This document shows positions 1 to 64,000 of a stretch of DNA of 64,000 nt, piece after piece. The stretch is from a virus (lineage: Duplodnaviria > Heunggongvirae > Uroviricota > Caudoviricetes), in the IMG/VR virus record IMGVR_UViG_3300033074_000580, positions 95,270 to 159,269 of that record. One strand, given 5' to 3'. The notes beneath the pieces were generated by a model. That model did not search any database and was not told the DNA's origin. It saw only the letters and a program-made list of their open reading frames with translations. Position 1 is the stretch's first letter; each line of letters starts with the position of its first letter. Made by a program: the position numbers and the translations under genes.

Positions 1-1
1 G

Positions 2-1156
2 AAGATTCTTGTGGTTAAATCTCAAAATTATGAGCAAGCGGCTAAATTAAGAGATGAGGAAAGAAAAGTCAACGAAAAATTAGAGAACGAAAAAATTAAA
101 TGGTCTGAAAAACAAAAAGACAATAAAACACCAATTAGTATTGATGATGTTTATAATATTGTATCAGATATGACAGGTGTTCCAATCACTAAGTTAGACA
201 CAAAAGAAACCGATAAACTTTTAAAAATGGAATCGATTTTGTCGGCAAAAGTAATTGGTCAAGATGAGGCGATTACATCTATATCTAAAGCAATTCGTAG
301 AAATCGTGTGGGTATTAAAGATGCAAACAAACCAATCGGTTCATTCATTTTCTTAGGTTCAACGGGTGTTGGTAAGACGTTCTTAGCAAAATCCATTGCA
401 GAATTATTATTTGATGACCCTGATAAAATCATTCGTGTAGATATGAGTGAATTTATGGATAGACATAATGTATCTAAATTGATTGGTTCTCCTCCAGGTT
501 ATGTTGGTTATGATGAAGGTGGTCAATTAACCGAAAAAGTTAAAAACAATCCATTCTCCGTTATCCTTTTTGATGAAATTGAAAAGGCACATAAAGATGT
601 ATTCAACCTTTTATTACAAATTTTAGATGAAGGACATTTAACAGATTCATTTGGACGTAAGGTTAATTTTACCAACACAATTGTGATTATGACATCTAAT
701 GTGGGAGCTAAAAAAGTTTCGGAATTTGGTGGAGGTGTTGGTTTTAACACTAGCGGCAGTGAAGAACGTCAATATGACGTTAAAAAATCTATGATTCAAA
801 AATCATTAAAACAACAATTCAACCCTGAATTTTTAAATCGTATCGATGATATCGTATTGTTTAACTCATTGAATGAGGAAACTTTAAAGAAAATCATTAA
901 CATCGAGATTCAAAAATTGGGTAACAGATTAACTGATAAGAATTATAACGTTACTTTTGATAAGACTGTCATTAGTCGAGTTTTTGAATTAAACTCACAA
1001 GAGGAATATGGTGCAAGACCTCTAAAAAGAATCATTCAAAATCTTTGTGAGGATTTCTTAAGCGAAGAAATATTAAAAGGAAAAATTAAAGAAAACGAAC
1101 CGGTTACAATAAAATACAAAGACGAAAAATTGGTCATTGTAAAAAAATTGTTATAA
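2..1156 (+). CDS. clpC: ClpC/ClpB-type AAA+ chaperone, C-terminal part (gene starts before the window)
   Basis: UVR-like YEQAAKLRDE, Walker A GSTGVGKT, DMSEF..., LIGSPPGYVGY, Walker B ILFDEIEKAH, GARPLKR; frame is open from base 2. Confidence 0.9.
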   Translation, partial: KILVVKSQNYEQAAKLRDEERKVNEKLENEKIKWSEKQKDNKTPISIDDVYNIVSDMTGVPITKLDTKETDKLLKMESILSAKVIGQDEAITSISKAIRRNRVGIKDANKPIGSFIFLGSTGVGKTFLAKSIAELLFDDPDKIIRVDMSEFMDRHNVSKLIGSPPGYVGYDEGGQLTEKVKNNPFSVILFDEIEKAHKDVFNLLLQILDEGHLTDSFGRKVNFTNTIVIMTSNVGAKKVSEFGGGVGFNTSGSEERQYDVKKSMIQKSLKQQFNPEFLNRIDDIVLFNSLNEETLKKIINIEIQKLGNRLTDKNYNVTFDKTVISRVFELNSQEEYGARPLKRIIQNLCEDFLSEEILKGKIKENEPVTIKYKDEKLVIVKKLL

Positions 1157-1269
1157 ATAGTTGACTTTTTTGTAAAGTTATATATATTTATATTCTCAGA
1201 GGTTCTCTTTGTCGATTACCTTTTCGTTTTTTTCATAAGTAAGTGGGGTTGAACCCACCGAAAGACCTT

Positions 1270-1297
1270 AAACCCCGACAACTAGTTGGGGTTTTTT
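1270..1297 (+). terminator. Rho-independent terminator
   Basis: AACCCCGAC-loop-GTTGGGGTT followed by a T run. Confidence 0.75.
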
Positions 1298-1341
1298 ATT
1301 TAAATTTGGTTTTACGATTATTTTTCATTATATTTACTATT

Positions 1342-1515
1342 ATGAAAAAATATACATTTATTTTAGCTCTTGGTGTAGTACTTACACTAGCAGCATGTGG
1401 TTCAGGGTCAACCGCAACTGAAACAACTGACTCTACAGCGGTTCAAGCAGATACTACAACAGTATCGGCAGATTCTACATCGGCACCAGTTGCTGACACT
1501 ACAGCTGTAAAATAA
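1342..1515 (+). CDS. small Ser/Thr/Asp-rich lipoprotein
   Basis: Start moved to ATG 1342: MKK + hydrophobic stretch + lipobox LAAC. Confidence 0.75.
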   Translation: MKKYTFILALGVVLTLAACGSGSTATETTDSTAVQADTTTVSADSTSAPVADTTAVK

Positions 1516-1568
1516 GAATTGGGGTCGGTAATCACTCCGACCCTCATTTTTAATTTAAATCCCTCTCC

Positions 1569-1997
1569 ATGGATACAAATACAGAAACACAAGGTGATTT
1601 AATTCTCGTTAGAGGATTACCCGGCTCAGGTAAATCTACATTGGCCAAAATCATTTTACAAATACCATCAAACATTGAGCCAGAAGTATTATCCGCCGAT
1701 GATTTTTTCGTTAACTCTGACGGTGAATATATTTTTGATGCAACAAAATTAAAAGAAGCTCACAATTATTGTCAATTTAGATGTTCTGAAAGAATGAGAC
1801 AACATAAATCAAGAATTGTGGTTGCAAATACGTTTACTCAAGAATGGGAAATGGACATATATTATGATATGGCTAAACGATATAATTATAGAGTTCATAC
1901 TATAATTGTTGAAAATAGACACGGCAGTACAAATATTCACAATGTACCCGAAGATAAACTCCAACAAATGAAGGAGCGTTTTCAAATCAAACTTTAA
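1569..1997 (+). CDS. AAA_33-type polynucleotide kinase-like P-loop protein
   Basis: RGLPGSGKST Walker A, SADDFF, VANTFTQEWE; adjacent to RNA ligase. Confidence 0.8.
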   Translation: MDTNTETQGDLILVRGLPGSGKSTLAKIILQIPSNIEPEVLSADDFFVNSDGEYIFDATKLKEAHNYCQFRCSERMRQHKSRIVVANTFTQEWEMDIYYDMAKRYNYRVHTIIVENRHGSTNIHNVPEDKLQQMKERFQIKL

Positions 1998-2057
1998 TGA
2001 GTAGATTTATTGCTTCATATACTGAAACAACTTTTCCACCACCAAAAAAACCAAAGA

Positions 2058-3101
2058 ATGATTTCTTTAGACGTATTAGAAAAATATTATCAAAATGGTT
2101 TGTTATTAAAACAAACCCACCCAAAATATGATTTAACTATTTGGAACTACTCATCAAAAGTTCAATATGAAAGATTGTGGGATAATGTTACTATACAATG
2201 TCGCGGATTGGTAACCAATTCTAAAGGTGACATTGTTGCAAGACCATTTAAAAAATTCTTTAACTACGAAGAACATAAACCAGAAGATATTCCAAACGAA
2301 GATTTTGTTGTTTATGAAAAACTTGATGGTTCGTTAGGAATTCTTTTTTATTATAATGAATGGATTTTAGCAACTAGAGGTTCATTTACGTCACCACAAT
2401 CAATTAAAGGTAAAGAAATTCTTAACAGACACGATATTAGTGCGTGGAGAAAAGATAACACATATTTGTTTGAGATAATATATCCTGAAAACAGAATTGT
2501 TGTTGATTATGGTAATGAAGAAAAGTTAGTTGTCATTGGTGCCATTCATACAGAGACTGGTGAAGAAATACCGGATAGTAGTTTATTTTGGACACAGGAT
2601 TCGGGATTTGAAGTTGTGACAACATATAAGACTTGGGGTGAGGATTATGATTTACTTAAAGAAGAAATAAGTAAAGACAAAGAAGGTTATGTAATTCGAT
2701 TCAAGAGTGGTTTTCGCATGAAAATCAAAGGAGAAGAATATAAAAGGCTTCATAGGATATTAACTAATATTTCAAATAGAGATATTTGGGAATATCTTAA
2801 AGATAATAAACCATTTGATGAAATATTAGACAAGGTACCCGATGAATTTTATAAATGGGTTAAAGATACAAAAGATAATTTTTTACATCAATATGCGGTA
2901 ATTGATTTAGAATACAAATTGATATACAAAAACATTATTGAAAATAATGATATTGTTGACAGAAAAACATTTGCTCGGTTTGCCACTAGTTATAGATTCC
3001 AATCAATATTGTTTTCAATGTACGATGGAAAAAATTACGAAAATATAATTTGGAAATTATTATATCCAAATTATTCAAAACCTTTTAAAAAAGATGAATA
3101 A
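2058..3101 (+). CDS. T4 Rnl1-like RNA ligase
   Basis: Motif I EKLDGS, RGLV, ARPFKKFFN, ATRGSF, FEIIYPENRIVV, EGYV; likely start ATG 2058. Confidence 0.85.
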   Translation: MISLDVLEKYYQNGLLLKQTHPKYDLTIWNYSSKVQYERLWDNVTIQCRGLVTNSKGDIVARPFKKFFNYEEHKPEDIPNEDFVVYEKLDGSLGILFYYNEWILATRGSFTSPQSIKGKEILNRHDISAWRKDNTYLFEIIYPENRIVVDYGNEEKLVVIGAIHTETGEEIPDSSLFWTQDSGFEVVTTYKTWGEDYDLLKEEISKDKEGYVIRFKSGFRMKIKGEEYKRLHRILTNISNRDIWEYLKDNKPFDEILDKVPDEFYKWVKDTKDNFLHQYAVIDLEYKLIYKNIIENNDIVDRKTFARFATSYRFQSILFSMYDGKNYENIIWKLLYPNYSKPFKKDE

Positions 3102-3570
3102 AGAAAAAGTGATGTTATATTTGGATGACGTTAGAACTCCAAATGATAAAGAATGGATTGTTGTAAGAAATTACGAACAATTTGTTAATAGAATAAATCA
3201 ACACGGTCTTGAAAATATTGAAGTAATATCTCTTGACCATGATTTAGGAGATAGTGCAATGATTGAATATTATAATAATGTTAAAGACAATTACACATTA
3301 GATTATAATAATATATCCGAAAAAACAGGATACGATTGTTGCAAATTTTTAGTTAATAGAAGTATTGAAACGGGAATTCCATTACCTCAAATATATGTTC
3401 ATTCCGCCAATCCGATTGGTAGTGCAAATATGATGGGTTATGTTAACAATTATTTAATGAATTGTCATTTACCCCAAACTTGTATTAGAGTCCAAATTCC
3501 ACATAAAATAGACGAACCATTTCAAATGAGTCCAGACGCAAGGAACGCGAAATGGAAAAGAAATAAATAA
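3094..3570 (+). CDS. cyclic-phosphate-processing receiver-like domain protein
   Basis: LYLDDVR, ISLDHDLG, TGYD, VHSANP pattern typical of this phage RNA-repair-associated family. Confidence 0.75.
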   Translation: MNKEKVMLYLDDVRTPNDKEWIVVRNYEQFVNRINQHGLENIEVISLDHDLGDSAMIEYYNNVKDNYTLDYNNISEKTGYDCCKFLVNRSIETGIPLPQIYVHSANPIGSANMMGYVNNYLMNCHLPQTCIRVQIPHKIDEPFQMSPDARNAKWKRNK

Positions 3571-3624
3571 AATTTTGTGGATTCAAAAATAATAACTAAT
3601 TTAGTCATCTAAACTAATCACCAT

Positions 3625-3975
3625 ATGGCATACGAAAACAAGACCAGAACACCGTACAAAACAATGTACATCAAAGGAAAGTATCAAGATTTCACAGACT
3701 TTTATGATACTAACAAAAAACCAATATATGAAAATATTGTTGAGGTTTTTAAAGGGTTTCAAGAAAACAAAAAAAGAGTTTTAAGTTTGTACATCCAAGC
3801 CATAATTCAAGGTATGGAATGGGATACTGAATTTAAGTTTAACAGAAATGAAACAATCGTATTGACAAGAGATGTTTTACCTTTCTTTGAAGAGATTGAA
3901 GATTATGAAAAATGTCAAGAAATAAAAAATCTTTATGAAAGCTTGACAAATACGAAAACTTTAGTTACAATTTAA
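3625..3975 (+). CDS. hypothetical protein (UVR-like C-terminus EDYEKCQEIK)
   Basis: 116-aa ORF in operon orientation. Confidence 0.6.
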   Translation: MAYENKTRTPYKTMYIKGKYQDFTDFYDTNKKPIYENIVEVFKGFQENKKRVLSLYIQAIIQGMEWDTEFKFNRNETIVLTRDVLPFFEEIEDYEKCQEIKNLYESLTNTKTLVTI

Positions 3976-4012
3976 TTGTATCTGGAGAGAGATACTTTTT
4001 ATTTTTTGTCAT

Positions 4013-4046
4013 ATCCCCGTTGGTTTCTACTTACGGGGATTTTTTT
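4013..4046 (+). terminator. Rho-independent terminator
   Basis: ATCCCCGT/ACGGGGAT stem + T run. Confidence 0.7.
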
Positions 4047-4292
4047 ATTTAAAAAAATATTTGTACAATATAAAGAACTTCTTGTTATTATCCTATTTTT
4101 CTTGGTTTTCTAATATTTTTGTTGTATTTTTCTAATAGTTATATAAAAAAAATACAATATGTTAAATTTAATTATAGGTCTATTCGTTTTATGTTCCTCT
4201 TTTGGGATTACATTATCTAAAGTTACGACTGAATATGGTTTCCGTAAACAACGTCAACACATTAAACCATTAGTTATTGATAAGGATGTTAT

Positions 4293-4862
4293 TTAAAAAA
4301 GCGTCCTTATCGATTGTGAGGTTTTTCGTTTACAAACCCACTGTATTTCTTTCAAGTAATCGTGGTCAGCAATTAAGTTATTTTTTTCTGACGCTATTGT
4401 AATATCATTTTCGGTAATTTCACACCAATCCCAATCATTACTCTGTTTAAATTCGTTTTTATTTGTAAAGTAATCGTGGGCTAATATTAAATCTCCTTCT
4501 TTAATATGTGTGGAAAAATAATTAAATTCTTTTATTTTATTACCACCATCACAAAAAACGATAGTTCTACCAGGTTCGTTGATATATGGTATTATTATGT
4601 TTTTCAAAAATAAACTATCGAATATGTCTTGTTTAAAGAATGTTGAATTTTCATAAATTCTTTCGTCCTTTAAATCAATATCGACCGACATTATTGGAAC
4701 TGAAATATGTTTTTTTATAAGATATGTTAACCCACCAAAAGAACTACCAATTTCTAAAATTCTTGAGGGATTTGATTCAGATAAAAATTGTGGAATTATT
4801 TTTATCGATTTTGGGTTTTGTTGTAAAATATACCCTTCATATTCATATAAACCATTTATCAT
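4293..4862 (-). CDS. class I SAM-dependent methyltransferase (CmcI/Methyltransf_24-like)
   Basis: RILEIGSSFGG, IVFCDGGNK, AHDY; paralog of 35240-35866. Confidence 0.75.
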   Translation of the reverse strand: MINGLYEYEGYILQQNPKSIKIIPQFLSESNPSRILEIGSSFGGLTYLIKKHISVPIMSVDIDLKDERIYENSTFFKQDIFDSLFLKNIIIPYINEPGRTIVFCDGGNKIKEFNYFSTHIKEGDLILAHDYFTNKNEFKQSNDWDWCEITENDITIASEKNNLIADHDYLKEIQWVCKRKTSQSIRTLF

Positions 4863-6391
4863 AACATTACTCTTGAACCTATTAAGAAGTTACTTAACAT
4901 CGGAGAACCTGGTGCTGTGTTTAAATTTAATTTGTAATTGAAACTAAACCCAAATCTTTTAGTTATTTTATAATCAAAAGAACTACCCACTAAAAATCCA
5001 AAATGTCTACTTACATTTGTTTCACCAGTTAATGTGTTATATCCGATAGGTGACCACATTGTGAATATTTGAGGTGATATTGTTAACTTTTTACTATATT
5101 GATATGGTTTAGTCCAAAACACAACTGTGGATGTGGATAGACTAGTGGTATATGATTCCTCTCCTTTCATCAATAATGTTATTAAACCCAAGTTATAACC
5201 GTATGTTCCTAATTTTGGATGGGGTTTTATCCAAGTATAACCAACTAAATTCATTAAAGTACCTTTTAAATACGCGGCAGTCATAGAATAACTACTAATT
5301 GAATTTAATCTACCCTTATTATCTAATTTCATTACAGTCATTCCGGATGATAATGCGAATTGGTCAAATGTTGAAAAGGCCATACCATTTAAACTATATG
5401 ATTTATCACCCATTAACGATGATTTAGAAATACCAACTGTCATAGCCAAAGAATAGGTACCGTCAGCTGATTGTGCGGTTGTTAAATCTGATGCAATTAA
5501 CATCGGATTCATATTTTGTTGTTTTTTCTTTTCTTCTTTCTTTTTCTCCTCTTTCTTTTCTTCTTTCTTTTCTTCTTTTTTCTCCTCTTTCTTTTCTTCT
5601 TTTGATTCTTCCTTTTTCTCCTCCTTTTTAGATTCCGATTTTGATTCTTCTTTCTTTTCCTCAGTCTTACTTTCAGATTTTGATTCTGATTTAGATTCAG
5701 ATTTAGATTCAGATTTAGTTTCTGATTTACTTTCAGATGAAGATGATGATGAATTACTCTTACTCTCAGATGATGACGAAGAACTACTATTAGATGAAGA
5801 ACCACCACCACTTGAAGAGGATGATGAACTATTACTTGCAGGTGGTGTTGATGATGCAGATGACGATGTTGGAGGTGGAGTACTTGATGCTGCAGTTGAA
5901 CTTGCAGCACTTGACGCCGAACTACTTGCAGCGCTTGATGCTGAACTACTTGCAGCAGAACTTGCGGCGGTGGATGCCGCCCCACTAGCCGCGGAAGATG
6001 CTGCACTACTTGCGGCAGAAGATGCTGCACTACTTGCCGCATTTGCTGCGGCAGTTGCTGCGGCCGAGGCTGCTTGTGTTGCTGCGGCTGCAACTTGTTG
6101 TGTTATTGTTTGTTGTACCACAACATTTGTTGGACATCCCATACTATTATATGTGATATATGTTTCTTGTAACCAAGCTTGTAATGCCCCACTTTGTACC
6201 TGAGCAGGAGTAAAGGTTTTTATTTGGTTGTAAAAAGAAACTACAGCATTTCCGTTTACATATGTAGTTGTTGCAATTTTAACCTCACCAGTACATTTAT
6301 CAATAAAGGTTTGAGTCATTATAGTTTGACCATACGACTTAAATCCAAAAATCAAAAAAATAATAAAAAACGATAATAATTTTTTCATCAA
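4859..6391 (-). CDS. secreted protein with Ala/Ser and Lys/Glu low-complexity stalk and probable C-terminal beta-barrel
   Basis: Signal peptide; AASS and KKEE tandem repeats; alternating aromatic beta-strands at the C-terminus. Confidence 0.7.
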   Translation of the reverse strand: MMKKLLSFFIIFLIFGFKSYGQTIMTQTFIDKCTGEVKIATTTYVNGNAVVSFYNQIKTFTPAQVQSGALQAWLQETYITYNSMGCPTNVVVQQTITQQVAAAATQAASAAATAAANAASSAASSAASSAASSAASGAASTAASSAASSSASSAASSSASSAASSTAASSTPPPTSSSASSTPPASNSSSSSSSGGGSSSNSSSSSSSESKSNSSSSSSESKSETKSESKSESKSESKSESKTEEKKEESKSESKKEEKKEESKEEKKEEKKEEKKEEKKEEKKKEEKKKQQNMNPMLIASDLTTAQSADGTYSLAMTVGISKSSLMGDKSYSLNGMAFSTFDQFALSSGMTVMKLDNKGRLNSISSYSMTAAYLKGTLMNLVGYTWIKPHPKLGTYGYNLGLITLLMKGEESYTTSLSTSTVVFWTKPYQYSKKLTISPQIFTMWSPIGYNTLTGETNVSRHFGFLVGSSFDYKITKRFGFSFNYKLNLNTAPGSPMLSNFLIGSRVML

Positions 6392-6591
6392 TGTTTATGT
6401 CTCGTAGGTTTATGTCCTCGATAAATGTGTGTTTCTAACAATATACCTCTACCTGGTATCCAAATCGGTGTTGTATATGTGTTATAACGATGTCTTTGAT
6501 AATAGTTATGCTTTCTATCAAAATTTACATATTTGGGTGAAGCACAACCAAATAGAACAAATACAATTGAAATAAATAATAATCTTTTCAT
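6388..6591 (-). CDS. small lipoprotein
   Basis: MKR + hydrophobic stretch + LFGC lipobox. Confidence 0.6.
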   Translation of the reverse strand: MKRLLFISIVFVLFGCASPKYVNFDRKHNYYQRHRYNTYTTPIWIPGRGILLETHIYRGHKPTRHKH

Positions 6592-6602
6592 TTATATAAA
6601 TA

Positions 6603-7292
6603 TTAAATTAGTGATTTAACCATACTATCTGAATGGGATAAAATAAACCTTTTATTATAGAATTTACTATAGTCAGTTCCCTTATCTGAAGGTATTTTTG
6701 TTAAATCTTTATTTGAATAAACTAAAACCCAAGCACTTCTTGGATGTTCGGTGGTATTTTTTTCCGAATAATGCGGGGTATTACCATCCCAAACAATCAT
6801 ATCACCCGCATTTGGTAACGGTCTTACCCATTGATTGTTTTCTTTGTCAAAGATATAAATCGGTCCATTATTTTCATTAAAATCATCTAAAACCCAACAA
6901 CATGTTATGGTTCTAAATTCATTTTTAATTGCCATTGAATTGTTAGGACCCAATTCATTATCGGTATGTTTTTGAAATATAAAATCTTCGTTTGGTAATT
7001 TGGTGGTTATTTGGTCATTAAATAGATAAATTTCATCAGTCTCCAAAAGTTCGGACGCCACATTAAACATAATATCCGATGTATACATATTATATAATTC
7101 ATCGGATAATATACTGGCCATATCGACACCTCTCCAATAAAAGTTTACACCGTAATTTTTTTTAACACCCAATAAGTTTTCATCAATAATTCTTTTTTTT
7201 ATTGATAGTGTTAAATCTTTCGCTCTTTTAAGTGTTTCTTGTGGTATAAAGTTTTCATAAAGGATATAACCTTTCTTATTAAACTTTTCCAT
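6603..7292 (-). CDS. PhyH-like Fe(II)/2-oxoglutarate dioxygenase
   Basis: KGYILYENF, HxD (HTD), ITCCWVLDD..NGP, AGDMIVW, distal His and Arg. Confidence 0.8.
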   Translation of the reverse strand: MEKFNKKGYILYENFIPQETLKRAKDLTLSIKKRIIDENLLGVKKNYGVNFYWRGVDMASILSDELYNMYTSDIMFNVASELLETDEIYLFNDQITTKLPNEDFIFQKHTDNELGPNNSMAIKNEFRTITCCWVLDDFNENNGPIYIFDKENNQWVRPLPNAGDMIVWDGNTPHYSEKNTTEHPRSAWVLVYSNKDLTKIPSDKGTDYSKFYNKRFILSHSDSMVKSLI

Positions 7293-7298
7293 TAAAAT

Positions 7299-8018
7299 TT
7301 ATTTTGTGAAAATTCCCTTTTTAATCATTCTATCCAAAATATTGGCACAAGCAATGTCAAGAGCCTTTTTTGTTGCAATTGATATTGTTGATTGATTAAA
7401 TTTAATTGGGTCAACGGTTGCATCAGATAATAAGGTTAATTCTCTTCTTGTTGTAGCCTCACCTAAACCAGATGCACCAAATAAAACACCCGTTTCCGCG
7501 TCGGTAAATCTAACTTGTAAACCAATACGAGTAACCATATTATCTTTAATACCGTCTTTTAAGTTAATTGTCTCATCTTCCGATATTGAATAATCGTAAC
7601 ATTCAATCGTTACAAAATACTTGGCTAAATTTATTTTACCACGACCGTCTAATTTATTCTCAGAAATCCCCGCTTGAGATGCTTGGAATTGTTTTACCAT
7701 ACGATTCTTAATTTCTGTTTTATCCTCAGTAAATTTGAATCTGTTTAAATTCTCAAGATATTCCATAGATATATTTGCAACCCCTAAACCTACACGTTTT
7801 TCTTTTAATTCAGGGTACATTTCATATACCTCATCAGAAATACCACATTTAAGGATTTGAATAGGAATTTGGGGTCCCTCATAATCCATATATGCTGAAA
7901 TATCTTTTTTCTTTTCAAAATCTGCCTTATATTGTTCAGTTTTAGTTGACCCAATAGTTTGGGCTTCTGAAATGAATCCTATTAAAATTAAGGATAATAC
8001 TAATACTATTTTTTTCAT
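7299..8018 (-). CDS. CsgG/HfaB-like envelope protein
   Basis: Signal peptide; GLGVAN...NRFKFTED...LAKYFV...IGLQVRFTDAETG...A.KKAL layout resembles the CsgG family. Confidence 0.65.
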   Translation of the reverse strand: MKKIVLVLSLILIGFISEAQTIGSTKTEQYKADFEKKKDISAYMDYEGPQIPIQILKCGISDEVYEMYPELKEKRVGLGVANISMEYLENLNRFKFTEDKTEIKNRMVKQFQASQAGISENKLDGRGKINLAKYFVTIECYDYSISEDETINLKDGIKDNMVTRIGLQVRFTDAETGVLFGASGLGEATTRRELTLLSDATVDPIKFNQSTISIATKKALDIACANILDRMIKKGIFTK

Positions 8019-8020
8019 AA

Positions 8021-8245
8021 TTATTTAGATGGTTCTTCATACCATATATTATCGGGGTTATTTTTAAATGTCCCGTCTATTTTCCAAGCAATTTCATTTG
8101 AAATTTTTCTTTCCAAATCTTCGTTGGTGAAATGTACTCCAATCATAACTAAATCAAAAGTTAAAGCAAATCCCAACCAAATGAATACCAAAACTAGGTA
8201 CCCTTTGAATAATGTCTCCCCAATGTTTTTTAATGATACTGTCAT
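8021..8245 (-). CDS. small membrane protein
   Basis: One long hydrophobic segment; TATTTATA motif upstream. Confidence 0.55.
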   Translation of the reverse strand: MTVSLKNIGETLFKGYLVLVFIWLGFALTFDLVMIGVHFTNEDLERKISNEIAWKIDGTFKNNPDNIWYEEPSK

Positions 8246-8302
8246 AAAATATTTTATATATAAATATAACGAAAAAAAAAGGAGTCATTTGACTCCTTTT
8301 TA

Positions 8303-8551
8303 TTAACCTTCGGTTTCTTCTTTCTTTTTATGTGTGAATTTATCTAGAGTATCGGCACCCATTCCGATACCTGTTATAATCATCACCGCATTTACTAAAT
8401 CAGGTGATGGTGCAAAATCCGCGTGAGAGAACGAATTAAGAATCATTGTTATACATAAGAACAATGCACCAATCATTGCGATTACCGGTTTTACCGATAT
8501 TGAACCTCTTTCATCTTTGAAAAGTTCGATTATCCATTCTTTAAATTTCAT
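8303..8551 (-). CDS. small two-TM membrane protein (holin-like)
   Basis: Two hydrophobic helices, charged C-tail. Confidence 0.55.
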   Translation of the reverse strand: MKFKEWIIELFKDERGSISVKPVIAMIGALFLCITMILNSFSHADFAPSPDLVNAVMIITGIGMGADTLDKFTHKKKEETEG

Positions 8552-8580
8552 AATTTTTTATTTTTTGTCTTTCTTATTTA

Positions 8581-9207
8581 TTATCCCTCCATGTGGATTT
8601 CTGCGGATTCGTCCTTTATTTTTCCACATTTTAAGCATTCTTCTGTTCCATCGCCATCCAAGTCACCCCAAACGTGTTCACATTGTCTATGTGCGAAATA
8701 TTCATCGATTTTACCGTCACCATCGAAATCTAAACCATCCATTACACCATCTCCATCTTCATCGATTTCAACACCTTTCTTTTCGGTTTCAACTACTTGT
8801 TTTACTTCTTCAGAAATTGGTACTTGAACAAATGTATCGTTAAGAGTTTCAGATAACACCAATGGTTTTGTATCAACAGGAACAATTGGATTATTTGGCA
8901 TATCGGCAGTGTTACTTAATGATACTCCATCTTCCTCATCCATCTTTTGTACTAACATCTTATCCTTATCGGTATCACTAAACCAGTAGTCAATGATTTT
9001 ACCATAAGAACCAATAAAGGCACCTAACATCAACAATAGAAGTTCTTTCCATTCTGCCGATGCTGATGTGTTAGTTGTAATTGCACCAAATATACCTCCG
9101 ATGATTATTACAAATGAACCCAATACTAACGCAGTGATATACCATCTACGTTTCATCATTGAGTTTAATAAATCTTTAAATCCACTCGGTTGTTGTTGTT
9201 CACTCAT
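8581..9207 (-). CDS. two-TM protein with DxDxDG Ca-binding repeats and a CxH...CxxC motif
   Basis: DEDGDG, DFDGDG, DLDGDG; CEH...CLKC. Confidence 0.65.
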   Translation of the reverse strand: MSEQQQPSGFKDLLNSMMKRRWYITALVLGSFVIIIGGIFGAITTNTSASAEWKELLLLMLGAFIGSYGKIIDYWFSDTDKDKMLVQKMDEEDGVSLSNTADMPNNPIVPVDTKPLVLSETLNDTFVQVPISEEVKQVVETEKKGVEIDEDGDGVMDGLDFDGDGKIDEYFAHRQCEHVWGDLDGDGTEECLKCGKIKDESAEIHMEG

Positions 9208-9291
9208 CTTTTTTTTCTATTTTAAAACTATATCTTATTAAGAACGATAGTAACCCCATAAAGAATACTATCGTCCCTATTTGATAATAAA

Positions 9292-9612
9292 TTACCATTT
9301 TGGTGCTTCCTCCTTAAACTCATCCCCTTCCTTCTTTTTAGGTTTTGGTTGAGCTTGTGCGGGAGCTGCGGATTTTTCCTTAATAATAACAGTTTTACCT
9401 CCACCACCATTTGATTGTGTTTGATTGTTGGTATTTGCAACATTCAAGTTAATCACAGGTTGAGCTGCAGGTTGTGCCGGTTCCGCTTTATCGCCACCAC
9501 CTAATAATGTTGATAACCATACACCTCCAGCAGTTACTACTGTACCCGCAACACCGATTATCGTCTTTTTTAAACCTGACCAGGTTCCTTCTTGTTCTGT
9601 TTCTTCAGCCAT
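9292..9612 (-). CDS. membrane-anchored hypothetical protein
   Basis: Single TM followed by a P/Q/N-rich linker. Confidence 0.6.
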   Translation of the reverse strand: MAEETEQEGTWSGLKKTIIGVAGTVVTAGGVWLSTLLGGGDKAEPAQPAAQPVINLNVANTNNQTQSNGGGGKTVIIKEKSAAPAQAQPKPKKKEGDEFKEEAPKW

Positions 9613-9632
9613 TGTATTTTGTTTTTATATAA

Positions 9633-10013
9633 TTATTGTATTTTATTAAAATCTGTAATTCCTAATTGTCTACCGTTAGAATCAAATAAACCAATTCTAT
9701 AGGCGGATGATGGTAAAGCATTAGTATAAACCTTTAACACATTATCACCAGCAACAACATTCATTGTTTCTTTAGAAACTACTCTGTTTGCGATATCGAA
9801 TATTTTTACTGTCACAGAACCTGCCGTTTCAGTCTTAACGTTCATTGCAACCTCTGATGTTACAAATGCTGTTTGTAATTTAATACCAACAGAATTTGTC
9901 ATTTTAAGTTCTTCAGATACTGATTGTGGTGTTGGTACAATATCTTCTTTATAACATCCAGTTAAAATTGTGGATATTAACACTATTGAGAGAATTTTTT
10001 TCATTTTTGTCAT
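9633..10013 (-). CDS. lipoprotein with T9SS-CTD-like Ig fold
   Basis: LTGC lipobox; VTVKIFDIANRVV..., LPSSAYRIGL resembles Bacteroidota C-terminal sorting domains. Confidence 0.55.
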   Translation of the reverse strand: MTKMKKILSIVLISTILTGCYKEDIVPTPQSVSEELKMTNSVGIKLQTAFVTSEVAMNVKTETAGSVTVKIFDIANRVVSKETMNVVAGDNVLKVYTNALPSSAYRIGLFDSNGRQLGITDFNKIQ

Positions 10014-10015
10014 TT

Positions 10016-10357
10016 TTAATTTATTATTATTGTTGTCTTTTTTAGTTGATTCCTATCCACATCCTCAAGTACTAAATATAAATATCCTTTCGGTAATGAA
10101 TTGGTATAAATCTTTTTTACATTTTCACCGGTTTGTCCGATAAACTTTTCTCGACTGATTACTTGTCCACTATTTTTGTCGATTAAAGTTAAATAATGTA
10201 CAGTATTTGACGTTAAGTCAAAATATATTGATTGTCCATTTGTAACACTACTTTCACCCACATTGAATATCTTCTCAACCGGAGGATTTGGTGTAGGAAT
10301 GTCCACTTTTGTACATCCCCATAGTAAAACCACGAATATGAATGGTATTTTTTTCAT
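10016..10357 (-). CDS. lipoprotein with T9SS-CTD-like Ig fold (paralog of previous)
   Basis: LWGC lipobox; YTNSLPKGYLYLVL parallels YTNALPSSAYRIGL. Confidence 0.55.
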   Translation of the reverse strand: MKKIPFIFVVLLWGCTKVDIPTPNPPVEKIFNVGESSVTNGQSIYFDLTSNTVHYLTLIDKNSGQVISREKFIGQTGENVKKIYTNSLPKGYLYLVLEDVDRNQLKKTTIIIN

Positions 10358-12657
10358 TAGTTCATTTTTACTTTTAATTGTGCACCACTTTTATTTACCG
10401 CATCGGTCGATGAAATTGACGTTAATCCAAGTACACCATTTAATCCGACTTTTGGTGTGAATGTTATTTTATATTCTGTCGTTTTATCTAATGTTGTTGA
10501 ACCATCAGTAATCAAAGAACCTAATGTTACATACGTTCCTTTATCAGTGCCAAAATTAGTTGGATTACCTTTTGTTACAAATTCTATCGTTTTAAATTGT
10601 AATGCCGTATTATCATAGTTTAATTGAAATTGTGTTCCAACCAATTCTTGCTGTAATGGGTCTATCGAAATTGTTACAATCAAATTGCCACCAACATTTT
10701 CACTCATAAGTTCTGCGTTAATTTGATTAGAAATCGAATTAGTAGTTAAACTCATAGTTCTAATTGAATTACTTGCAACTGCGTTTGTTGTAGGTTGTGC
10801 AGAATGAGATAAATTCACATCACCTAACCAACTAACACTTACATTATATGTGTTATTTAATCCACCCAATGTAAATGGAATTAAGTTACGAGTATTGTTA
10901 AATTGAGTATTCCAATTAGATGTTGTTATAGCATCATATTCCGATTTATTATACAACTTCATTAAATAAGTCAATGCGGTATATTGTGATAGGGGTTGTA
11001 TTCCTGTCAGATGTTGTAATAGTTTGTATGTATCGTTTTCATCAAACACACCATTCATATCCACATCTGCATTCATATATTGAATACCTTTTGAAAATCC
11101 CATTCCACTTTGATTTCCAAATATACCTTTATCGGATAATTCCTTAAATGCTAAATATACATCCGATACACTTACAATATTACTATATAAAGTATTCAAT
11201 TCGGCTTGTGAATTTGCCACAATTTCCATTCCATGTGGTTTGTACATTTGATTTACCGAAAAAGTATAATCTGCCTTAAATGCGTACCACCCATCTTGTA
11301 ATCTCAAATTACTTTGAAATGAACTTGCAGCAACTTTACTTGCTAAATCTATACTACCTGGCACTACCCATTGTTTCCACCAACCATTGAAATCCATTGG
11401 AACAATCGGTCCTTCATATACATCAAATAACTTTATGTATTTTATATCATTTAAATTTATACCTGTTCCAAAAAATACTCTTTCATCAATTTGTAATCTA
11501 TGTCCATTTCTAGCGGGTTCATATGGATTTATAAGTGACCACTCAACTTGTCCTGGTACTATTGTTGCTTTATATCCATCGGTTATTTTTGTAGTATCCA
11601 ATCCACTTGTCAAATCTACTTTACCCAATCCACTTAATCCTTTTGTAGTTCCATTCACCAAATTCCACATACTGTTTGTATATGTGTATCCTTTTGCTGA
11701 AAATTTAGTTTCATCTACATTACCTCCAAAATCGATATTGAATGATGCTCTTAATACATCTCCGTTTGAATGAGTTACACTATTGGTATAGAATTCAGTA
11801 AATGTTGCATCATCAGGATTAGACCAAGTTCCGTACTCAATTACATAAGGATTACTCCATTGATTTGATAAATCATTCCATTGAGCCCCATTCCACTTTG
11901 TTACCGCATAATCTTCACCATGATTATATCCATTTGGTTCACCACCCGCCCAGTTATTGTATACACCCGGAATATTCCCTGCGGTTTGTCCGTTTTGAGT
12001 TTTCATTACAGTCCCTTTTTCGGGACCGGCATCGATTACCCAAGTTCCATCGGTTACTTCATCCGTTGCCGCAAACCATATGTTAGTAACTGGTACGTTA
12101 TTGTAAATAAATTGGTCTTCCGAGGCTGATGTTATTGTTACCAAATATCCTGTTTGTCCTTTGAATGTGGTTAATAGTGACCTACTTCTCGCGTTTGTAT
12201 ATGTGGTTCTTTCACTAGTTGCGGTTATTGGTTTATAAAAATGTCCATTAACACCATTATAGTAATACCCAACGGGATTGACGGTTGCTGCAACTGATAG
12301 TTGCACATTACCAACTACCGAACCTGTGTTTACTTTTAGACTAGCCAATGCTAAATTGATATTAGACATTGTACCCGTTACCACTAAACGAGTCTTATTA
12401 CCACTTAAAGTAAATCCACTGGCTGCCGTTAAACCGGTTGAAGTGTTTAAATAAAATGTGGTACCCGTTGATGGATTGATTAAACTGATTGATGCAAGTA
12501 ATGTTTCAGTTGTTCCGAAACCATTTAATACGAATCCGCTAGCATCTTGTCCGTTTGTAGATGGTATAAACGATTTAGAGTCCGGAGCAGATACACTCTG
12601 TCCGAACCCTAAAAATGATGTTATTACTAATAAAAATGTAACTAATAATTTTTTCAT
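10357..12657 (-). CDS. secreted protein: C-type lectin + dockerin-like + C-terminal cohesin-like domains
   Basis: GYLVTITSASE..WFAATD..YNNWAGGEPN..WNDL (CTL); ADVDMNGVFDENDTYKLLQHL (dockerin/EF-hand-like); LVGTQFQLNYDNTALQF (cohesin-like). Confidence 0.7.
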   Translation of the reverse strand: MKKLLVTFLLVITSFLGFGQSVSAPDSKSFIPSTNGQDASGFVLNGFGTTETLLASISLINPSTGTTFYLNTSTGLTAASGFTLSGNKTRLVVTGTMSNINLALASLKVNTGSVVGNVQLSVAATVNPVGYYYNGVNGHFYKPITATSERTTYTNARSRSLLTTFKGQTGYLVTITSASEDQFIYNNVPVTNIWFAATDEVTDGTWVIDAGPEKGTVMKTQNGQTAGNIPGVYNNWAGGEPNGYNHGEDYAVTKWNGAQWNDLSNQWSNPYVIEYGTWSNPDDATFTEFYTNSVTHSNGDVLRASFNIDFGGNVDETKFSAKGYTYTNSMWNLVNGTTKGLSGLGKVDLTSGLDTTKITDGYKATIVPGQVEWSLINPYEPARNGHRLQIDERVFFGTGINLNDIKYIKLFDVYEGPIVPMDFNGWWKQWVVPGSIDLASKVAASSFQSNLRLQDGWYAFKADYTFSVNQMYKPHGMEIVANSQAELNTLYSNIVSVSDVYLAFKELSDKGIFGNQSGMGFSKGIQYMNADVDMNGVFDENDTYKLLQHLTGIQPLSQYTALTYLMKLYNKSEYDAITTSNWNTQFNNTRNLIPFTLGGLNNTYNVSVSWLGDVNLSHSAQPTTNAVASNSIRTMSLTTNSISNQINAELMSENVGGNLIVTISIDPLQQELVGTQFQLNYDNTALQFKTIEFVTKGNPTNFGTDKGTYVTLGSLITDGSTTLDKTTEYKITFTPKVGLNGVLGLTSISSTDAVNKSGAQLKVKMN

Positions 12658-12658
12658 A

Positions 12659-14311
12659 TTACTCGACGATTAAGTCAACTTTATTTCCTTTCGCGTCAAC
12701 AGCATCAGATAAAACAAAGTAGAATAAACCGGCGGTATTTGTTAAAGTTGTTTTTGGTGTGAATACTAACTTATATGGAGTACCAACTTTAATTCTTGCA
12801 GTTTTCAATTGGTCAATAGAACCAAATGTTAATCTACCGTTTTCATGTGTTGAGAAGTTAGTTATTGTAGAACCTGCATCAAATATTACATTATCTAAAT
12901 TTAATTTAGACTCATCGTAATTCATCACAACTTGTAAACCCGCTAACTCTGCCTTTGTTAATGTTGTTGTTAAAATTACTTTACCACCTTCTAATGTTGA
13001 TGTTATACCTAATGTTGCCTTTTCAGCTGCAACTGTTTGATATGCCATTGGTGCGGTGCTCATAGATTTAATTGAATTTGTTGCGATTTCACTTACCGCA
13101 TTTGTATATTGTCCTGCACTTATTTTACTAGCAATTACCGAAGGGTCTGATGAATGTGACCAGTTTAAGTCACCACCCCAAGCAAATACTACATACACTT
13201 CTTTAATTGGTGAATCAATTAAAACTCTATTTTTTACAACACCATCTAACCAACTTTGATTCAATAGACCACTATACCATCTTACCGATGTTGAAGTTGA
13301 TGTAGGAATCATTGCCACAGAACTCATGTCTTGTCCCATAACATGTGCAAATAATGAGTAAGAATCGGCCTCACCAAATGGATTTGCGTTATTTGTAACT
13401 TTACCTACTTTCTTTTCCAATGTTGGTAATGTGAAGAAGTTTGGTGTTCCACTAATGTCAGTTTGTGAGTGTCCTAAAAATGCTTTGTATGCATCAGATA
13501 CTGTCACAATATTATTCATCCAAGCTTTAGTCATTGCCGGTCCAACAAATACACCAACTGAATCGCCAACTTTAACTTGTGTCGTGAATAATGCTTCACC
13601 ACTTGCATCCAATGGTAATTGTGCGATAGGTTGTTGCGACCAATCGATTTCACCACTACCATTTGATTTCAATCTCATCAATTGAACACTATGGTCAGTA
13701 ATCGTATATCCTTGTGGATATAATACTTTTACTTTGAATTGTGACGTGTTACCAACAACATTACTTAATGATGACCAACCACCACCATAGATTGTACCAA
13801 CATTTTGACCGGCAGTATCCGTACCTGTTGCCAAATCTATTTTAAAAATATTGTTATATGTGTTTTGGTCTTTTAGTATGTATTTTTGAGTTGCAATTAA
13901 CCCACTAATAGACACATCCGCTCTTTGAACTGTTAATTGACCAACATTCCAATCTGCATTTACCACGTAATTCCATGGAGTTAATCCATATTGAACATCT
14001 AAATCATTATCACTAGCACCACCATTAAAATTAAATTTGTAGTTATTCCAACCGGTGTAGAATGTTTGTGCTGAAACACCTTGATTAAATGTGGTTGACA
14101 CATAAGCTAATGCCTTGTTGTTATATTGGTATCTGAACCAAAGATAACGTGGATTTTTAATTACTTGTCCTTTTGTTAAATTGTATTTTACGGTTATTGT
14201 GTCTCCAACCTTTAAACCTGTTGCAGGTGTTAAAGATTGACTAATCGTCAATTGTCCAAAAGATGTTAAGGCGAACAATAAGAAAACGCCGAGAGAGATT
14301 AGTTTTTTCAT
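12659..14311 (-). CDS. secreted cohesin-like/dockerin-like modular protein
   Basis: KVGDTITVKY..FRYQYNNKAL; VTVSDAYKAF (matches VSVSDVYLAF in neighbour); LAGLQVVMNYDESKL. Confidence 0.6.
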   Translation of the reverse strand: MKKLISLGVFLLFALTSFGQLTISQSLTPATGLKVGDTITVKYNLTKGQVIKNPRYLWFRYQYNNKALAYVSTTFNQGVSAQTFYTGWNNYKFNFNGGASDNDLDVQYGLTPWNYVVNADWNVGQLTVQRADVSISGLIATQKYILKDQNTYNNIFKIDLATGTDTAGQNVGTIYGGGWSSLSNVVGNTSQFKVKVLYPQGYTITDHSVQLMRLKSNGSGEIDWSQQPIAQLPLDASGEALFTTQVKVGDSVGVFVGPAMTKAWMNNIVTVSDAYKAFLGHSQTDISGTPNFFTLPTLEKKVGKVTNNANPFGEADSYSLFAHVMGQDMSSVAMIPTSTSTSVRWYSGLLNQSWLDGVVKNRVLIDSPIKEVYVVFAWGGDLNWSHSSDPSVIASKISAGQYTNAVSEIATNSIKSMSTAPMAYQTVAAEKATLGITSTLEGGKVILTTTLTKAELAGLQVVMNYDESKLNLDNVIFDAGSTITNFSTHENGRLTFGSIDQLKTARIKVGTPYKLVFTPKTTLTNTAGLFYFVLSDAVDAKGNKVDLIVE

Positions 14312-14313
14312 TT

Positions 14314-14832
14314 TTACTTTTTGTTAAAAAATATTTTATTGATTAGTGATTCGCACGTCTTTTTTATTGCGGACGACAACGCTTGTTGATTTACTTTTCC
14401 ACTACCTTCATCGGTAATTAAAGTTGAAGTTGAAATTTCTGAACTTGATTCTTCAGCCGTACCATCTTTTATCTTCTTACCGTTATTATCGACAAGAAGA
14501 CCTTTCATCACGACCAAAGTTTCTTCAACATCTGAGTGAAATACTGAGACGTTACGCTTTGTTCTGTTTACGTCAAAATAAAGAATATCCGCACTGAAGA
14601 CTAAGTCTGCTTGACTTTGGTCCTCAACAATTGAGAATTCTTTATCCTGTAAAATTTCTTGAAAAATGTTCTTTACACCGAACGCAAAGTTTCGATTACC
14701 GGTGAACTTACCAATCTTGATTTTGTTCTCTACTGCACTGATATACACCTTTTTAGTGTCCTGAGCAAATGAAGAGAGTGCTAAGGACAAAGTGAATAAA
14801 AGGAGGAGAGAGATTCCCTTTATTTTTGTCAT
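14314..14832 (-). CDS. secreted CsgG-like/alpha-beta envelope protein
   Basis: Signal peptide; similar layout to 7299-8018 (FAFGVKNI..., ALSSAIKK); TATTTAT motif just upstream. Confidence 0.5.
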   Translation of the reverse strand: MTKIKGISLLLLFTLSLALSSFAQDTKKVYISAVENKIKIGKFTGNRNFAFGVKNIFQEILQDKEFSIVEDQSQADLVFSADILYFDVNRTKRNVSVFHSDVEETLVVMKGLLVDNNGKKIKDGTAEESSSEISTSTLITDEGSGKVNQQALSSAIKKTCESLINKIFFNKK

Positions 14833-14923
14833 ACTGATAAATATCAGGTTCGGGCAACTAGTCCAAAAAAAATTATGTTATAACTTTTTTTTATCTTTTC
14901 TTGTTTTTCTCGATACTTATTAG

Positions 14924-14931
14924 TATCTTTG
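14924..14931 (+). promoter_or_regulatory. Bacteroidota-type -7 promoter element for tRNA cluster 1 leader
   Basis: TATCTTTG matches TAnnTTTG. Confidence 0.7.
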
Positions 14932-14959
14932 TAAAAGATTTAAATAAAAAACAAATTCA

Positions 14960-15058
14960 ATGAGACAATTAGTACATACAATGTCGTTTATTATCTGTTC
15001 AAAATGGGCGGATGAGCGTTCTATGTCTATAGGTCTCGATGATACTGATGTGGGTTAA
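14960..15058 (+). CDS. 32-aa leader peptide of putative attenuator 1 (MRQLVHTMSFIICSKWADERSMSIGLDDTDVG)
   Basis: Lies between promoter and terminator; codons match the cluster 1 tRNAs; contains antiterminator segment 15033-15039. Confidence 0.75.
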   Translation: MRQLVHTMSFIICSKWADERSMSIGLDDTDVG

Positions 15059-15081
15059 ATTAGTTTAACTTAAAATATTAG

Positions 15082-15113
15082 AAAACCTCGGGACAAAATC
15101 TCGGGGTTTTTTT
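15082..15113 (+). terminator. attenuator/terminator hairpin upstream of tRNA cluster 1
   Basis: AAAACCTCGGGA/TCTCGGGGTTTT stem + T run. Confidence 0.8.
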
Positions 15114-15118
15114 ATTTT

Positions 15119-15191
15119 GGGCCGGATGTCAATGGCAGACCACCTGATTTGCAATCAGAGTGAAAGGGTTCGATTCCCTACGTGTCCACCA
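15119..15191 (+). tRNA. trnA: tRNA-Ala(UGC)
   Basis: Anticodon loop TTTGCAA, G3.U70, encoded CCA; irregular acceptor stem. Confidence 0.8.
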
Positions 15192-15193
15192 TA

Positions 15194-15268
15194 TTCTTAG
15201 GTAACTCAATGGTGAGAGTACCTCGCTGATACCGAGGAGGTTGGTAGTTCGAATCTACCCCTAAGAAC
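15194..15268 (+). tRNA. trnI: tRNA-Ile(GAU)
   Basis: TTCTTAG/CTAAGAA acceptor; CCTCG-CTGATAC-CGAGG; TTCGAAT. Confidence 0.9.
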
Positions 15269-15272
15269 TGAA

Positions 15273-15345
15273 GGAGATGAAGCTAACTTAGTAGAAGCGA
15301 AGGACTGAAAATCCTTAGGAATTGGAGCGTAACCAATCATCTCCA
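15273..15345 (+). tRNA. trnF: tRNA-Phe(GAA), atypical T-loop AGCGTAA
   Basis: GGAGATG/CATCTCC; AAGGA-CTGAAAA-TCCTT. Confidence 0.85.
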
Positions 15346-15411
15346 CAAAACCAATTTGATAAATGATACGAGCCTCCAAAGTTCGAAATGAGTTATCTTA
15401 TTGGTTTTAAT

Positions 15412-15485
15412 GACCTCGTAGCTCAATTGGTTAGAGCACTACACTTTTAATGTAGGGGTTCTGCGTTCGAGTCGCAGCGGGGTCA
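15412..15485 (+). tRNA. trnK: tRNA-Lys(UUU)
   Basis: GACCTCG/CGGGGTC; CTACA-CTTTTAA-TGTAG. Confidence 0.92.
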
Positions 15486-15491
15486 CAACAC

Positions 15492-15562
15492 ACGGGTGTA
15501 GTTCAATGGTAGAATTATGGTCTCCAAAACCATCGATGGGAGTTCGAATCTCTCCACCCGTG
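15492..15562 (+). tRNA. trnW: tRNA-Trp(CCA)
   Basis: ACGGGTG/CACCCGT; ATGGT-CTCCAAA-ACCAT. Confidence 0.92.
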
Positions 15563-15577
15563 CTAAAATTAAAAACA

Positions 15578-15823
15578 ATGGAACAAGATAACGTTTTAAA
15601 CAGATTGGTACCAAGATTAAAAAAGATAGGAATCAACATAGAAATGTCGGGTAACTATCCTTGGATTTATCTTGATAAGGTGAATGGTAATAGAATTAAA
15701 AAAGAAGATTACTTCTGTGGTAATCACGGATTTACAATTGCATTTTTACCTATAAAACCTAATGTTAAAATGGAATTGACGGACATAAAAGAAGTTTTTA
15801 AAGTGATAAGAAAATACAAATAA
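15578..15823 (+). CDS. hypothetical protein inside the tRNA array
   Basis: Start moved to ATG 15578 (the longer ORF overlaps tRNA-Trp). Confidence 0.65.
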   Translation: MEQDNVLNRLVPRLKKIGINIEMSGNYPWIYLDKVNGNRIKKEDYFCGNHGFTIAFLPIKPNVKMELTDIKEVFKVIRKYK

Positions 15824-15852
15824 TGTTTACTGTTTATAGTAAATAGTAAATA

Positions 15853-15924
15853 GGTCTCTTGGTGTAATGAATAGCACGAAACACTACGGATGTTTTGGTA
15901 AGGGTTCAAATCCTTTAGAGACCT
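15853..15924 (+). tRNA. trnR: tRNA-Arg(ACG)
   Basis: GGTCTCT/AGAGACC; AAACA-CTACGGA-TGTTT. Confidence 0.9.
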
Positions 15925-15984
15925 CAATGTTCACAAATTTTAGATGTTCACGGAACGTGAACAGAAGAAAAAAGTGAACAAACA

Positions 15985-16059
15985 AGTCAGGTTGGCCGAG
16001 TTGGTTTAGGTGATGGTCTGCAAAACCATTTACATTGGTTCGAATCCAATACTTGACTC
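15985..16059 (+). tRNA. trnC: tRNA-Cys(GCA)
   Basis: AGTCAGG/CTTGACT; ATGGT-CTGCAAA-ACCAT. Confidence 0.9.
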
Positions 16060-16063
16060 ATAT

Positions 16064-16135
16064 GGTGTTTGAAGCTTTAAGGTGAAGCACGAGTTTGTGG
16101 AGCTCGGGAAGTCGGTTCGATACCGTCCTAACACC
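16064..16135 (+). tRNA. trnH: tRNA-His(GUG)
   Basis: 8-bp acceptor with G-1; CGAGT-TTGTGGA-GCTCG. Confidence 0.88.
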
Positions 16136-16140
16136 CAAAT

Positions 16141-16209
16141 TGCGGGAAGAAAAGGTTTCCCACCGGTCTCATAAGCCGAGTGTTTCAGGTTCGATTCCTG
16201 ATCCCGCAA
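16141..16209 (+). tRNA. trnM: tRNA-Met(CAU), probably elongator, short D-arm
   Basis: TGCGGGA/TCCCGCA; loop CTCATAA; TTCGATT. Confidence 0.75.
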
Positions 16210-16250
16210 CAAAAAGATTTTGAATATTTTGTAATTTCACAATTTATTCT

Positions 16251-16258
16251 TATCTTTG
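16251..16258 (+). promoter_or_regulatory. internal Bacteroidota-type promoter upstream of tRNA-fMet
   Basis: TATCTTTG. Confidence 0.6.
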
Positions 16259-16268
16259 TAAAACAAAT

Positions 16269-16341
16269 CGCGAGATAGTAGCAGCGGTAGCTCGCAAGGC
16301 TCATAACCTTGAGGTCGGGGGTTCGATTCCCTCTCTCGCAA
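16269..16341 (+). tRNA. trnfM: initiator tRNA-fMet(CAU)
   Basis: C1:A72 mismatch; loop CTCATAA. Confidence 0.88.
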
Positions 16342-16344
16342 CAA

Positions 16345-16608
16345 CAGGTGAAGACTGTGGTGGAACCCCACGGTATATGAATCCTAAACAGCCGTCTTGA
16401 TTCGCGGTATCAGAGCGGTGAAGGTAGAGTCACTATAAGTGGGGAGTAATTAACCCAATTGCGAAAATGTGACCACCAAGTGTAGAGGTACATTTGGTCA
16501 TGATGTTCGAATGGGAACGAAAAACCTGTAACTTATTGAGACTAACTCAACGAGGACTTTGTTAACCATGGCATGACCAGGAGGTGCAATTTAAGGTGAG
16601 TTAGAATC
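16345..16608 (+). ncRNA. unidentified ~260-nt structured RNA
   Basis: CAGGT/ACCTG long-range stem, TGACCA..TGGTCA and CTAACTCA/TGAGTTAG helices; higher GC, no ORF. Confidence 0.55.
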
Positions 16609-16613
16609 AAAAT

Positions 16614-16686
16614 GGGATTGAGGTCAAACGGTTAAGATGTCGCCCTGTCACGGCGCACGGAGCGGGTTCAACTCCCGTCAGTCCCG
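16614..16686 (+). tRNA. trnD: tRNA-Asp(GUC)
   Basis: GGGATTG/CAGTCCC; loop CTGTCAC. Confidence 0.9.
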
Positions 16687-16689
16687 CAA

Positions 16690-16897
16690 TGAGTAAGAGA
16701 TACTCAGGAAGTTTGGTAACGTTCTTTATAAATGTTATAGTTGACGCCTCAAACAACTCAAAGATGAGGTCGTGGGAACGAAGGACATCAACAATCCTCC
16801 CAGTAGTTGTGACTTTTATGTGCGGCTAAGGACCGTCGAGAGTTTTGAAGAGAAAAACCTAAGAAAATCCTACTCACCCGAATCTCAAGGTGGGGCA
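16690..16897 (+). ncRNA. unidentified ~210-nt multi-hairpin RNA
   Basis: TGAGTA-AGAGA-TACTCA, CCTCA/TGAGG, CTCACC/GGTGGG hairpins between tRNAs. Confidence 0.45.
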
Positions 16898-16901
16898 AAT
16901 T

Positions 16902-16988
16902 GGAGAGTTGGTAGAGCGGTTGAATACACCAGTCTTGAAAACTGGCATACTGGAAACGGTATCCGGGGTTCGAATCCCTGACTCTCCG
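16902..16988 (+). tRNA. trnS: tRNA-Ser(UGA)
   Basis: GGAGAGT/ACTCTCC; CCAGT-CTTGAAA-ACTGG; long variable arm. Confidence 0.92.
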
Positions 16989-16993
16989 CATTT

Positions 16994-17065
16994 GCTCGGT
17001 TCGACTAGTGGTTAGGTCGCATCCCTTTCACGGATGTAGCACGGGTTCGAATCCCGTACCGAGTA
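16994..17065 (+). tRNA. trnE: tRNA-Glu(UUC)
   Basis: GCTCGGT/ACCGAGT; CATCC-CTTTCAC-GGATG. Confidence 0.92.
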
Positions 17066-17107
17066 CTTCGTATATTTATATATAGATGGGTTACGACATC
17101 TAAAAAA

Positions 17108-17560
17108 ATGAAGAAAGTTTTCTTATTATTAGTCATTATGTTTTTGGGAGTGGAAACAATGACGTTTGGACAAGATATCAAATCATTATTTGATAAAACA
17201 AAATCACAAGAAGTTCTAATTTTCGGAACTAATAAATCTCAAGACGGTTACATTACGGGTGGTTATATGATTGGTGAATGGGGTCTTTATGCGGGATTTC
17301 CATATTCAGAAAGAAACAACTTATTAAACACATCAAATGGTACTGTTTCAAAGCAAATGAGATTCGGTATTTTAAAACAATTAAAACCTGATAAAATTTT
17401 AATGGGTGCAGGTGCTCAACCAACAAATGAAGGGACGAAATTAAATTGGTTTATTGGTTATAATCCATTACGTAGTAAAGACATGAAACTGTTAATAACA
17501 GGAAATGTAATCGGCTCAGAATTTGTTTTAGGTGCCGGTTTATCTTATAAAGTAAAATAA
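17108..17560 (+). CDS. secreted small beta-barrel-like protein between the tRNA clusters
   Basis: Signal peptide, alternating beta-strands, C-terminal GAGLSYKVK; TATTTATA upstream. Confidence 0.65.
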   Translation: MKKVFLLLVIMFLGVETMTFGQDIKSLFDKTKSQEVLIFGTNKSQDGYITGGYMIGEWGLYAGFPYSERNNLLNTSNGTVSKQMRFGILKQLKPDKILMGAGAQPTNEGTKLNWFIGYNPLRSKDMKLLITGNVIGSEFVLGAGLSYKVK

Positions 17561-17595
17561 TTTTAAAAAATATTTTACATTTTAAAAAATTTTTG

Positions 17596-17603
17596 TATAT
17601 TTG
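17596..17603 (+). promoter_or_regulatory. Bacteroidota-type promoter for tRNA cluster 2 leader
   Basis: TATATTTG. Confidence 0.7.
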
Positions 17604-17620
17604 ATTATACTTATTAAACA

Positions 17621-17731
17621 ATGAAGAACATAAATAATATATTGACCCTTACGAGTAGACCAGTTAATAATGGTAACGGGTATGGTGTGCAACCGTTATA
17701 TTACTTATGTTCGGATATCAATAAAGGATAA
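17621..17731 (+). CDS. 36-aa leader peptide of putative attenuator 2 (MKNINNILTLTSRPVNNGNGYGVQPLYYLCSDINKG)
   Basis: Lies between promoter and terminator; codons 3-29 all read by cluster 2 tRNAs; antiterminator segment 17708-17714. Confidence 0.78.
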   Translation: MKNINNILTLTSRPVNNGNGYGVQPLYYLCSDINKG

Positions 17732-17754
17732 TAAAATTTAAAACTTATATCGAG

Positions 17755-17784
17755 ACCCGAACACAAAAAATGTTCGGGTTTTTT
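17755..17784 (+). terminator. attenuator/terminator hairpin upstream of tRNA cluster 2
   Basis: ACCCGAACA/TGTTCGGGT stem + T run. Confidence 0.82.
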
Positions 17785-17844
17785 GTTTTATGATTTTTTA
17801 TTCTTATATTTGAATTGTAGTTCTTTGACATTGTGAGAAAATTT

Positions 17845-17929
17845 GCCGAGGTGATGGAATGGTAGACATGACAGACTTAAAATCTGTTGGGACGAAAGTC
17901 CCGTGCGGGTTCGACTCCCGCTCTCGGTA
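17845..17929 (+). tRNA. trnL: tRNA-Leu(UAA)
   Basis: ACAGA-CTTAAAA-TCTGT; variable arm. Confidence 0.92.
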
Positions 17930-17964
17930 CAAACACTATCGTTCTTTGATAAAATTAAAAGCGT

Positions 17965-18210
17965 ATGGATATACTATCATTTATTTTAGGAATGTCCGTT
18001 GTGGTGGTTATCGCAGTTGCGGTAGTTGCTGTAATGGCCTTTGTTAAGGTGAAGAAACATAACAAAGAAATTGAAACAATCCACACAATTATGAGTGGAG
18101 AATTTGAACGAGTGAACAGAGATATGACGGATATGCAAAGAGATATTTTCTCTTCGTTAGATTCCCGATTAGATAAACTAGAAAGTAAATTAAGCAGCCG
18201 TAAGGCATAA
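17965..18210 (+). CDS. membrane-anchored coiled-coil protein
   Basis: N-terminal TM, heptad C-terminus. Confidence 0.65.
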   Translation: MDILSFILGMSVVVVIAVAVVAVMAFVKVKKHNKEIETIHTIMSGEFERVNRDMTDMQRDIFSSLDSRLDKLESKLSSRKA

Positions 18211-18249
18211 AGATTAAATAAAAACTTTCAAAGACGATAGTGTTAATTT

Positions 18250-18323
<74 letters not shown>

Positions 18324-18324
18324 C

Positions 18325-18465
18325 AAAGATAATGGTCTGATGTTATTATGGTTGTCGACAAACCTGATAACTACTTCAACAGACAGCACCCTCTGCCGAG
18401 GCCTCAGTAAAACTCTGATGAAGCAGTTAAGATTGGAACGAGACGGGTATTCCATCATTGTCTTT
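18325..18465 (+). ncRNA. unidentified ~140-nt structured RNA
   Basis: AAAGATAATG/CATTGTCTTT closing stem enclosing several hairpins. Confidence 0.5.
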
Positions 18466-18471
18466 ATTTTT

Positions 18472-18547
18472 ATAGATGTAGAGGAGACAGGTTTATCTCG
18501 CCACATTTGGGATGTGGAGCACGTAGGTTCGAATCCTACCATCTATA
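18472..18547 (+). tRNA. trnP: tRNA-Pro(UGG)
   Basis: ATAGATG/CATCTAT; CCACA-TTTGGGA-TGTGG. Confidence 0.9.
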
Positions 18548-18553
18548 CAACAC

Positions 18554-18625
18554 GCTGATGTAGCTCAACGGCAGAGCAATTGACTGTTAATCAATAGGTT
18601 GAGATATCGTAATTCTCCATCAGCG
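18554..18625 (+). tRNA. trnN: tRNA-Asn(GUU), atypical T-arm
   Basis: GCTGATG/CATCAGC; ATTGA-CTGTTAA-TCAAT. Confidence 0.85.
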
Positions 18626-18631
18626 CAACAT

Positions 18632-18712
18632 GGCCGAGTGGTGTAATGGGAGCCACGCTAGTTTTAGGCACTAGTGTCGAAAGACGTGAGAGTTCGAATC
18701 TCTCCTTGGTCA
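18632..18712 (+). tRNA. trnL: tRNA-Leu(UAG)
   Basis: CTAGT-TTTAGGC-ACTAG; variable arm. Confidence 0.88.
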
Positions 18713-18718
18713 CAAAAT

Positions 18719-18802
18719 TGGAGGATGGGTGAGTGGCTAAAACCGGCAGACTGTAAATCTGCTCTCAGAACGGGTACGGGGGTTCGAATCCCTCTCCTCC
18801 AA
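18719..18802 (+). tRNA. trnY: tRNA-Tyr(GUA)
   Basis: TGGAGGA/TCCTCCA; GCAGA-CTGTAAA-TCTGC. Confidence 0.92.
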
Positions 18803-18808
18803 CATTTT

Positions 18809-18882
18809 GGACTTGTAGCTCAGTAGGTTAGAGCAACTGACTCATAATCAGTAGGTCCCTGGTTCGAGCCCAGGCTGGTCCA
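18809..18882 (+). tRNA. trnI: tRNA-Ile2(CAU, lysidine type)
   Basis: ACTGA-CTCATAA-TCAGT; body resembles bacterial Ile2 rather than Met tRNAs. Confidence 0.75.
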
Positions 18883-18961
18883 CGCAATGTGTCATTAGTC
18901 CCTGAAGTAATTCAAACTAATGGTCTCGGTAGACAGAACGCGTCTGATTCTACCCACAATT

Positions 18962-19033
18962 AGTCTCTTAGCTCAGAGGGAGAGCACTTGCCTTACATGC
19001 AAGGGGTCGGGATTTCAAAATTCTCAGGGACTA
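18962..19033 (+). tRNA. trnV: tRNA-Val(UAC)
   Basis: AGTCTCT/AGGGACT; CTTGC-CTTACAT-GCAAG. Confidence 0.88.
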
Positions 19034-19039
19034 CAACAA

Positions 19040-19115
19040 GCGGAAGTAGCTCATTCGGTAGAGCGACGCCTTGCCAAGGCGTAGGTGGCCAGTTCGAGCC
19101 TGGTCTTCCGCTCCA
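19040..19115 (+). tRNA. trnG: tRNA-Gly(GCC)
   Basis: GCGGAAG/CTTCCGC; ACGCC-TTGCCAA-GGCGT; encoded CCA. Confidence 0.93.
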
Positions 19116-19118
19116 TAA

Positions 19119-19190
19119 GCTCGGTTAGTTCAACCGGTAGAACAAATGATTTGTAATCATTAGACAACAGTTCGAATCTGTTACTGAGCT
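19119..19190 (+). tRNA. trnT: tRNA-Thr(UGU)
   Basis: GCTCGGT/ACTGAGC; AATGA-TTTGTAA-TCATT. Confidence 0.9.
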
Positions 19191-19244
19191 CAAAATAAAA
19201 TAAATACTTCCAAGTTTTTAATGTATTTGGAAGTATTTATAGAT

Positions 19245-19676
19245 ATGAAAACAAAAATATGCCCAAAATGTGAAATAGAATTACCATTAGATGATGAACA
19301 TTTCGCATCAAGATATGATAGAAAAGAAAAAATGTTCCAACATATCTGTAGAAAATGTCAAAGTGAGTATAGAAAAATTCACTATGAAAAAAATAAACAA
19401 AAATATATTGATAAGGCTAAGGTTTTTACTCAATCAATTAAAGAATGGTTTATTGAATATAAAAAAACATTAAAATGTAAAGAATGTGGTGAGGATAGGT
19501 ATTGGGTGTTAGATTTCCATCACAGGGACCCAAAAGAAAAAGATATTGATGTTTCTACTTTAATTAGAAAAGGAAACAAAAATAAAATATTAAAAGAAGT
19601 TGAAAAATGTGATGTTCTATGTTCTAATTGTCATAGAGATTTACATTTTAAACAAAATAATGCGGATTTCGCCTAG
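19245..19676 (+). CDS. HNH homing endonuclease
   Basis: N-terminal CxxC pairs; LDFHHRDP..CDVLCSNCHR; start moved to ATG 19245. Confidence 0.85.
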   Translation: MKTKICPKCEIELPLDDEHFASRYDRKEKMFQHICRKCQSEYRKIHYEKNKQKYIDKAKVFTQSIKEWFIEYKKTLKCKECGEDRYWVLDFHHRDPKEKDIDVSTLIRKGNKNKILKEVEKCDVLCSNCHRDLHFKQNNADFA

Positions 19677-19735
19677 TTGGTATGGCATCACACTTCCAAT
19701 GTGAAATAGGGTCGGTTCGAGCCCGATAATCCGCT
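19662..19735 (+). tRNA. trnG: tRNA-Gly(UCC)
   Basis: GCGGATT/AATCCGC; TCACA-CTTCCAA-TGTGA. Confidence 0.9.
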
Positions 19736-19741
19736 CATAAC

Positions 19742-19816
19742 TGTCCTCTCGTATATCGGTTATTACATCTGGTTTTGGTCCAGATAAGTGGGGTTCGATT
19801 CCCTGGGGGACATCCA
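19742..19816 (+). tRNA. trnQ: tRNA-Gln(UUG)
   Basis: TGTCCTC/GGGGACA; TCTGG-TTTTGGT-CCAGA; encoded CCA. Confidence 0.9.
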
Positions 19817-19828
19817 AAATTTTAAACT

Positions 19829-20059
19829 ATGAGTATTTTTGCAATTTATTACGTAATATGTATTGCGTATTGTTTTTATCAATTAAATAAGAAATATAAA
19901 AACAGAGGTATCGATTACGGAACATCACCTGAATTAGATTCCATTATGGTTTTAGTAATGGCTTGGATTTTAGCACCAATTGATGTTTCTATAACTTGGA
20001 TACGAATGGTAAAAGAAGCTGAAGAAGCTAAAAGAAGACAAGATAAACAAGTACTTTAA
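19829..20059 (+). CDS. small two-TM membrane protein
   Basis: Two hydrophobic segments. Confidence 0.6.
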   Translation: MSIFAIYYVICIAYCFYQLNKKYKNRGIDYGTSPELDSIMVLVMAWILAPIDVSITWIRMVKEAEEAKRRQDKQVL

Positions 20060-20060
20060 C

Positions 20061-20146
20061 GGAGAGTTACCCAAGTTGGTGAAGGGGGCAGTTTGCTAAA
20101 CTGTTAGGTCGTTCGCGGCGCAAGGGTTCGAGTCCCTTACTCTCCG
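20061..20146 (+). tRNA. trnS: tRNA-Ser(GCU)
   Basis: GGAGAGT/ACTCTCC; loop TTGCTAA; variable arm. Confidence 0.92.
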
Positions 20147-20151
20147 CACAT

Positions 20152-20300
20152 TGTAGTGTGACGAAACTTTGGCAGACGTGCCCTCCTGTCTCGGGGGTGT
20201 GGACAAAGAAATAGACAAGTGATATGGGGTAGACCACCTTCCGGCCGGATGTGTTACTTGTTGAATCTCCACTTGAGTGGTTCGAATCCCTCCACTACAG
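20152..20300 (+). ncRNA. 149-nt tRNA-like RNA with giant branched variable arm
   Basis: TGTAGTG/CACTACA acceptor, Leu-like D-loop, CCCTC-CTGTCTC-GGGGG, TTCGAAT T-loop, ~75-nt insert. Confidence 0.75.
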
Positions 20301-20331
20301 CTAAACAATAATTATAATAAATGAAAATGTA

Positions 20332-20793
20332 ATGAAAAAATTTAGAACTCTCTACGGAACTCCAATTCCAGATGTTGTTGAATACATCAGAGAGTACATC
20401 TCAACAAGAGAGGATGTGGAAATCCTTATTGGTTCTGACTCACAATGTTATGGTAATCGTAAAACAATTTATGGTATCGTAGTTGCTCTTTATACAAAGG
20501 GTAAAGGTGCTCATGTATTGTGTACACGTGAAACTGTTCCTATGGAACATAACACACCATCAAGATTACTAAGTGAAGTTTGGAAATCTCTTGAGATTGC
20601 TGAATATTTAAAAGATAATGGGTTACCAAAACCAACTTGGATTGATATTGATTTGAATCCTGACCCTAAATACAAATCTAATTCTGTTTTAAGACAAGCA
20701 GTTGGTATGGTTGAAGGTATGGGATATAAAGTTAGATACAAACATGTTGGTGCTTTAATGACCTATGCTGCAAATCATTTAGTAAGATTATAA
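20332..20793 (+). CDS. YkuK/DUF458 RNase H-like protein
   Basis: ILIGSDSQ, RLLSEVWKS, IDIDLNP..KSN pattern. Confidence 0.8.
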   Translation: MKKFRTLYGTPIPDVVEYIREYISTREDVEILIGSDSQCYGNRKTIYGIVVALYTKGKGAHVLCTRETVPMEHNTPSRLLSEVWKSLEIAEYLKDNGLPKPTWIDIDLNPDPKYKSNSVLRQAVGMVEGMGYKVRYKHVGALMTYAANHLVRL

Positions 20794-20794
20794 T

Positions 20795-21526
20795 ATGAAG
20801 ATTGTTGGTTTTGGTGATAGCTTCATCCAACCCAAAAGTACGGTTGAATATCAATACACAAGATTAGTTATTGATAAGTTTGGTGGGGAGTTTGAATTAT
20901 TTGGTGTCAATGGATGTGGAATTTGGGATACCTTTTTTGAATTTAAAAGATACGCCGAAACAAATAAATCATTTTCTGATGTCGATTTAATTTTATTTGC
21001 ATGGTCAGACGCGAGTCGATTATATAATAGTGAAGTTAGAAATGCCTGTTATGCGAATTCAATAAATCACAAAGACTCAAAAGACCCATTTTGGATTGCG
21101 GTTAAAAATTATTACGAACATATTTTTGATATTGATAAGACAAGATATGAATTTGATGCGTTCTATTATTGGGTAGATGATTGGTTTGAGAAAAACTATC
21201 CTGACAAGAAAATTGTCAATATGTATAGTTTTCCTAAAATGACCAAATCATCGGCGGTGTATTTCGAATATTTGGATATAGTTAAAAATAATCCTGAAAA
21301 TGAAGTTTATTATCATGAATTTAAAAATTCAGTAACAATTAAACCGTCTTTATTACATTTTAGTTTAAACGATGAATGGCCCGAAGATAATGATTTAAGT
21401 AGAGAACACAGATTCCAACATTTAACACCTAAAATGCATAAAGAGGTGTCAAAAATTTTAATCGAATCGATTGAAAAGTATGAAAAAGGAAAAGTTTTCA
21501 CTTATAAACCGAAAAAATTTATTTAA
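20795..21526 (+). CDS. SGNH-hydrolase-like protein
   Basis: N-terminal GDSF, C-terminal HLT..H. Confidence 0.55.
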   Translation: MKIVGFGDSFIQPKSTVEYQYTRLVIDKFGGEFELFGVNGCGIWDTFFEFKRYAETNKSFSDVDLILFAWSDASRLYNSEVRNACYANSINHKDSKDPFWIAVKNYYEHIFDIDKTRYEFDAFYYWVDDWFEKNYPDKKIVNMYSFPKMTKSSAVYFEYLDIVKNNPENEVYYHEFKNSVTIKPSLLHFSLNDEWPEDNDLSREHRFQHLTPKMHKEVSKILIESIEKYEKGKVFTYKPKKFI

Positions 21527-21578
21527 TATTTTTTATTCTTAAAATTTTTATCTATATTTGTAATATAAAGATTGAATT

Positions 21579-21800
21579 ATGAAATGTATTAAGTTAATTA
21601 AGGCAAGTAAAGGTCACGAAATTGGTGATATACTAAGAGTAGATGACAATGAAGCGGATTTAAGAGTTAAAGGTGGTTATTGGGCATTTGCACCAAAGAC
21701 TGAATATAAACTATTTAAAAATCCTGATTATAAAACTAAGAAGACAACTGAAAAAGTTTCTTCTAAGAAACAATTAAAGAAGACAAAAACTTCTGAATAA
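21579..21800 (+). CDS. small basic hypothetical protein
   Basis: TATATTTG promoter at 21553. Confidence 0.6.
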   Translation: MKCIKLIKASKGHEIGDILRVDDNEADLRVKGGYWAFAPKTEYKLFKNPDYKTKKTTEKVSSKKQLKKTKTSE

Positions 21801-21850
21801 AAAAAATAAAAAAAGTTTCACAAATATTTTGTTTTCTCAAAAAGTCTTCG

Positions 21851-21887
21851 TATATTTGTAAAACAATAAGAGAAAAAGTTCTTTGAA
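21851..21887 (+). promoter_or_regulatory. promoter (TATATTTG) plus boxA-like AGTTCTTTGAA upstream of the large ncRNA
   Basis: A similar GTTCTTTGA motif occurs at 17820 and 17941 in tRNA cluster 2. Confidence 0.55.
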
Positions 21888-21894
21888 TTAAAAA

Positions 21895-22700
21895 TATTGG
21901 CCGCCTATGGTCATTAAATAAACTGTGAAAGCAGTATAAAGTGAGTCTGAATTAGTTATTTGGATTTGCGGTTTTCGAAAGAGAACTCGAGTAGGCAAGC
22001 GGGATATCATTGAACCGTAAGTACTGAGGGTAACACTGTAGGGAAAGTGGTTTGGTGACTGAGCGATACCGGTCGTTCAGTTGAGGTGGGAACACTAATA
22101 AGAATAACTCGTAGAATTGTTGTGAGAAGTATGGTCATCCAACTATACAATTGCGGAATTCAATACAATGGGAATCTTAAAACCGAAAGGTATGATTGAG
22201 TACAGGTGGTGCTGTTACAGTCCTTGATTTGAATCTACCAAGGTTCATGTCTCGAAGGGGTCCAAAAGTGTGGAGGTCGGGAGACTTCAGAGGGTAGTTT
22301 AGTATTTCGTCGCTCAAAAGGTGATGAAGCTGGTTGACGGACCGCTACCTTCCAAATCGGTAACTAAAATCATTTTGTTAATTTTGGTTTAACAACTTAA
22401 AAGCAAAAGGAAAAGTGTCCGTCAGTCATTGGAGACAGGTGACTACATAGTCGTGAGGGGTTCACGGCCACAAAGGGTCCCAAACCCGATGTGAATTATG
22501 AGAAAGTTCTCTAGTCCCGCAAGGATGAGTTGGGGTGGCAACCTCGAAGAGTAATGAGTATTATGAGAGTATCTAATGACTCAAGGATTGGTTAATCTAA
22601 TTGACCGTCACTGGTTGGTACAGTTCAAAAGACTGTGGATATGAAAGGAAACAATAATCTTTCTAAAGTCAACTACTAAAACTTGTAATCTCAGAGTTTT
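21895..22700 (+). ncRNA. ~800-nt large structured RNA, GOLLD-like
   Basis: ORF-free, raised GC, many GNRA hairpins, repeated YCAAAAG loops; size and tRNA-proximal phage context fit GOLLD; family not verified. Confidence 0.65.
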
Positions 22701-22814
22701 CTTTTATCTATTAACAGTTATCTTTTAACTTTTTATTTTTTCTTAGTTTTTTACGAATAAACTAAGTGGTGGAATTAAGTACGATATTAAAAACCGTGCG
22801 GCCCTCAACAAATT

Positions 22815-22842
22815 AGTCAGAAGAAATTCTGACTTTTTTTTT
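22815..22842 (+). terminator. Rho-independent terminator
   Basis: AGTCAGAA-GAAA-TTCTGACT + T run. Confidence 0.8.
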
Positions 22843-22875
22843 GCTTTTTAAAATATATTTTGTATATTAGTTATT

Positions 22876-23625
22876 ATGAGAATAGTTTGTATATCCGACA
22901 CACATAGTTTACATGAAAACATGAGACATGAATTACCAAAGGGTAATATATTGATTCATGCGGGTGATATTTCTAATAGAGGTGGTGAAAGAGATGTAAC
23001 TAATTTCATACATTGGTTTCAAAACATTGAAGGTTATGATATGAAGATATTTGTATCAGGTAATCATGATTTTTGTTTTGAGAGAGTTAATGAACCACAT
23101 CATAAAGGTGACTATGATTGGTTACATCATTTAATGTCAGAAGAAAATTTATCACAATCAGATGTGGTTTATTTGGAAGATGATTATGTATTATATGTAA
23201 GTGACGAACTTTCAATACCTTTAAAAATTTATGGTAGTCCTTGGCAACCATGGTTTTATGATTGGGCATTTAATTTACCAAGATTAGGAACTGAATTACA
23301 AGAAAAGTGGGATATGATTCCTATGGATACCGATATTTTAATTACTCATGGACCACCTAATGGTTATGGTGATTTTGTAGATAATTTTAGACAACCAAAT
23401 CGTAATGTGGGTTGTGAATTATTAAGAAATAAAATTGAAGAAATAAATCCAATATTAAATATCTTCGGTCACATACATGAAGGATATGGTGTTTATACTA
23501 ATGAAAAAACCACATTTGTTAATGCATCAACATGTACTGCGAGATATGAACCAACAAATAAACCAATCATTATTGATTTAATCGAAATTGACGGTAAAGT
23601 AATTGCAACATATGTCCAAGAATAA
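22876..23625 (+). CDS. calcineurin-like metallophosphoesterase
   Basis: ISDTH, HAGD, GNHD, LITHGPP, GHIHE. Confidence 0.9.
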   Translation: MRIVCISDTHSLHENMRHELPKGNILIHAGDISNRGGERDVTNFIHWFQNIEGYDMKIFVSGNHDFCFERVNEPHHKGDYDWLHHLMSEENLSQSDVVYLEDDYVLYVSDELSIPLKIYGSPWQPWFYDWAFNLPRLGTELQEKWDMIPMDTDILITHGPPNGYGDFVDNFRQPNRNVGCELLRNKIEEINPILNIFGHIHEGYGVYTNEKTTFVNASTCTARYEPTNKPIIIDLIEIDGKVIATYVQE

Positions 23626-24295
23626 TCAACCAATTAGTGTAGTAATATCCACAAGAAAAATTGATGATACGTACCTAAAGCACGTAGAAAAAATGTTTTC
23701 ACATCCAAAAACGGAAATACTAATTTACGAAAATGAAGGTGAATTTACACTACCTGAATTATATAATAAAGGTTTAGACGAATCGTCAAATGATATTGTT
23801 GTTTTCATGCACGATGATTTAATTTTAGAAACACCAAACATCACACCTAAAGTTGTTAAACTGTTTGAACAAAATCCAGAATTTGGAATTATAGGTTTGG
23901 CGGGTACTGATAATTTAATAAGTGGTATGTGGTGGCAAGATAGAGAATCGATGTACGGTGTTGTGGGTCATGAACATGAAGGTAAACGACATGTGAATCA
24001 CTATTCAAAACAATTGTTTGGTGAAAAACCAAAAGAGGTTGTGGTAATTGATGGTTTATTTATGATGGTACATAAGAATCGAATTAAACATAGATTTAAT
24101 GAAGAATTTAAAGGATTCCATTTTTATGATTTACCATTTTGTTTAGATAATTTTACAGATGGGGTTAAAGTTGGTGTAACCACTAAAATAATGGTAACAC
24201 ATAAATCCATTGGTATGGTAAATAAACAATGGGAAAAATATAAACTCTTTTTTGAGGCATTATATGAGAAACGATTCCCAATTAGAGTTAACTGA
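23612..24295 (+). CDS. GT-A fold glycosyltransferase (GT2-like)
   Basis: YNKGL, FMHDD, IDGLFM, FHFYD. Confidence 0.8.
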   Translation: MSKNNQPISVVISTRKIDDTYLKHVEKMFSHPKTEILIYENEGEFTLPELYNKGLDESSNDIVVFMHDDLILETPNITPKVVKLFEQNPEFGIIGLAGTDNLISGMWWQDRESMYGVVGHEHEGKRHVNHYSKQLFGEKPKEVVVIDGLFMMVHKNRIKHRFNEEFKGFHFYDLPFCLDNFTDGVKVGVTTKIMVTHKSIGMVNKQWEKYKLFFEALYEKRFPIRVN

Positions 24296-24337
24296 TTTTA
24301 ATATAATAACAGATATTTATATATAAACTTTTAAATT

Positions 24338-24553
24338 ATGAAGAAAATTTTTGAATTGATTAAGAAACTTTTGGGTGGCGGTTCTGCTGCTGAAAAGGCA
24401 GTACAATTAACCCAACTTGAGACTGAAGTTAAAAAAGAAGTTGCTGAAGTTAAAGAAGAAGTTAAAGAAATCGTAGCTGAAGTTAAAAAGAAGGTTGGTA
24501 GAAAACCGGCAGCTAAAAAACCGGCAGCAAAAACAACTGCTAAGAAAAAGTAA
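24338..24553 (+). CDS. small protein with histone-H1-like KPAAK tail
   Basis: KKKVGRKPAAKKPAAKTTAKKK; TATTTATA upstream. Confidence 0.7.
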   Translation: MKKIFELIKKLLGGGSAAEKAVQLTQLETEVKKEVAEVKEEVKEIVAEVKKKVGRKPAAKKPAAKTTAKKK

Positions 24554-24633
24554 TTATTTTTAATTAACATATACTGTTTTAGGGTTAAAATTTGTTTTTT
24601 AACCCTTTTTCATCTATATTTGTATTACCATTT

Positions 24634-25035
24634 GGGGATGTTTGGATTTGATTTCAGGTATCAGGGATAAATGGCACGTAGTCAGACTTCATCTATGACT
24701 TAAATCCACGGTGGAAAAAATTAGACGGCAACGTTTACAACAACATGGAAGTAGCAGGTATTCTTGCAACTTCTAACGTAGCAGTAGCCTAAGGCGAAAC
24801 TACCCTCGGGTCGACGTACATATAACCTAGGAACAGAAGTACTTAAAGTGTGATACCACTTAGAGTGTCAAAGGTCTCGTTCAGAGGGCTACCTTAAAGT
24901 GAACTCGACACAGTTATAGGGAACGATGTCAAAATAGGAACCTTTTATTTGTCAGTTGAGAACCAATTGAATAAACGTGTAGTCATTTATTGTTGAACAG
25001 GAAAGACACGGGTTCGACTCCCGTCATCTCCACCA
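24634..25035 (+). ncRNA. ssrA: tmRNA
   Basis: 5' GGGGATG / 3' CATCTCC-ACCA with G3.U; T-arm GGTTCGACTCC; tag ORF 24727-24792; TATATTTG promoter at 24615; terminator 25036-25060. Confidence 0.92.
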
Positions 25036-25202
25036 AAGGTCCTTTTTAAGGACCTTTTTTATTTAATTAAGATGAAAGTCTATTAACGAACAAAGAGGTC
25101 TTTAGGACCCCTCTGTCGAGATTAAGAACACCTCCTTTTCGTTTATAAGTATTATCGTTTAACGGCGACCAAACCAATTAAACTCTCTTATAAATATCTC
25201 AA

Positions 25203-26108
25203 TTATGCGTATTTTTGAGCAAATGCCTTTAATAATCCGATATTAAACATACCATTTAAACCACCATTTTCAGAGGAAACTTCATCTCTTCCTTCTATTT
25301 TAGCTAAATCGCTTTCAGATGTTGTTGAATTAACCATTTCAGAAAATTTTGGATTGTTTGCAAATCTTTCCAATTCTTTCGGGTCCCCCATCTTTTTTTC
25401 AAAATCACTTAAATTAGGTATACCTAAGAATGATAATAAATTATTTGCAGCAATGAAATTTCTAATATATTGTCTTTTAGCTCTACTACCTTTATATGTA
25501 ATGTTATACCATTTTGATAACCATGTACTTGGTACTTCACCTTTTTTTGCGATGTATTGTGCCAATTTTTCTTCTCTAAAGAATTTAGTTAAACCTCCAC
25601 CTATTTTACCTGTGTCGGCAATTGCATGTACAATACCTTTTGGTTTCTCTAATAATTTTGCAAAAACAGATTTGTGTGAAACAAGAGACTGTTCAACTTT
25701 TCTTGCAAATGTTGGTGAAACTTTTTCTAATTGACCTATAACCACTTTTAATGATTTGTTATCTAAATGTTTACCTAATTTCATGTATTGTTCCATTACT
25801 TTAGGATTTGCTTTTAAATATTTTACCAAATCATCAGTACTTTTAAGTGCAGTTTTTGCAACCGGATTTTTGAATATTTTAATTAAAGGTTTGGCAATAA
25901 AATCACCGACTGTTGGTATCAATGCAATTAACATTAAACCTGCATATAACCATTCTTTTTTATAACAATAGTATAATATTAAAACAAAGTCCGCAACTTC
26001 ACCAATCACAGGAAAAAAACCCGCAACCATCAAACTGTTTTCAATCCAGTTTTCATTTATAAGTTGTTTGTTCTCTAATATTTCTTTTTTATTTAAATGT
26101 TTTTCCAT
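25203..26108 (-). CDS. protein with pre-toxin TG (PT-TG)-like hydrophobic segment; putative virion/membrane protein
   Basis: VAGFFPVIGEVAD....LIPTVGD motif. Confidence 0.55.
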   Translation of the reverse strand: MEKHLNKKEILENKQLINENWIENSLMVAGFFPVIGEVADFVLILYYCYKKEWLYAGLMLIALIPTVGDFIAKPLIKIFKNPVAKTALKSTDDLVKYLKANPKVMEQYMKLGKHLDNKSLKVVIGQLEKVSPTFARKVEQSLVSHKSVFAKLLEKPKGIVHAIADTGKIGGGLTKFFREEKLAQYIAKKGEVPSTWLSKWYNITYKGSRAKRQYIRNFIAANNLLSFLGIPNLSDFEKKMGDPKELERFANNPKFSEMVNSTTSESDLAKIEGRDEVSSENGGLNGMFNIGLLKAFAQKYA

Positions 26109-26719
26109 TATCCATGTATCATTTTACAAAACTTACCTGACGCTATTTCACCTAAATTTGATTGTTTAATAGACTCTCCAAATATGTTTCCCACACCCAT
26201 TGTTAATGTGTTACTTGTTCCAGTTATCTGACCACCAATTTGTCTACCAATTGCTTCCATAATTGCATCACACAATTCTGGCATATATTGTTGACAATTT
26301 GACGAATCTTTAAATGGTTTAATTAAATTTAACGGGTTATAATCTGCAAATACAATTGCCGCAGTTTCTGCAAACTCTTTCTTTAAACCAACATTTGTTA
26401 ATAACCATTTAATAGCATATTCTTTAACCATTGATAAGATGGAACCTCTTGCAATTTTACCCCAATCCGCATTTTTAACTTTATCTAACGCATCATCTGC
26501 AGTTGCCGCAACACTTTGTTCGTTGATATATTCATCAACTTCTTCAATTGTATATCCTTCACTAATTAAACTAGATGAAGCAATTAAAACATTGTTTAAA
26601 AAATCCTCATGTGTTTTAGATTCATGAGCATTTTTAAACGATTCATCAAAACGTTGTTTTCTTGTTTTTTGTAGGTTTTCACTTACAACTTTCTTAATGT
26701 CTATTTTTATATTTTTCAT
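26108..26719 (-). CDS. hypothetical protein
   Basis: Coupled ORF in operon. Confidence 0.6.
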   Translation of the reverse strand: MKNIKIDIKKVVSENLQKTRKQRFDESFKNAHESKTHEDFLNNVLIASSSLISEGYTIEEVDEYINEQSVAATADDALDKVKNADWGKIARGSILSMVKEYAIKWLLTNVGLKKEFAETAAIVFADYNPLNLIKPFKDSSNCQQYMPELCDAIMEAIGRQIGGQITGTSNTLTMGVGNIFGESIKQSNLGEIASGKFCKMIHG

Positions 26720-26727
26720 ATTTTAAA

Positions 26728-28770
26728 TTATGCTTTTCTCCAAACCCATTTTTCACCATATCTTTTACCCTGTTCAACTGGTTTAAATCTCTTATAACCT
26801 CTTTCATTAAAGAATTGGTCTAATTTTTCAACATCAGCATCTGGTAATTCACCACCCTTATATGGTATTCTATTATTCTCATCCACTTTTCTACCTCTAA
26901 AGAAACCTTGTCTTTGAAGTCTATTATAAACATCTTCACCCGTTTCTTGTGGTGTTGACGGTTCAGGTGTTTTTAAATTTGGTACATCGGGATTTTCACC
27001 ATTTGTTGGCATTTCAGGTTGATTTGGTTTTTCTTCCGGTGCCACAGGTGCGGTTGATTTCTTATCGTCTGTTTTTGTTGCTTGACCACATCCAGGTAAT
27101 GTTTTAATTTTATCATACATTTCCTTAGTGATAACCGCATCTTTTTGAATATATTCTAAATTCTTAAGTGCGGATAAAGTCTTAGGACCGAAATAACCTT
27201 TTTGTGGTTTTACACCAATACATCCTTGGATTTCCGCAATTTTTGGTGCAATACATCCAAATTCAAATGGAAAATCTTTTGATGAACAATCGTGATAATT
27301 CACTCCTTTCTTTTTTGGTGCGGGATTAACTCCATCACCACCAACTTTTTTCTGACCATCCCAAATAATTTCAATATTACCTAAGCCAACTTTAGCACCA
27401 GGTTTTGGTGCAGAACCACCTTTACCCGATAATATTTCATTGTAAAGGCCTATCAATTTTTCTTTAAGTTGTACCGCACGAGCGTCAATTGTTACTATAT
27501 TATCAATTGTTTTACCTAAACTACCTTTACCAAAACCAGTTTTTTGATATAAGTTTAAGAATTCTTTTCCTTTACCATTATTTTTATATGTTGTTAACAA
27601 ATTTACCGCACTTGCCATATCACTTTGTGAAACTGGAAAATCTAATAAATCAATCATTACCTCAACATCACTTGCAACATCTTCTTTAATTAAACCAACT
27701 AAGGTTATTTTTTCTGATTCAGCAATGATTGGTGTACCGTTTTTACATTTCCATGAACCTTTCTTTTTACCTGCTACATCTAAAACTCGTCCATTTGGAT
27801 AAAATAAAATACCACTTGGATATTCTGCATTTTTAACCATTACACTTATTTCTCCATTTGCACTTTTAGCGATAACACCTTCTTTTGATTTCAATAATTC
27901 TTGAATACATGGTGCCCATCCTCCAGCCACATCAGGAATATCATTTCCATTTTCATCTGTTAAAATTACATTATCACCACCAAAGAAATAATAAAGAGCC
28001 GCAATACCCAAACCTGCACCAATCAATGTAGATTTAACAGGATTATTAACTATTACTCTTTTTACATTACCAGGTAACTTAGCGATTTGTTCTTTAGTTG
28101 CTGTAAAGAATCCGTTCTTTGTTTTAACTTGTACTTTTCCTTTAACACCACCTGCAACTGATTCACCTGTACCCTCAATAACTTTAGCTTCTTTTTTAAG
28201 AATGTCCGCCACTTTCTTCGCACTTAACTTATCCATACCTGCAATTACTCTTTGCATATCTGCATATTTTGTTTGTAATTTGGTATTTGCGATAAGTTCC
28301 TTTGTTGCTGCAGTTAAATCTTGTTGTGTTGCCTTTCCTGCGTTTACACCCTTTTGTGTTTTACTTACTGTAGAAGTTGCAACCTTTACGTCTTTATCTA
28401 TAATTGTTTTAGACATGGCAGCTCTTTCCGCCAATTCTTTTTCCATTCCCGTTTGAACATCGTTCACCAATTTTTGTGCTGTGTTCTTATCAAATTGTAA
28501 TAATTGGTCAAATGTTTTACCGTATTGTGCTCTTGATGCCTCAGCAACTGTAGTTTTAAGTGCATCTTGGTAAGATGTGTTTTTTCTTAACGCAGATAAC
28601 GCGACTTTTTTACCTCCTTGGGCAACATCGTTTAATGCTTTTTGTAACAATGTTTCAGCCGTTGATCCGATGGTTCTTTTAAACCCTTTAAATGTTGCGG
28701 TTAAAAAATCAGTTAATGCACCTTCATTTAAAATTTCAACATTTTCATTTAAAACTTCTTCAAATTTCAT
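26728..28770 (-). CDS. large protein with TM segment and PG-binding-like motif
   Basis: LIGAGLGIAALYYFF; IQGCIG...GYFGPKTLSAL. Confidence 0.6.
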   Translation of the reverse strand: MKFEEVLNENVEILNEGALTDFLTATFKGFKRTIGSTAETLLQKALNDVAQGGKKVALSALRKNTSYQDALKTTVAEASRAQYGKTFDQLLQFDKNTAQKLVNDVQTGMEKELAERAAMSKTIIDKDVKVATSTVSKTQKGVNAGKATQQDLTAATKELIANTKLQTKYADMQRVIAGMDKLSAKKVADILKKEAKVIEGTGESVAGGVKGKVQVKTKNGFFTATKEQIAKLPGNVKRVIVNNPVKSTLIGAGLGIAALYYFFGGDNVILTDENGNDIPDVAGGWAPCIQELLKSKEGVIAKSANGEISVMVKNAEYPSGILFYPNGRVLDVAGKKKGSWKCKNGTPIIAESEKITLVGLIKEDVASDVEVMIDLLDFPVSQSDMASAVNLLTTYKNNGKGKEFLNLYQKTGFGKGSLGKTIDNIVTIDARAVQLKEKLIGLYNEILSGKGGSAPKPGAKVGLGNIEIIWDGQKKVGGDGVNPAPKKKGVNYHDCSSKDFPFEFGCIAPKIAEIQGCIGVKPQKGYFGPKTLSALKNLEYIQKDAVITKEMYDKIKTLPGCGQATKTDDKKSTAPVAPEEKPNQPEMPTNGENPDVPNLKTPEPSTPQETGEDVYNRLQRQGFFRGRKVDENNRIPYKGGELPDADVEKLDQFFNERGYKRFKPVEQGKRYGEKWVWRKA

Positions 28771-28776
28771 ATTTTT

Positions 28777-29910
28777 TTATTTTTGAGCCATTTGTAATAT
28801 AGCGTTTCCTTCGGCATCAGAAACCTTAAGAGAACCTAATCCTGTTGATGTTCTCATTTTATCATCAAATGAAAGAATCGCATTACCAACTCTTCCGTTT
28901 TTATCTATTTTTTCAATACCTTTACTTACAACGTGACCAACACCAGCAACCGCACCCGCAGTTGCAACTGCCTTAGCACCCTGTTTAGAAAATAATCGAG
29001 GTATGAATTTAATCAATTCATCAAGTATTCCGTCAATAAATCCTTTTATCTTACCAATCACACCTGTTGATTTTGGTCCTAACCCTTTTTCTAAACCTGA
29101 TGCGACGTTTTTTAATTGTGATTTTAAACCAGGTATTTTTTGACCCATAGTTTTTGCGGTTTTTGCTAATGATGGTGCGGCCTTTTCAATACCTTGTTTC
29201 ATTATTGCAGGTGCGGCTTTTTTAGCACCTAAAGCGGCAGCACCAGTAAAGATACAACCCAATAAATCCGCAAATAAAAAGAAGAACGGTAATTGCATTC
29301 TTTGGGGGTCTTGTGGGTCAAAATCACCCGTTGCAATTTCATAAATGTCTAACAACACAATCACAAACCAAACAATTGCATTTGTTTTTGCGGCTAATAT
29401 TGAAACAACCACATCAATCACAATACCCACTCCAGTATATAAACCACGTCTAACCCATCTAAGTGCAGGTATAACACCCTTAGTAAAAATACCTTTAGCC
29501 ATTTCAACTGCACTATTTCCGATTTTACTTACTAATGATGACGTACCCGATTTTAAATCATCCCACCAAGTTTCAGTTATAATCGTTTTTTCGGTTAACC
29601 ATTCATTAACTAAATCTTTAGACCATTTAATATCTTGAATAATATTTGTTAATTCACCTTGAATTGACTCATTTAAATCTTTAAACGATTCTTTAATCAA
29701 TTCATTGAATATATGTGTATTCTCCCATATTGACCCTATTGTTACTCCGTTACTATCTTTAGTAAAAACTTGGTCCATAATAATGACATATTTTTCATTT
29801 TCAGTAACCACAAAATCAAAAACAAAATCTTTTTGAGGTTTTAAACCATACATTGACCTGATTTGATTTCTTTCAGATTCTGAAATGATTTGTTTTCTTT
29901 GATATACCAT
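28777..29910 (-). CDS. amphipathic multi-TM protein, putative virion/ejected protein
   Basis: IISESE N-terminal motif; three hydrophobic segments. Confidence 0.6.
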   Translation of the reverse strand: MVYQRKQIISESERNQIRSMYGLKPQKDFVFDFVVTENEKYVIIMDQVFTKDSNGVTIGSIWENTHIFNELIKESFKDLNESIQGELTNIIQDIKWSKDLVNEWLTEKTIITETWWDDLKSGTSSLVSKIGNSAVEMAKGIFTKGVIPALRWVRRGLYTGVGIVIDVVVSILAAKTNAIVWFVIVLLDIYEIATGDFDPQDPQRMQLPFFFLFADLLGCIFTGAAALGAKKAAPAIMKQGIEKAAPSLAKTAKTMGQKIPGLKSQLKNVASGLEKGLGPKSTGVIGKIKGFIDGILDELIKFIPRLFSKQGAKAVATAGAVAGVGHVVSKGIEKIDKNGRVGNAILSFDDKMRTSTGLGSLKVSDAEGNAILQMAQK

Positions 29911-29946
29911 TATTTTTGGGATTTCTATATAAATATCTTAATATTC

Positions 29947-30216
29947 TTATTTTAATGGGTTTGATTTACCTCTTACAAGTGTGGAACCAACAATATCGGA
30001 CCATTTTGTAACCCCTATTTGATTCGCCGACCCTCTTTTAACTCCACTCTCCCATTTTCCCACTTCAGGATAACCTTGACCACCAGATTGGGTACTAGAA
30101 GTTCCTGCGGTTGGTTGAGCATCCGCCGGATTTGAGTCCTGCTCGTCAATTTCTTGATTTTCAACCTTTTTTGATACAATATGTTTCAATTGTTTCTCAC
30201 TAATCATTACTTTCAT
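29947..30216 (-). CDS. small late protein with ISEKQLK N-terminal motif
   Basis: Start moved to 30216; TATTTATA upstream. Confidence 0.65.
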   Translation of the reverse strand: MKVMISEKQLKHIVSKKVENQEIDEQDSNPADAQPTAGTSSTQSGGQGYPEVGKWESGVKRGSANQIGVTKWSDIVGSTLVRGKSNPLK

Positions 30217-30297
30217 AATATATAAATACAAAAAAAAATCTTTGAAATTTGTGTGTATATCCTAAAAAATACATATTTTTGTGAAAATTATAAAGAC

Positions 30298-31386
30298 ATG
30301 AATAGAATAATAATCTCATTACTCGTTTTAACCTTAATTTCGTGTAATAAGGAAATTGAAATTTTACCGATTCAAAAAACCCCAACATTTGAGTATCAAG
30401 GATTTAATCTCGGGGTTTGGTGTAAATCGTGTGGTGATGTTACATCTAATAGAGTTGAAATATTATTGGACTCGATGAAAAATATTGGGTCAAATACCGT
30501 TACAATAGATTTTGGTGTCATGATTGATAATTCAGGTAAAGTCATTCCAAATGGAATATATGAACCAAATTTGAGTGATATTAAAAATATCATCATCCTA
30601 TCCAAAAATAAGGGATTTAAGGTGGTGGTGAAACCTCACACAATTACTGATAATTCCACAAACAATAGAATGATTTATAATACTTCAGATACTACAAATT
30701 ATAATAAAAATATCATTGATGAGTGGAAAAACTTTTTGGTAAATATGGTTAAAAATTTGGGTGGTAGTAATTTTGATGTTTTATGTTTAGGTACCGAGAT
30801 GGATATGGTTGATACGAAAAGAAGGGATGAGTGGGTTTTGTTAATTGATGAAGTTAAGAAAGTATATTCAGGTAAATTAACATATGATGCGGTTTTTAAT
30901 AGATGGAAAGGTAATCCTGATGTTAATGAAGTCGTTTTTTGGGATAAATTGGATTTTATTGGTGTCTCATTGTACGTTCCATTAAGTGACAAACCAACTC
31001 CAACATTAGACGAATTAAAAAGTAATTGGGATAACGCTAACAATACAAATCCTGAATATATAAACGATATTACCGGTTATTTAAATGGAATATCTACCCA
31101 ATACGGAAAAAAAATATACGTTTTAGAAAGTGGATATAAAAGTTCGATTAACTCACTATCGGAGCCATCAAACTTACCAATAAAAACAAATTCACCATAT
31201 TATGAATTACAATCAATGGGAATTGATGTTTTATTGGGTAAACTATCAACTAATACAAATATTAAAGGAGTGTCAATTTGGGGTACAAATACAACCTATT
31301 TTTCTGAAAAAGATAAAGAATGGGATTTTGTTACTTTTGGTAAACCCGCAAATATTTTAATTAAAAAATACTTCGGAATATATTAG
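30298..31386 (+). CDS. GH113-like (GH-A TIM-barrel) glycoside hydrolase lipoprotein
   Basis: LISC lipobox; VVKPH, GTEM, WDKLDFIGVSLYVPL, ESGY. Confidence 0.7.
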   Translation: MNRIIISLLVLTLISCNKEIEILPIQKTPTFEYQGFNLGVWCKSCGDVTSNRVEILLDSMKNIGSNTVTIDFGVMIDNSGKVIPNGIYEPNLSDIKNIIILSKNKGFKVVVKPHTITDNSTNNRMIYNTSDTTNYNKNIIDEWKNFLVNMVKNLGGSNFDVLCLGTEMDMVDTKRRDEWVLLIDEVKKVYSGKLTYDAVFNRWKGNPDVNEVVFWDKLDFIGVSLYVPLSDKPTPTLDELKSNWDNANNTNPEYINDITGYLNGISTQYGKKIYVLESGYKSSINSLSEPSNLPIKTNSPYYELQSMGIDVLLGKLSTNTNIKGVSIWGTNTTYFSEKDKEWDFVTFGKPANILIKKYFGIY

Positions 31387-31754
31387 TCGTCGTAAATGGT
31401 TGGGTCTTCTTTTGCGTAAAGTTTGATATATTGTCCCGCCTTAGCGTTAGCTTCATCCTCTATTTCCCCACCAATATCGGGAGGTTGTGGACCATTTAAA
31501 CGACCTTGTTCAAATTGTTTATGGTGCACAAGTTCATGTGCAATACTTCTCATAATATCAACCAACGCACGATTTTTACCATACACCTTGATGATTTTAT
31601 TCTCTTTAGTATAATCGTAATTTGCTGTGGTTTTTAAACCGTCTCTATTACCTTTAATATTGATGGTTGGAACAGTTTCCAACTCCAATTGGTTCTTTAC
31701 GAACTTAACGAAACTGTCGAGTTTCTTCTTTTTATCGTCATCTAAAAATCCCAT
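31383..31754 (-). CDS. HExxH metallopeptidase-like protein
   Basis: IAHELVHHKQ...EDEANA. Confidence 0.65.
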   Translation of the reverse strand: MGFLDDDKKKKLDSFVKFVKNQLELETVPTINIKGNRDGLKTTANYDYTKENKIIKVYGKNRALVDIMRSIAHELVHHKQFEQGRLNGPQPPDIGGEIEDEANAKAGQYIKLYAKEDPTIYDD

Positions 31755-31766
31755 AATATATAAATA

Positions 31767-32006
31767 TCACAGACTTATCTCTTCAGGTAAATTATTTTCT
31801 TTTAAGTATTGTTCTATCAATTCTACAATAAAATCCTCATCGATGTCATTCATTTCGTCTTCAGATATGATTTCAGGTGAGTAATATTCAATTTGTTCGT
31901 AGTCAAGTTTTAAAACTCGATAAAAACTATCCCCATCGTCTTTTGTGGAGAACTCAACGTATAATAATCGATTGTCGTCGTTATAGTAATATTCGAGTAT
32001 ATTCAT
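31767..32006 (-). CDS. acidic hypothetical protein
   Basis: ORF. Confidence 0.55.
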   Translation of the reverse strand: MNILEYYYNDDNRLLYVEFSTKDDGDSFYRVLKLDYEQIEYYSPEIISEDEMNDIDEDFIVELIEQYLKENNLPEEISL

Positions 32007-32062
32007 TGTAAACAATCATAATTATTTATTTTTTCCCAAAAAGACATTTTTTATATACAAAA

Positions 32063-32419
32063 TTGATTAAAAACCATATAATTACTGGTATGTTAGATTG
32101 GTATACCGTAGAATATCTTTATCACGAATCGTTTAAAAGATTCACAAGTGTCATGTTCCCAAATGTTGGTGTATTGAGTATATCGACATTATGTGTTTAC
32201 GACACTAAAAAGTTATATCAGTTTTTTGATAAGGAAGGAGTATATCTTACCGTTGAAATGTATAACCCACATCAATGGGTTTTCACAATTTCATTATCAA
32301 ATGGGATAGTTTTTGGTCCAACCCAAGATTCTAAGAAAACAAGAGAAGAATGTGAATTAGAGGGATTTATGGATTGTTTTAAAATATTAGATAAAATGTT
32401 AGTCGGTAAAATTCAATAG
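32063..32419 (+). CDS. hypothetical protein
   Basis: ORF. Confidence 0.55.
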   Translation: MIKNHIITGMLDWYTVEYLYHESFKRFTSVMFPNVGVLSISTLCVYDTKKLYQFFDKEGVYLTVEMYNPHQWVFTISLSNGIVFGPTQDSKKTREECELEGFMDCFKILDKMLVGKIQ

Positions 32420-32427
32420 GTATTTAT

Positions 32428-32718
32428 ATGAAGTATAATTTTTTATTACAAACCACAATGGTTTTAGGTTATAATAATTGTAATGATGAAGAGTTAGAAA
32501 TGGTGTATAATTTTTTATTATCCATTGACAATGACGTTTTAAATTATTATAATAGTAATTGTACAATTATATCATATGAAACCGATTTGGACTTATTTAT
32601 TGAAGTATTGGAAGCCACAATTGGTATTTTTGAAGATAGGGAGGAATATGAAAAATGTCAAATGTTGAAAAATAAAATAAACGAAGTTTTAAAAATAAAA
32701 AATAAAAAAACAATTTAA
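32428..32718 (+). CDS. hypothetical protein (UVR-like EEYEKCQ)
   Basis: ORF. Confidence 0.55.
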   Translation: MKYNFLLQTTMVLGYNNCNDEELEMVYNFLLSIDNDVLNYYNSNCTIISYETDLDLFIEVLEATIGIFEDREEYEKCQMLKNKINEVLKIKNKKTI

Positions 32719-32720
32719 TT

Positions 32721-32870
32721 ATGAGTATATTTGGAATGTCTGAAGAAGAAAAAAAGAAAATTTTAGAAAAGCATAAAGACGCTACTAAAAATCACTATGT
32801 TAAAGTAAACGAAACTAAAAAAGGTTTACAGAAACCTGAAGACAAAAAAGATGATAAAAAAACCTCCTAA
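32721..32870 (+). CDS. 49-aa charged protein not in the ORF track (MSIFGMSEEEKKKILEKHK...)
   Basis: ATG 32721 to TAA 32870; terminator hairpin overlaps the stop. Confidence 0.55.
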   Translation: MSIFGMSEEEKKKILEKHKDATKNHYVKVNETKKGLQKPEDKKDDKKTS

Positions 32871-32886
32871 TTGGAGGTTTTTATTT

Positions 32887-35238
32887 TTAGTTTTCTTTCC
32901 TATCTTTACCCGGATAAAAATCAAATCTATCGTGTTCTGTTGGTGTTGCTAACAATATCCCCGGATAAATTTTACCTTTTAATGTTTCTTGATAAAAGTG
33001 AGACATCCAAGTTTGTTCAAACGGACTACCCCATTTTACATCTAAAAACATTTTTTTATTTCCCTCTCTTGACACAACTTGTGGCCAATTACAATAATAT
33101 ATTTCACCTGTAGCATATGGTACACCATTTAATGATTTAATATTTTTAAAATTTAAATTAGGTGCGTAATTGTAATCATCGTTAAATTTGATTGGCTTAT
33201 CGGGAAAAAGACTGGCCCTAACACTACCAGGAACATTGTGCCAAGCCCATTGTTTTGAATTATCACCAAAGAATTCAGTAAAATTCCATTTTAAAAAATC
33301 AAAATTCTCTAACCAAATGATATCCATCATTATATTATAGAAATTTTTTATCTTTCTTCTGAAACCATTTTTACAAAATTCATCTGGACCCAAATAAAAA
33401 AACATGTCATCTTCAAAAAAGAAATAATAATCAAACTTATTTTCTTCAGCATGTTCAGCAATAAATTGTCTGCCACCACATATACCGATATTATTCTTTT
33501 TAATTTCCTCAAACCCATACCTCTCACATAGTTCAGTATACGCCAAATCTGTCTCCCTATCTATTGAATTATTTAATAAAAACTTTTTGGGTCTATCTAA
33601 AAAATCTTTATCATACATTTCAAATGATAAACATAGTTTTTCAAATTGTTTAGGTGAATTGTATGTTAAAACATAAAGTGCAGTATTGTTTTTACTATGT
33701 GGATTTACTTTAAAAACATTTGACTTTTCAACTTTAGCGGTTAATGAATCTGTTTTCAAATTTTCAAAAAACGTACCCAATAATCCATTATTTTGAATTT
33801 CAAAGTATTGTATTAGTTCGGGGTGTTTATAGGTCATTATAGTAAAAATACTTTCTTCTGTACCCATCAAACCTTTCGATAATGTTTCGTTTAATAAACT
33901 ATAATAAATGTTATTTATTTTAGTCATTAAATGTTTCGGACCACCAAAAATTCCACCTCTTGCGACTTTATCAACTTCTCCTTCAGAGTATCTACACATT
34001 TCATCATATTTGAAACCATGTATTTCAACCTTGCCGTCATAAGGAAAACAAACAAATGTAAATTTGTTTAAAACATCACCCAATTTTTGAATTACATTAT
34101 CTTTCCAAAAATATCCCTCGTGGACAGTATTAGTTAACGCCCCGTCAATCCAAACTAAATGACTTGAGTTAAATGGGTCTAAAATGGATGCATCATTTAA
34201 TAAAAACATTTTAGACATCACAATTGGATTATACATTTCCAATTTAGCTTGAGTACTTTCAGATAACCATCCCACTTGATTATACCAATCGGGATTAGTT
34301 CTAATTTTTTGTATTTTATTAAACAAATCACCGTTTGATTTAAACCAATCTAATTCTTTGACAACAATTAAAGTGTTATGTTTTTGTCTACGTTCTTCTA
34401 CAAAATTTTTATATTTTTCCTCAATAAAGATAATCATATTATCTTCCACCAACATTAGTTTTTCCAAATGTTTAAGATAGTGTTCAAATTTTCTACTCCA
34501 ACCTTCACTTAACTCATCTCTTTTAATGTCCCATATTCCCGTAACAATTGTTGTACCACCATATTTCACATTCTTTTTTGTTTCCATTGGAGGGTTAAAA
34601 TTTTCAACATTCCCATTCTTCTTATAGACCCCTAATTGTTCACATACTTCAACAACGGTATATTCTACACCTCTTTCTTTAAACGTATCTTCAATCGCAG
34701 CTCTAACTCCAGGTAAATCTACACGTTGGTAATCATGAAAACAAATGTATCCACCATCAGTAACTCTATCAAATATTTTATTTAAACTATCATATATTGA
34801 ATCATAAAAGTCTCCGTCTAAAAATGCAAAAGAAATTTTTTCAGGAATTTTATCTTCGGGAACATTTTTAAACCAATCTTTATGAATTGTTGGTAATGGT
34901 AGATTATTCTGTTCAAAATTTGATACTAAAATCTCTTCGGTACTCTTTAATGTTCCAGCTCTCCATCCTGTACCTTCCTCCCATTTTGACAATGGTGGTA
35001 AACCTTCAAATGAATCGTAAACATATAGTTTTTTAGTTGAATTGGTTTCAACTAAAGTTCTCATTAGGTACTTGCTAGATTCCCCCACATAACAACCAAA
35101 TTCAACAACATCCCCATCAATTTTATTTTCAATGGAATTATGTAGATATTTTACTAAGTTTGTTATTTGGTCGAAATTTATAATTGACGAATCAATTTGT
35201 TTATTTTCAGACGATAATATTTTATCGATAACGTTCAT
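32887..35238 (-). CDS. fusion: TylF-type O-methyltransferase + HtrL/WlaTC-like GT + GT-A domain
   Basis: VVEFGCYVG, DSFEGLP, AFLDGDFYDS; NPDWY..W.DG; FFFEDD; start moved to 35238. Confidence 0.75.
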   Translation of the reverse strand: MNVIDKILSSENKQIDSSIINFDQITNLVKYLHNSIENKIDGDVVEFGCYVGESSKYLMRTLVETNSTKKLYVYDSFEGLPPLSKWEEGTGWRAGTLKSTEEILVSNFEQNNLPLPTIHKDWFKNVPEDKIPEKISFAFLDGDFYDSIYDSLNKIFDRVTDGGYICFHDYQRVDLPGVRAAIEDTFKERGVEYTVVEVCEQLGVYKKNGNVENFNPPMETKKNVKYGGTTIVTGIWDIKRDELSEGWSRKFEHYLKHLEKLMLVEDNMIIFIEEKYKNFVEERRQKHNTLIVVKELDWFKSNGDLFNKIQKIRTNPDWYNQVGWLSESTQAKLEMYNPIVMSKMFLLNDASILDPFNSSHLVWIDGALTNTVHEGYFWKDNVIQKLGDVLNKFTFVCFPYDGKVEIHGFKYDEMCRYSEGEVDKVARGGIFGGPKHLMTKINNIYYSLLNETLSKGLMGTEESIFTIMTYKHPELIQYFEIQNNGLLGTFFENLKTDSLTAKVEKSNVFKVNPHSKNNTALYVLTYNSPKQFEKLCLSFEMYDKDFLDRPKKFLLNNSIDRETDLAYTELCERYGFEEIKKNNIGICGGRQFIAEHAEENKFDYYFFFEDDMFFYLGPDEFCKNGFRRKIKNFYNIMMDIIWLENFDFLKWNFTEFFGDNSKQWAWHNVPGSVRASLFPDKPIKFNDDYNYAPNLNFKNIKSLNGVPYATGEIYYCNWPQVVSREGNKKMFLDVKWGSPFEQTWMSHFYQETLKGKIYPGILLATPTEHDRFDFYPGKDRKEN

Positions 35239-35239
35239 T

Positions 35240-35866
35240 CTATTTTGTTTTACAAACCCATACAACTGAGTCGAAAATTACTTTATTATATGGTTTTAAA
35301 TTATTTCTGTCACATGCGATTGAGATATCACTTTCAGATATTTCGTGCCAATTCCAAATTTTCCTATCGTAATTTTGATTGAAATTTTCTCTGGTATCAA
35401 CATAATCGTGAGCCATAATAAAGTCACCTTGCTTAATAAAGTTGGATAGTATATTAAATTCACCCACTTTATTACCTCCATCACATAAAACAATTGTAAT
35501 ACCATCTTGTTGAATAAAATCAATGACTTCTTGTTTAACCGTAAGATAATGTTCGTCAAACACATTTTCAACTTTAATATCTAAACCAGGTTTAACCATA
35601 GATTGATACCAATCCATCCTATGTATATCATAAGATAAAATGTCGATGTTTAACTCAGACTCATCTGATACGTTTTTTAAAAATTGAGTGAATCCACCTA
35701 ATGCGGTTCCAATTTCTAAAATTCTTTTTGGTTTTATTTCATTTAAAAAATTATAAAAGATTTCATAAACATTATGATTTTGCTGAGATGCTAAATTCAT
35801 ATATGCAGATAATCCGTCATTATTTTCTAGGTTAATTTTTTTAATTGTTGTTTCGTTAAAAATCAT
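35240..35866 (-). CDS. SAM-dependent methyltransferase (paralog of 4293-4862)
   Basis: RILEIGTALGG, LCDGGNK, AHDY. Confidence 0.75.
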   Translation of the reverse strand: MIFNETTIKKINLENNDGLSAYMNLASQQNHNVYEIFYNFLNEIKPKRILEIGTALGGFTQFLKNVSDESELNIDILSYDIHRMDWYQSMVKPGLDIKVENVFDEHYLTVKQEVIDFIQQDGITIVLCDGGNKVGEFNILSNFIKQGDFIMAHDYVDTRENFNQNYDRKIWNWHEISESDISIACDRNNLKPYNKVIFDSVVWVCKTK

Positions 35867-35869
35867 ATT

Positions 35870-36580
35870 TTAAAATTTAATACTTATTCCACCATCTTTA
35901 CTTGTGAATTCATACATACCTCTAAGATAGTGTTCCCAAGTTGCATATGAAAAGTTTAATTTTGCGTGAGCCATAGACATACCAATTTCGGTACCCTCAG
36001 CAAATGGCCACAATTTATTTTCAGCTGAAATTTCATATAGTTCTTTCCATTTTTCAATGAATACATTAAATTTATCATTTTTTTTAAAAACAATAAACTG
36101 TTCATTACAAACATGTCCTAAATCATATTCAGTAGTGTCCATTAACTTATAAAAATCCCTCTTATGACCCCAAAAACAATCCCTACCATCAAATTTTCCA
36201 GCACCAATTGTATGAGGTCGTTCAAATAAAATATCAAAATTATTCTTATTCATAAATTCAAACATGGATATAACCCCATTTTCATCGTATTTTTCTTTAA
36301 TCCTCCAATCAGAATCAATAAAAATAATATGTTCATATTCCATATCTTTTGCAAGATATAATGGATAATACTTTAAACAATAGTTAAACCCATCGTTGAT
36401 GAATACTACTTGGTCTTCAGGTATATTAACAAATGTTGTATTATCATAATTCTCCTCTGGTTTATCTGTTACAATTAAGAAATGGTGATTTTGAGATTTT
36501 TCATTTAAAACTTTCGACATTTCTTTTGCCGAATTCAAATAATAATCACCAACCGCTATGGTACAATATAAGTGTCTCAT
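35870..36580 (-). CDS. GT-A-like glycosyltransferase
   Basis: IIFIDSD (DxD); cluster context. Confidence 0.55.
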   Translation of the reverse strand: MRHLYCTIAVGDYYLNSAKEMSKVLNEKSQNHHFLIVTDKPEENYDNTTFVNIPEDQVVFINDGFNYCLKYYPLYLAKDMEYEHIIFIDSDWRIKEKYDENGVISMFEFMNKNNFDILFERPHTIGAGKFDGRDCFWGHKRDFYKLMDTTEYDLGHVCNEQFIVFKKNDKFNVFIEKWKELYEISAENKLWPFAEGTEIGMSMAHAKLNFSYATWEHYLRGMYEFTSKDGGISIKF

Positions 36581-37554
36581 GATTCAATAACTTTAGTTAG
36601 GAAATCCAAAGTATAATCAAAATCCATATAGTTTGGTAACTTATTATCTAAATAAATTGGTTCTTTTATATACTTTTTATAAAGTTCCTCGTTGTTATCA
36701 ATTTCTTTCACCAGATTTAAAAATTCGTCTAAATTATCTTTATAATCGTGTAAATTTATAAAGCTATTTGGGTTAAAACCCTCAAATAAAATTTTGTCGT
36801 TACCGTAAAAAATTGGTATCGCACCACTAAAATATGCATGAAATATCTTCTCTTGTAAAATATATGGAGTGTCTGTAAAATGTATTGAAATATTGAATTT
36901 ATACTTTTGAAAAAATTCGATTTTTTCTCTGTAAGTTAATCCATCTATTCTACCCATATATAGATTATTATGCCATTGGTACTTGTTCAATCCACCGTCT
37001 TCATAGTTAATATTTTGTTTCCACGGACCTGAAGATTTTACAGTTTTATATTCACATAATTTATCAAACACTTTTTCTCTAAAATCATTATGTGATGCTT
37101 GTGTTATTGAACAAAATCCAACATTTCTATTTTTAATTTTATCGAAATTTCTTTCTTCGACCAACCAATTAAATGGTGAATCTGTTAACCTCGCCTCATC
37201 AAATAATGTCCAAACATCGAATATACCTGATGGTTGTCTCAAATATCTCGGGTGTTCAAAATTTTGATAACCGATTGACCAAGTGTTTTCATTATTTAAC
37301 ACTCCATGAAAATCGGCCTGTTCACCAGAAACATAAATGTATTTTTTATTTGAGTCGTATTGGATTGGTTTACATTTTAAAAATGTATCTTCATCGTCAT
37401 AAGAAAAATGTATGTTACTTCTTATGATAATATCAGGATTAACCGAGTCTACTATTACGTTATATTTTTTAGATAGGACAAAAATAAAAAATCTCATCCA
37501 ACTATGCATTCCATGATTGGGAAACCCAATTCTCGATATTTTAATTGTTTTCAT
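36577..37554 (-). CDS. GT10 alpha-1,3-fucosyltransferase-like
   Basis: YKFNIS...YILQEKIFHAYFSGAIPIFYG motif. Confidence 0.8.
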   Translation of the reverse strand: MKTIKISRIGFPNHGMHSWMRFFIFVLSKKYNVIVDSVNPDIIIRSNIHFSYDDEDTFLKCKPIQYDSNKKYIYVSGEQADFHGVLNNENTWSIGYQNFEHPRYLRQPSGIFDVWTLFDEARLTDSPFNWLVEERNFDKIKNRNVGFCSITQASHNDFREKVFDKLCEYKTVKSSGPWKQNINYEDGGLNKYQWHNNLYMGRIDGLTYREKIEFFQKYKFNISIHFTDTPYILQEKIFHAYFSGAIPIFYGNDKILFEGFNPNSFINLHDYKDNLDEFLNLVKEIDNNEELYKKYIKEPIYLDNKLPNYMDFDYTLDFLTKVIES

Positions 37555-38227
37555 ATAATAATTCTTTTTTTACTGCAACCATATCTTCACTATATGATTC
37601 GTTAACTTTACAATAATCAATAACAAAGTATCCCAAATCTTCTAACATCTTTTTTTGTTTATCGTTAGATGGGATAGTTAAATTTTCTCCCGTAGTTGTA
37701 ACTAATTGACCATCTTTACCATCTTGACATCTCCAAGAGCATGTTTCAAAAAACAATACCTTTGGATTAAGGTATTTTAAAAAATCGTTAATTATTAAAT
37801 GGTCAATTCCCTCGGCATCACAGAAAATATAATCTATTTCACCTATTTCATTTTCATCAATAAAGTCTTTAACTGTTACTGTGTCAACATTCACCCTTTC
37901 GATAATTCTATCCTCCACCGTGTTACCAAATGATGACCCTTGATTCAAATCATCATAAGATAATATATTCATAGTTTTGTAATCAACTAATGATTCGGGT
38001 AAAATTGCTTTATTAAAAAATTTTGAATTTACATAGTTACGTTTATTATCAATCAATAAATCAAAAGGTTTTTTTATGGGTTCAAAAAAATAACCAAAAT
38101 CATTTTCTTTAATTATATTATTCGCGTAATCATTTGTAACACCGTCATTTGCACCAATTTGAATAAAAGAAATTGTTTCTTTTAATATTCTTTCTCTGGT
38201 GTGTTTTAAAAATTCTAATGGTTTCAT
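37541..38227 (-). CDS. FkbM-family methyltransferase
   Basis: FIQIGANDG, FEP, CDAEGID. Confidence 0.8.
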   Translation of the reverse strand: MKPLEFLKHTRERILKETISFIQIGANDGVTNDYANNIIKENDFGYFFEPIKKPFDLLIDNKRNYVNSKFFNKAILPESLVDYKTMNILSYDDLNQGSSFGNTVEDRIIERVNVDTVTVKDFIDENEIGEIDYIFCDAEGIDHLIINDFLKYLNPKVLFFETCSWRCQDGKDGQLVTTTGENLTIPSNDKQKKMLEDLGYFVIDYCKVNESYSEDMVAVKKELLYENN

Positions 38228-38934
38228 TATTTAAAATATTCTAATAGTTTTATTGTGTTTTCCGTAAACCCACCATTATCATGTATGAATATTGGAGATT
38301 TATCAATAAACTGAACTTTATTATCGACAATAGTAAACTCGTCTTTAGCGTTAAATGTATTTAAAACCAATAGTTTTTTATAATCAATTTCAATATCACT
38401 ATTTTCACATAACAAATATTCAATTTGCCAATTACCTTGGTCACATAAGCCAAATTTACCCCTTTCAATAACATCTTTTAATTTTTTATGATAAAACTCA
38501 ACCTCGGTAATCATTGTACCGGCATTTAAAAATGTAAATCTACCCTTCTGTTTATTTTCATATAAATGACTATATTCTGTACCTGGCCATAAATTTGTTT
38601 CGGCACCAAACAACATTTTTGTATTGTATTCATTCAATATATCTTTGAAATTTTGAATTCCTCCAACATAACCAATATCTGTACCATCTAATAATAAAAG
38701 ATATTTGTACTTTCCTAAAATATGTTCCTCAACATATTTTAACATTTCGACAATTCTAAAAAGTGTAAATTTAAAATATAAAGATTCATTTTTCTTACCA
38801 TAATCCTCACTTTTAAAATAGATTCGATTAAAGTCAGAAGAATCAAAGTCCGCAAATAATTTTTTTTCGTATGTTGTAATTTGATTATCCGGATAATCAA
38901 AATAAACGGTTATAATGTGTAAATCTTTCATCAA
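38227..38934 (-). CDS. PLOD-type glycosyltransferase domain protein
   Basis: LLDGTD, LFGAETNLWP, FLNAG, CDQ. Confidence 0.7.
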   Translation of the reverse strand: MMKDLHIITVYFDYPDNQITTYEKKLFADFDSSDFNRIYFKSEDYGKKNESLYFKFTLFRIVEMLKYVEEHILGKYKYLLLLDGTDIGYVGGIQNFKDILNEYNTKMLFGAETNLWPGTEYSHLYENKQKGRFTFLNAGTMITEVEFYHKKLKDVIERGKFGLCDQGNWQIEYLLCENSDIEIDYKKLLVLNTFNAKDEFTIVDNKVQFIDKSPIFIHDNGGFTENTIKLLEYFK

Positions 38935-39866
38935 ATACCTAATAAGTTTAGTGTGTGTTTAACGTTGTTTCCTCTATTCAAATAAGTAGTATAATATTCT
39001 CTTGCATTTTTTGATATGAAATCTAAAAAATCTTTATCGTCTTTGACTTCTAAAAATCTATCCTCAATCATTTTCGCATGTTGAATGTTACCTAACCTAT
39101 CTTTTATCAAATCCTCAGGTCTATCAATTGATATGTAATGGAAATTAGGTATTAAATTTGGACTTAATTCAGAATTATATTGAAATCTTAAAAACGGTAT
39201 CCCCAACGCCATATATTCAATATCTCGATAACATAGTTCCCCCCTACCTGCAACCGATAAACCGATTTTATAATTTATCAAATCATTAAAATATGTTTGT
39301 GGACTACCGATTGGATTATAACCATTTAAATAATTTTGGTCAATATAAGTGACAATTGGTCTATCGGAAATTGAAGTTCCTCTAAAGTACATTTTATCAA
39401 TATATTCATTTAAACTTTTTCTCTTTTCATAATGTGATTCTAAATCATCTATAGTACATGGAAAATAAATCCATGGGCTATATCTTTCCATGTTCACTTC
39501 ACTAACATGTGATACAATTTCTTGTCGATTGAATTGTGATATTAGTACCTTTTTAAGTGATGGATTTGATTTCTCGTTTAAAGTGGCATGTGATAAATCA
39601 TCTGATACTGACATAATATAAAATTCACCAGTATCTTCAAATTCAATAACATACTCACACTCCATTAAAAGAAAATCACCATCAGAACAGGTTTGATTTT
39701 TTAAATTTACTTTGAATCTTTGTTGATTTGCCAATTCATAGTATCTATTTTCAATTACTTCATATTTTTTCTTTAACTCATCAGTTAAATCGTCCCAAAA
39801 CAAATTGTAATTCCTAAAATATCTAGTGTGTTCGTTACATGGATTGTGAACTATTATTTTTCTCAT
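38931..39866 (-). CDS. glycosyltransferase-like protein (GT-B/GT47/GT90-like)
   Basis: MYFRG, YKIGLSVAGRGELCYRDIEYMALG. Confidence 0.55.
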   Translation of the reverse strand: MRKIIVHNPCNEHTRYFRNYNLFWDDLTDELKKKYEVIENRYYELANQQRFKVNLKNQTCSDGDFLLMECEYVIEFEDTGEFYIMSVSDDLSHATLNEKSNPSLKKVLISQFNRQEIVSHVSEVNMERYSPWIYFPCTIDDLESHYEKRKSLNEYIDKMYFRGTSISDRPIVTYIDQNYLNGYNPIGSPQTYFNDLINYKIGLSVAGRGELCYRDIEYMALGIPFLRFQYNSELSPNLIPNFHYISIDRPEDLIKDRLGNIQHAKMIEDRFLEVKDDKDFLDFISKNAREYYTTYLNRGNNVKHTLNLLGI

Positions 39867-40476
39867 CTATTTTTTGTATTGTTTGTATTATTTTTTCGAA
39901 TGTTACATCATTTAGGGATTCTATTTTAATAATGTTTGCCCCACTTTTTTTCGCTGAAATCAAACCATTATACGAATCTTCAAGTATTAGTGTTTCTTCA
40001 GGTAAAACCCCAAAAAAACTCATAGAATTCCAATACATTTCAGGATGAGGTTTGGCGTTTTTTACATCCTCATTACTTAATATTAAATCAAAATATGGCA
40101 ATATTCCCAAATTTGATAACATAAACAAAACGGATTGTTTTATTGAATTTGAACAACAGGATAGTTTATACCCCATTTCTTTCAAATCGTTTAACATATT
40201 ACAATGTATTACGTTCTTTTCAATTTTTGATATTAAATCAAATGTTTTTGATTGTTTATTTTTCCATATTTCATCACAATATTCTAACGGTAAATTTTTA
40301 TGTTTAGATAAGAATTTTAACTTATCTGTTGTTTTTAATCCATTAAAATGTTCGTCTTCTGTTGGGATGAAATCAATTCCCGCAACCTCTTTTATTGATT
40401 CATTAAATGCTTGTGTATGCAAATCGACACTATCAACTAAAACACCATCTAAATCAAACGCAATTAACTTTATCAT
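39835..40476 (-). CDS. HAD-family phosphatase
   Basis: FDLDGVLVDS, KPHPEMY, EDS. Confidence 0.88.
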   Translation of the reverse strand: MIKLIAFDLDGVLVDSVDLHTQAFNESIKEVAGIDFIPTEDEHFNGLKTTDKLKFLSKHKNLPLEYCDEIWKNKQSKTFDLISKIEKNVIHCNMLNDLKEMGYKLSCCSNSIKQSVLFMLSNLGILPYFDLILSNEDVKNAKPHPEMYWNSMSFFGVLPEETLILEDSYNGLISAKKSGANIIKIESLNDVTFEKIIQTIQKIDEKNNSSQSM

Positions 40477-40916
40477 AAAAATTGTGTAATGTTATCGGAA
40501 CAAACCCCTAAACACTCATTCAATATATACTTGTCTAACCCATTTAATTCAGGCATAACACATATTGAATTTGCCGTTAATTTTTTCCCCGGATATACCC
40601 ATATAATATTATTTGATGTTAAGGTATAATCGTCATTTTGATGCCAAAAATAATGTAGATTGGTATTTTGAATCCATGGTAATAAATCAACATTTTTACA
40701 ATGAATCCATAGTTTATCAATACGTTCACCAAGCCATTTATCATCCACTTCATATTGTGGTTTATCGTGACCTAAATAAACCCTACCATCGGTCCACCAC
40801 ATATCAATTTCCACATCAAATCCGGCATTTATCGCCTCATCAATATATTCGGGATGATTTTCATTATTTAAAATTTTCCCATTTACATTACCTCTATGTG
40901 AAATTAACTTTTTCAT
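40473..40916 (-). CDS. GDPD/PLC-like phosphodiesterase
   Basis: LISHRGN, DVEID, WIHCKN. Confidence 0.7.
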   Translation of the reverse strand: MKKLISHRGNVNGKILNNENHPEYIDEAINAGFDVEIDMWWTDGRVYLGHDKPQYEVDDKWLGERIDKLWIHCKNVDLLPWIQNTNLHYFWHQNDDYTLTSNNIIWVYPGKKLTANSICVMPELNGLDKYILNECLGVCSDNITQFL

Positions 40917-42166
40917 TACAAATCCCCCGTTAATCTATTACACCACCCCTTAGAAGTACTATATGGCCAAACAACCCAATATTTTGGAGTTTTATCAACT
41001 TGGAATTCTCTCCAAATTTTGCAATAACCGTCTGGGTCGTTTTTTAAACCTCTAATTTCATTTGAATCGGCATCTTTTCTAAAGATAGTTTCATCTTTTT
41101 CATCATGAAATGCAACAACCCAAAATTCGTAATCATCTTCAGGAACTCTATCATATGTCACATCTATACAATGTTTAAAGACTTTCAAAAACGAATTATC
41201 AAATTCTTCACCATATAATGGAGGATTCGGAGCTAAATTGTTATCAATCGTATATTTTTGAACAGCTCTTTTTTTGAATGATAAACCCGAATATCTTTCA
41301 TAATCTTCTAATGTTCTAATTTTACCAAAATCATAAACACCAAAATCAATATCCTTTATTTCTCCATCCATTTCAAATAGCTTCCTATTTCTTTTATGAC
41401 ACGCAATGTTTCTTGAAACCCAAACAGGGTCATCATCCCATTGTTTTTTTCTACCTTTACGTGTATATTCGTGCCATACCACCACTTTGTGTGGATGGAA
41501 CAAGTCATAACCCCATGTGTAAGCTCTTACCGCAATTGATATTTCTTCTCCGTGAAAATAATATTCAGGGTCGTGAGGTACTTCAACAGCAAATTGACCC
41601 AATGTAAAACAGAAGTGTGCAGAATAAAATCTTGCAGGAATTGGTTCGGTTCTTTCTTGGTAATCATCAATTGTTGCGGGTAAAAAGAATACCGCACCTT
41701 CAGGAATGAATCTATCAAAATTCATTTTCCAAGGTTGTTGAATTCTACCTGCCGGGTCATTATCTGGGTCAAAAGAAGAAACATAACCCGTTAATAATGG
41801 TTTTTTATGACCTTTTTTTTGTAATTGTTTTATCATTTTTATACACTCATCATCCCAATTTTCCACAAATCTATGGTGAGAATCTAATTGAAGTGTATAC
41901 TCTTCTCCATTGTATTGTTGTTGTAATTTATTTCTCGCCCAACAAGCACCTTGTGAGTCTTTGTAGTTAATGTCAACAATTTTAAATCTACTATCATCTT
42001 TAAACTCATCTAAATTATCCCATTCATCAAATGATGCATGTTGCCATGCTATTGAAAACACTAAATTTTCAGGTTTCTTTGCTTTTTCGATGCAATCTTT
42101 AATTGTTGGAATTAGTTGTGGGTCCCTATAGGACGCAATTTGAATAAAAATCTTTCCGTTTCCCAT
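40916..42166 (-). CDS. GT60 (Skp1-type) GlcNAc transferase-like
   Basis: IFIQIASYRDP, GACWAR, LQLDSHHRF, FHGEEI. Confidence 0.85.
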   Translation of the reverse strand: MGNGKIFIQIASYRDPQLIPTIKDCIEKAKKPENLVFSIAWQHASFDEWDNLDEFKDDSRFKIVDINYKDSQGACWARNKLQQQYNGEEYTLQLDSHHRFVENWDDECIKMIKQLQKKGHKKPLLTGYVSSFDPDNDPAGRIQQPWKMNFDRFIPEGAVFFLPATIDDYQERTEPIPARFYSAHFCFTLGQFAVEVPHDPEYYFHGEEISIAVRAYTWGYDLFHPHKVVVWHEYTRKGRKKQWDDDPVWVSRNIACHKRNRKLFEMDGEIKDIDFGVYDFGKIRTLEDYERYSGLSFKKRAVQKYTIDNNLAPNPPLYGEEFDNSFLKVFKHCIDVTYDRVPEDDYEFWVVAFHDEKDETIFRKDADSNEIRGLKNDPDGYCKIWREFQVDKTPKYWVVWPYSTSKGWCNRLTGDL

Positions 42167-42273
42167 TTAATATAAAATTATAGTATAATATACTAAAAAA
42201 TACGGTAAATTTCAATTCTATATTTGTTTTAACGGTTTATTTTATCTATATTTAAACTATTAAATAAATTGAA

Positions 42274-42618
42274 ATGCAAAAAATATACCAACCAATTGTT
42301 ATTCAAGAAACCGAAAATCTAATAGAGGGATTAAAAGAATCTTTATTTTTTAAAGATTATGAAATTGAGGATTTAACCTATACTAGACAACATATATTGG
42401 ACTTAATGACCGAAAAATTTATTAACGGTGAATTAGATTCCGATATTGAAGAAATTTTTAGTGAAGAAGAGTTTGAAAAACTATTAAAAGAAATTGTTGC
42501 AGGTTCTTTATTGTATGAATTAAAACAAAAAGGGTTGGTAAATTCATATGAAGATGAAAATACTGAAGAAATGTTTTTTTTAACTGAAAAAGGTAAAAAT
42601 TACTTAAAAGGTAAGTAA
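42274..42618 (+). CDS. hypothetical protein (possible winged helix)
   Basis: C-terminal FFLTEKGK. Confidence 0.55.
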   Translation: MQKIYQPIVIQETENLIEGLKESLFFKDYEIEDLTYTRQHILDLMTEKFINGELDSDIEEIFSEEEFEKLLKEIVAGSLLYELKQKGLVNSYEDENTEEMFFLTEKGKNYLKGK

Positions 42619-42957
42619 TTATTTGATGTTTTTCTTCTCATCAACTTGTTGAGAGAATGAATTTTTCTTGTGTTGTTTCAACTTATCCTTTAATTGGGCA
42701 ATTAGTTTTTGAACTTCAAGTAAATTTGAAGATATTCCTGAAACTCTACCATTTGCAATTGTTTTTAATCCCGCAGGTATCGAATCTTCCATTTTTCTAA
42801 ATTCCCTAACGGTATCATTTAGAGAATTTTGTAATTCCTCAATTTTAAATTGAAGTCTATTATATTCTTCTCTTTTTACCTTAGATGTTTCCTCGTTTAA
42901 AAGTCTACCTAAAACCTCTTTTACTTTATTTTCGGTTAAAATCCCTTTTTCAGTCAT
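42619..42957 (-). CDS. coiled-coil hypothetical protein
   Basis: ILTE..LLNEE N-terminus. Confidence 0.6.
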   Translation of the reverse strand: MTEKGILTENKVKEVLGRLLNEETSKVKREEYNRLQFKIEELQNSLNDTVREFRKMEDSIPAGLKTIANGRVSGISSNLLEVQKLIAQLKDKLKQHKKNSFSQQVDEKKNIK

Positions 42958-42969
42958 AATTGATATTTT

Positions 42970-43230
42970 TTAATCCATATCTGGCTCAACCATAAATTCC
43001 TTATCCTCAGAACCACTAATTTCACCATCTCTTTTCATACCATCTTTAATGTAAGTTCTAATAAGTTTAGAAACGGACACTTTTTTATTTTTTGCAACCT
43101 TTTCAATTTCCTTATAGTATGCAGGAACGACTCTAAAAGTTAACATTTTTATAAATTGGGTATGTTTTGGTTTACTTTCACCATCCTTACCAAAGGACTC
43201 ATCAAAATTTTGTGTGTTCTCTATATTCAT
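42970..43230 (-). CDS. small ribbon-helix-helix-like protein
   Basis: MLTFRV..EIEKVA..VSVSKLIR; start moved to 43230. Confidence 0.55.
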   Translation of the reverse strand: MNIENTQNFDESFGKDGESKPKHTQFIKMLTFRVVPAYYKEIEKVAKNKKVSVSKLIRTYIKDGMKRDGEISGSEDKEFMVEPDMD

Positions 43231-43300
43231 GATAATATATTTCTTATAAATATTTTGTATTACAAATAAAAATCCGTATATTGAATAAAAAAATAAACAT

Positions 43301-43660
43301 ATGTCAGAAAATAGAGAACAACCCGTTGATGCGGTAAAAATGTGTGAGGAAAAATATCCTGAAACCACAAAAGAATTTAAAAAAATCCTTAAAGAACAGT
43401 ATGAAGTGTTTTGTAGGAAACAAATGAATTATGGACCAGATAATATATCGGTTGGAACACGTTTAGAGACTCCTGAAGAGGTTAAATTATCTCAAACGGG
43501 ACTTTGGTTCAGAATGAACGATAAGATTCAGAGATTGAAGCAATTGGTCCTTTTAGGTAAACCTGACACGGTTGGGGAAGCGGTAGAAGACACATATCAA
43601 GATTTATCTGTATATAACATTATTGCACAAATCGTAATTCGTGGTAAATGGGCTAAATAA
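43301..43660 (+). CDS. DUF1599 / nucleotide-modification-associated domain protein
   Basis: KQMNYG, RMNDKIQRL, EDTYQDLSVY. Confidence 0.75.
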   Translation: MSENREQPVDAVKMCEEKYPETTKEFKKILKEQYEVFCRKQMNYGPDNISVGTRLETPEEVKLSQTGLWFRMNDKIQRLKQLVLLGKPDTVGEAVEDTYQDLSVYNIIAQIVIRGKWAK

Positions 43661-43721
43661 ATGGCCCATTTTTTAAAAATTTATCCATTTATTGTCTATT
43701 TATAAAAAAACGAAATTGTTT

Positions 43722-44081
43722 ATGAAGGTAAACGTAAATCACCCATCTTTTATATCATTTTTAGAGTCGGTTACAGATAATATTTTATCTTCAGTATCGA
43801 TAAATAATTACTTTACATTACCTCATGATAAGAAAATGGGTGTTCTATACGTTGTTTTCAAGATGATGAAAAATTCAGTAAAATTACGTACAAGACTTAC
43901 CGATTTGGAGTTAAAAACATTCATTACGGTTTTGTGGAAGAAAAACGAGGAGTCTGAAAATTATGAATTTGCGGCAATTTTAAAGGATATTAGTAATAAT
44001 TTTGATGCGGTTAATGAATTTACCAAAACACCACCTAAAAAGACGAGAACAATAAAAACAGATAAGTCAAATAATGAGTAA
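43722..44081 (+). CDS. hypothetical protein (UVR-like ENYEFAA)
   Basis: ORF; TATTTATA upstream. Confidence 0.6.
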   Translation: MKVNVNHPSFISFLESVTDNILSSVSINNYFTLPHDKKMGVLYVVFKMMKNSVKLRTRLTDLELKTFITVLWKKNEESENYEFAAILKDISNNFDAVNEFTKTPPKKTRTIKTDKSNNE

Positions 44082-44469
44082 AAAGAGTATCAATATTGAC
44101 GTTAAAAAATTTTATGCCAATGAAACTATGAAATGGTGTAAAAAAACGTTTGGTACCAACGAAAGAAAAAGAACAAAACTCATTTTTGAATTTAGTCATA
44201 GACCAAGAACAATGAAAAAACATATTGTTTTTGGTAATTATTGTTTTTGGAGAAACAAAATAACTTTATATCTTCCTAATTGTGATACTATACATGATAT
44301 TGTTTCAACAATAATTCACGAATATACGCATTACCTACAATCAAGAACAAAATATTTGGATTATCAGGACCATTACTATTATTCAACTAATCCATACGAA
44401 AGGGAGGCAAAAAGAAATGAAGAAAAATACACAAAAACGTGTATCACATATATTAAATCATATCTTTAA
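44074..44469 (+). CDS. HExxH metallopeptidase-like protein
   Basis: IIHEYTHYLQ...NPYEREA. Confidence 0.65.
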   Translation: MSKKSINIDVKKFYANETMKWCKKTFGTNERKRTKLIFEFSHRPRTMKKHIVFGNYCFWRNKITLYLPNCDTIHDIVSTIIHEYTHYLQSRTKYLDYQDHYYYSTNPYEREAKRNEEKYTKTCITYIKSYL

Positions 44470-44662
44470 CGATTTTCGCCTCTTCTATTTCTCTTAAAAA
44501 TAATAAAGAGTCATCTTGTTGATTTTTGCTTCTCACAACCATATCACACATCCAAAAATCTTTTAAGTCACTAACTGAACCTTCTTTAACTTGGGAATGT
44601 TTTACTTTTCTGTAGACCCAGTATAATTTATCTTGATAATTTATTAGTTCTTTATTTAACAT
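44453..44662 (-). CDS. hypothetical protein
   Basis: ORF. Confidence 0.55.
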   Translation of the reverse strand: MLNKELINYQDKLYWVYRKVKHSQVKEGSVSDLKDFWMCDMVVRSKNQQDDSLLFLREIEEAKIVKDMI

Positions 44663-44671
44663 ATATTAAAT

Positions 44672-45271
44672 TTATTTGTGGTCTGAATCATCACATACCA
44701 TTTCTAATTCATCCCATTTGAATTTTGGTTTTTGATTTAAAAATACATAACATTTCCATTTTTTTTGTTTTTCAAAATAAATGTGTTTTTGCATATGTGT
44801 TGGAATTGCAGCATTTGTAGGTAATCTTTTCGCCGGTTTATCAAAAAATACTTTAATTAACACAGTTAAATCTTCAGAATCATCCCATTTTCTTTCTTGT
44901 TCTTCCAATAATCTCCATTCACCTCTGTTAAGATATTGGTCTTGTAAAATACAATTCAAGTATGAAAAAGTTTGTTTTAGATTTTCCATATTATCCGAAA
45001 ATGATGCTGCGGGTGCTCCGTGACCTTTATCGTATATGTTTTTTAAATAATCCGCACCATCTGACGTTTTTATTCCCTTTTCTGTATAGAAATCCATAGC
45101 ACCTCTATTAACATTAGTAGGTCTATTTGTTGAACGATATTTTATCCATAAAGGTTGTTCCAAATTTTGAGAATAAAGTACCTCAAATACGTTGTTTTTT
45201 ACTCTTATTGTGTCTTGAGAAAATGAACTTATTGATATGATAAGTCCAAATAATACTAAAAATTTTTTCAT
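44672..45271 (-). CDS. secreted DNA/RNA non-specific endonuclease (NucA/EndA type)
   Basis: Signal peptide; YDKGHGAPAA, LNRGEW..LE. Confidence 0.85.
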   Translation of the reverse strand: MKKFLVLFGLIISISSFSQDTIRVKNNVFEVLYSQNLEQPLWIKYRSTNRPTNVNRGAMDFYTEKGIKTSDGADYLKNIYDKGHGAPAASFSDNMENLKQTFSYLNCILQDQYLNRGEWRLLEEQERKWDDSEDLTVLIKVFFDKPAKRLPTNAAIPTHMQKHIYFEKQKKWKCYVFLNQKPKFKWDELEMVCDDSDHK

Positions 45272-45272
45272 A

Positions 45273-45818
45273 CTATAATTGTGTTATATACTTAAATATA
45301 TCCACAGCAGTATTAGTATTAACATCAAATTCAGCAAAGGGTATATTATTAACGAGAAGTGTTTGTCTAATATCCTCATCAATTTCTTGTGCTTCTTGTA
45401 AATCTTGTATCCTACCATTTGGGTCGTATGTTTCATTATTACGTTTTAATAGAATGTTTATGTTATCATATTGTTTAAATAAATTCCATAGAAATTTACT
45501 TAATCCCGTAACACCATAAAAAGATGCAGGATAATCGGTACCATATCTCTGTTCATAAAAACAACCAAGTATTATTGGTGAATCTACTATAATATAGTCA
45601 ACTTTACCATACAGTCGACTAATGTTTCTGTGTTGATTACCTGTTATAAAAAATTGGTCTTTTAATTGACTAATATTACCTTCCCACGCAACTTCTTTTG
45701 GGAATTCGTAAGTGTATTCAACACTCATATGATTACGTTTCATTTCGGTAAACAAACCCGAAGCTTGGGTGGATTTCCCAATACCAGGACCACCAAATAA
45801 GTTAATGATTTTTGACAT
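45273..45818 (-). CDS. NadR/AAA_28-like P-loop nucleotide kinase
   Basis: GGPGIGKST, EFPKE, IVDSPI, GRIQ. Confidence 0.75.
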   Translation of the reverse strand: MSKIINLFGGPGIGKSTQASGLFTEMKRNHMSVEYTYEFPKEVAWEGNISQLKDQFFITGNQHRNISRLYGKVDYIIVDSPIILGCFYEQRYGTDYPASFYGVTGLSKFLWNLFKQYDNINILLKRNNETYDPNGRIQDLQEAQEIDEDIRQTLLVNNIPFAEFDVNTNTAVDIFKYITQL

Positions 45819-45888
45819 ACTAAAATATAACAAAAAAGGAGTAGATTATCAAATCTACCCCTTTCTTTTTTAGTCAATTTTTATTCTA

Positions 45889-48800
45889 TTATCTACCAAA
45901 GATATAACGTACACCCAATTGTGCACTCCACACATCAAATACTGATGAATTGTATTGATATGTATCCTTAGCTAAGATAGTAGAACCATCTAATAATTTT
46001 TGAGTTGCTAACTTATAAACTGGTTCACCATTTGTTGTAGTTGAATAGTTTAAGATAGTTGGAGCAGTTGCTCTTTGAGAAACACCCCACTCATTATTCA
46101 ATAAGTTACCAAAGTTTAAGATATCAGCTCTTACTTGAATTGTATTCTTTTTACCTTTAACTTTTACATAGATATCTTGTACTACCGATAAATCGAATCT
46201 ATGTAACATAGGGATAAATGAACCATTTCTTTCAGCGTATTGACCTCTTCTCTTAGACAAGTACTCATCTTGTTCAATATAAGACCAAAATGCTGCCTGT
46301 TGTTCTTCTTGTGTATAAGTTCTTGTACCAACTACTAATGGTGCAAATTTAATATCTGCCATTTGTTTAGGTACAAAGATTAAATCGTTACCTGCGATTC
46401 TATCACCATTCATATCACCACCAATTGTGTAAGAGAAAGGATTACCCTGATTTCCTACATAACCTAATGTGAATGATGTTGCACCACCATAGTTACCACC
46501 ATATTCTAATCTATATCCTAACAAACCTACTAAACGATTTGGAGATAAGAAATCTGAATTAGAAAGTGATAAATCGTTGTTACCATTTACACTTCTTGCA
46601 CCTGTCCAAGAACCACTAGCAATTGAACCCGCACTCATATAATCTTGCGCATCTGATACCGTCCAAGCAAATGAACCAAATAAACCTTTTTGGTAAGGAT
46701 ATTCTAATTTCAATGTTAATGAATTGAAATAAGTATCATTTGAATTTGCTAATACAATGGCGTTTGAAACGTTGCCGTTTACTCTAACACCCGCATCAGT
46801 TCCTGCATACTTTGCTCTTTGGTCAACACCGGCAAATACACCGGTTGGAACACCAAGGTTTGCATTATAATAATGAACAGCATTTAAGTTTTTGTTTGTA
46901 ATAAATTCAGCAGTACCGATGAAACCAAATGGTAACTTTTGGTCAACCGCAATATTTGTTTTCCAAACTTGTGGGAACTTATAGTTCTCTTCTGTAAATG
47001 CTAAATCAAATGTAGATGGTAAAGTTGGAGTTGATGGAATAAAGTATTTGTTAGGGTCAGCAGTGAAACCATATTTAGCAGCAGCCGCGCCACTCACATC
47101 AATATATCCTGTCAACACACCATTGTTACCAACTTGGTTAGAAATAAACACATATGGAGGTCTACCGGTGAACACACCACTACCACCTCTGAATTGAGTT
47201 TTTCTATCACCAAACACATCATAGTTAAATCCGAAACGTGGTTCTAACAATGTTTGTGTTTTTGGTAAAACACCAGTATTAAACTTCAATCCACCCGCAA
47301 ATGTCATTGCTGTTACCGCCGGATTTTCTAATGCGGTTTGTTCGAATGAAACAATCGCCGCTCTTAAACCAAAAGTTAATTTTAATTTATCATTTGCTTG
47401 ATATTCATCTTGTCCGTAGATATCTAATCTATCAGTTTTCAAAGTTTGCATTGGGTCAACCGCCCCTGGTAATGCCGAATAACGGAATTGGAAACGAGCA
47501 GGAACTAATGTAGATGGTGCTCCACCATTTGCTAATGATTGATTAGCGGCAGTATAGAAATCCGCTAAACTATTGAAGATATAAACACCATTAGATGCTG
47601 GGAAGAATAAGTTATTAGATTGATATTTCTCATAATTAAAACCAAATGTCAAAGTGTGTTTGTTTGCATACTTTGTTAAGTTGTTTGTAATATGGAAAGT
47701 ATTGTAATCTAATTTATTTCCTGGAGTGAATGGGTCAAATCCTACTGATGTAAGAGTTGTTGCACCATCTTTAATATCAATTGTTGGGAACATTTGAGAA
47801 CGATATGCTCTATCCTCAATTTGTTTATCATAACCAACGATTAAGTTGTTATGTAAAGTGTTTGATAATTTAGAGTTCAATTCTAATACATAAGAACGAG
47901 TATTATCCATAATAATGTAACCACTATTTTGGAAACTCATTGCCAATGCAGAAGTTGTTCTATTACCAAAACCTGCTGAAGTTGAGTTTGAAATGTTAAT
48001 CTCCGCTTCAGAATCGTGATGTACATAACGAGCCGTTAATTTGTGTTTATCATTGATGTTCCAATCCACACGAACTAAGAATTTCTTAGAAGCATTTGTA
48101 TTAGAATATCCTTCAAACGGACCCGTTGTGTAGTTAAACTTATCTTGCATAAATTTAGATAAGTCTGATAATTGTGTATAAGTTGGTCTACTAATTTGTG
48201 AACCTGTCAATGGAGAACCCGTTGAAATCCAAGTTGTACCTGGTTCAGTTTTTTCGATTTGTTCGTAGTTACCAAAGATGAACAATTTATTCTTAATGAT
48301 TGGCGCACCTAAACGGAAACCTTGTACCTTCTCATCGAATTTAGATGCGGTTACTTTTGTCCCTCTAGCATTATCACCCACATATGTTGAACTATTGTCT
48401 CTTTGTGTTTGATATACCGAACCTTCAATTTCATTTGTACCTGAACGTGTTACCGCATTGATACCCGCACCAACGAATCCACTTTGACGAATATCAAATG
48501 GTGCTATGTTTACCTGCAATTGCTCAATCGCGTCTAACGATATGGCGGAAGCCCCTGTTCTACCGCCAGCCTGTGCTGATGAACCTAAACCAAATCCATT
48601 ATTGAATTGAGAACCATCGATTGTAAAGTTATTCAAACGAGAATCTTGTGCGCCAAATGAGTTACCATTTCCGTTTGGATTATACTTTGTAATACCATCG
48701 ATTGTTCTTGCTCCTGTAATTGGAATATTTTGTAAATCTCTACGAGTAAATTGTTGAGACGCACCTGTTCTTTCTCTAGATATAATATTATTTCTACCTG

Positions 48801-49161
48801 AAGAAACAACCACTTCTTTTAATGATGTATTAGTTTCAACTAACACAACATCCACATTTGTGGTATTACCTAATTGAGTATTGATGTCAGATTGTTCGTT
48901 TTGTTTAAAACCAACAAACGACACCACCACTTTATATGGGCCACCTACTCTCACAGCAGGAACCACATATCTACCAGATTGATTTGTACTTGTACCATAT
49001 TTGGTTCCCGTCGGTACGTGTACAACTTGTATTGTGGCACCTGGCAATGCCTCTCCCTTTTCAGATTTTACGATACCTGATATCGTCGAGGTCGTGACTT
49101 GGGCAAACCCCGAAAACCCAACTGCTAGCATCAGCAGTAAACTGAGAATTGTTTTTTTCAT
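45889..49161 (-). CDS. Oar-like TonB-dependent receptor with carboxypeptidase-regulatory-like N-domain
   Basis: Signal peptide; SGIVKSEKGEALPGATI; NNFTIDG, AVTRSGTN plug; C-terminal QLGVRYIF; start moved to 49161. Confidence 0.9.
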   Translation of the reverse strand: MKKTILSLLLMLAVGFSGFAQVTTSTISGIVKSEKGEALPGATIQVVHVPTGTKYGTSTNQSGRYVVPAVRVGGPYKVVVSFVGFKQNEQSDINTQLGNTTNVDVVLVETNTSLKEVVVSSGRNNIISRERTGASQQFTRRDLQNIPITGARTIDGITKYNPNGNGNSFGAQDSRLNNFTIDGSQFNNGFGLGSSAQAGGRTGASAISLDAIEQLQVNIAPFDIRQSGFVGAGINAVTRSGTNEIEGSVYQTQRDNSSTYVGDNARGTKVTASKFDEKVQGFRLGAPIIKNKLFIFGNYEQIEKTEPGTTWISTGSPLTGSQISRPTYTQLSDLSKFMQDKFNYTTGPFEGYSNTNASKKFLVRVDWNINDKHKLTARYVHHDSEAEINISNSTSAGFGNRTTSALAMSFQNSGYIIMDNTRSYVLELNSKLSNTLHNNLIVGYDKQIEDRAYRSQMFPTIDIKDGATTLTSVGFDPFTPGNKLDYNTFHITNNLTKYANKHTLTFGFNYEKYQSNNLFFPASNGVYIFNSLADFYTAANQSLANGGAPSTLVPARFQFRYSALPGAVDPMQTLKTDRLDIYGQDEYQANDKLKLTFGLRAAIVSFEQTALENPAVTAMTFAGGLKFNTGVLPKTQTLLEPRFGFNYDVFGDRKTQFRGGSGVFTGRPPYVFISNQVGNNGVLTGYIDVSGAAAAKYGFTADPNKYFIPSTPTLPSTFDLAFTEENYKFPQVWKTNIAVDQKLPFGFIGTAEFITNKNLNAVHYYNANLGVPTGVFAGVDQRAKYAGTDAGVRVNGNVSNAIVLANSNDTYFNSLTLKLEYPYQKGLFGSFAWTVSDAQDYMSAGSIASGSWTGARSVNGNNDLSLSNSDFLSPNRLVGLLGYRLEYGGNYGGATSFTLGYVGNQGNPFSYTIGGDMNGDRIAGNDLIFVPKQMADIKFAPLVVGTRTYTQEEQQAAFWSYIEQDEYLSKRRGQYAERNGSFIPMLHRFDLSVVQDIYVKVKGKKNTIQVRADILNFGNLLNNEWGVSQRATAPTILNYSTTTNGEPVYKLATQKLLDGSTILAKDTYQYNSSVFDVWSAQLGVRYIFGR

Positions 49162-49395
49162 TCGTTTTTTGTTTAAAAATTTATTGTTTTGTATAATATA
49201 CGAAAAAATATCCATAAAAAGAAGTTTGGACATATTTGTAATTGATTTTCGCATACACAAATAAATAAGAATTCGACCTTAAAAATGTCCATATTTTTAG
49301 TGACTATTTGTCAGTAAAAAATTTATTTGGGATTTGGGGTCGACTATGTTAAAAAAGTTGGAAATTTTATTTTGTAATACACTATTTATAACAAT

Positions 49396-49701
49396 ATGGA
49401 AAACATTTATTCGGTTTTAATCACTGCGGTTACATTATTAGGTGGTGGTAGTGCATGGCGTTATTATGAAAGAAGGGCAATGCATAAAGAAAAAGATGAA
49501 GATTTTATTAGACACGATTGTAAAGATAGAATCGCCAAATTGGAGGCATTGTTAGAAACGTCAGCTAAAGAAAAAGACGAACTTCGTAATATGGTGTTAG
49601 CTTTAACAAAAGAAGTGGCTGCACTATCTGTTAAGGTTGAATATCTCACAAAAGAAAATGAAGATTTACATAAAAAAGCAACAAGAAAAATAGTTAAGTA
49701 A
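49396..49701 (+). CDS. membrane-anchored coiled-coil protein
   Basis: N-terminal TM + heptads. Confidence 0.65.
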   Translation: MENIYSVLITAVTLLGGGSAWRYYERRAMHKEKDEDFIRHDCKDRIAKLEALLETSAKEKDELRNMVLALTKEVAALSVKVEYLTKENEDLHKKATRKIVK

Positions 49702-49702
49702 T

Positions 49703-50098
49703 ATGAAAAAGTATATATTCACAGAATCACAAATTAAAATGGTTATCGATAACCAAATAAACGAACAAATGAGTCCTGAAGATAAATTTGCAAAACAACA
49801 ACAAGCAAGTTTTGATGCGGTTTACAATAACCCACCGATTTCACAACAGATGAAAAAATATCCGGCAGGTACTAAATTTGGATTTTCTCCAGCAAAAGCC
49901 GCTGAAATAAGTAAAAACAGTCATAGTAACATTTTATACCAAGTAAAACCTGGTGATACAATTAGTGGTATAGTACAAAAGAAAGGTGCAAATTCCGAAT
50001 ATAACGTATTGTATGACAATGACTTATTAAAAGGTAACCCTAAGGCAATCCAACCAGGTATGGTTATCACATTTAGTTTATTACCATCAGGAAACTAA
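49703..50098 (+). CDS. LysM-domain protein with FTESQIK N-terminal motif
   Basis: YQVKPGDTISGI...IQPGMVI. Confidence 0.75.
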   Translation: MKKYIFTESQIKMVIDNQINEQMSPEDKFAKQQQASFDAVYNNPPISQQMKKYPAGTKFGFSPAKAAEISKNSHSNILYQVKPGDTISGIVQKKGANSEYNVLYDNDLLKGNPKAIQPGMVITFSLLPSGN

Positions 50099-50664
50099 AC
50101 ATTTTTAGTTAATGAATCAAAAATATTGATTATATCATCTAAACCGTTATAATCAAAACATTCAGAATAACCTGAAAAAGATTCCAAAATTGGTCTGTAT
50201 TTTTTTACAGACCTTTTTTTATTCAATTTCTCTTTTATGTCACTTTCCAACTGTTCAGCATTTGGAGTATCGATTCTTCTTAAAATGGTTTCAACCATAT
50301 ATCCATCATAACCATATGCCTTACTAAAACGCCTCATTATAAATCTCTTAGAAGTTATCCCAACCTTAACGAATGTTTTACCTGTAGATTCCTCTTTGAT
50401 TAAAACCAAATATAAAGATTTAGGTAATTTATCGACTTTTTTCTTTTTATCCTGTGATTTTTTAACCAACTTCAACCCAACATAATCCTTAGCTTTTTCC
50501 AAAGACGAGAACTCTTTTAAATCCCTATAGGGGTTCATTATGGTTTTTTTGAACCTTTCAATATAGATAGTTTTTCCACTATCTACGATGTATTTCGTAC
50601 CTTTTTTAGTTTCATCGATAAAAATTGAATAATATCCCATTTTAAATAATAATTCTTTAGCCAT
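50095..50664 (-). CDS. GIY-YIG/T5orf172-like nuclease
   Basis: LYLV..FVKVGIT..R..E..ECF. Confidence 0.6.
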   Translation of the reverse strand: MAKELLFKMGYYSIFIDETKKGTKYIVDSGKTIYIERFKKTIMNPYRDLKEFSSLEKAKDYVGLKLVKKSQDKKKKVDKLPKSLYLVLIKEESTGKTFVKVGITSKRFIMRRFSKAYGYDGYMVETILRRIDTPNAEQLESDIKEKLNKKRSVKKYRPILESFSGYSECFDYNGLDDIINIFDSLTKNV

Positions 50665-50724
50665 AAGAATATTTGGATTTTTGTTATAATATACATACCT
50701 TTGTGGAACAAATAAATTTTAAAC

Positions 50725-51075
50725 ATGGAAAAAACTAAAAAGTGTTCAGGTTGTAAACAAGAGTTATCACTATCTAATTTTTATAAAAACAAACTGATTT
50801 CTGATGGTCATAGTAACTATTGTGTCTCATGTACCAAAGAAAACTCACAAAGATATTTCCGAAGAAAGAAAGAGAAACAAATAAAAGAAGGTAACGACAA
50901 CTTAATGAAAATGGTTTTATTAAGTGAATCAACTAATGGTAATCCTGAAAATGTTGATAATTTGTTAAGGGTAATTACCATTGAAAGAATGGCTAAAAAG
51001 ATATTAGAAGAAATTGACATATTAAAAAAGAATTTTTCCCCGTCAATAAAAGAAGATGTATTACAAAACTCTTGA
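50725..51075 (+). CDS. Zn-finger protein (HNH-associated N-domain)
   Basis: KKCSGC..F..DG..YCVSC. Confidence 0.6.
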   Translation: MEKTKKCSGCKQELSLSNFYKNKLISDGHSNYCVSCTKENSQRYFRRKKEKQIKEGNDNLMKMVLLSESTNGNPENVDNLLRVITIERMAKKILEEIDILKKNFSPSIKEDVLQNS

Positions 51076-51116
51076 TTTTTAATATGGTAAAGGTATTTAT
51101 ATAATATTTATCTATT

Positions 51117-52826
51117 ATGAACATCAAGAAAATTGTATCTACCGTATTATCAGAGGCGGTTAGTAAAAAAGACTTCCCTGCAATTGTTAGAAAGAAATTA
51201 TCGGACGCATATCCGGTATCTTTTAACGAGTTGACACCAGAAGAACAAAATCAATATATAAATCAAATTATTACAAGACACGATGTTATCAAACCATTAT
51301 TAAATGTTGATAATTCTATTGTGTATAATTTCTTATTACGTCATGATGGTACTCACGGAAGTAAAAAAATAGAACTACAACAACTTCAAAGTTTACCAGA
51401 AGCACCTATTGAGGAATTATTAGAATTGATGGTTGCGTTAAGTAAAGGTAAATTTGAGAAAAAATCTTTAAGTACAGATTCGGGAACCGAATCGGAAAAA
51501 AGTGATGAAGAAATTGAGAAAGAGAGAGTTGATTCTATTTTTAAAGAAAATTCAAATAGACCAACAGATGAAAAATTAGAATACTCAAAATCAATGTGGG
51601 AAGACCCTAATACCGCACTTATAAATGAAAATGGTGTTAGAGTTTACTACGTTAAAGACCAAGAAACTTCAGAAAGATTTGGATATTATTATGAATCCAT
51701 ATTCAAGGAACAATTTAAAATAGTTAAGGGTGACCCTAAATTCTCAAGTGTCGATTTAAGAGCTCCGTGGTGTCAAGTATGGAGAGGAGAATCTCAATAT
51801 GGATATGAAGTAAAAGACGAAAATGGTAGACCATTATATAGTCATTCACCAAATAAGTGGGGTCAAATGAGAGAGCAAATTGGTTATACTTTTTATTATC
51901 TAATTGATGATAAAATTGACCCGTTACAAAATGTTGTTGAAAAAGGTCAATGGCACATGGTTGCAATTGCAATAAAAAGAAATGGAGCCATTATCTTATC
52001 ACCAATGTTAAATGCGGGTGAGATTTCCAAACCATGGGCGTCAGTTGTTCAAATGTATCCGGAACTTGAAAAATATAGAAACGTATTTCAAAGTGAAGAA
52101 TTTGAAGAATCTGAATTAAAGGTTAAATTAAAACAGGGTGAGGTTAGAGTTAGTGAAAATGAGGGTAGTCCTAAAGAATTTGCCAGATTAAGTCCTGACG
52201 AACAAATTATATGGATTCAACAAGATAATGATATTACTAAAGTTAAGTCATGGAAAGCAATGGCTCCACCGGTAAGAATTGCATACATTGGTACAATTGA
52301 TGCAAGTAACTATACACATAAAATATCAAACTGGGATTTATTAAAGGCAATACTTTCAACTGAAGGATTTGCTAGTAAAATTAACAGAAGAGTACCAAAT
52401 GGTGTGAGTAAATTGGTTGGATTCTATATTAACGTTGACTTTAATATGGCATTTTCAGGTAAGAAAACTGAAACAACCGTTGTTTTATCTAACAAAAATA
52501 CCAGAAAAATGGGTATATTTGATACGTTAAAGGGTGGTTGGGTTGAAAGTGGTGGTATCACATATAGTGACAAATTTGTAAATCAAGATAGGGATGGTGA
52601 TATCGTTGTAACAAATGATGGTGATTATATATTGGTGTATAAATTTTTATCCGATGACGGCAATTCATTCTACATCATTAACGATGAACCACAAGACAAA
52701 CAACACATTGGTTATATTTTAAGTGAGAAATCATATATGGCGTTTAGAGATGAATTCCTAAGTGACTCAACTAAATTTGACCCGAATAGTAAACAAGTAG
52801 ATATTGGTGAATTATCAATAAAATAA
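51117..52826 (+). CDS. large hypothetical late protein
   Basis: 569 aa; VLSE N-terminus; TATTTATA upstream. Confidence 0.65.
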   Translation: MNIKKIVSTVLSEAVSKKDFPAIVRKKLSDAYPVSFNELTPEEQNQYINQIITRHDVIKPLLNVDNSIVYNFLLRHDGTHGSKKIELQQLQSLPEAPIEELLELMVALSKGKFEKKSLSTDSGTESEKSDEEIEKERVDSIFKENSNRPTDEKLEYSKSMWEDPNTALINENGVRVYYVKDQETSERFGYYYESIFKEQFKIVKGDPKFSSVDLRAPWCQVWRGESQYGYEVKDENGRPLYSHSPNKWGQMREQIGYTFYYLIDDKIDPLQNVVEKGQWHMVAIAIKRNGAIILSPMLNAGEISKPWASVVQMYPELEKYRNVFQSEEFEESELKVKLKQGEVRVSENEGSPKEFARLSPDEQIIWIQQDNDITKVKSWKAMAPPVRIAYIGTIDASNYTHKISNWDLLKAILSTEGFASKINRRVPNGVSKLVGFYINVDFNMAFSGKKTETTVVLSNKNTRKMGIFDTLKGGWVESGGITYSDKFVNQDRDGDIVVTNDGDYILVYKFLSDDGNSFYIINDEPQDKQHIGYILSEKSYMAFRDEFLSDSTKFDPNSKQVDIGELSIK

Positions 52827-52851
52827 AAAAAGGGACATTAAGTCCCTTTTT

Positions 52852-53694
52852 TTATGATAATAAAGAATAGTATTCTTTGAAGTGTTTTATACGGTCAGCT
52901 AAACCAATTGTTCCTCCATTAACTCTTTTAGTAATTTTTGTTACAACAGTATCACTTGCACCTTCGTCCGCCATTTTATGTAAACCATTTTTATTGAAGA
53001 ACCAAGCTGCAGATAATAATGCGTAATCTGATGCAACTTTATCTGGATTTGATAAAATATCTTCGTTTATTGACTTACCAAATGCTGTGTAGTTTTCTTT
53101 ACCGGTTAATTGAATGTAACCACGTCCACAGAATTTTGCACCTTCACCTGATGATTCGGGACCATTGCCCATTCTGTTTCCATAAACTTTATTGGCAATT
53201 TTTGCGGGTTGTCTTTCATAAGGTTTTGCGGCAGCTTCTGTTGGGAAGTATTTCTTAAATGTTCCCGTTAAACCTTTTGCAGAATAATTTAAATTTTCTT
53301 TTGTTAATCTAAACCCACCCGATTCGTGACCACATTGTGCTAAGAAGTGCGCTAATCTTAATGGTGTGTTAATTTGAAATTTAGCAGCAGTATCAGGAAT
53401 TTGTCTAATAACCGCGTCAGGTACGTGACCTTTTAATTTTTCTAACTTTAAACCACCAACACTTGCAACAGGTGCGGGTTCCGTAATTACTGTTGGTGCA
53501 CTTACAACACCCTCAGCAAATAATTTACCCCAAGTACCGTCACCAACAATACCATCTGCGGTTAGTCCATTTGCAGTTTGCCAAGCTTTAACGGCAGCTT
53601 CGGTTTTAGGACCGAATTTACCTATTGGGTCCACCCCTAATTTTTGTTGGAGTTTTTTTACATCTTCTCCTTCTGAACCTAATTTTAATAACAT
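52852..53694 (-). CDS. endolysin: PG-binding domain + GH19 lysozyme/chitinase domain
   Basis: LKLGSEGEDVKKLQ..ADGIVG; FLAQCGHESGG, GRGYIQLTG, INGG-like VNGG. Confidence 0.9.
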   Translation of the reverse strand: MLLKLGSEGEDVKKLQQKLGVDPIGKFGPKTEAAVKAWQTANGLTADGIVGDGTWGKLFAEGVVSAPTVITEPAPVASVGGLKLEKLKGHVPDAVIRQIPDTAAKFQINTPLRLAHFLAQCGHESGGFRLTKENLNYSAKGLTGTFKKYFPTEAAAKPYERQPAKIANKVYGNRMGNGPESSGEGAKFCGRGYIQLTGKENYTAFGKSINEDILSNPDKVASDYALLSAAWFFNKNGLHKMADEGASDTVVTKITKRVNGGTIGLADRIKHFKEYYSLLS

Positions 53695-53859
53695 AGTATA
53701 AAAAGTTTTGTGTTTATTATATAAATACTCTTTCCTTTTTTTAAGTTTTCACTATACTTATTATTAGACCTTGTGGTTGAATCGGAAGTGTCCTTGTGGC
53801 ATTTGAGTTGGAATTGATACCAACGAATTCGGGTTCAAATACAAAAAAATATAAGGAAA

Positions 53860-54690
53860 ATGAACAGAAGAATTTCAGTTACAACAACTGGTCTTGCTGT
53901 ACCACAATCTTTTATTACCAAAGGTAAACAAAGATTAAAACAGCACACAGATACCGTTTATCTTAATAACGGTGACGAGTTCGAAATCGAACTTTTTAAT
54001 CCCACACACAATAAAGTTTTAGCAAAAATTGAGATGAATGGTAATTCCATTGGTAATGGTATTATACTTCGTCCTGGTGAACGTGTTTTCCTCGAAAGGT
54101 ATCTTGATGAGGCGAAGAAGTTTTTGTTTGAAACATACATTGTAAATGGGAATGATAAAGAAGTTCAACAAGCTATTGCCAATAATGGTGATGTGGTTGT
54201 CAAATTCTATAATGAAATTTTATCACCAACATACTACAGTAGTGGCTCTGGTACAGTAACAATTAGTAATCCGGCATGGATAAATACGGGTTCACCATTT
54301 ACTTACACCACACATAATACGTTAGGTACAACTACATTTAATCCCACAAGCATAACAACAACAGGAACAAATGCAACATATTTCTCTAATACATCATTAA
54401 CAAGTGGAACATTTAGTACTTCAAATACGCTTCTTAAAAATAATACAAAAAGTCCATTAAGAAGTCTTGAAACAGGTAGGGTGGAAAAAGGTTCAGATTC
54501 AGACCAATCTTTCACATATGATACTACATCATTCTATTCTTGGGCATCAACCACTAATGAATGGAAAATTAAACCTCAATCAACTAAACCAATCATGAGA
54601 GAGGATTTAGTTACTTACTGCTCTGAGTGTGGTAGTAAGAGAAAAAAAGACACACATAAGTTTTGCCCACATTGCGGAACAAAATTCTAA
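53860..54690 (+). CDS. hypothetical protein with Thr/Ser-rich linker and C-terminal zinc ribbon
   Basis: CSECG..FCPHCG. Confidence 0.7.
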   Translation: MNRRISVTTTGLAVPQSFITKGKQRLKQHTDTVYLNNGDEFEIELFNPTHNKVLAKIEMNGNSIGNGIILRPGERVFLERYLDEAKKFLFETYIVNGNDKEVQQAIANNGDVVVKFYNEILSPTYYSSGSGTVTISNPAWINTGSPFTYTTHNTLGTTTFNPTSITTTGTNATYFSNTSLTSGTFSTSNTLLKNNTKSPLRSLETGRVEKGSDSDQSFTYDTTSFYSWASTTNEWKIKPQSTKPIMREDLVTYCSECGSKRKKDTHKFCPHCGTKF

Positions 54691-54717
54691 TAATAAACTA
54701 ATCACAAGGTCAAATAA

Positions 54718-54746
54718 AAAACCCCTCATTAGAGGGGTTTTCTTTT
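54718..54746. terminator. bidirectional terminator between convergent genes
   Basis: AAAACCCCTC/GAGGGGTTTT. Confidence 0.7.
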
Positions 54747-55089
54747 AATTATGTTTTCCACACCAAGGACAAATCGGTAGTGATTTTTTCTTTTTGTAGG
54801 TTGTTTGGGTATATAATTTCTTACAAGCCTTACACTTCAAAAACTTAGCATCCTTATTTAAATCATCGATACTTTTAACTTGTTTATCTGTAAGTGAACC
54901 TAATCTAATTTCATTGTCGTCATCTTCATTTAATTTTTCGTTGTCGTGCCCACATTTATGACACACATACATATCTTTTCCACCTTCAGATTTTTTCCAT
55001 TCCCACCCACATTTATCACAATGTATTTTTCCATTTTTTTCAGACTCAACTATATTCTTTAATTGAGACTCCGTTATAATAATTTTCAT
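54745..55089 (-). CDS. tandem zinc-ribbon protein with ITESQLK N-terminal motif
   Basis: Four CxxC pairs. Confidence 0.65.
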   Translation of the reverse strand: MKIIITESQLKNIVESEKNGKIHCDKCGWEWKKSEGGKDMYVCHKCGHDNEKLNEDDDNEIRLGSLTDKQVKSIDDLNKDAKFLKCKACKKLYTQTTYKKKKSLPICPWCGKHN

Positions 55090-55101
55090 AATGATAAATA
55101 G

Positions 55102-55320
55102 TTAGGTAATCTGTGTTTTTTCAAATCCATCTTTTAAAAACACCGAAAAGTCACCTGTAATCTTTTCTTTAAAGTTATGTAACTCCTCATAATGTTTTGT
55201 ACAAAGATATGTTGTAAATGAATACATACCAAGATTACTATCCAATACTTTGTAAGTTTCTTTGTGTTTCACATCCCTGTGACAACCAATAAATTGACAT
55301 TCGTGTTTTTCCATAAGCAT
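55102..55320 (-). CDS. small Cys/His protein
   Basis: CQFIGC..LCTKH. Confidence 0.55.
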   Translation of the reverse strand: MLMEKHECQFIGCHRDVKHKETYKVLDSNLGMYSFTTYLCTKHYEELHNFKEKITGDFSVFLKDGFEKTQIT

Positions 55321-55350
55321 AAAAAAACCCTCAATAGTGAGGGTTTTAAA

Positions 55351-55605
55351 TTATTTAATAAATCTATCAAATTCTTTTTTTATTGATTCATTCAAACTAT
55401 AATCAAATCTTGAATCATTATCTTTTGGTGCTTCAAGTGTTTTATTCTCCAAATGACTTATTATCACTCTTTTAGTATTTTCACTAATCTTATCACTTTC
55501 AGATAATGCCTTAACCATAAAGTCTCTAAATTCAATAGAAGGATTATTTAAAAGTGATGTCACCACGGCAGCTAAATAATCTCGTTCGTTTGCAACTAAA
55601 CTCAT
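55351..55605 (-). CDS. small protein with NESIKKEFDRF C-terminal motif
   Basis: ORF. Confidence 0.6.
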   Translation of the reverse strand: MSLVANERDYLAAVVTSLLNNPSIEFRDFMVKALSESDKISENTKRVIISHLENKTLEAPKDNDSRFDYSLNESIKKEFDRFIK

Positions 55606-55832
55606 TATAAAAATCTTTTAAAATTATCTTTAATTTTTTGAATTGATTCATTCATCATTGAATCTTCTTCTTTAACCTCTTCAGGTTCCTTAACATCAAC
55701 CTCTTCTTGGTCTTTATCCTCCAATTGGTCCATGTCTGTCATTTCTTCCTCATTTGTTTCCGCTTGATAAGTATGACGACGTTCCATGATTGTCTTTAAT
55801 TGTGCTTCTGTGATTTTGATTTTCTTTGCCAT
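55605..55832 (-). CDS. acidic small protein with ITEAQLK N-motif and NESIQKIKDNFKRFL C-motif
   Basis: ORF. Confidence 0.7.
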   Translation of the reverse strand: MAKKIKITEAQLKTIMERRHTYQAETNEEEMTDMDQLEDKDQEEVDVKEPEEVKEEDSMMNESIQKIKDNFKRFL

Positions 55833-55860
55833 GTTGTGCTTAATATCTTTATAAATATCG

Positions 55861-56772
55861 TTAAAATTCTTTATTTTTCATCTTCTCTTTGTGTTTTTCA
55901 AATTCGATGTCACCACCTCTTTGTGTAATCCACAATAAAGCCATTTTTGGTTCATCTGTATGAATAATATCCCCAACACAGAAACTCAATAATTCACCCT
56001 CAATAGCATCTATTTTATCTCTATACTCAATTCCTCTTCTTCTTTCATCGTCAGTTAAACTATACTTATCATTCTCATATTTTTGATTCAAATAGTCCAT
56101 ATCTCTTCTCCACGGTTCTTTTACTGTTGTCCATAATACATCCTTTGCAACAATATCGTGAATTAAGATTTCATTCCAAGAATTACTTAAAGTTGCTTGT
56201 GTTGCCTTATTTCTAATTTCGTGTCTATGTTCCGTTATAAATTCCTCAACCATTAAGATAAATCTAGCAATAAATTTAATTACTTCTTTTGGTTTCTTTT
56301 CATTATCGCCATACCAACTACTTGTATTTTGTGGGTAATTGTTTCGAATGTAATTATCCACCATACGACGATATTCACTATCTAAATGAGATGGGAATAC
56401 CGTACTTGATGATAACCATTTTTTACCTCTGTTGTCTGGATATGTTACTAAATTATAGTTACCCAAATATAATGTTTTACCTTCCAATTGAAATAACACA
56501 CCTCCACTTGTTCTAACTCCACTTAAATTTTTAAGATAACTTTTATCCATAAATGTAAATGATGAAATTCCTTTCTTTTCATTTATCATTTGTTTAATAC
56601 CCGAAATACCTGCAATATCTGTTACGTGAAACGTTGTGATTCTATAGTTACCGAATAATGTGTTACCAATTTTATTGGTTAATGGAACATAAAAACTCCT
56701 TAAATGAGATAATTCATCACCATAATTGGCTGGTTTACCATAATCTTCGTCTAAATTTACTTCTTTCATCAC
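55861..56772 (-). CDS. hypothetical protein
   Basis: 303-aa ORF. Confidence 0.6.
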   Translation of the reverse strand: MMKEVNLDEDYGKPANYGDELSHLRSFYVPLTNKIGNTLFGNYRITTFHVTDIAGISGIKQMINEKKGISSFTFMDKSYLKNLSGVRTSGGVLFQLEGKTLYLGNYNLVTYPDNRGKKWLSSSTVFPSHLDSEYRRMVDNYIRNNYPQNTSSWYGDNEKKPKEVIKFIARFILMVEEFITEHRHEIRNKATQATLSNSWNEILIHDIVAKDVLWTTVKEPWRRDMDYLNQKYENDKYSLTDDERRRGIEYRDKIDAIEGELLSFCVGDIIHTDEPKMALLWITQRGGDIEFEKHKEKMKNKEF

Positions 56773-56773
56773 A

Positions 56774-56787
56774 TATAAATATTTATA
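56774..56787. promoter_or_regulatory. palindromic divergent late-promoter-like motif TATAAATATTTATA
   Basis: Fills the 19-nt gap between divergent starts; TATTTATA precedes many genes on either strand. Confidence 0.6.
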
Positions 56788-56791
56788 AAAG

Positions 56792-57433
56792 ATGAAACTT
56801 ACCGATATAATATATGATATTGTTCTCGAATCATATTCTGATTTAAATGAACTTGGAACCGAGAATAAACAAATATACGATAAAGGTGCGTTTCATAATA
56901 TCTACCAATCAAAAAACAACCCAAACGTTCTATATAAAATAGGTACAGAAAAGATGGTTGATAGTTGGGTTAATATATTCAAATCTCGTCCTGACTTATT
57001 TCCTAAGGTTTATCGCACGGGTAAAATGGACTATGAGTTACCAAGGGATTTTACTGAATTAACCAATGGTGATATAGTAAAACACAAGGCGGGTGATGTT
57101 ATTAAAATATCTTATGTTGAGATTGAGAAGTTAGATGTTAGACAAGCCATTATACATTGGGACAGTTTAGATAACATTATCAAAACAATGTCTCCATCCA
57201 ATACTAATTTACAGACATACTTAACCCATTTAGGTCTTGAGGATTCATTAGAAGATGAATTTGTTGAATTGGGTGATAAACTAAAGGGAATTGGTAATGA
57301 ATATGGGTACGAACTATTCCGTGATTTTTATAATCTACTAATTCAGGTGTATGAAATAAAACCTGCCGCAGATGTTCACAAAAGAAATTTTGGTTACGAT
57401 AAAAATATGAAGTTAAAGATGTTGGACATCTAA
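56792..57433 (+). CDS. protein-kinase-like fold protein
   Basis: GAFHNIY, VLYK, DVHKRNFG, KMLDI. Confidence 0.6.
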   Translation: MKLTDIIYDIVLESYSDLNELGTENKQIYDKGAFHNIYQSKNNPNVLYKIGTEKMVDSWVNIFKSRPDLFPKVYRTGKMDYELPRDFTELTNGDIVKHKAGDVIKISYVEIEKLDVRQAIIHWDSLDNIIKTMSPSNTNLQTYLTHLGLEDSLEDEFVELGDKLKGIGNEYGYELFRDFYNLLIQVYEIKPAADVHKRNFGYDKNMKLKMLDI

Positions 57434-57745
57434 TTACTTATGTTTAATAATTAGTTCGCCCAACACCTCAATAATACCAACGAGTTTTTGGAACTCAACT
57501 TGTTCCATATCATCTGACAATTTTTTAACACATTCGTTAAATTCTTTCTTAGCATCTTCCACGTTAAACTTTCCTTCGGATGCTTTCTTATAATACGGTA
57601 ATTTCACCTTGAAGTGGTGATATGTTAACATTGCGGGTCCACCTTTTTCCTTTGCGTTATTTGCAATCTTTTCAGCTCCACCCATACGTTTTTCTGCGAA
57701 GGTGTCAAATGATTTAGACTCAGTTATAAGGTCGGATAGTTTCAT
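57434..57745 (-). CDS. hypothetical protein (LITES N-motif)
   Basis: ORF. Confidence 0.6.
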   Translation of the reverse strand: MKLSDLITESKSFDTFAEKRMGGAEKIANNAKEKGGPAMLTYHHFKVKLPYYKKASEGKFNVEDAKKEFNECVKKLSDDMEQVEFQKLVGIIEVLGELIIKHK

Positions 57746-58203
57746 TATAGAAATCTTTTAAAGTTTGATTTGATTTTTTCGATTGATTCGTTTAACTCAG
57801 GATTTTCCATAGACTCACTATCTTCATAATCTTCTGTTGGATTCTCACTAACATTTGCAAAATCCAATTTAAAATCACGAAGCATATCCATCAATCTTTC
57901 ACCATACTCATTTGATATTTTTCTAATTTCTTTTTCGAAATATCTCAATGAATCTGCTTGTTCTTTTATAAGTTTTTGTGTTTCAACTCCACCATAATCA
58001 ATTCCGGCCTCTTCAGCAATCAATTCATACGCATCGGCCATTTGACGTACCTGATATTCCATATCATCAAACCCAAAATCTTCATGATATGATTCTAATA
58101 TCCTCAATGCCTGGTCTCTATTTTCCATCTCACTTTGAGGTTGGTCCATTATATATTTTACCTTATCGTAAACATTTAATTTGTTGAATTCTTGACGTGT
58201 CAT
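57745..58203 (-). CDS. acidic protein with NESIEKIKSNFKRFL C-motif
   Basis: ORF. Confidence 0.65.
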   Translation of the reverse strand: MTRQEFNKLNVYDKVKYIMDQPQSEMENRDQALRILESYHEDFGFDDMEYQVRQMADAYELIAEEAGIDYGGVETQKLIKEQADSLRYFEKEIRKISNEYGERLMDMLRDFKLDFANVSENPTEDYEDSESMENPELNESIEKIKSNFKRFL

Positions 58204-58344
58204 ATTATAAAATGATTTATTAACATAAATATATAAAATTTTTGTTTAAATACAAAAAAGGGATATGAGTAGCGAATTCATATCCCAAACCCAGAACGTG
58301 TAACCATTCCGGTCCTAAGCGGGGTCTTCAAACCCCGGTTATCT

Positions 58345-58467
58345 TTAAGAATTATCTTTTACCAAATACTTTTTAAGTATTGCAAGGTTTTTCTGATATA
58401 ATTCCATTTTCTTTCTACCTGAACGTACACTTCTTTTTGCACGTGGTTTTTTTGCTGCTGTTCCCAT
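58345..58467 (-). CDS. 40-aa basic peptide not in the ORF track (MGTAAKKPRAKRSVRSGRKKMELYQKNLAILKKYLVKDNS)
   Basis: Manual translation; in operon; structured 3' UTR and terminator follow. Confidence 0.55.
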   Translation of the reverse strand: MGTAAKKPRAKRSVRSGRKKMELYQKNLAILKKYLVKDNS

Positions 58468-58477
58468 ATGTTATATT

Positions 58478-58840
58478 TTAATATTGTGAGTTATAGGTTA
58501 TGTTTGTTATATTTTCCGCATCTTTAAAGAACTCATACTTTTGTTCTTTGCTAATGGTTTTATCCATCGCCATGAATAGTGCGTTAAAGGTTTTGTCATC
58601 ATATGTTTTTCGACCCGTATTCTTCTTTTCAAGGAGTTTTTGTGCCATCGGATATATTGTCTTCGAATTAAACAATAAACTCTTTTTAAGGTCATTTATG
58701 GGAGTATTCTGAAACTCCCCGTCTTCACCCCTTAGGAAACGATTTAAGAACCCAAGTAATGTTTGCTCACCAACGGTAAGGTTTCTATTTTGTTGTTCTA
58801 TAATGGTCTTTAATTGTGATTCTGATATAACTAATTTCAT
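58478..58840 (-). CDS. late protein with ISESQLK N-motif
   Basis: Start moved to 58840; TATTTATA upstream. Confidence 0.7.
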   Translation of the reverse strand: MKLVISESQLKTIIEQQNRNLTVGEQTLLGFLNRFLRGEDGEFQNTPINDLKKSLLFNSKTIYPMAQKLLEKKNTGRKTYDDKTFNALFMAMDKTISKEQKYEFFKDAENITNITYNSQY

Positions 58841-58892
58841 AACATATAAATATCGACCCCGGCGTACGAAACCCGATACCGGCATACGAGGT

Positions 58893-59084
58893 TTAAATCA
58901 AGGGGGTATAATTCACCTTATCCTTATATTCTTTTATTTTTTCTTCAAGGAACTCCACCCTATCGGAATCTCCCATAATGGAATCATATTTCCCATAGTG
59001 TTTAACGAACGACTCAAGACCATCCCTTTCGATGTGTTCTTTCATCGATTTTACTGAGGGTAATATGCATCCGTTAAATCCCAT
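58893..59084 (-). CDS. hypothetical protein
   Basis: ORF. Confidence 0.55.
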   Translation of the reverse strand: MGFNGCILPSVKSMKEHIERDGLESFVKHYGKYDSIMGDSDRVEFLEEKIKEYKDKVNYTPLI

Positions 59085-59093
59085 GTTAATGTT

Positions 59094-59816
59094 TTAGTAT
59101 AAATACTTAATCTGTGATATAATATATTGTGCGAAGTCCTGGTGACCTTTCAAAGACCAGTGGTAATCTTCAATGGTTTTATCACTCCAATCATGAATGG
59201 TCTGATAATTCTCACGTATATCGACATCCCAAATATAACAATGAATATTGTTCTTTTCAAAATATTTCTTAAAGTTATTATATACGGTAGAATAATGCTG
59301 GGAATATAAGTCCCTATCTGTATAGAGAATATCCACCATATACTGAAGAAGAATATTGAGTTGGTCCTTGGTATAACGAGAATTATCGTGTTTGATTAAC
59401 TCTGTAATATTATGAGAGTTCACACTTAACATACTCTTTAGATTAAACGGTTCAGGTATAAGTAATCTATCATTGAATGTTTTATTGATAAACACGTAAT
59501 CACCCGTATTGATATTGGACAACTCACCTATAATGGAACTTATAATCTCCTCATTGGATGCACCTGTAACCCCCTTATTGATACGTTCAATTCCCAAATG
59601 GTTGGAGACAATATGTGTCCACGTTTTATCCTTATGTTCTTCCTTATAGGAGTTGAAGTTCTTAAATGGGAATGTGTTCCACATCTCATCAGGTATCTTA
59701 TCAACCATAGGATAATCCCACGTCTTGTTTATCTCGTTGAGATGACTTATCTCATAATCAAAATTCAATCCATACCCTGAAGTAAAACTACATCCGAAAA
59801 AATACCCACGTTTCAT
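59094..59816 (-). CDS. SGNH-hydrolase-like protein
   Basis: FFGCSFTSG, GASNEEI, HWSLKGH. Confidence 0.6.
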   Translation of the reverse strand: MKRGYFFGCSFTSGYGLNFDYEISHLNEINKTWDYPMVDKIPDEMWNTFPFKNFNSYKEEHKDKTWTHIVSNHLGIERINKGVTGASNEEIISSIIGELSNINTGDYVFINKTFNDRLLIPEPFNLKSMLSVNSHNITELIKHDNSRYTKDQLNILLQYMVDILYTDRDLYSQHYSTVYNNFKKYFEKNNIHCYIWDVDIRENYQTIHDWSDKTIEDYHWSLKGHQDFAQYIISQIKYLY

Positions 59817-59864
59817 ATGGTATAAATAGGTTTACATTCACATCTTTGTTTTCTATATTTTAGT

Positions 59865-60422
59865 ATGGCATATAGAGCATTTATTTGGAGACACAACAAT
59901 CCCGAGAAAAGGTCTGAACACAGAAGAAAGTATGTGGTTAGAAAAAAACTAAAAGAATTGGGTTATCTACCCTTAGATAATTCCCTAATGAATGAGGAAC
60001 AAAAAGAACTATACGAACAAATTGGTAGAAGTGATTATTCTTTTTGGGATAAGGTTAAATCGAAGAATGGACATGATGGTGGAACAAGAATAAGACAACA
60101 AAAGAAACAAATAAGGTCCGCCGAATATAGACTATGGGACAGACTTAGACAAAGTGCAAAAGATTCAGGTAAAGAATTTACCATCGAAGTTGAAGATATT
60201 GTTATTCCCGAATATTGTCCATATCTAAATGTGAAACTTACCACGGAACAAAGTGATTATAAACTACCGAATTATTATACGGGTGACAGAATAGATAGTA
60301 GTTTAGGATACATTAAGGGAAATGTACAAGTACTATCTTTCCTTGCTAATACTATGAAGAATAACGCAACCATAGAACAATTGGTAGAATTCTCTAAGAA
60401 TATTATTAAGTTGTACTCATAG
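59865..60422 (+). CDS. His-Me finger (HNH-type) homing endonuclease-like protein
   Basis: IPEYCPYL..DRIDSSLGYIKGNVQVLS..ANTMKN. Confidence 0.75.
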   Translation: MAYRAFIWRHNNPEKRSEHRRKYVVRKKLKELGYLPLDNSLMNEEQKELYEQIGRSDYSFWDKVKSKNGHDGGTRIRQQKKQIRSAEYRLWDRLRQSAKDSGKEFTIEVEDIVIPEYCPYLNVKLTTEQSDYKLPNYYTGDRIDSSLGYIKGNVQVLSFLANTMKNNATIEQLVEFSKNIIKLYS

Positions 60423-60423
60423 G

Positions 60424-60614
60424 TCCAAATTTCCCAAAAATTTCTGGAAAATTTTTTTTCTACTTTTAGGGAAAAAGTCGGTTTTTCAAGATTTTTTCCG
60501 GAAAAATTTCTGTTACGGCATTGACCCCCCTATACAGACACCAAAAAACCCCCTATATAAGGGGGGGTACCGACAGTCACGGGGGGAGGGAGGGGGGTCT
60601 TTCGACCCCCTACC
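60424..60614. other. phased A/T-tract, G/C-run and cruciform element (candidate origin or packaging/terminus site)
   Basis: A/T tracts roughly every 10-11 nt, CCCCC-TATATAA-GGGGG and GGGGGTC-TTTC-GACCCCC hairpins, G7/G6/G3/G6 runs. Confidence 0.45.
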
Positions 60615-60617
60615 TAC

Positions 60618-60971
60618 CTACACCTCCTCAGTTACTCTAAGGTCTCTACATACCTCGTCGTAAACGTTCTCGATAGAGTTCTTTAACTCACGAACCAAAC
60701 CGTCCGTATCATAAGAGACCTCAATACAATTCCCGTTAAGGTCTAAGGTCACGTTGTCCTCAATGTACGAACCGTCTACAACCTCCTCCACTCTATCCTT
60801 AATCTCTTGGATTAAGTGACTCTCAAACTCCGAAGTTCCACGTGGAACTTTTAGTAATTCGACCTCCATCGAATTGAGTAGTTGAATAACGTCTACCTTA
60901 GTGAAGATAGAAGGAAACGAACTTTCGACTTGTACCTTGTACTCCTCGATTACTTGACTAATGTTTTTCAT
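60618..60971 (-). CDS. acidic early protein, Ala-free
   Basis: Start moved to 60971; minus-strand TATATTTG at 61048-61055. Confidence 0.7.
   Translation of the reverse strand: MKNISQVIEEYKVQVESSFPSIFTKVDVIQLLNSMEVELLKVPRGTSEFESHLIQEIKDRVEEVVDGSYIEDNVTLDLNGNCIEVSYDTDGLVRELKNSIENVYDEVCRDLRVTEEV
60833..60850. promoter_or_regulatory. parS-like palindrome AAGTTCCACGTGGAACTT
   Basis: Perfect 18-bp palindrome with the parS core GTTCCACGTGGAAC. Confidence 0.6.
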
Positions 60972-60993
60972 AACATTAACATTTACATTAAAT

Positions 60994-61009
60994 TGTTTCA
61001 CGTGGAACA
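60994..61009. promoter_or_regulatory. parS site TGTTCCACGTGAAACA (minus-strand reading)
   Basis: 16/16 match to the chromosomal parS consensus TGTTNCACGTGAAACA. Confidence 0.75.
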
Positions 61010-61365
61010 TTTGGTGAGTTACCCGTGTTATGGACTATTCCATACACCAAATATAATGGATAGGTACATAATATCCTAATACTCCATGAAATTTAGAATG
61101 AATCTAAATAAGGAGAAATGGTGATTCCCGGCTGATCAGGGAAATACTTTACTGGATTAACTGGTATCTGGTAAAAATCCTGGCTGATCCCCAGAACAAA
61201 ACTAAACTGGATTGAAAAATAAAATTTGGTATAATGGATTTTTCTTTATACCTTTGTGTTTTGTATCTACTCCAGTAAAATAAAATTCGGATCCCCCGTC
61301 AAAAAAAGTTTGTTCTGGACCGAAAAATAATTGGGGTAAAATGATATTGATATTATATAAAGTAG

Positions 61366-61400
61366 TATATTTGAGTATTGTTTAACACTTAAATGTAATG
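61366..61400 (+). promoter_or_regulatory. early promoter/leader cassette TATATTTG(A/T/G)GTATTG-(T)TAAACACTTAAAT, repeated at 62198, 62764, 63498
   Basis: Near-identical sequence before each early ORF. Confidence 0.75.
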
Positions 61401-61943
61401 TTTATGAAAAAGAGAATCAAAATTTCCCGACCTGACTTTGTCAAAGTAATGGACTCCGTTAATGGAGGTACCTTTGTACGAGTGAAAAGTCGTACTCCTG
61501 TTAAAATGAACAAAACAGGTAACCCTTATTTCGGAGAGGTATTCAAGACCTCCGAGGGTATCGGAATGATTGGGAATGTTTACGAAGACCGAATCAACAA
61601 CAACCTTGGAAAAGAGGGTAAAGACAAGGACTTCAAAGTGAGTCGTAACAAAGTGGGTATCCACAAGAATCGTGTTATCGTGGAAAACACGAAGACCGAC
61701 AAGAAAGGAGTGGTAACCAAAAAAGACCACTTTATGTATGAGTGGTTTTTTGAGAAACCACATCGTAGGTCGTTTGAGTTTCAAGGTAACCCAATTGACC
61801 GACAATTATTTGAGTCGTGGGTAATCAAGTCAAATGGGTACTATACCCAACCTACCGACCGAAAGGTGTTAGTCTTACAACCCGAACTGAAAAACATTTT
61901 AGAGGTCACATACAAAGGAACAATATACGAACTGACCGACTAA
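61398..61943 (+). CDS. basic early protein, Ala-free
   Basis: Promoter, ORF, terminator (61950-61976) cassette. Confidence 0.75.
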   Translation: MFMKKRIKISRPDFVKVMDSVNGGTFVRVKSRTPVKMNKTGNPYFGEVFKTSEGIGMIGNVYEDRINNNLGKEGKDKDFKVSRNKVGIHKNRVIVENTKTDKKGVVTKKDHFMYEWFFEKPHRRSFEFQGNPIDRQLFESWVIKSNGYYTQPTDRKVLVLQPELKNILEVTYKGTIYELTD

Positions 61944-62229
61944 GAAACCAACCCCCGAGAAATCGGGGGTTTTTTTGTGTCATACATATTTTGTTTAACC
62001 TTTTCTCCTGAACCCTGAACAAACATTATACTGGATTAAGTCGTCATACACAACACAAAAAAAAACAACGACCGTTGGATCAATGAACATTTTACTGGAG
62101 TACGAGGTCCAGTATAATATATTTTTGTCATACGGGGAATGGGTTTGGGTTAGTCCTGGACTGAAAAGTTTATTTGGAAGTATAACGAATATGATTGTAT
62201 ATTTGTGTATTGTTAAACCACTAAATGTA

Positions 62230-62574
62230 ATGAAATTGAAAAAGACATTTTACCTATTAAGAGAAAAGAGTTTTGTAAACGACAACGTTTTAGATGTTGG
62301 AGTATTCATCGAGAAAATCGTGTTAACGACCGAGTCCGAAGACTTTAAAGAATTTACCAAGAGTTGTATCCAAAGGTCAACCGAAGAAATGTTTGAAGTC
62401 TATATTGACAATTTCCGATTCTACTTTAAAGATGAATTGGAAAATGAATCAGTAGAAGATGAACAATTTATGGTCTATAACAACATTCTTTTAGATGAAG
62501 ACCAATACAAGATGTTGATGAAACAAACGGAAGATATACCCCTTAGGGAAGTATTAGTGAACGAATTAGGATAG
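62230..62574 (+). CDS. acidic early protein, Ala-free
   Basis: Start moved to 62230; terminator 62596-62622. Confidence 0.7.
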   Translation: MKLKKTFYLLREKSFVNDNVLDVGVFIEKIVLTTESEDFKEFTKSCIQRSTEEMFEVYIDNFRFYFKDELENESVEDEQFMVYNNILLDEDQYKMLMKQTEDIPLREVLVNELG

Positions 62575-62801
62575 TTAGTTCCCCCACTAACTTAGACCCT
62601 CAACGAAAGTTGGGGGTTTTTTATTTCTCCTGATCTGATCCTGATCAGGAAGATAAATTTACTGGACTAAATCGTCATACAGACAAGAAAATTTGGGACT
62701 CACCTTCACAGAATACACTTTACTGGACTATGAATTTAATTTGTGTATAATGATATTACTTTGTATATTTGGGTATTGTTAAACACTTAAATACTAATGT
62801 T

Positions 62802-63005
62802 ATGTTACTCACAATGACTTCGACTTTAACGGGTAAGGTTCACACAATGGATTTGGACGTTACCGAAACCCAACTATCAACCTACTTTTCGGGTGGTGGT
62901 TTGTTACAAAACGTTTTCCCTCAACTGACTCCCCCTGAACGTGAGTTCATCAAAACGGGAATCACCCCAACGGAATGGGAGGAGGTCTTCGGAATGGACA
63001 TATAA
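62802..63005 (+). CDS. small early protein, Ala-free
   Basis: Start moved to 62802; terminator 63026-63054. Confidence 0.7.
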   Translation: MLLTMTSTLTGKVHTMDLDVTETQLSTYFSGGGLLQNVFPQLTPPEREFIKTGITPTEWEEVFGMDI

Positions 63006-63536
63006 ATAAAAGTTCCCCCACTTTTAACCCCGACAGAAATGTTGGGGTTTTTTTATGTCTGAAGGTCTTTACCGTCGCGCATGGAGGACAATTATACTGG
63101 ACCGTGGAGTTTGTTATAAAAAAATTATAACTTTTGTTTGGCTTACTGGTTTTCACGCCTTATCTTTGTGTCATCAATGAGAGAATGTAATGGTCGTGTG
63201 TTTATATTAGTGTGAATTTTATGGTGAGTTAAACAATCGGGAGAGGTAGACGAAAGTCTACCTTTCTTCGTTTATGTCATACACGTTTTCCTTGAGGACG
63301 AGGTCCCCGTAATTTTATGTACTGGAATGTGCTGGTCATACAGCGCAAACTTCCAGCGCAGGACCAGTGCTTTCGCTGTGTATATTTTACTGGACTGTCA
63401 TACTCCAGTACATTATTCCCGTCGCCGGCACAGACTCAGGGTGGGAGATGGTAATACTGGAATGAAAATTTAATTTGTAATAAAATAAAAAGGGTATTAT
63501 ATTTGGGTATTGAAATTATTCACACATAAACAAATA

Positions 63537-63899
63537 ATGAAAATGAAAGATTCTTTTGAAGAAAAAATGAAAAAAGATTATGTAACGAAAGGTTTCTTAT
63601 CCTCTCGTGAAAGTCCAACACAACAAGCTGTAACAATGTATTCAGTTTATTTATCAAATTTACCCGAAGATTGGGACGAAAAAATTATTCACATACCAAG
63701 TGTCGATAAGGTTAGACAACATTTTGGTATCACCTACGGATTTGAGAATATGATACGTTGGGGATTACAATTTGATTGTTCACATTCAAAGACATCGTCG
63801 GGTAGACACGTTTCAATGAATAGAGCTTATCTTATGGCAAAATCAAACTTATCAATGGGAATGATTATAACCAATAAGAAATTAAAAATGGCTTCATAA
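63537..63899 (+). CDS. early hypothetical protein
   Basis: Start moved to 63537; terminator 63928-63955. Confidence 0.7.
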   Translation: MKMKDSFEEKMKKDYVTKGFLSSRESPTQQAVTMYSVYLSNLPEDWDEKIIHIPSVDKVRQHFGITYGFENMIRWGLQFDCSHSKTSSGRHVSMNRAYLMAKSNLSMGMIITNKKLKMAS

Positions 63900-64000
63900 C
63901 AATTACAATAATTAAACAATCAGAATTGGGGTATCAGAAATGGTACCCCTTTTTTGTTGCCAATAATTTCTCGACGGTGCTGCGCTGCGATTTATTTTAC

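Follow-up and report, generated by a model that had tools for sequence, protein, structure and literature searches.

In the multivalent attenuators of enterobacteria (ilvGMEDA for Ile/Leu/Val, ilvBN for Val/Leu and thr for Thr/Ile), a short translated open reading frame (ORF) with codons for several amino acids precedes an intrinsic terminator, and the alternative, mutually exclusive antiterminator takes its upstream strand from the end of the ORF. When decoding is slow, the terminator is read through, and the products of the operon relieve the shortage that was sensed. Leader-peptide attenuation also operates on a gene of the translation apparatus in Escherichia coli, namely pheST (pheM leader), which encodes an aminoacyl-tRNA synthetase. 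To our knowledge, the published discussion on phage tRNAs deals with their role, not with how their supply is sensed, and full-text literature searches gave no description of phage tRNA genes controlled by a leader peptide or an attenuator. Here we describe two units of a large phage that would share the above features of ilvGMEDA, ilvBN and thr, and that are likely to be ribosome-mediated (trp/ilv-type) transcription attenuators placed before tRNA genes for demand-driven tRNA expression.

We analyzed a stretch of 64,000 nt (the window) of this 324-kb phage genome (323,865 bp, 32% GC). The window contains 26 tRNA genes that split into two sets of 13 without overlap, with the composition listed in a first-pass annotation of the same DNA. 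Array 1 (15119..17066, + strand) encodes Ala-UGC, Ile-GAU, Phe, Lys, Trp, Arg-ACG, Cys, His, Met, fMet-like, Asp, Ser-UGA and Glu tRNAs. Array 2 (17845..20147, + strand), in which small ORFs lie between the tRNA genes, encodes Leu-UAA, Arg-UCU, Pro, Asn, Leu-UAG, Tyr, Ile2-like CAU, Val, Gly-GCC, Thr, Gly-UCC, Gln and Ser-GCU tRNAs. ARAGORN detected 23 of these genes, and Rfam added those at 15119-15188, 16141-16209 (CAU) and 16614-16686 (Asp), the first of which, Ala-UGC, scored 29.7 bits, at the threshold. All 26 were recovered by ARAGORN at -ps90, with zero extras in the 21 kb scanned, and genome-wide there are no others. The initiator-like tRNA (16269-16342) has a C1:A72 mismatch. The phage also carries tmRNA and GOLLD, other translation RNAs, near the tRNA array.

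A TAnnTTTG box, a short ORF and an intrinsic terminator precede each set, the layout that the first-pass annotation had described. The leader 1 ORF (14960..15058, + strand; 32 codons and a stop) encodes MRQLVHTMSFIICSKWADERSMSIGLDDTDVG, and the leader 2 ORF (17621..17731, + strand; 36 codons and a stop) encodes MKNINNILTLTSRPVNNGNGYGVQPLYYLCSDINKG. Codon assignment confirmed the two runs noted earlier, with codons 8-23 of leader 1 (14981..15028, + strand; MSFIICSKWADERSMS) forming 16 consecutive codons decoded by array 1 only, and codons 3-29 of leader 2 (17627..17707, + strand) forming 27 consecutive codons decoded by array 2 only. The first run covers 11 tRNA species, and the whole leader 1 ORF represents 12/12 elongator species of array 1; the second run covers 13/13 array 2 species. 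The match extends to isoacceptors (CGT versus AGA, TCN versus AGT, ATT/ATC versus ATA), and leader 1 has no Asn, Pro or Tyr codons, both as previously noted. Whole-ORF precision in the window was 0.65-0.83. Most tRNAs are represented by one or two leader codons only, which makes the sensitivity to a mild tRNA shortage doubtful.

At 32% GC, short ORFs and T-rich hairpins abound, and the match might be a chance resemblance in AT-rich intergenic sequence. We ranked 3,577 ORFs of 20-80 amino acids, from all six frames of the whole genome, by the length of their own-set run. Both leaders came first, the next-best small ORF reaching a run of 13 compared with 16 for leader 1, and of 17 compared with 27 for leader 2, and each leader sits directly upstream of the tRNA set matching its run. 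P(run) was 3.6e-5 for leader 1 and 2.8e-7 for leader 2, the order of magnitude estimated in the first-pass annotation (about 1e-5 and 1e-8). P(coverage given run) was 0.0076 and 0.049, respectively, and the combination of run and coverage gave p values of ~3e-7 and ~1e-8. Full elongator polling (12/12 and 13/13) had P values of 3.5e-4 and 0.011 relative to random ORFs of equal length. The joint p value over the two leaders is <1e-13, and relatives with no more than 50-92% identity in the anchor protein have kept the design, in a covarying form. Chance resemblance is refuted by the rank test, the run and coverage probabilities and both permutation tests (see below), and we give it practically no credence.

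The content of the leaders follows that of the arrays among the relatives, in which the leader 1 ORF remains open at 29-34 codons, with in-frame indels. In L018, L027, L028, L029 and L033, the Val and Thr tRNAs have moved to array 1; leader 1 has gained Val and Thr codons and the leader 2 run has lost both. The Thr tRNA has also moved in L004, where leader 1 gained Thr, and one Thr codon is left in leader 2 although the Thr tRNA has gone from its array. For two-array leaders, recall was 1.00 in 20 of 22, and F1 was 0.889, compared with 0.684 after permutation (0/5,000 permutations reached the observed value). We also collected 13 leader families via the terminator motif, with arrays quite different from one another, such as {Gly, Trp, Cys, Gln, Glu, Asp} and {Phe, His, Trp, Lys, Ser, Arg}. 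Their precision was 0.72, recall 0.95 and F1 0.81, and permuting leaders and arrays lowered F1 to 0.48 (sd 0.05; 0/5,000 reached 0.81). The permutation check of leader codons against cluster content that had been proposed was therefore positive both within the family and over the 13 leader families.

Terminator 1 (15080..15116, + strand) has its 5' arm at 15085-15093 and its 3' arm at 15099-15107, followed by a T tract; terminator 2 (17752..17789, + strand) has its arms at 17755-17763 (ACCCGAACA) and 17771-17779 (UGUUCGGGU), also followed by a T tract. They are the only strong + strand terminators within 14-21 kb, called at 15080-15112 and 17752-17782, and each is directly 3' of a leader ORF. 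The first-pass annotation had claimed an antiterminator-capable segment in each unit, and we found one in both ORFs, where the codon run ends; it copies the 3' arm of the terminator and can pair with the 5' arm (segment 3). In leader 1, this segment 2 (GUCUCGAU; 15033..15040, + strand) has as alternative partner segment 1 (UGAGAC; 14961..14966, + strand), which overlaps the start codon and forms an anti-antiterminator with segment 2 in the MFE fold. In leader 2, segment 1 (GAACAUAA; 17626..17633, + strand) pairs with positions 17705-17712, within segment 2 (UUAUGUUCGGA; 17705..17715, + strand), the invariant GUUCGG core of which is identical to the terminator 3' arm.

The leader RNAs fold more stably than shuffled sequences (z = -7.0 for leader 1 and -4.7 for leader 2), and their pairing is kept by compensatory changes across lineages. 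Segments 2 and 3 of leader 1 covary, as GUCUCGA/UCGGGAC here, GUCUCAG/CUGAGAC in L004 and UCCCGAGG/CCUCGGGA in L018, and three pairs of the leader 2 1:2 helix show compensatory changes (15 sequences). Taken as a whole, the proposed structure is 91.5% paired, compared with <50% when the partners are slid, and segment 2:3 duplexes average -11.6 kcal/mol for cognate and -6.6 kcal/mol for non-cognate partners. There are at least seven different terminator sequences, each with a matching copy inside its own ORF. Variability at third codon positions is raised only slightly.

Ribosome-mask folding of transcripts cut after segment 3 predicted the antiterminator while the A site was at codons 1-21 of leader 1 or 1-25 of leader 2, and its disappearance once segment 2 was covered by the ribosome. 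The limits of this read-through window (codons 21 and 25) agree with the ends of the runs at codons 23 and 29, and termination is predicted after the run, as expected for an attenuator. Among codons 1-7 of leader 1, five are from the set of array 2, yet they lie inside the predicted window. One-array relatives showed the same geometry. In a mask model that allows pairing around the ribosome, stalls at codons 12-17 of leader 1 gave no antiterminator. Full-length RNA at equilibrium always favored the terminator, and the attenuator model thus needs kinetic trapping. Without a ribosome, the predicted probability of the antiterminator in leader 1 was 0.10. The 1:2 anti-antiterminator is absent from the clade L018-L033, where the untranslated state already predicts read-through.

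That state of the clade resembles a simple race, and the single leader of one-array relatives (39-53 codons, 19-20 of 20 amino acids) reads as a general probe. Overall ribosome speed, rather than particular tRNAs, might then time tRNA synthesis during infection, as a checkpoint or timer of translation capacity or amino-acid starvation. In two- and multi-array phages, however, the leaders divide the codons among themselves according to array, even at the isoacceptor level, which would be needless for a general probe, and we find this explanation very unlikely.

In the attenuator model, transcription would start at the TAnnTTTG promoter, and a ribosome would begin to translate the leader. Segment 2, at the 3' end of the run, could pair with segment 3, the terminator 5' arm, and block the 3:4 terminator hairpin. 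A ribosome moving fast through the run would cover segment 2 before segment 3 emerges, the terminator would form, and the polymerase would stop before the tRNAs. A ribosome slowed at any of the run's codons would leave segment 2 free for 2:3 pairing, letting the polymerase enter the array. As the run is built from codons read by the downstream array, with each tRNA sampled, the tRNAs produced would relieve the delay that induced them, in a demand-driven negative feedback on each set. The position of an array behind a codon-matched leader and an RNA switch suggests that the output of a tRNA set probably rises only when ribosomes read its codons slowly. This scheme presumes leader translation and kinetic coupling of RNA polymerase with the ribosome. 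Natural depletion might arise from a poor fit between the AT-rich codons of the phage and the tRNA pool of the host, from breakdown or cleavage of host tRNAs during infection, or from starvation.

The same attenuator may have been selected mainly for counter-defense, the specific idea of the first-pass annotation: when anticodon nucleases or other immune systems that target tRNAs remove particular host tRNAs, the leaders would sense this and induce the replacement set. With one codon per tRNA species, a leader would be better suited to a species that is lost entirely than to gradual starvation, the polled tRNAs are limited to those that the array can replace, and the tmRNA of the phage is a rescuer of stalled ribosomes. 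Nevertheless, codon-usage compensation or homeostasis would also be served by this design, we found no sequence link between the unit and any nuclease, and every tRNA species is polled, beyond the Lys, Glu, Gln and Arg tRNAs that are the usual targets of anticodon nucleases. We thus regard counter-defense as a rather unlikely main role.

The candidate -7 boxes of the leader promoters are TATCTTTG (14924..14931, + strand) for leader 1 and TATATTTG (17596..17603, + strand) for leader 2. A TAnnTTTG box is found at the same place before leader 1 in 11/11 dereplicated two-array relatives, and we infer that it acts as a promoter; by itself, the motif is not enriched within the window. The genes upstream of leader 1 are divergent, lying on the minus strand, and transcripts should therefore not enter array 1 from that side. 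No second entry point is visible for this array, tRNA-Ala beginning 3-6 nt past the T tract of terminator 1. A promoter-like TATCTTTG box (16251..16258, + strand) lies 18 nt before the initiator-like tRNA and is kept in L005, L009, L014 and L027, and one-array relatives have this tRNA upstream of the leader. A shortage of initiator tRNA would be invisible to a ribosome-dependent sensor, which fits a gene with its own promoter-like box or a place upstream of the leader. Between terminator 2 and array 2 (17805..17831, + strand), a promoter-like TATATTTG (17805-17812) is followed by GTTCTTTGACAT (17820-17831), which we take to resemble the boxA of rRNA operons. The boxA-like element is invariant in 13/14 relatives, L016 differing by one base, and a similar one precedes GOLLD; the promoter box at the 17805 site is perfect in 8/14 relatives and absent from L012. 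Relatives with small tRNA sets have promoter and boxA units alone, with no attenuator. Array 2 and, via 16251, the initiator tRNA are thus probably also transcribed independently of the attenuators. The claim that both arrays are gated was too strong in these two cases, the attenuator reading being otherwise supported.

The elements at 17805 and 16251 and the small-array relatives running on promoter(+boxA) units alone could mean that the tRNAs are not under the control of the leaders and terminators: internal units would express both arrays, the ORFs being micro-genes or structured RNAs with ordinary terminators that shield the arrays. L022-26 retain a full leader before four tRNAs only (a count confirmed by Rfam). 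However, this leaves unexplained the codon/array match, the covariation over 13 families and the conserved, covarying segment 2 in each ORF, itself a copy of the terminator arm. Moreover, there is no space for another promoter before tRNA-Ala of array 1, and the internal box is wholly absent from L012. We consider it very unlikely. The computational predictions of the attenuator reading that we tested (antiterminator, geometry, covariation) all held.

With its large tRNA array in a large lytic-type genome, this phage resembles T4 and other large phages with tRNA clusters. Its putative boxA-like element, conserved ahead of array 2, resembles those of rrn-type boxA antitermination, but it lies downstream of the attenuator, outside the sensing step. 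T-box riboswitches also couple tRNA status to the choice between terminator and antiterminator, but they do so by direct binding of one uncharged tRNA, with no need for translation, whereas the phage leaders have an ORF and would sense many tRNAs via the ribosome; Rfam gave no T-box match at the phage leaders, and no Rfam leader family matched them in sequence. pheST differs in responding to a single amino acid (Phe), in its protein product and in being cellular rather than viral. Both leaders of the window have the four-segment 1:2/2:3/3:4 topology of the trp attenuator (trpL), and leader 1, when untranslated, is predicted to terminate, as in trpL superattenuation. Unlike trpL, with two adjacent codons in segment 1, the phage sensor is spread over 16-27 codons within the whole 1:2 hairpin, and some relatives do without 1:2 altogether. 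Finally, the units differ from ilvGMEDA, ilvBN and thr in being located in a phage and in regulating tRNAs, not biosynthetic enzymes. Instead of tandem runs for two to three amino acids, their leaders sample 12-13 tRNA species, most of them once or twice, with up to 24 species in one-array relatives, and they discriminate isoacceptors (CGU versus AGA, UCN versus AGU, AUU/C versus AUA).

The window covers positions 95270-159269 of a single contig of 323,865 bp (32% GC). ARAGORN detected 23 tRNAs and one tmRNA in it, and Rfam added three weaker tRNAs, at 15119-15188 (UGC), 16141-16209 (CAU) and 16614-16686 (GUC). All 26 tRNAs were recovered at a lower ARAGORN threshold with no extra call in 21 kb, and they are the only tRNAs of the whole contig. 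They form array 1 (15119-17066) and array 2 (17845-20147), whose anticodon sets are disjoint and jointly cover all 20 amino acids. Ahead of each array is a short open reading frame (ORF) with its own TAnnTTTG box, namely, leader 1 (14960-15058, 32 codons, box at 14924) and leader 2 (17621-17731, 36 codons, box at 17596). An intrinsic terminator sits between each leader ORF and its tRNA array, at 15080-15112 and 17752-17782, and these are the only two strong terminator-like sites on the + strand in the 14-21 kb region. Upstream of leader 1, the genes run on the opposite strand, and 3-6 nt separate the T tract of terminator 1 from the start of tRNA-Ala. BLASTN analysis of 14800-17900 against deposited phages returned tRNA-sized matches only and no close relative.

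For every one of the 61 sense codons, we determined the single phage tRNA that reads it. Codons 8-23 of leader 1 (16 codons) all belong to array 1, and codons 3-29 of leader 2 (27 codons) all belong to array 2. The match is respected at the isoacceptor level, with CGU versus AGA, UCN versus AGU, and AUU/AUC versus AUA. Because array-1 codons represent 46% of coding codons genome-wide, the exact probabilities of such runs are 3.6e-5 for leader 1 and 2.8e-7 for leader 2; given the runs, the coverage of tRNA species is 11/12 (P = 0.0076) and 13/13 (P = 0.049), respectively. Polling is complete in both leaders and takes an unusual form, many tRNAs being represented by one to four codons each. Among 3,577 ORFs of 20-80 aa in the six frames of the genome, both leaders rank first for the length of the own-set run (16 codons versus 13 in the next-best ORF for the array-1 set, 27 versus 17 for the array-2 set), and diversity within the run is also highest for both. 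A chance origin of the codon match is thereby excluded. The exception to the match is the beginning of leader 1, where array-2 codons make up 5 of the first seven.

Pfam searches with the ORFs within and flanking the arrays yielded a single match, an RNaseH_like gene (PF04308) located directly after the arrays (20332-20793). Its protein was used to retrieve relatives, yielding 67 IMG/VR loci (50-92% identity) in which this gene is syntenic with the tRNA region. Both leaders are retained in two-array relatives, and both ORFs stay open. A coding test based on codon-position variability gave only a slight third-position excess and was not decisive. In five relatives (loci L018, L027, L028, L029 and L033), the Val and Thr tRNAs are in array 1. 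Their leader 1 reads ...SFT(I/T)CSKWAEVAD..., with up to 28 consecutive own-array codons, and the run of their leader 2 (YIQQPLNNPLSGNGRGIYL) is devoid of Val and Thr. In another relative, L004, the Thr tRNA alone has moved and leader 1 has gained four Thr codons, the imperfection being that leader 2 retains one Thr codon. More distant relatives harbor one array and one leader, whose end is homologous to that of leader 1 (...LEDTDVG). With 39-53 codons, these leaders represent 19 or all 20 amino acids (the probability of all 20 in a random peptide is 0.003-0.03) and poll 21-24 of 22-26 tRNA species (P of 1e-3 to 1e-4). The mean F1 between leader and array was 0.889, compared with 0.684 after permutation (sd 0.033), and none of 5,000 permutations reached the observed value.

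Some relatives depart from the composition found in the window. In the L022-L026 lineage, a full leader precedes an array reduced to four tRNAs, a count confirmed by Rfam. There, as in L112 and L154, leader 2 (MMNLVHIQQTSNNPLSGNGRGLYLSNPSSDFKL) is complete and, together with its terminator, is located before Leu-UAA, Arg-UCU, a CAU tRNA and Gly-GCC; tRNAs may have been lost recently, or the leader may have a different purpose. In addition, array 2 of L027, L029 and L033 has at its end a tRNA to which ARAGORN gave a CUA anticodon (amber-suppressor type), and the window has none.

To add more independent cassettes, we scanned IMG/VR with the leader-2 terminator motif. Among others, we found MKLVNKQIVKHVIQFCQNWY... 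ahead of Phe, Ile, Gln, Lys, Val, Tyr, Cys, His, Arg, Trp, Leu and Asn tRNAs, ...GFNGCDWQQEPPCPF ahead of Gly, Trp, Cys, Gln, Glu and Asp tRNAs, and ...RSHKHFSKSSKWF... ahead of Phe, His, Trp, Lys, Ser and Arg tRNAs. One representative was taken from each of 13 leader families, with the codons upstream of GUUCGG as the sensor region. Precision was 0.72, recall 0.95 and F1 0.81, compared with a permuted F1 of 0.48 (sd 0.05, maximum 0.65 in 5,000 permutations). The first-pass annotation had proposed that the codons of each leader spell out the tRNAs of the array behind it, and this correspondence held in the permutation test. At least 13 leader families, located before very different arrays (loci L071, L086, L094, L122, L135, L147, L172, L175 and others), end in one and the same terminator core, ACCCGAAC...GTTCGGGTTTTTT, in many cases with GTTCTTTGA after it. 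This sharing suggests a modular cassette that retains its switch as its ORF is rewritten.

Both leader regions fold much more strongly than shuffled sequences (z of -7.0 for leader 1 and -4.7 for leader 2). In leader 2, GAACAUAA (codons 2-5) pairs with UUAUGUUC (codons 29-31) to form a putative anti-antiterminator (segments 1:2). AUGUUCGGA, which overlaps UUAUGUUC, can alternatively pair with the 5′ arm of the terminator, ACCCGAACA, as an antiterminator (segments 2:3), and the terminator itself (segments 3:4) consists of that arm paired with UGUUCGGGU. Segment 2 is a copy of the 3′ arm of the terminator. In an alignment of leader 2 from 15 relatives, GUUCGG inside the ORF and GUUCGGG are invariant, ACCCGAAC is so with the one exception of L027, and the 1:2 helix shows changes on both sides at three pairs. 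With this helix specified by hand, as RNAalifold alone gave the terminator and a small apical hairpin only, the proposed structure was 91.5% paired, versus less than 50% when the partners were slid. Leader 1 has the same topology, with UGAGAC:GUCUCG, then GUCUCGA:UCGGGAC, and then the terminator. Its antiterminator covaries, being GUCUCGA/UCGGGAC in the window, GUCUCAG/CUGAGAC in L004 and UCCCGAGG/CCUCGGGA in L018. For 33 leaders that include at least 7 different terminator sequences, the mean energy of pairing between the 3′ part of the ORF and its own terminator arm was -11.6 kcal/mol, compared with -6.6 for foreign arms; across these terminator types, covariation maintains the pairing.

Equilibrium folding of the full-length RNA with a ribosome mask showed no switching, as the terminator was favoured at every position for most leaders. 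Since the full-length RNA prefers the terminator at equilibrium whatever is masked, the outcome has to be determined by kinetics, as it is for classical attenuators. The mask folding was therefore redone on a transcript cut after segment 3, i.e., when this segment has just emerged. With a strict mask that allows no pairing across the ribosome, the predicted probability of the antiterminator in leader 1 was 0.8 with the A site at codons 1-21 and at most 0.1 from codon 23, and in leader 2 it was 0.9 at codons 1-25 and 0.2-0.3 from codon 27. These predicted switch points match the ends of the own-array runs (codons 23 and 29). In this model, the codon evidence and the structure evidence, which are mutually independent, mark the same part of each leader. 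A laxer mask, with which RNA pairs around the ribosome, produced a dip for stalls at codons 12-17 of leader 1, and therefore equal signalling by every position cannot be claimed. With no ribosome, the probability of the 2:3 pairing was 0.10 in leader 1, predicting termination, and 0.46 in leader 2, which is ambiguous. The 1:2 helix with its compensatory changes is present in the lineage of the window. It is absent from the clade of relatives L018-L033, for which the untranslated state predicts read-through with a probability of about 0.9. The masking logic was likewise seen in one-array relatives.

The region between terminator 2 and array 2 contains a promoter-like TATATTTG box at 17805 and a boxA-like element, GTTCTTTGACAT, at 17820, which we take to resemble the boxA of rRNA operons. 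GTTCTTTGACAT before array 2 is identical in 13 of 14 relatives, L016 differing by one base, and the box at 17805 is perfect in 8 of the 14, with five degenerate copies and none in L012. The boxA-like GTTCTTTGA has 7 matches in the window versus 2.7 expected. The presence of the two elements speaks against simple gating of array 2 by its attenuator. The full leader ahead of four tRNAs in L022-L026 and the array-2 codons at the beginning of leader 1 likewise argue against simple gating. Relatives with only 4-8 tRNAs are leaderless and have promoter units alone, with or without boxA, which argues that array 2 probably has a basal, attenuator-independent promoter too, to which the leader promoter would add an inducible share. 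Another promoter-like box, TATCTTTG, at 16251, precedes an initiator-like tRNA with a C1:A72 mismatch (unit 16251-16342); the box is conserved, and this tRNA always has a promoter-like box of its own. In one-array relatives (L036, L039, L043, L045 and L048), the initiator-like tRNA is located upstream of the leader and is therefore outside attenuator control. This placement agrees with the model, since a shortage of initiator tRNA cannot be registered by a sensor that relies on the ribosome. TAnnTTTG alone is uninformative as a promoter predictor unless it is conserved (129 matches versus 106 expected), and a sigma-70 scan gave no excess over shuffles.

Other RNAs and ORFs are found in and around the arrays. 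A full-length GOLLD RNA at 22290-22697 (Rfam, 322 bits) is preceded by the same promoter and boxA unit as array 2, with a TATATTTG box at 21851 and GTTCTTTGA at 21878 (21851-21886). The tmRNA (24634-25035, tag GNVYNNMEVAGILATSNVAVA) has a TATATTTG box at 24615, and the phage thus carries a ribosome-rescue RNA next to its tRNA sets. After tRNA-Ser-GCU, a 150-nt stretch (20148-20300) displays an acceptor-like stem (GUAGUG...CACUAC), a T-loop-like 3′ part with GGUUCGAAUCC and a long insert. The tRNA callers did not pick up this stretch, which has an ordinary folding energy (z of -0.4). Long spacers devoid of tRNAs and ORFs at 16343-16613, which folds somewhat better than shuffles (z of -2.4), 16687-16901 and 18325-18471 might represent additional structured RNAs that are set free when the tRNAs are processed. 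Finally, a 143-aa ORF inside array 2 (19245-19676) contains four CxxC pairs and, at its C terminus, a CSNCH motif; it is reminiscent of HNH or zinc-ribbon homing endonucleases and has no Pfam match at E up to 0.01.

Judging from sequence, the best-supported reading of both units is a ribosome-mediated attenuator, in which slow decoding of the array's own codons would cause read-through. The phage would gauge through the ribosome whether the codons of each tRNA block are read fast enough, and slow reading would result in the matching block being made on demand. Both units have the predicted structural features of ribosome-mediated leader-peptide attenuators, i.e., a short ORF with its own promoter-like box directly upstream, codons linked to the product, a terminator in between, and an antiterminator that excludes this terminator and whose upstream strand can be masked by a ribosome at the end of the ORF. 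A T-box riboswitch was also considered. T-boxes have a specifier loop and a T-box sequence and sense independently of translation, whereas here an ORF spans the sensing region, and no Rfam T-box match was found in 14000-26000. In the same interval, cmscan at E up to 0.1 reported tRNA, tmRNA, GOLLD and chance plastid or sRNA matches only, with no match to the leader families (Trp_leader, His_leader, Leu_leader, Thr_leader and others).

The two units bear on the question of what large phages gain from near-complete tRNA sets and in what way these are used. Candidates for the natural trigger of the attenuators are codon-usage mismatch, host tRNA breakdown, anticodon nucleases and starvation. It is conceivable, though we regard it as less likely than not, that promoter, test ORF, antiterminator and terminator form a 'codon checklist' cassette acting as a multiplexed sensor, such that the loss of any single tRNA species suffices to switch on the array able to replace it, that this cassette evolved in giant phages against tRNA-targeting host immunity or a phage-induced collapse of the host tRNA pool, and that it is rewritten whenever tRNA genes are redistributed among arrays. 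No other regulator of tRNA genes would then be known to monitor the tRNA pool one species at a time, and the cassette would be a natural reporter of decoding speed for individual codons. As array content can be predicted from leader content, the latter is usable to annotate phage tRNA operons. The units amount to constructs of about 170 nt each and could serve as compact natural sensors of codon-specific decoding speed.

In full-text literature searches of incomplete coverage, which do not prove absence, we found no account of phage tRNA genes being regulated through a leader peptide. The present system would extend leader-peptide attenuation to viruses, to RNA genes that belong to the translation machinery, and to the sampling of up to two dozen tRNA species in fewer than 50 codons. 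Among described systems, the multivalent ilv and thr leaders come closest to it. In contrast to those, the targets here are tRNA genes and the system is viral, and 12-24 tRNA species are each sampled once or a few times, with isoacceptors being distinguished.

Follow-up and report, generated by a model that had tools for sequence, protein, structure and literature searches.

Between the two tRNA arrays of a phage of the Caudoviricetes lies a short leader, attenuator 2, which probably (we put the likelihood at about 0.7) acts as a leader-peptide transcription attenuator that senses the codons of the 13 tRNAs encoded directly downstream. The original prediction had described, at this site, a leader open reading frame with a long run of codons belonging to the downstream tRNA set and with an exact copy of a terminator arm inside it, and that observation is confirmed here. 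The reading is built on the anatomy of the leader, the statistical improbability of its codon content, its conservation among relatives and the covariation of its three helices, all of which are observed directly; judged from the sequence, it is very probable that the leader is a real attenuator.

The window (the whole stretch of DNA analyzed, 64 kb) comprises bases 95270–159269 of IMG/VR record IMGVR_UViG_3300033074_000580, a Caudoviricetes virus record of 323,865 bp with an estimated completeness of 97% and a G+C content of ~32%. The tRNAs of the phage resemble those of Cellulophaga and of crAss-type phages, and its intergenic regions contain boxes of the form TAnnTTTG, the −7 element of Bacteroidota promoters (consensus: TTG, 19–21 nt, TAnnTTTG); on these two grounds the host is presumably a freshwater member of the Bacteroidota.

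Codon content of leader ORF 2

When the tRNA content was re-derived using relaxed ARAGORN and Rfam, two arrays of 13 tRNAs each were obtained. ARAGORN with default settings finds 23 tRNAs and one tmRNA, to which Rfam and relaxed ARAGORN add Ala-tgc (15119–15191), a second Met-type CAT tRNA (16141–16210) and Asp-gtc (16614–16687). Three more low-threshold calls elsewhere in the genome (Phe, 'Stop-tta' and Thr-agt) are probable false positives and were left out. The arrays and the leader ORF located between them are as follows.

15119–17066, + strand: tRNA array 1 (Ala, Ile-gat, Phe, Lys, Trp, Arg-acg, Cys, His, two CAT, Asp, Ser-tga, Glu)
17621–17731, + strand: leader ORF 2, 36 codons and TAA, with a second TAA next (stops at 17729 and 17732)
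17627–17707, + strand: sensor of leader ORF 2, codons 3–29, each of them an array-2 codon; across the family the sensor comprises codons 3–26 (17627–17698)
17845–20147, + strand: tRNA array 2 (Leu-taa, Arg-tct, Pro, Asn, Leu-tag, Tyr, CAT (Ile2-like), Val, Gly-gcc, Thr, Gly-tcc, Gln, Ser-gct); small ORFs are interspersed among these tRNAs

Jointly the two arrays cover 61 of 61 sense codons, provided that one of the CAT tRNAs is a lysidine-type Ile2. The tRNA at 18809 is the candidate for this role, with 81% identity to an E. coli CAT-anticodon tRNA that is annotated as tRNA-Ile in RefSeq, and its reading of ATA is supported but not proven; the CAT tRNA at 16269 carries the initiator-type C1xA72 mismatch. 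GenBank phage annotations are of no help in assigning Ile2, because they label every CAT tRNA 'tRNA-Met'.

Leader ORF 2 reads Met-Lys, then 27 array-2 codons, and then the tail Cys-Ser-Asp-Ile-Asn-Lys-Gly. Codon-by-codon assignment shows that codons 3–29 are read only by array-2 tRNAs, so that the 27 consecutive codons exclusive to the second array (then called cluster 2) in the original prediction are indeed found in this genome. The accompanying claims are borne out as well: codons decoded by array-1 tRNAs are confined to the start, the Lys at codon 2 and the tail (codons 1, 2, 30–33 and 35), and by codon 24 the leader has sampled every one of the 13 array-2 tRNAs, this codon ending at 17692, 15 nt ahead of the copied segment that begins at 17708. 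Each array-2 tRNA has 1–6 sensor codons in the leader and none is arranged in a tandem run; the response to any single tRNA may therefore be weak.

Since array-2 codons make up 54% of the codons in the long ORFs of the phage, the probability of 27 in a row is 6e-8, and none of 2,000,000 simulated 35-codon ORFs reaches the run of leader ORF 2 (p < 5e-7). Longer array-2 runs found genome-wide in a six-frame scan of 324 kb are low-complexity repeats only, with 5–8 tRNA species. These figures bear on whether the arrangement could be accidental, i.e. the upstream 150-residue gene ending in an ordinary terminator, with an ordinary tRNA promoter after it and a fortuitous ORF in between. Short ORFs are common in AT-rich spacers, and simple promoter and terminator scans find no excess here over shuffled sequence, both of which would be expected of such an accident; however, the codon run alone argues against it at the level just given, and this run is the top-ranked non-repetitive one in the genome.

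The proposed RNA switch and its conservation

The leader transcript can be divided into four regions, of which the second and third each have two alternative partners.

17626–17641, + strand: region 1, the 5' arm of the 1:2 hairpin
17697–17719, + strand: region 2, comprising the 3' arm of 1:2 (17697–17712) and the 5' arm of the antiterminator (core TGTTCGG 17708–17714, extended to 17719), within codons 26–33
17744–17763, + strand: region 3, the partner of region 2 (core CCGAACA 17757–17763) or the 5' arm of the terminator (17752–17763)
17771–17790, + strand: region 4 and T-tract, with the terminator 3' arm at 17771–17782

It had been proposed that TGTTCGG at 17708–17714 duplicates the terminator 3' arm at 17771–17777 and can pair with CCGAACA at 17757–17763, and that this pairing can be extended by GATAT with ATATC. 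All of these elements are found (the extension at 17714–17718 and 17747–17751), and the 2:3 helix folds as proposed. In the 64-kb window, both strands included, TGTTCGG occurs at four sites, three of them inside 17708–17777. The minimum-energy fold of the leader-2 transcript (17610–17790) has an energy of −44.2 kcal/mol (z = −3.8) and consists of 1:2 plus 3:4, where the 1:2 hairpin (17626–17712) accounts for −25.0 kcal/mol as a partial fold and the 3:4 terminator, a 12-bp stem (17752–17782) followed by the T-tract, for −16.2 kcal/mol. The 2:3 antiterminator (17708–17719 with 17744–17763, −11.3 kcal/mol) forms once region 1 is withheld; this helix is modest, with a 7-bp core, and the core pairs are standard in nearly all sequences. 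Taken by structure, the attributes of a leader attenuator are thus present, namely a leader ORF, matching codons, an intrinsic terminator, an antiterminator 5' arm in the end of the ORF and a 1:2 hairpin.

Relatives were gathered via 61 metagenome homologues of the 150-residue inter-array gene, their contigs, and DNA-pattern scans; viral contigs queried with the 150-residue and the 243-residue neighbouring proteins gave no related loci. A complete leader-2 region is present at 73 loci, which reduce to 49 unique full-span sequences, and 47 of these are still distinct in the 260-nt stretch used for alignment (alignment A1, with a mean column identity of 81% and 39 distinct coding sequences). Leader ORF 2 is unbroken in all 39 coding variants, its ATG is invariant, and indels are multiples of three. 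Within codons 3–26 there are 6, 6 and 15 variable columns at the first, second and third codon positions, respectively. If the tRNA partition of this genome is applied, 37 of the 39 variants sample all 13 species by codon 23–24; another completes the set at codon 25, and the last has no Leu-tag codon. Replacements in the sensor (among Ile, Thr and Leu, from Thr-Ser to Ser-Thr, between Val and Leu, or between Asn and Thr) remain array-2 codons, with few exceptions.

The family-wide constraint covers codons 3–26 and is gone at codon 27, which ranges over both codon sets (TGT 26, AGT 10, TAT 3, and others, with Cys in 28 as TGT or TGC) and specifies Cys, Ser, Tyr, Asn, Phe, Arg or Asp. A run of 27 codons is therefore peculiar to this genome: the number stands here, but does not extend to the family, whose constraint stops at codon 26. 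The codon-26/27 boundary may mark the point from which a ribosome that stalls would start to hide region 2. With typical bacterial footprints a ribosome having codon 24 in the A site would reach ~17704 and leave region 2 still free, and one stalled from about codon 26 onward would mask region 2 and hence produce no signal.

Codons 17–26 are almost invariant, synonymous sites included, and a peptide core of N-G-N-G-Y-G-V-Q-P-L is conserved in leader 2. A local hairpin, TAACGG/CCGTTA (codons 18–26), was considered as the cause of the invariant synonymous sites and rejected, as inspection of A1 shows three sequences with a C/A mismatch and no clean compensation.

Across the 47 sequences of A1, 99% of cells in the terminator stem are paired, with compensatory changes. 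Most covarying sequences share ancestry within few lineages, and thus represent few independent events, but compensation is seen in all three helices: pair 17630:17708 in 1:2 is AT in 40 and TA in 5, pair 17708:17763 in 2:3 is TA in 37 and AT in 5, and pair 17763:17771 in 3:4 is AT in 39 and TA in 6. One region-2 position therefore tracks its partners in both alternative helices, and one set of columns covaries over regions 1–4. Further compensating pairs in 1:2 are 17631:17707 (TA 35, CG 6) and 17632:17706 (AT 40, GC 4). RNAalifold, with no structure input, recovers the 1:2 closing stem (three compensatory pairs) and the terminator, with five compensatory pairs in total. The attenuator reading of the original prediction is thus supported by a fold of 1:2 plus 3:4 versus 2:3, by covariation in three helices, and by a complete codon checklist in 37 of 39 variants. 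An accidental arrangement fits poorly with an ORF that is intact in 39 variants, with three covarying helices, and with three of the four TGTTCGG sites of 64 kb falling within 70 nt; nor are the relatives near-identical copies, as the column identity given above attests.

Leaders of other tRNA arrays

The upstream array would be governed by its own attenuator of like design, for which the equivalent elements are present.

14924–15118, + strand: attenuator 1, with a putative promoter (TTG, 20-nt spacer, TATCTTTG), an ORF (14960–15058), region 2 (GTCTCGA, 15033–15039) and a terminator (15080–15112)

In leader ORF 1, codons 8–23 are 16 consecutive array-1 codons, to which a His at codon 6 can be added. 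It samples 12 of 12 array-1 species by codon 20, and the full checklist is present in all 27 variants; the run is the longest non-repetitive array-1 run genome-wide, and no simulated ORF matches run and full coverage together. Folding gives −29.7 kcal/mol for 1:2, −17.5 for 2:3 and −16.5 for 3:4 (z = −6.7). Among the 27 variants, dinucleotides in region 2 and region 3 swap jointly, GA with TC or AG with CT (pair 15038:15089 is GC in 14, AT in 8 and GT in 5; pair 15039:15088 is AT in 13 and GC in 12), and the region-3 bases that covary with region 2 covary with region 4 too. The residues of the leader-1 tail vary (Asp, Ser, Gly) and the pairing is retained, which indicates that the tail of the ORF is under selection at the RNA level and not at that of the peptide. 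At least one Lys codon is retained across the variants, at a shifting position. Two checklist ORFs, each heading its matching array, make chance very unlikely, and taken with the evidence from leader 2 we regard an accidental origin of attenuator 2 as scarcely credible.

More distant homologues (57–65% identity in the neighbouring protein) have one mixed array, headed by one leader of 50–53 codons that contains all 20 amino acids. In L090, from a 287-kb contig that shows the 24-tRNA array in full, the 53-codon leader samples 22 of 22 anticodon species, and just one of its 53 codons, located in the structural tail, is without a cognate array tRNA (simulated p = 2.6e-4). The single-array leaders have the same four regions, and region 2 and the terminator arm change jointly between lineages: GTTAGGG occurs with CCCTAAC, GTTAGAGG with CCTCTAAC, and GTTAAGGG with CCCTTAAC. 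What a leader contains thus tracks what its array contains, two arrays having two complementary leaders and one array having one complete leader, and this is the strongest argument that the match of codons is functional.

The same comparison bears on the proposal that leader ORF 2 encodes a small functional protein whose composition reflects peptide function, the match to the array being a by-product of the way the tRNA genes were divided up long ago. The conserved peptide core, together with third positions that are the most variable, is what such a protein would show. Yet the sensor swaps order (Thr-Ser to Ser-Thr) and residue type nearly always within the array-2 set, and position 27 may be any of the seven residues listed above; in leader 1 a Lys codon is kept (at least one) and nevertheless moved; the leader with all 20 amino acids is found exactly where all tRNAs share one array; and the pattern is reproduced by none of the simulated ORFs. 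A protein function is, in our judgement, very improbable as the explanation.

At array 1 the T-tract of the terminator adjoins tRNA-Ala at 15119, and in the single-array lineage, too, the first tRNA adjoins the T-tract. No bypass promoter is visible between the terminator and the first tRNA at array 1 or in the single-array lineage, and read-through is therefore the only visible route into these arrays.

Putative promoters, proposed mechanism and known systems

At array 2 the elements flanking the attenuator are the following.

17596–17603, + strand: putative promoter P1, −7 box TATATTTG of the TAnnTTTG type
17607–17616, + strand: 10-mer ATACTTATTA, repeated at the array-1 leader promoter (14913–14922)
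17782–17812, + strand: putative promoter P2, with a −33 TTTG (17782–17785) inside the T-tract of the terminator, a 19-nt spacer, and the −7 box TATATTTG at 17805–17812
17820–17833, + strand: boxA-type element GTTCTTTGACATTG, 12 nt before tRNA-Leu and shared by 48 of 49 relatives

The −33 element of P1 is poor, with only TTTACA upstream; at the place of P1 in the relatives TAnnTTTG is exact in 28 of 49 and a canonical −33 TTG is present in 2 of 49. The position of P2 matches TAnnTTTG with at most one mismatch in 49 of 49 relatives and exactly in 29 of 49, and in 26 of those 29 there is a −33 TTG at canonical spacing. Both Bacteroidota promoter elements are thus present at P2, whereas P1 has the −7 box only. 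The 10-mer ATACTTATTA has 5 copies in the genome versus ~6 expected, 2 of the 5 being at the two leaders, and its core TATACTTAT is invariant in 47 relatives; as a general phage promoter word it was rejected, since the genome-wide count is not above expectation.

Downstream of P2 the boxA-like motif GTTCTTTGAC is present at 17820. The 14-mer GTTCTTTGACATTG is identical to words located 167–335 nt upstream of the 5' end of 16S rRNA in at least nine alphaproteobacterial loci, which justifies the label 'boxA-type'; among the 14-mer matches listed in the genome scan, linkage to rrn is found only in Alphaproteobacteria, and a search of the literature on boxA found nothing for Bacteroidota. A TATATTTG box followed by GTTCTTTGA also occurs ahead of the GOLLD RNA (21851/21878).

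The original prediction had carried the caveat that a second TATATTTG (17805) and a boxA-like GTTCTTTGAC (17820) might offer a bypass, and this caveat is well founded, as both are present and no less conserved than P1. Because P2 and boxA lie downstream of the terminator, array 2 should be transcribable without the attenuator. Very probably it receives basal, rrn-style transcription from P2, to which the attenuator would add read-through from P1 on demand; given the conserved bypass, attenuator 2 would be a boost or modulator and not the sole gate.

Such a bypass also invites the view that the leader unit, although real, translated and structured, yields a product (the ~175-nt terminated RNA or the 36-residue peptide) that acts in trans, with array 2 driven essentially by P2 and boxA. 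That view would accommodate the strong conservation of P2 and boxA downstream of the terminator and the near-invariance of codons 17–26 even at synonymous sites, but would leave unexplained why, in three different leaders, the codons coincide with the tRNA set of the adjoining array, why region 2 covaries with the terminator 5' arm, and why sister devices lack a bypass promoter; it is also at odds with a peptide tail that varies freely while the RNA pairing is kept. Attenuator-derived RNAs and peptides with roles in trans (rnTrpL/peTrpL) are on record (PMC6614838 and PMC7298713). On the whole, a product acting in trans appears unlikely to be the main role of this leader.

For the preferred reading of a tRNA-sensing attenuator, we infer promoter use, leader translation and every regulatory step from sequence, as follows. 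Transcription from P1 (start ~17610) would produce a short mRNA, the 36-codon ORF of which would be translated behind the moving polymerase. If an array-2 tRNA were scarce, uncharged or damaged, the ribosome would be slowed in codons 3–24, on region 1 or on the interior of the hairpin, leaving region 2 (17708–17719) free to pair with region 3 (17744–17763) before region 4 is made; the terminator would then be blocked, and polymerase would pass P2 and boxA into tRNA array 2. During fast decoding the ribosome would cover region 2 en route to the stop at 17729, 3:4 would form, and the transcript would end near 17786. In an untranslated leader 1:2 would form, and 3:4 would again terminate. The net effect would be negative feedback on the supply of array-2 tRNAs, atop basal transcription from P2. 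The sensor would read the summed transit time through 24 codons and not a single amino acid, such that the device would react when any array-2 tRNA is lost, cleaved or left uncharged and would shut off as phage tRNAs accumulate.

The closest parallels are the multivalent attenuators of enterobacteria (ilvGMEDA, ilvBN and thr; also trpL, hisL, leuL and pheL), which comprise a leader ORF, four regions and a terminator; in those operons the regulatory codons are located about one ribosome footprint upstream of region 2, and one leader can sense several codons. The phage device resembles them in its translatable short leader, in the mutually exclusive 1:2/3:4 and 2:3 structures, in a terminator placed before the regulated genes, and in multi-codon sensing. 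Unlike them, it would regulate tRNA genes rather than biosynthetic enzymes; its sensor devotes roughly one to a few codons to every one of 13 tRNA species, whereas theirs have tandem runs for one to three amino acids; its signal would be tRNA supply itself as well as charging; and it is phage-borne, duplicated and partitioned over two arrays, this copy having a bypass promoter.

T-boxes bind uncharged tRNA directly, without translation, each recognizing one tRNA and controlling aminoacyl-tRNA synthetase and amino-acid genes. They share with the phage device the sensing of a specific tRNA state and a terminator/antiterminator switch, but Rfam gave neither a T-box nor any other cis-regulatory family in 14000–26000 at E <= 1, so the device is not a T-box. 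An rrn-type promoter with a boxA leader is likewise comparable, in that TAnnTTTG is followed within ~10 nt by GTTCTTTGACATTG ahead of stable-RNA genes; this comparison fits only P2 and boxA (17820–17833) and not the attenuator, and the boxA function is a prediction. The Bacteroid-trp RNA motif, reportedly described by Weinberg et al. in 2010, is said to be a predicted Trp leader-peptide attenuator of Bacteroidetes, with consecutive Trp codons, located before trp biosynthesis genes. If so, it suggests that leader-peptide attenuation exists in the presumed host phylum, although it has no sequence relationship to the phage leader (no Rfam match).

No publication describing leader-peptide attenuation for tRNA genes or for the tRNA arrays of phages was found in a literature whose coverage was incomplete, so that this absence is suggestive only; in PMC2965389 no mention of tRNA genes was found. 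What appears to be new, in the same suggestive sense, is the application of a known leader-peptide mechanism to tRNA genes, with a sensor that is the complete checklist of an array.

More tentatively, the two attenuators may together constitute a phage-encoded, codon-resolved monitor of the tRNA pool of the infected cell, in which tRNA damage (by host anticodon nucleases, by other tRNA-targeting defences, or through phage host shut-off) would slow ribosomes on the checklist and switch on replacement tRNAs, separately for each half of the code, the checklist being repartitioned as arrays split or merge. We consider this wider role a reasonable possibility, but would not at present favor it.

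Phage tRNA genes are usually viewed as constitutively expressed, either to offset codon bias or to replace tRNAs that defences cleave. If the reading given here is correct, the phage would instead measure decoding speed and make tRNAs on demand, and leader-peptide attenuation would extend from amino-acid supply to tRNA supply. Because what the leaders contain matches the way the arrays are partitioned, reporters could test the idea directly; if true, the leader would serve as a small natural gauge of the tRNA pool and would connect tRNA-targeting immunity with phage counter-measures in a way that is open to test.

tRNA content of the arrays and their leaders

Three tRNA genes of array 1 (13 tRNA genes, 15119-17066) are not detected by default ARAGORN and are found with Rfam and relaxed ARAGORN:

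15119-15191, Ala-tgc tRNA
16141-16210, CAT tRNA of 70 nt with a reduced D arm
16614-16687, Asp-gtc tRNA

Without these three, array 1 appears incomplete, and leader 1, the short ORF of the probable attenuator heading it (14960-15058), appears imperfect as a checklist, that is, as a series of codons matching the tRNA species encoded directly behind it. Among related metagenomic loci with two arrays, the order lists for cluster 2 (the array 2 equivalent) contain no detectable Gly-gcc tRNA in about half, including L003. The two GGT codons of leader 2 are nevertheless kept in all two-array relatives, even those with no detectable Gly-gcc; in the latter, either GGT is read by Gly-tcc or the checklist is trailing gene loss. 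Relative L011 (5749-5822), and also L012, has a tRNA with anticodon CTA between a 141-residue gene and leader 2; this amber codon reader, labeled 'Pyl' by ARAGORN, may be a suppressor tRNA of that lineage. The relative further has additional tRNAs for Glu and Asp, together with an odd one in array 1.

Putative promoter elements and downstream RNAs

The 10-mer ATACTTATTA, present in five copies in 324 kb and kept in relatives, occurs at both leader promoters (14913-14922 and 17607-17616), where it precedes the -7 box of leader 1 and follows that of leader 2; it may be an operator common to both leaders. Two RNAs lie beyond array 2:

22290-22697, + strand, full-length GOLLD RNA (Rfam RF02032, 322 bits)
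24615-25035, + strand, phage tmRNA with a tag peptide ending ...NVAVA

The GOLLD RNA is located 2 kb past array 2. In front of it, a TATATTTG box at 21851 is followed by GTTCTTTGA at 21878 (span 21851-21886), the promoter-plus-boxA arrangement also present at P2, the inferred promoter (17782-17812) between the attenuator 2 terminator and array 2. At the tmRNA, a TATATTTG box lies just 12 nt upstream of the 5' end.

Genes between, within and behind the arrays

17108-17560, + strand, 150-residue gene between arrays 1 and 2, signal peptide-like N terminus
19221-19676, + strand, Cys-rich HNH-like ORF inside array 2
20332-20793, + strand, ORF following array 2, homologues in relatives with PF04308 (RNaseH_like)

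Homologues of the 150-residue gene comprise at least 61 metagenomic proteins (57-99% identity), one named 'opacity protein-like surface antigen' by JGI, and in every case the gene is surrounded by a tRNA region. Inside array 2, a second GTTCTTTGA (17941-17949) is found directly 3' of tRNA-Leu-taa and precedes an 81-residue membrane-type ORF (17965-18210). In relatives, the small ORFs placed between tRNAs are different ones (HNH_4, GIY-YIG), suggesting that the tRNA arrays are visited by homing-endonuclease traffic.

Follow-up and report, generated by a model that had tools for sequence, protein, structure and literature searches.

An uncatalogued tRNA-shaped RNA with a branched variable arm in a giant lake phage and in Bacteroidota: a candidate off-ribosome amino-acid carrier

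Introduction

Staphylococci have a non-proteinogenic tRNA-Gly that feeds cell-wall synthesis, and the Fem enzymes that consume it are known. In bacteria the AspRS identity set comprises G73, G34, U35, C36, C38 and G10. The tRNA-Asn that serves ND-AspRS and GatCAB as cofactor in tRNA-dependent asparagine synthesis (PMC1635274; PMC4206432) is among the described systems closest to the RNA reported here. A U1-A72 pair promotes amidation by GatCAB and a G1-C72 pair prevents it, while an extra D-loop base, U20A, blocks the enzyme on tRNA-Asp (Bailly et al. 2006, PMC1635274). Bacteria that combine AsnRS, GlnRS and GatCAB, Bacteroidetes among them, are a known puzzle, and their retention of GatCAB is usually explained by asparagine synthesis on ordinary tRNA-Asn (Alperstein 2014, PMC4206432).

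Two other lines of work bear on the unusual size and shape of the element. The oversized tRNA genes of Lak megaphages were interpreted as intron-bearing (Devoto 2019, PMC6784885), and Kretsch et al. (bioRxiv 10.1101/2024.12.08.627333) argued from a switching between palindromic tetramers that OLE and GOLLD have symmetric intermolecular loops. Here we describe a tRNA-shaped RNA with a long branched arm, found beside the tRNA cluster of a phage, and we compare its anatomy, relatives and genomic associations with these systems.

Genomic setting

The window, that is, the whole stretch of DNA that was analysed (64,000 nt), covers bases 95270-159269 of a 324-kb IMG/VR phage record that is ~97% complete and whose source is described as a giant lake phage. 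The RNA genes of the window that concern us are the following:

15119-20147: large tRNA cluster, 23 tRNAs called by ARAGORN and 3 more by Rfam
15119-15188: tRNA Ala-UGC, added by Rfam, no ARAGORN call
16141-16209: third CAU tRNA, added by Rfam, no ARAGORN call
16614-16686: normal tRNA-Asp(GTC), anticodon GUC, Rfam 50.1 bits, missed by ARAGORN
20152-20300, + strand: tRNA-shaped element, 149 nt, four bases after tRNA-Ser(GCU)
22290-22697: GOLLD RNA, 322 bits, 2 kb downstream of the element
24634-25035: tmRNA, from the Rfam search of the window

The phage's own tRNA-Asp begins with a G1:C72 pair, and its tRNA-Asn does likewise. We found no Ro60/TROVE, class IIb synthetase, TGT, GatB or asparagine synthetase in the phage genome.

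Homologues and covariation

ARAGORN made no call over 20152-20300, and Rfam 15 (4227 families, including RF00005) gave no match at E<=1 over the same bases. A blastn search against 50,697 phage records matched only the adjacent tRNA-Ser and returned no relative of the element. Its single-sequence fold was no better than that of shuffles (z = -0.70); since the fold of a lone sequence proves nothing, support for the structure was sought in the comparison of homologues. The downstream RNase H-like protein (PF04308) was used to fetch 67 related phage loci, 30 of which contained the element with 68-93% identity. We also ran two DNA-pattern scans of IMG/VR, the first too loose and yielding mostly chance matches, the second tighter and successful. 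The PF04308 loci and the scans together gave at least 155 full-length phage copies, at least 119 of them distinct, and this family size is a lower bound.

In an alignment of 24 sequences, a hand-drawn structure paired in 97.7% of the cells and 27 of its 42 pairs showed compensatory changes. With 100 distinct homologues aligned to our model R1, pairing rose to 99.2% of the cells and compensatory changes to 31 of the 42 pairs; 0 out of 500 shuffles approached this level, and registers slid by 1-3 columns lowered pairing to 40-54%. Compensatory changes were present in every helix (acceptor, D, anticodon and T stems, P1, the three pairs above it, and P2), in P2a at the basal pair only. True members scored at least 116 bits with R1 and ordinary tRNAs at most 38, the best non-member matches being tRNA-Leu genes (35.9 bits). 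Because of the compensatory changes and this separation of scores, the element is a real structured RNA gene and not a decayed one. A full-text literature search found no description of this RNA, and the family, which has no Rfam entry, is uncatalogued, large and deeply conserved.

The neighbours of the phage copies were without exception on the same strand, and no universal neighbour gene that might encode a partner protein was found across the 119 phage loci. The PF04308 RNase H-like gene adjoined the element in 32 of these loci and a 76-aa ORF in 40, while ~40% of the phage copies sat directly after a tRNA, mostly tRNA-Ser. Defence or nuclease genes were not consistently adjacent to the element in the loci neighbourhoods examined.

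A conserved tRNA body

The tRNA body of the window's copy is made up of the following parts (counts out of 100 refer to phage homologues):

20152-20158, + strand: acceptor 5' strand UGUAGUG (DNA TGTAGTG); 7/7 pairs in all members, pairs 4-7 covary, U1:A72 in 100/100
20159-20180, + strand: U8, G9, 3-bp D stem ACG/CGU, Leu-type D loop, G18 G19 and position 26; 10:25 and 11:24 covary
20181-20197, + strand: anticodon arm CCCTC/CTGTCTC/GGGGG with loop CUGUCUC; all 5 pairs covary
20275-20292, + strand: T arm GAG(U)GG/UUCGAAU/CCCUC; 4/5 T-stem pairs covary, T loop UUCGA invariant
20293-20300, + strand: acceptor 3' strand CACUACA (DNA CACTACA, stem 20293-20299) and discriminator G73 (G at 20300); G73 in 100/100

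Within the perfect 7-bp acceptor, U1, G2 and U3 are near-invariant, and the pairs G2:C71 and U3:A70 are near-invariant or invariant. The D loop of this copy, AAACTTTGGCAGA / AAACUUUGGCAGA, closes on the ACG/CGT stem and is Leu-like, with CAG as the three bases between G19 and A21. The D stem covaries as GC/AU/UA at 10:25 and as UA/CG at 11:24; U8, G9 and G18 G19 are invariant or nearly so among the 100 phage homologues, and G10 is found in only 55% of them. An extra D-loop hairpin, absent from the window's copy, occurs in 77% of the phage homologues, and the short hairpins of this kind are palindromes, e.g. GCGUACGC, GGAUAUAUCC and AUAGCCUAGGCUAU. The T loop (TTCGAAT) is canonical, and the T stem of this copy has a bulged U at 20278, where 28% of the homologues have a bulged base.

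The anticodon GUC lies at 20188-20190 and is followed by U37 at 20191. All 100 phage homologues keep G34 U35 C36 and 96 keep C38. At position 33, 62 of them have U, 35 have C and 3 have A; position 37 never holds a purine, being U in 96 and C in 4. Since position 33 varies, position 37 is a pyrimidine and a normal tRNA-Asp lies in the same cluster, the element is very probably a tRNA-shaped RNA that does not decode, and we hold with high confidence that it represents a real family of non-decoding tRNA-like RNAs. These results agree closely with the original prediction, which had described the perfect acceptor, the Leu-type D loop, the GUC arm with a pyrimidine at 37, the canonical T loop and the separate tRNA-Asp, and had concluded that a decoding tRNA was not involved. 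It had also read the element as a functional RNA on a tRNA scaffold and proposed homologue search and covariation as the check; the comparison bears this out, as a full cloverleaf compatible with an L shape is preserved through compensatory mutation.

The flanks of the gene are also conserved, with Y at -1 in 117 and C at +74 in 118 of the 119 phage copies; in the window, the base after G73 (20301) is C, which the ordinary tRNA genes of the phage also have there. The set -4 A, -2 A, -1 Y and +74 C is the prevailing one at 546 canonical tRNA genes from these phages too, and it is kept more strictly at the element than at those genes. Because the flanks match those of canonical tRNA genes, RNase P and the 3' processing enzymes would most likely cut the element out, and a CCA end would be added as in the neighbouring tRNAs.

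The branched variable arm

The variable region of the window's copy is branched, 75 nt long, and composed of these parts:

20199-20213, + strand: 5' side of the arm base, with P1 GUGG, an A-rich bulge, 3 pairs and the loop strand AAUA; from covariation
20214-20224, + strand: P2 5' strand GACAAGUGAUA; 8/11 P2 pairs changed on both sides
20226-20238, + strand: P2a hairpin GGGG-UAGA-CC(A)CC; basal pair covaries GC/UA, remainder invariant
20240-20249, + strand: P3, perfect palindrome UCCGGCCGGA, candidate symmetric dimerisation site
20252-20272, + strand: P2 3' strand (invariant UGU, UACUUGUU), GAA, 3 pairs and P1 CCAC; from alignment and covariation

A base stem, a helix GACAAGT/ACTTGTT and two terminal hairpins had been predicted for this region, and all of them are present. 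The base stem had been drawn with 5 bp (GTGGA/TCCAC); by covariation, however, P1 has 4 bp (GTGG/CCAC), and P2 reaches 11 pairs, the last three of which are invariant. Three pairs, preceded by an A-rich bulge and followed by a conserved internal loop in which AAUA faces GAA, lie between P1 and P2. Covariation is strong at P1 pairs 2 and 3 and at pair 78:154 of alignment A1. Judged by eye, the strands of the internal loop misfit the K-turn consensus; a loop-E was also considered. Beyond P2 the arm forks into P2a and P3.

The P2a hairpin (consensus GGGG-UWGA-CC(A)CC) belongs to the near-invariant motif GGGGUWGACCAC, and its conservation far exceeds what a hairpin needs. A kissing contact between the anticodon loop and P2a (GUCU with AGAC) is an idea only, as both are invariant and show no covariation. 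The sole correlation seen links position 33 to the P2a loop; it tracks clades and does not obey Watson-Crick pairing.

In 100/100 phage sequences P3 forms a perfect palindrome of 6-12 nt; 98 of them reach 8 nt or more, as do 4% of shuffled controls. We counted 22 versions of the palindrome, with the centres UGCA (49), GGCC (26), CCGG (18), AGCU (4) and UCGA (3), all self-complementary. Since an ordinary hairpin needs no self-complementary loop and OLE and GOLLD show the same switching, two copies of the phage RNA very probably pair through their P3 tips as a putative homodimer. The palindromic D-loop hairpin may add a second self-pairing site in many relatives.

Bacteroidota relatives and the AsnC-like regulator

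A pattern scan of one genome per species identified six copies of the phage type in Bacteroidota MAGs (Algoriphagus, Flectobacillus, Cytophagales and Bacteroidia), all on short contigs. With R1 we found chromosomal copies in 14 out of 150 genomes sampled across Bacteroidota and in 28 out of 151 sampled from one class, on contigs of up to 5 Mb and with scores of 63-124 bits. The 45 bacterial members are 106-212 nt long, with arms of 35-139 nt. All 45 have U1:A72 and G73, and the anticodon is GUC in 43; a tandem pair in a single genome carries the Glu anticodon UUC. The bacterial members have U, C or G at position 33 and U, G or C at position 37, with G37 in five. Regarding the arm, only its base is common to bacterial and phage members: the GGGUUGACCAC (GGGGUWGACCAC) motif was found in 19/45 bacterial members, and P2a and P3 are missing from over half of them and from one phage member (L016).

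A divergent AsnC-like gene lies ~130-300 nt upstream of the RNA in 28 of the 38 carrier genomes. Its product has the Lrp/AsnC fold (PF01037, PF13404), and its best NCBIfam model is AsnC (NF008384) with 161-170 bits, under the equivalog cut-off of 227 bits; other Lrp-type models gave at most 88 bits. The genes beyond the regulator and the RNA vary among genomes, so the conserved unit is this pair. The classical target of AsnC is AsnA, which was absent in 34/34 genomes tested. The element is best explained as a phage-borne copy of a tRNA-shaped RNA from an uncatalogued Bacteroidota family.

Association with GatB

GatB was present in 38/38 carrier genomes versus 28/39 non-carriers. The informative subset is that of GlnRS-positive genomes, because GatCAB is not needed there for Gln-tRNA: within it, GatB was found in all 20 carriers versus 3 of the 12 non-carriers and was absent in the other 9 (hypergeometric p ~8e-6, phylogeny ignored). 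On a GlnRS tree, carrier and GatB states interleave and well-supported branches force at least four joint changes, namely G278 vs G015/G025, G225 vs G163, G282 vs G090/G174/G161 and, more weakly, G082 vs G157 (SH-aLRT 93, below the star threshold). This phylogenetic control is one GlnRS gene tree made by a quick method, with genomes that carry no taxonomy. The negatives hold with laxer filters.

We found AsnRS in all 20 GlnRS-positive carriers and in GlnRS-positive genomes wherever it was checked. All carriers tested had AsnRS, and 12 out of 14 had an AsnB-type enzyme above the model cut-off. The RNA as a replacement route to Asn was rejected, the distribution of AsnRS, AsnB and AsnA showing no simple complement pattern. 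Read together with its neighbourhood, the pattern of occurrence says that the RNA is probably regulated by an AsnC-like protein and apparently lost together with GatCAB.

Discussion

A possible function follows from the anatomy of the element. The AspRS identity bases G73, G34, U35 and C36 are present in 100/100 phage copies and C38 in 96, G10 not being kept, and the GatCAB determinant U1-A72 is present in 100/100 phage and 45/45 bacterial copies. Because the identity bases and U1:A72 are kept and U33 and a purine at 37 are not, AspRS should load the RNA, GatCAB should accept it and the ribosome should reject it. Host AspRS would load aspartate onto the RNA, and GatCAB would turn the RNA-bound aspartate into asparagine away from the ribosome, with the charged RNA held out of translation by its odd anticodon loop and huge arm. 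In bacteria, the neighbouring AsnC-like regulator would control the RNA gene. The phage, with no GatB, class IIb synthetase or asparagine synthetase of its own, would plug its RNA copy into the host enzymes and perhaps raise the asparagine supply during infection; the palindromic tips suggest a phage form that works as a pair, which would suit the dimeric AspRS. An off-ribosome amidation carrier is the simplest model because it joins the anatomy, the AsnC-like regulation and the joint loss with GatCAB. We regard the full mechanism, with charging by AspRS, amidation by GatCAB and borrowing by the phage, as plausible, if slightly short of probable.

Several points weigh against this carrier model. 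The Leu-type D loop, in which three bases separate G19 from A21, may act as a GatCAB antideterminant. AspRS approaches the tRNA from the side of the variable loop in the yeast AspRS-tRNA complex, and the 75-nt arm might clash with it. An AsnB-type enzyme is present in 12/14 carriers, so that a tRNA-dependent route is not obviously needed, and asparagine on an RNA with an Asp anticodon would require a step of release or hand-over. Finally, three GlnRS-positive genomes retain GatB without the RNA, and the AsnC match lies under its cut-off.

Among the alternatives, a self-associating structural or scaffold RNA would use the tRNA body for processing and stability and would contact RNA or protein partners through the GUC loop and the GGGGUWGACCAC motif, with no aminoacylation. 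The P3 palindrome of 100/100 phage sequences, the palindromic D-loop hairpins of many relatives, the conservation of P2a far past the needs of a hairpin, the complementarity between anticodon-loop GUCU and P2a-loop AGAC, and the location of GOLLD, a known cage-forming RNA, 2 kb downstream would all suit such a role. We nevertheless consider it unlikely, as most of the bacterial members, and L016 among the phage ones, lack P2a and P3, whereas U1:A72, G73 and GUC are kept everywhere, which makes the tRNA identity set and not the tip the shared core; moreover, the anticodon loop and P2a do not covary, and the links to GatB and AsnC would be left unexplained. Phage tRNAs are known to counter tRNA-cutting defences, and a decoy or inhibitor of a host factor that handles tRNA-Asp (a defence anticodon nuclease or AspRS) would fit both the place in a phage tRNA cluster and an anticodon loop of tRNA-Asp that is kept although decoding is lost. 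This is quite improbable, given a family that is chromosomal in 14/150 and 28/151 Bacteroidota genomes under an AsnC-like regulator, a co-inheritance with GatB that is not expected of phage counter-defence, and the lack of consistently adjacent defence or nuclease genes. The roles suggested in the original prediction (decoy, aptamer carrier, inhibitor of a synthetase or nuclease) are without support; the adjacent AsnC-like regulator and the co-inheritance with GatB suggest that the phage has borrowed a host function concerned with amino acids or aminoacyl-tRNA, rather than one of anti-defence.

The element might also be a working tRNA-Asp that reads GAC/GAU despite its arm, for instance one that resists host tRNA cleavage; all AspRS marks, the canonical T loop, G18 G19, the tRNA-like flanks and the G37 of five bacterial members are in keeping with it. 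This is very unlikely in view of the pyrimidine at position 37 in 100/100 phage copies, the C or A at position 33 in 38% of them and the G there in some bacterial members, the bulged T-stem base in 28%, the canonical tRNA-Asp of the same cluster and the G1:C72 pair, not U1:A72, of that phage tRNA-Asp. Removal of the 75 nt as an intron to give a short tRNA, or a decayed one-off gene, both named in the original prediction as outcomes that would refute it, are exceedingly improbable. The oversized Lak megaphage genes read as intron-bearing offer a precedent for splicing. The sequencing runs X17-X19 are probably of DNA, and two such runs gave a joint of 20202 to 20279; this joint has 27-nt sides and an unknown middle and reflects divergent relatives. 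The sole true metatranscriptome (X16) had no contig on 20044-20391, and no credible spliced contig was found among the contigs of sequencing runs mapped to the window. Every one of the at least 119 distinct phage copies, like the bacterial ones, has an arm (35-139 nt), compensatory changes run along the whole of it, and the D arm has the class II form that accompanies a true long arm. The arm is located in the variable region, where we know of no bacterial splicing system that acts, and Rfam shows neither intron nor ribozyme. With at least 119 distinct copies of conserved structure the decay reading is effectively refuted, and it is possible that the Lak-phage 'tRNA introns' are a mis-reading of similar arms.

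Extending the carrier model, we put forward as a tentative possibility a 'metabolic tRNA': an asparagine carrier of AspRS and GatCAB, excluded from translation and switched on by an AsnC-type regulator in Bacteroidota, which would explain why an otherwise redundant GatCAB is kept there and which giant phages would have captured, their self-pairing tips perhaps assembling two carriers on dimeric AspRS/GatCAB. If true, a tRNA-shaped RNA would have a new job, that of an amino-acid conversion carrier kept off the ribosome, and there would be a testable answer to why bacteria with AsnRS and GlnRS retain GatCAB. The phage copy would then be a rare auxiliary metabolic gene that is an RNA. Should the asparagine link fail, there would still stand an uncatalogued family that occurs in Bacteroidota, is clear in its anatomy, probably has a homodimer interface and lies beside a conserved regulator, and it is open to experiment in cultivable bacteria of the Cytophagia type.

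Comparison with known systems

The nearest canonical relative of the element's body is tRNA-Leu. As in bacterial class II tRNAs, and tRNA-Leu in particular (RF00005), the element has a 7-bp acceptor, a 3-bp D stem, a D loop AAxUUGGYAGAC, 5-bp anticodon and T stems and a T loop UUCGA, and its variable arm begins at the usual place. The arm itself is 75 nt long and branched, in contrast to 13-21 nt in class II tRNAs. It further differs from tRNA-Leu in having G73 instead of A73, the anticodon GUC, a U33 that is not kept and a pyrimidine at 37, and neither RF00005 nor ARAGORN calls it. The staphylococcal tRNA-Gly resembles it as an extra aminoacyl carrier that keeps its synthetase identity and has changes that avoid EF-Tu and the ribosome; unlike the element, those tRNAs are of normal size and have a usable anticodon loop. 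We also looked for a YrlA-like Y RNA and rejected it, with no YrlA match on the element and no TROVE domain in the phage genome.

The species 1 and 2 RNAs of T4 (rnaC, 139 nt, and rnaD, 119 nt; NC_000866 70908-71171) are stable RNAs, likewise unexplained, whose 3' part resembles a tRNA and which end a phage tRNA cluster. With R1, rnaC scored 14.1 bits and rnaD 0 bits (E 5.2), and neither a GUC loop nor a comparable arm is found there; we therefore rejected their membership in the family (R1 14 bits or less) and regard them as positional analogues only.

With the tRNA-Asn cofactor of ND-AspRS and GatCAB (PMC1635274; PMC4206432) the element shares U1:A72 and G73, its restriction to GatB-bearing genomes among those examined, and its presence in Bacteroidota that have AsnRS, GlnRS and GatCAB. 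It differs in its anticodon, GUC and not GUU, so that even a discriminating AspRS should accept it, and it cannot deliver Asn to Asn codons; it also has the giant arm and the Leu-type D loop. Compared with the homomeric RNA-only assemblies of OLE, ROOL and GOLLD (bioRxiv 10.1101/2024.12.08.627333), the element is much smaller and has a tRNA body. It shares with them a hairpin centre that switches among palindromic tetramers, as well as a phage-borne setting that adjoins tRNA islands, and a GOLLD gene lies in its own neighbourhood in this phage.

Members with another anticodon and divergent relatives

Two short bacterial members of the element family were found in tandem in one locus (L316) of the bacterial genome G138:

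L316:1279-1388, short bacterial member
L316:1501-1609, short bacterial member

The anticodon loop of both genes was CUUUCUC, which gives a UUC (Glu) anticodon followed by U37, and both retained U1:A72 and G73. Glu, found in this pair, was the sole alternative anticodon observed in the family; besides Asp, GatCAB amidates Glu.

Among the phages, the family included a divergent member (116 bits with model R1). Its tRNA body was intact, with UUGUCUA as the loop, and helices P1/P2 of the variable arm were retained, whereas a short AU-rich loop took the place of the P2a and P3 fork:

L016:3828-3966, divergent phage member

Several further oversized tRNA-like genes (101-141 nt) were also present in related phages:

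L034:1215-1355
L028:5-138
L005:216-354
L052:2073-2184
L013:3374-3474
L006:2498-2603

Their acceptor, D and T arms were normal, while they carried foreign inserts and differing discriminators; these genes are families separate from that of the element.

Neighbours of the bacterial copies

A TrmB-type methyltransferase gene (PF02390) was located downstream of the RNA gene in two genomes, immediately after it in L323 and ~2.7 kb off in L325. Two genes related to tRNA charging were found near the RNA gene, each in a different bacterium, the first at ~250 nt on the same strand and the second at ~6 kb:

L322 (G074:C6) 6364-7926, minus strand, lysine-tRNA ligase gene
G010:C2:1316125-1317510, asnS

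tRNA genes and other RNAs of the window

The following tRNA genes of the window matched Rfam RF00005 and had no ARAGORN call:

15119-15188, tRNA Ala-UGC (29.7 bits)
16141-16209, third CAU tRNA (33.3 bits)
16614-16686, tRNA Asp-GUC (50.1 bits)

Between a CAU tRNA (16269-16342) and this tRNA-Asp, a stretch of ~260 nt (16345-16608) had few ORFs, higher GC and no Rfam match at E<=1. A further structured RNA, cut from the tRNA transcript, may lie here. Downstream of the element, we identified two other RNAs:

22290-22697, GOLLD RNA, 2 kb 3' of the element (full-length RF02032 match, 322 bits, model 1-416)
24634-25035, tmRNA, next after the GOLLD RNA

In 89% of 546 canonical tRNA genes of the phage group (loci L002-L277), position 74 was an encoded C that led into A-rich sequence without completing the CCA; position -1 was U in 67%. 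The phage's own tRNA-Asn (window 18554-18626) has G1:C72 as its first pair and is therefore a predicted non-substrate of GatCAB, according to the published rule that U1-A72 promotes amidation and G1-C72 prevents it (Bailly 2006, PMC1635274).
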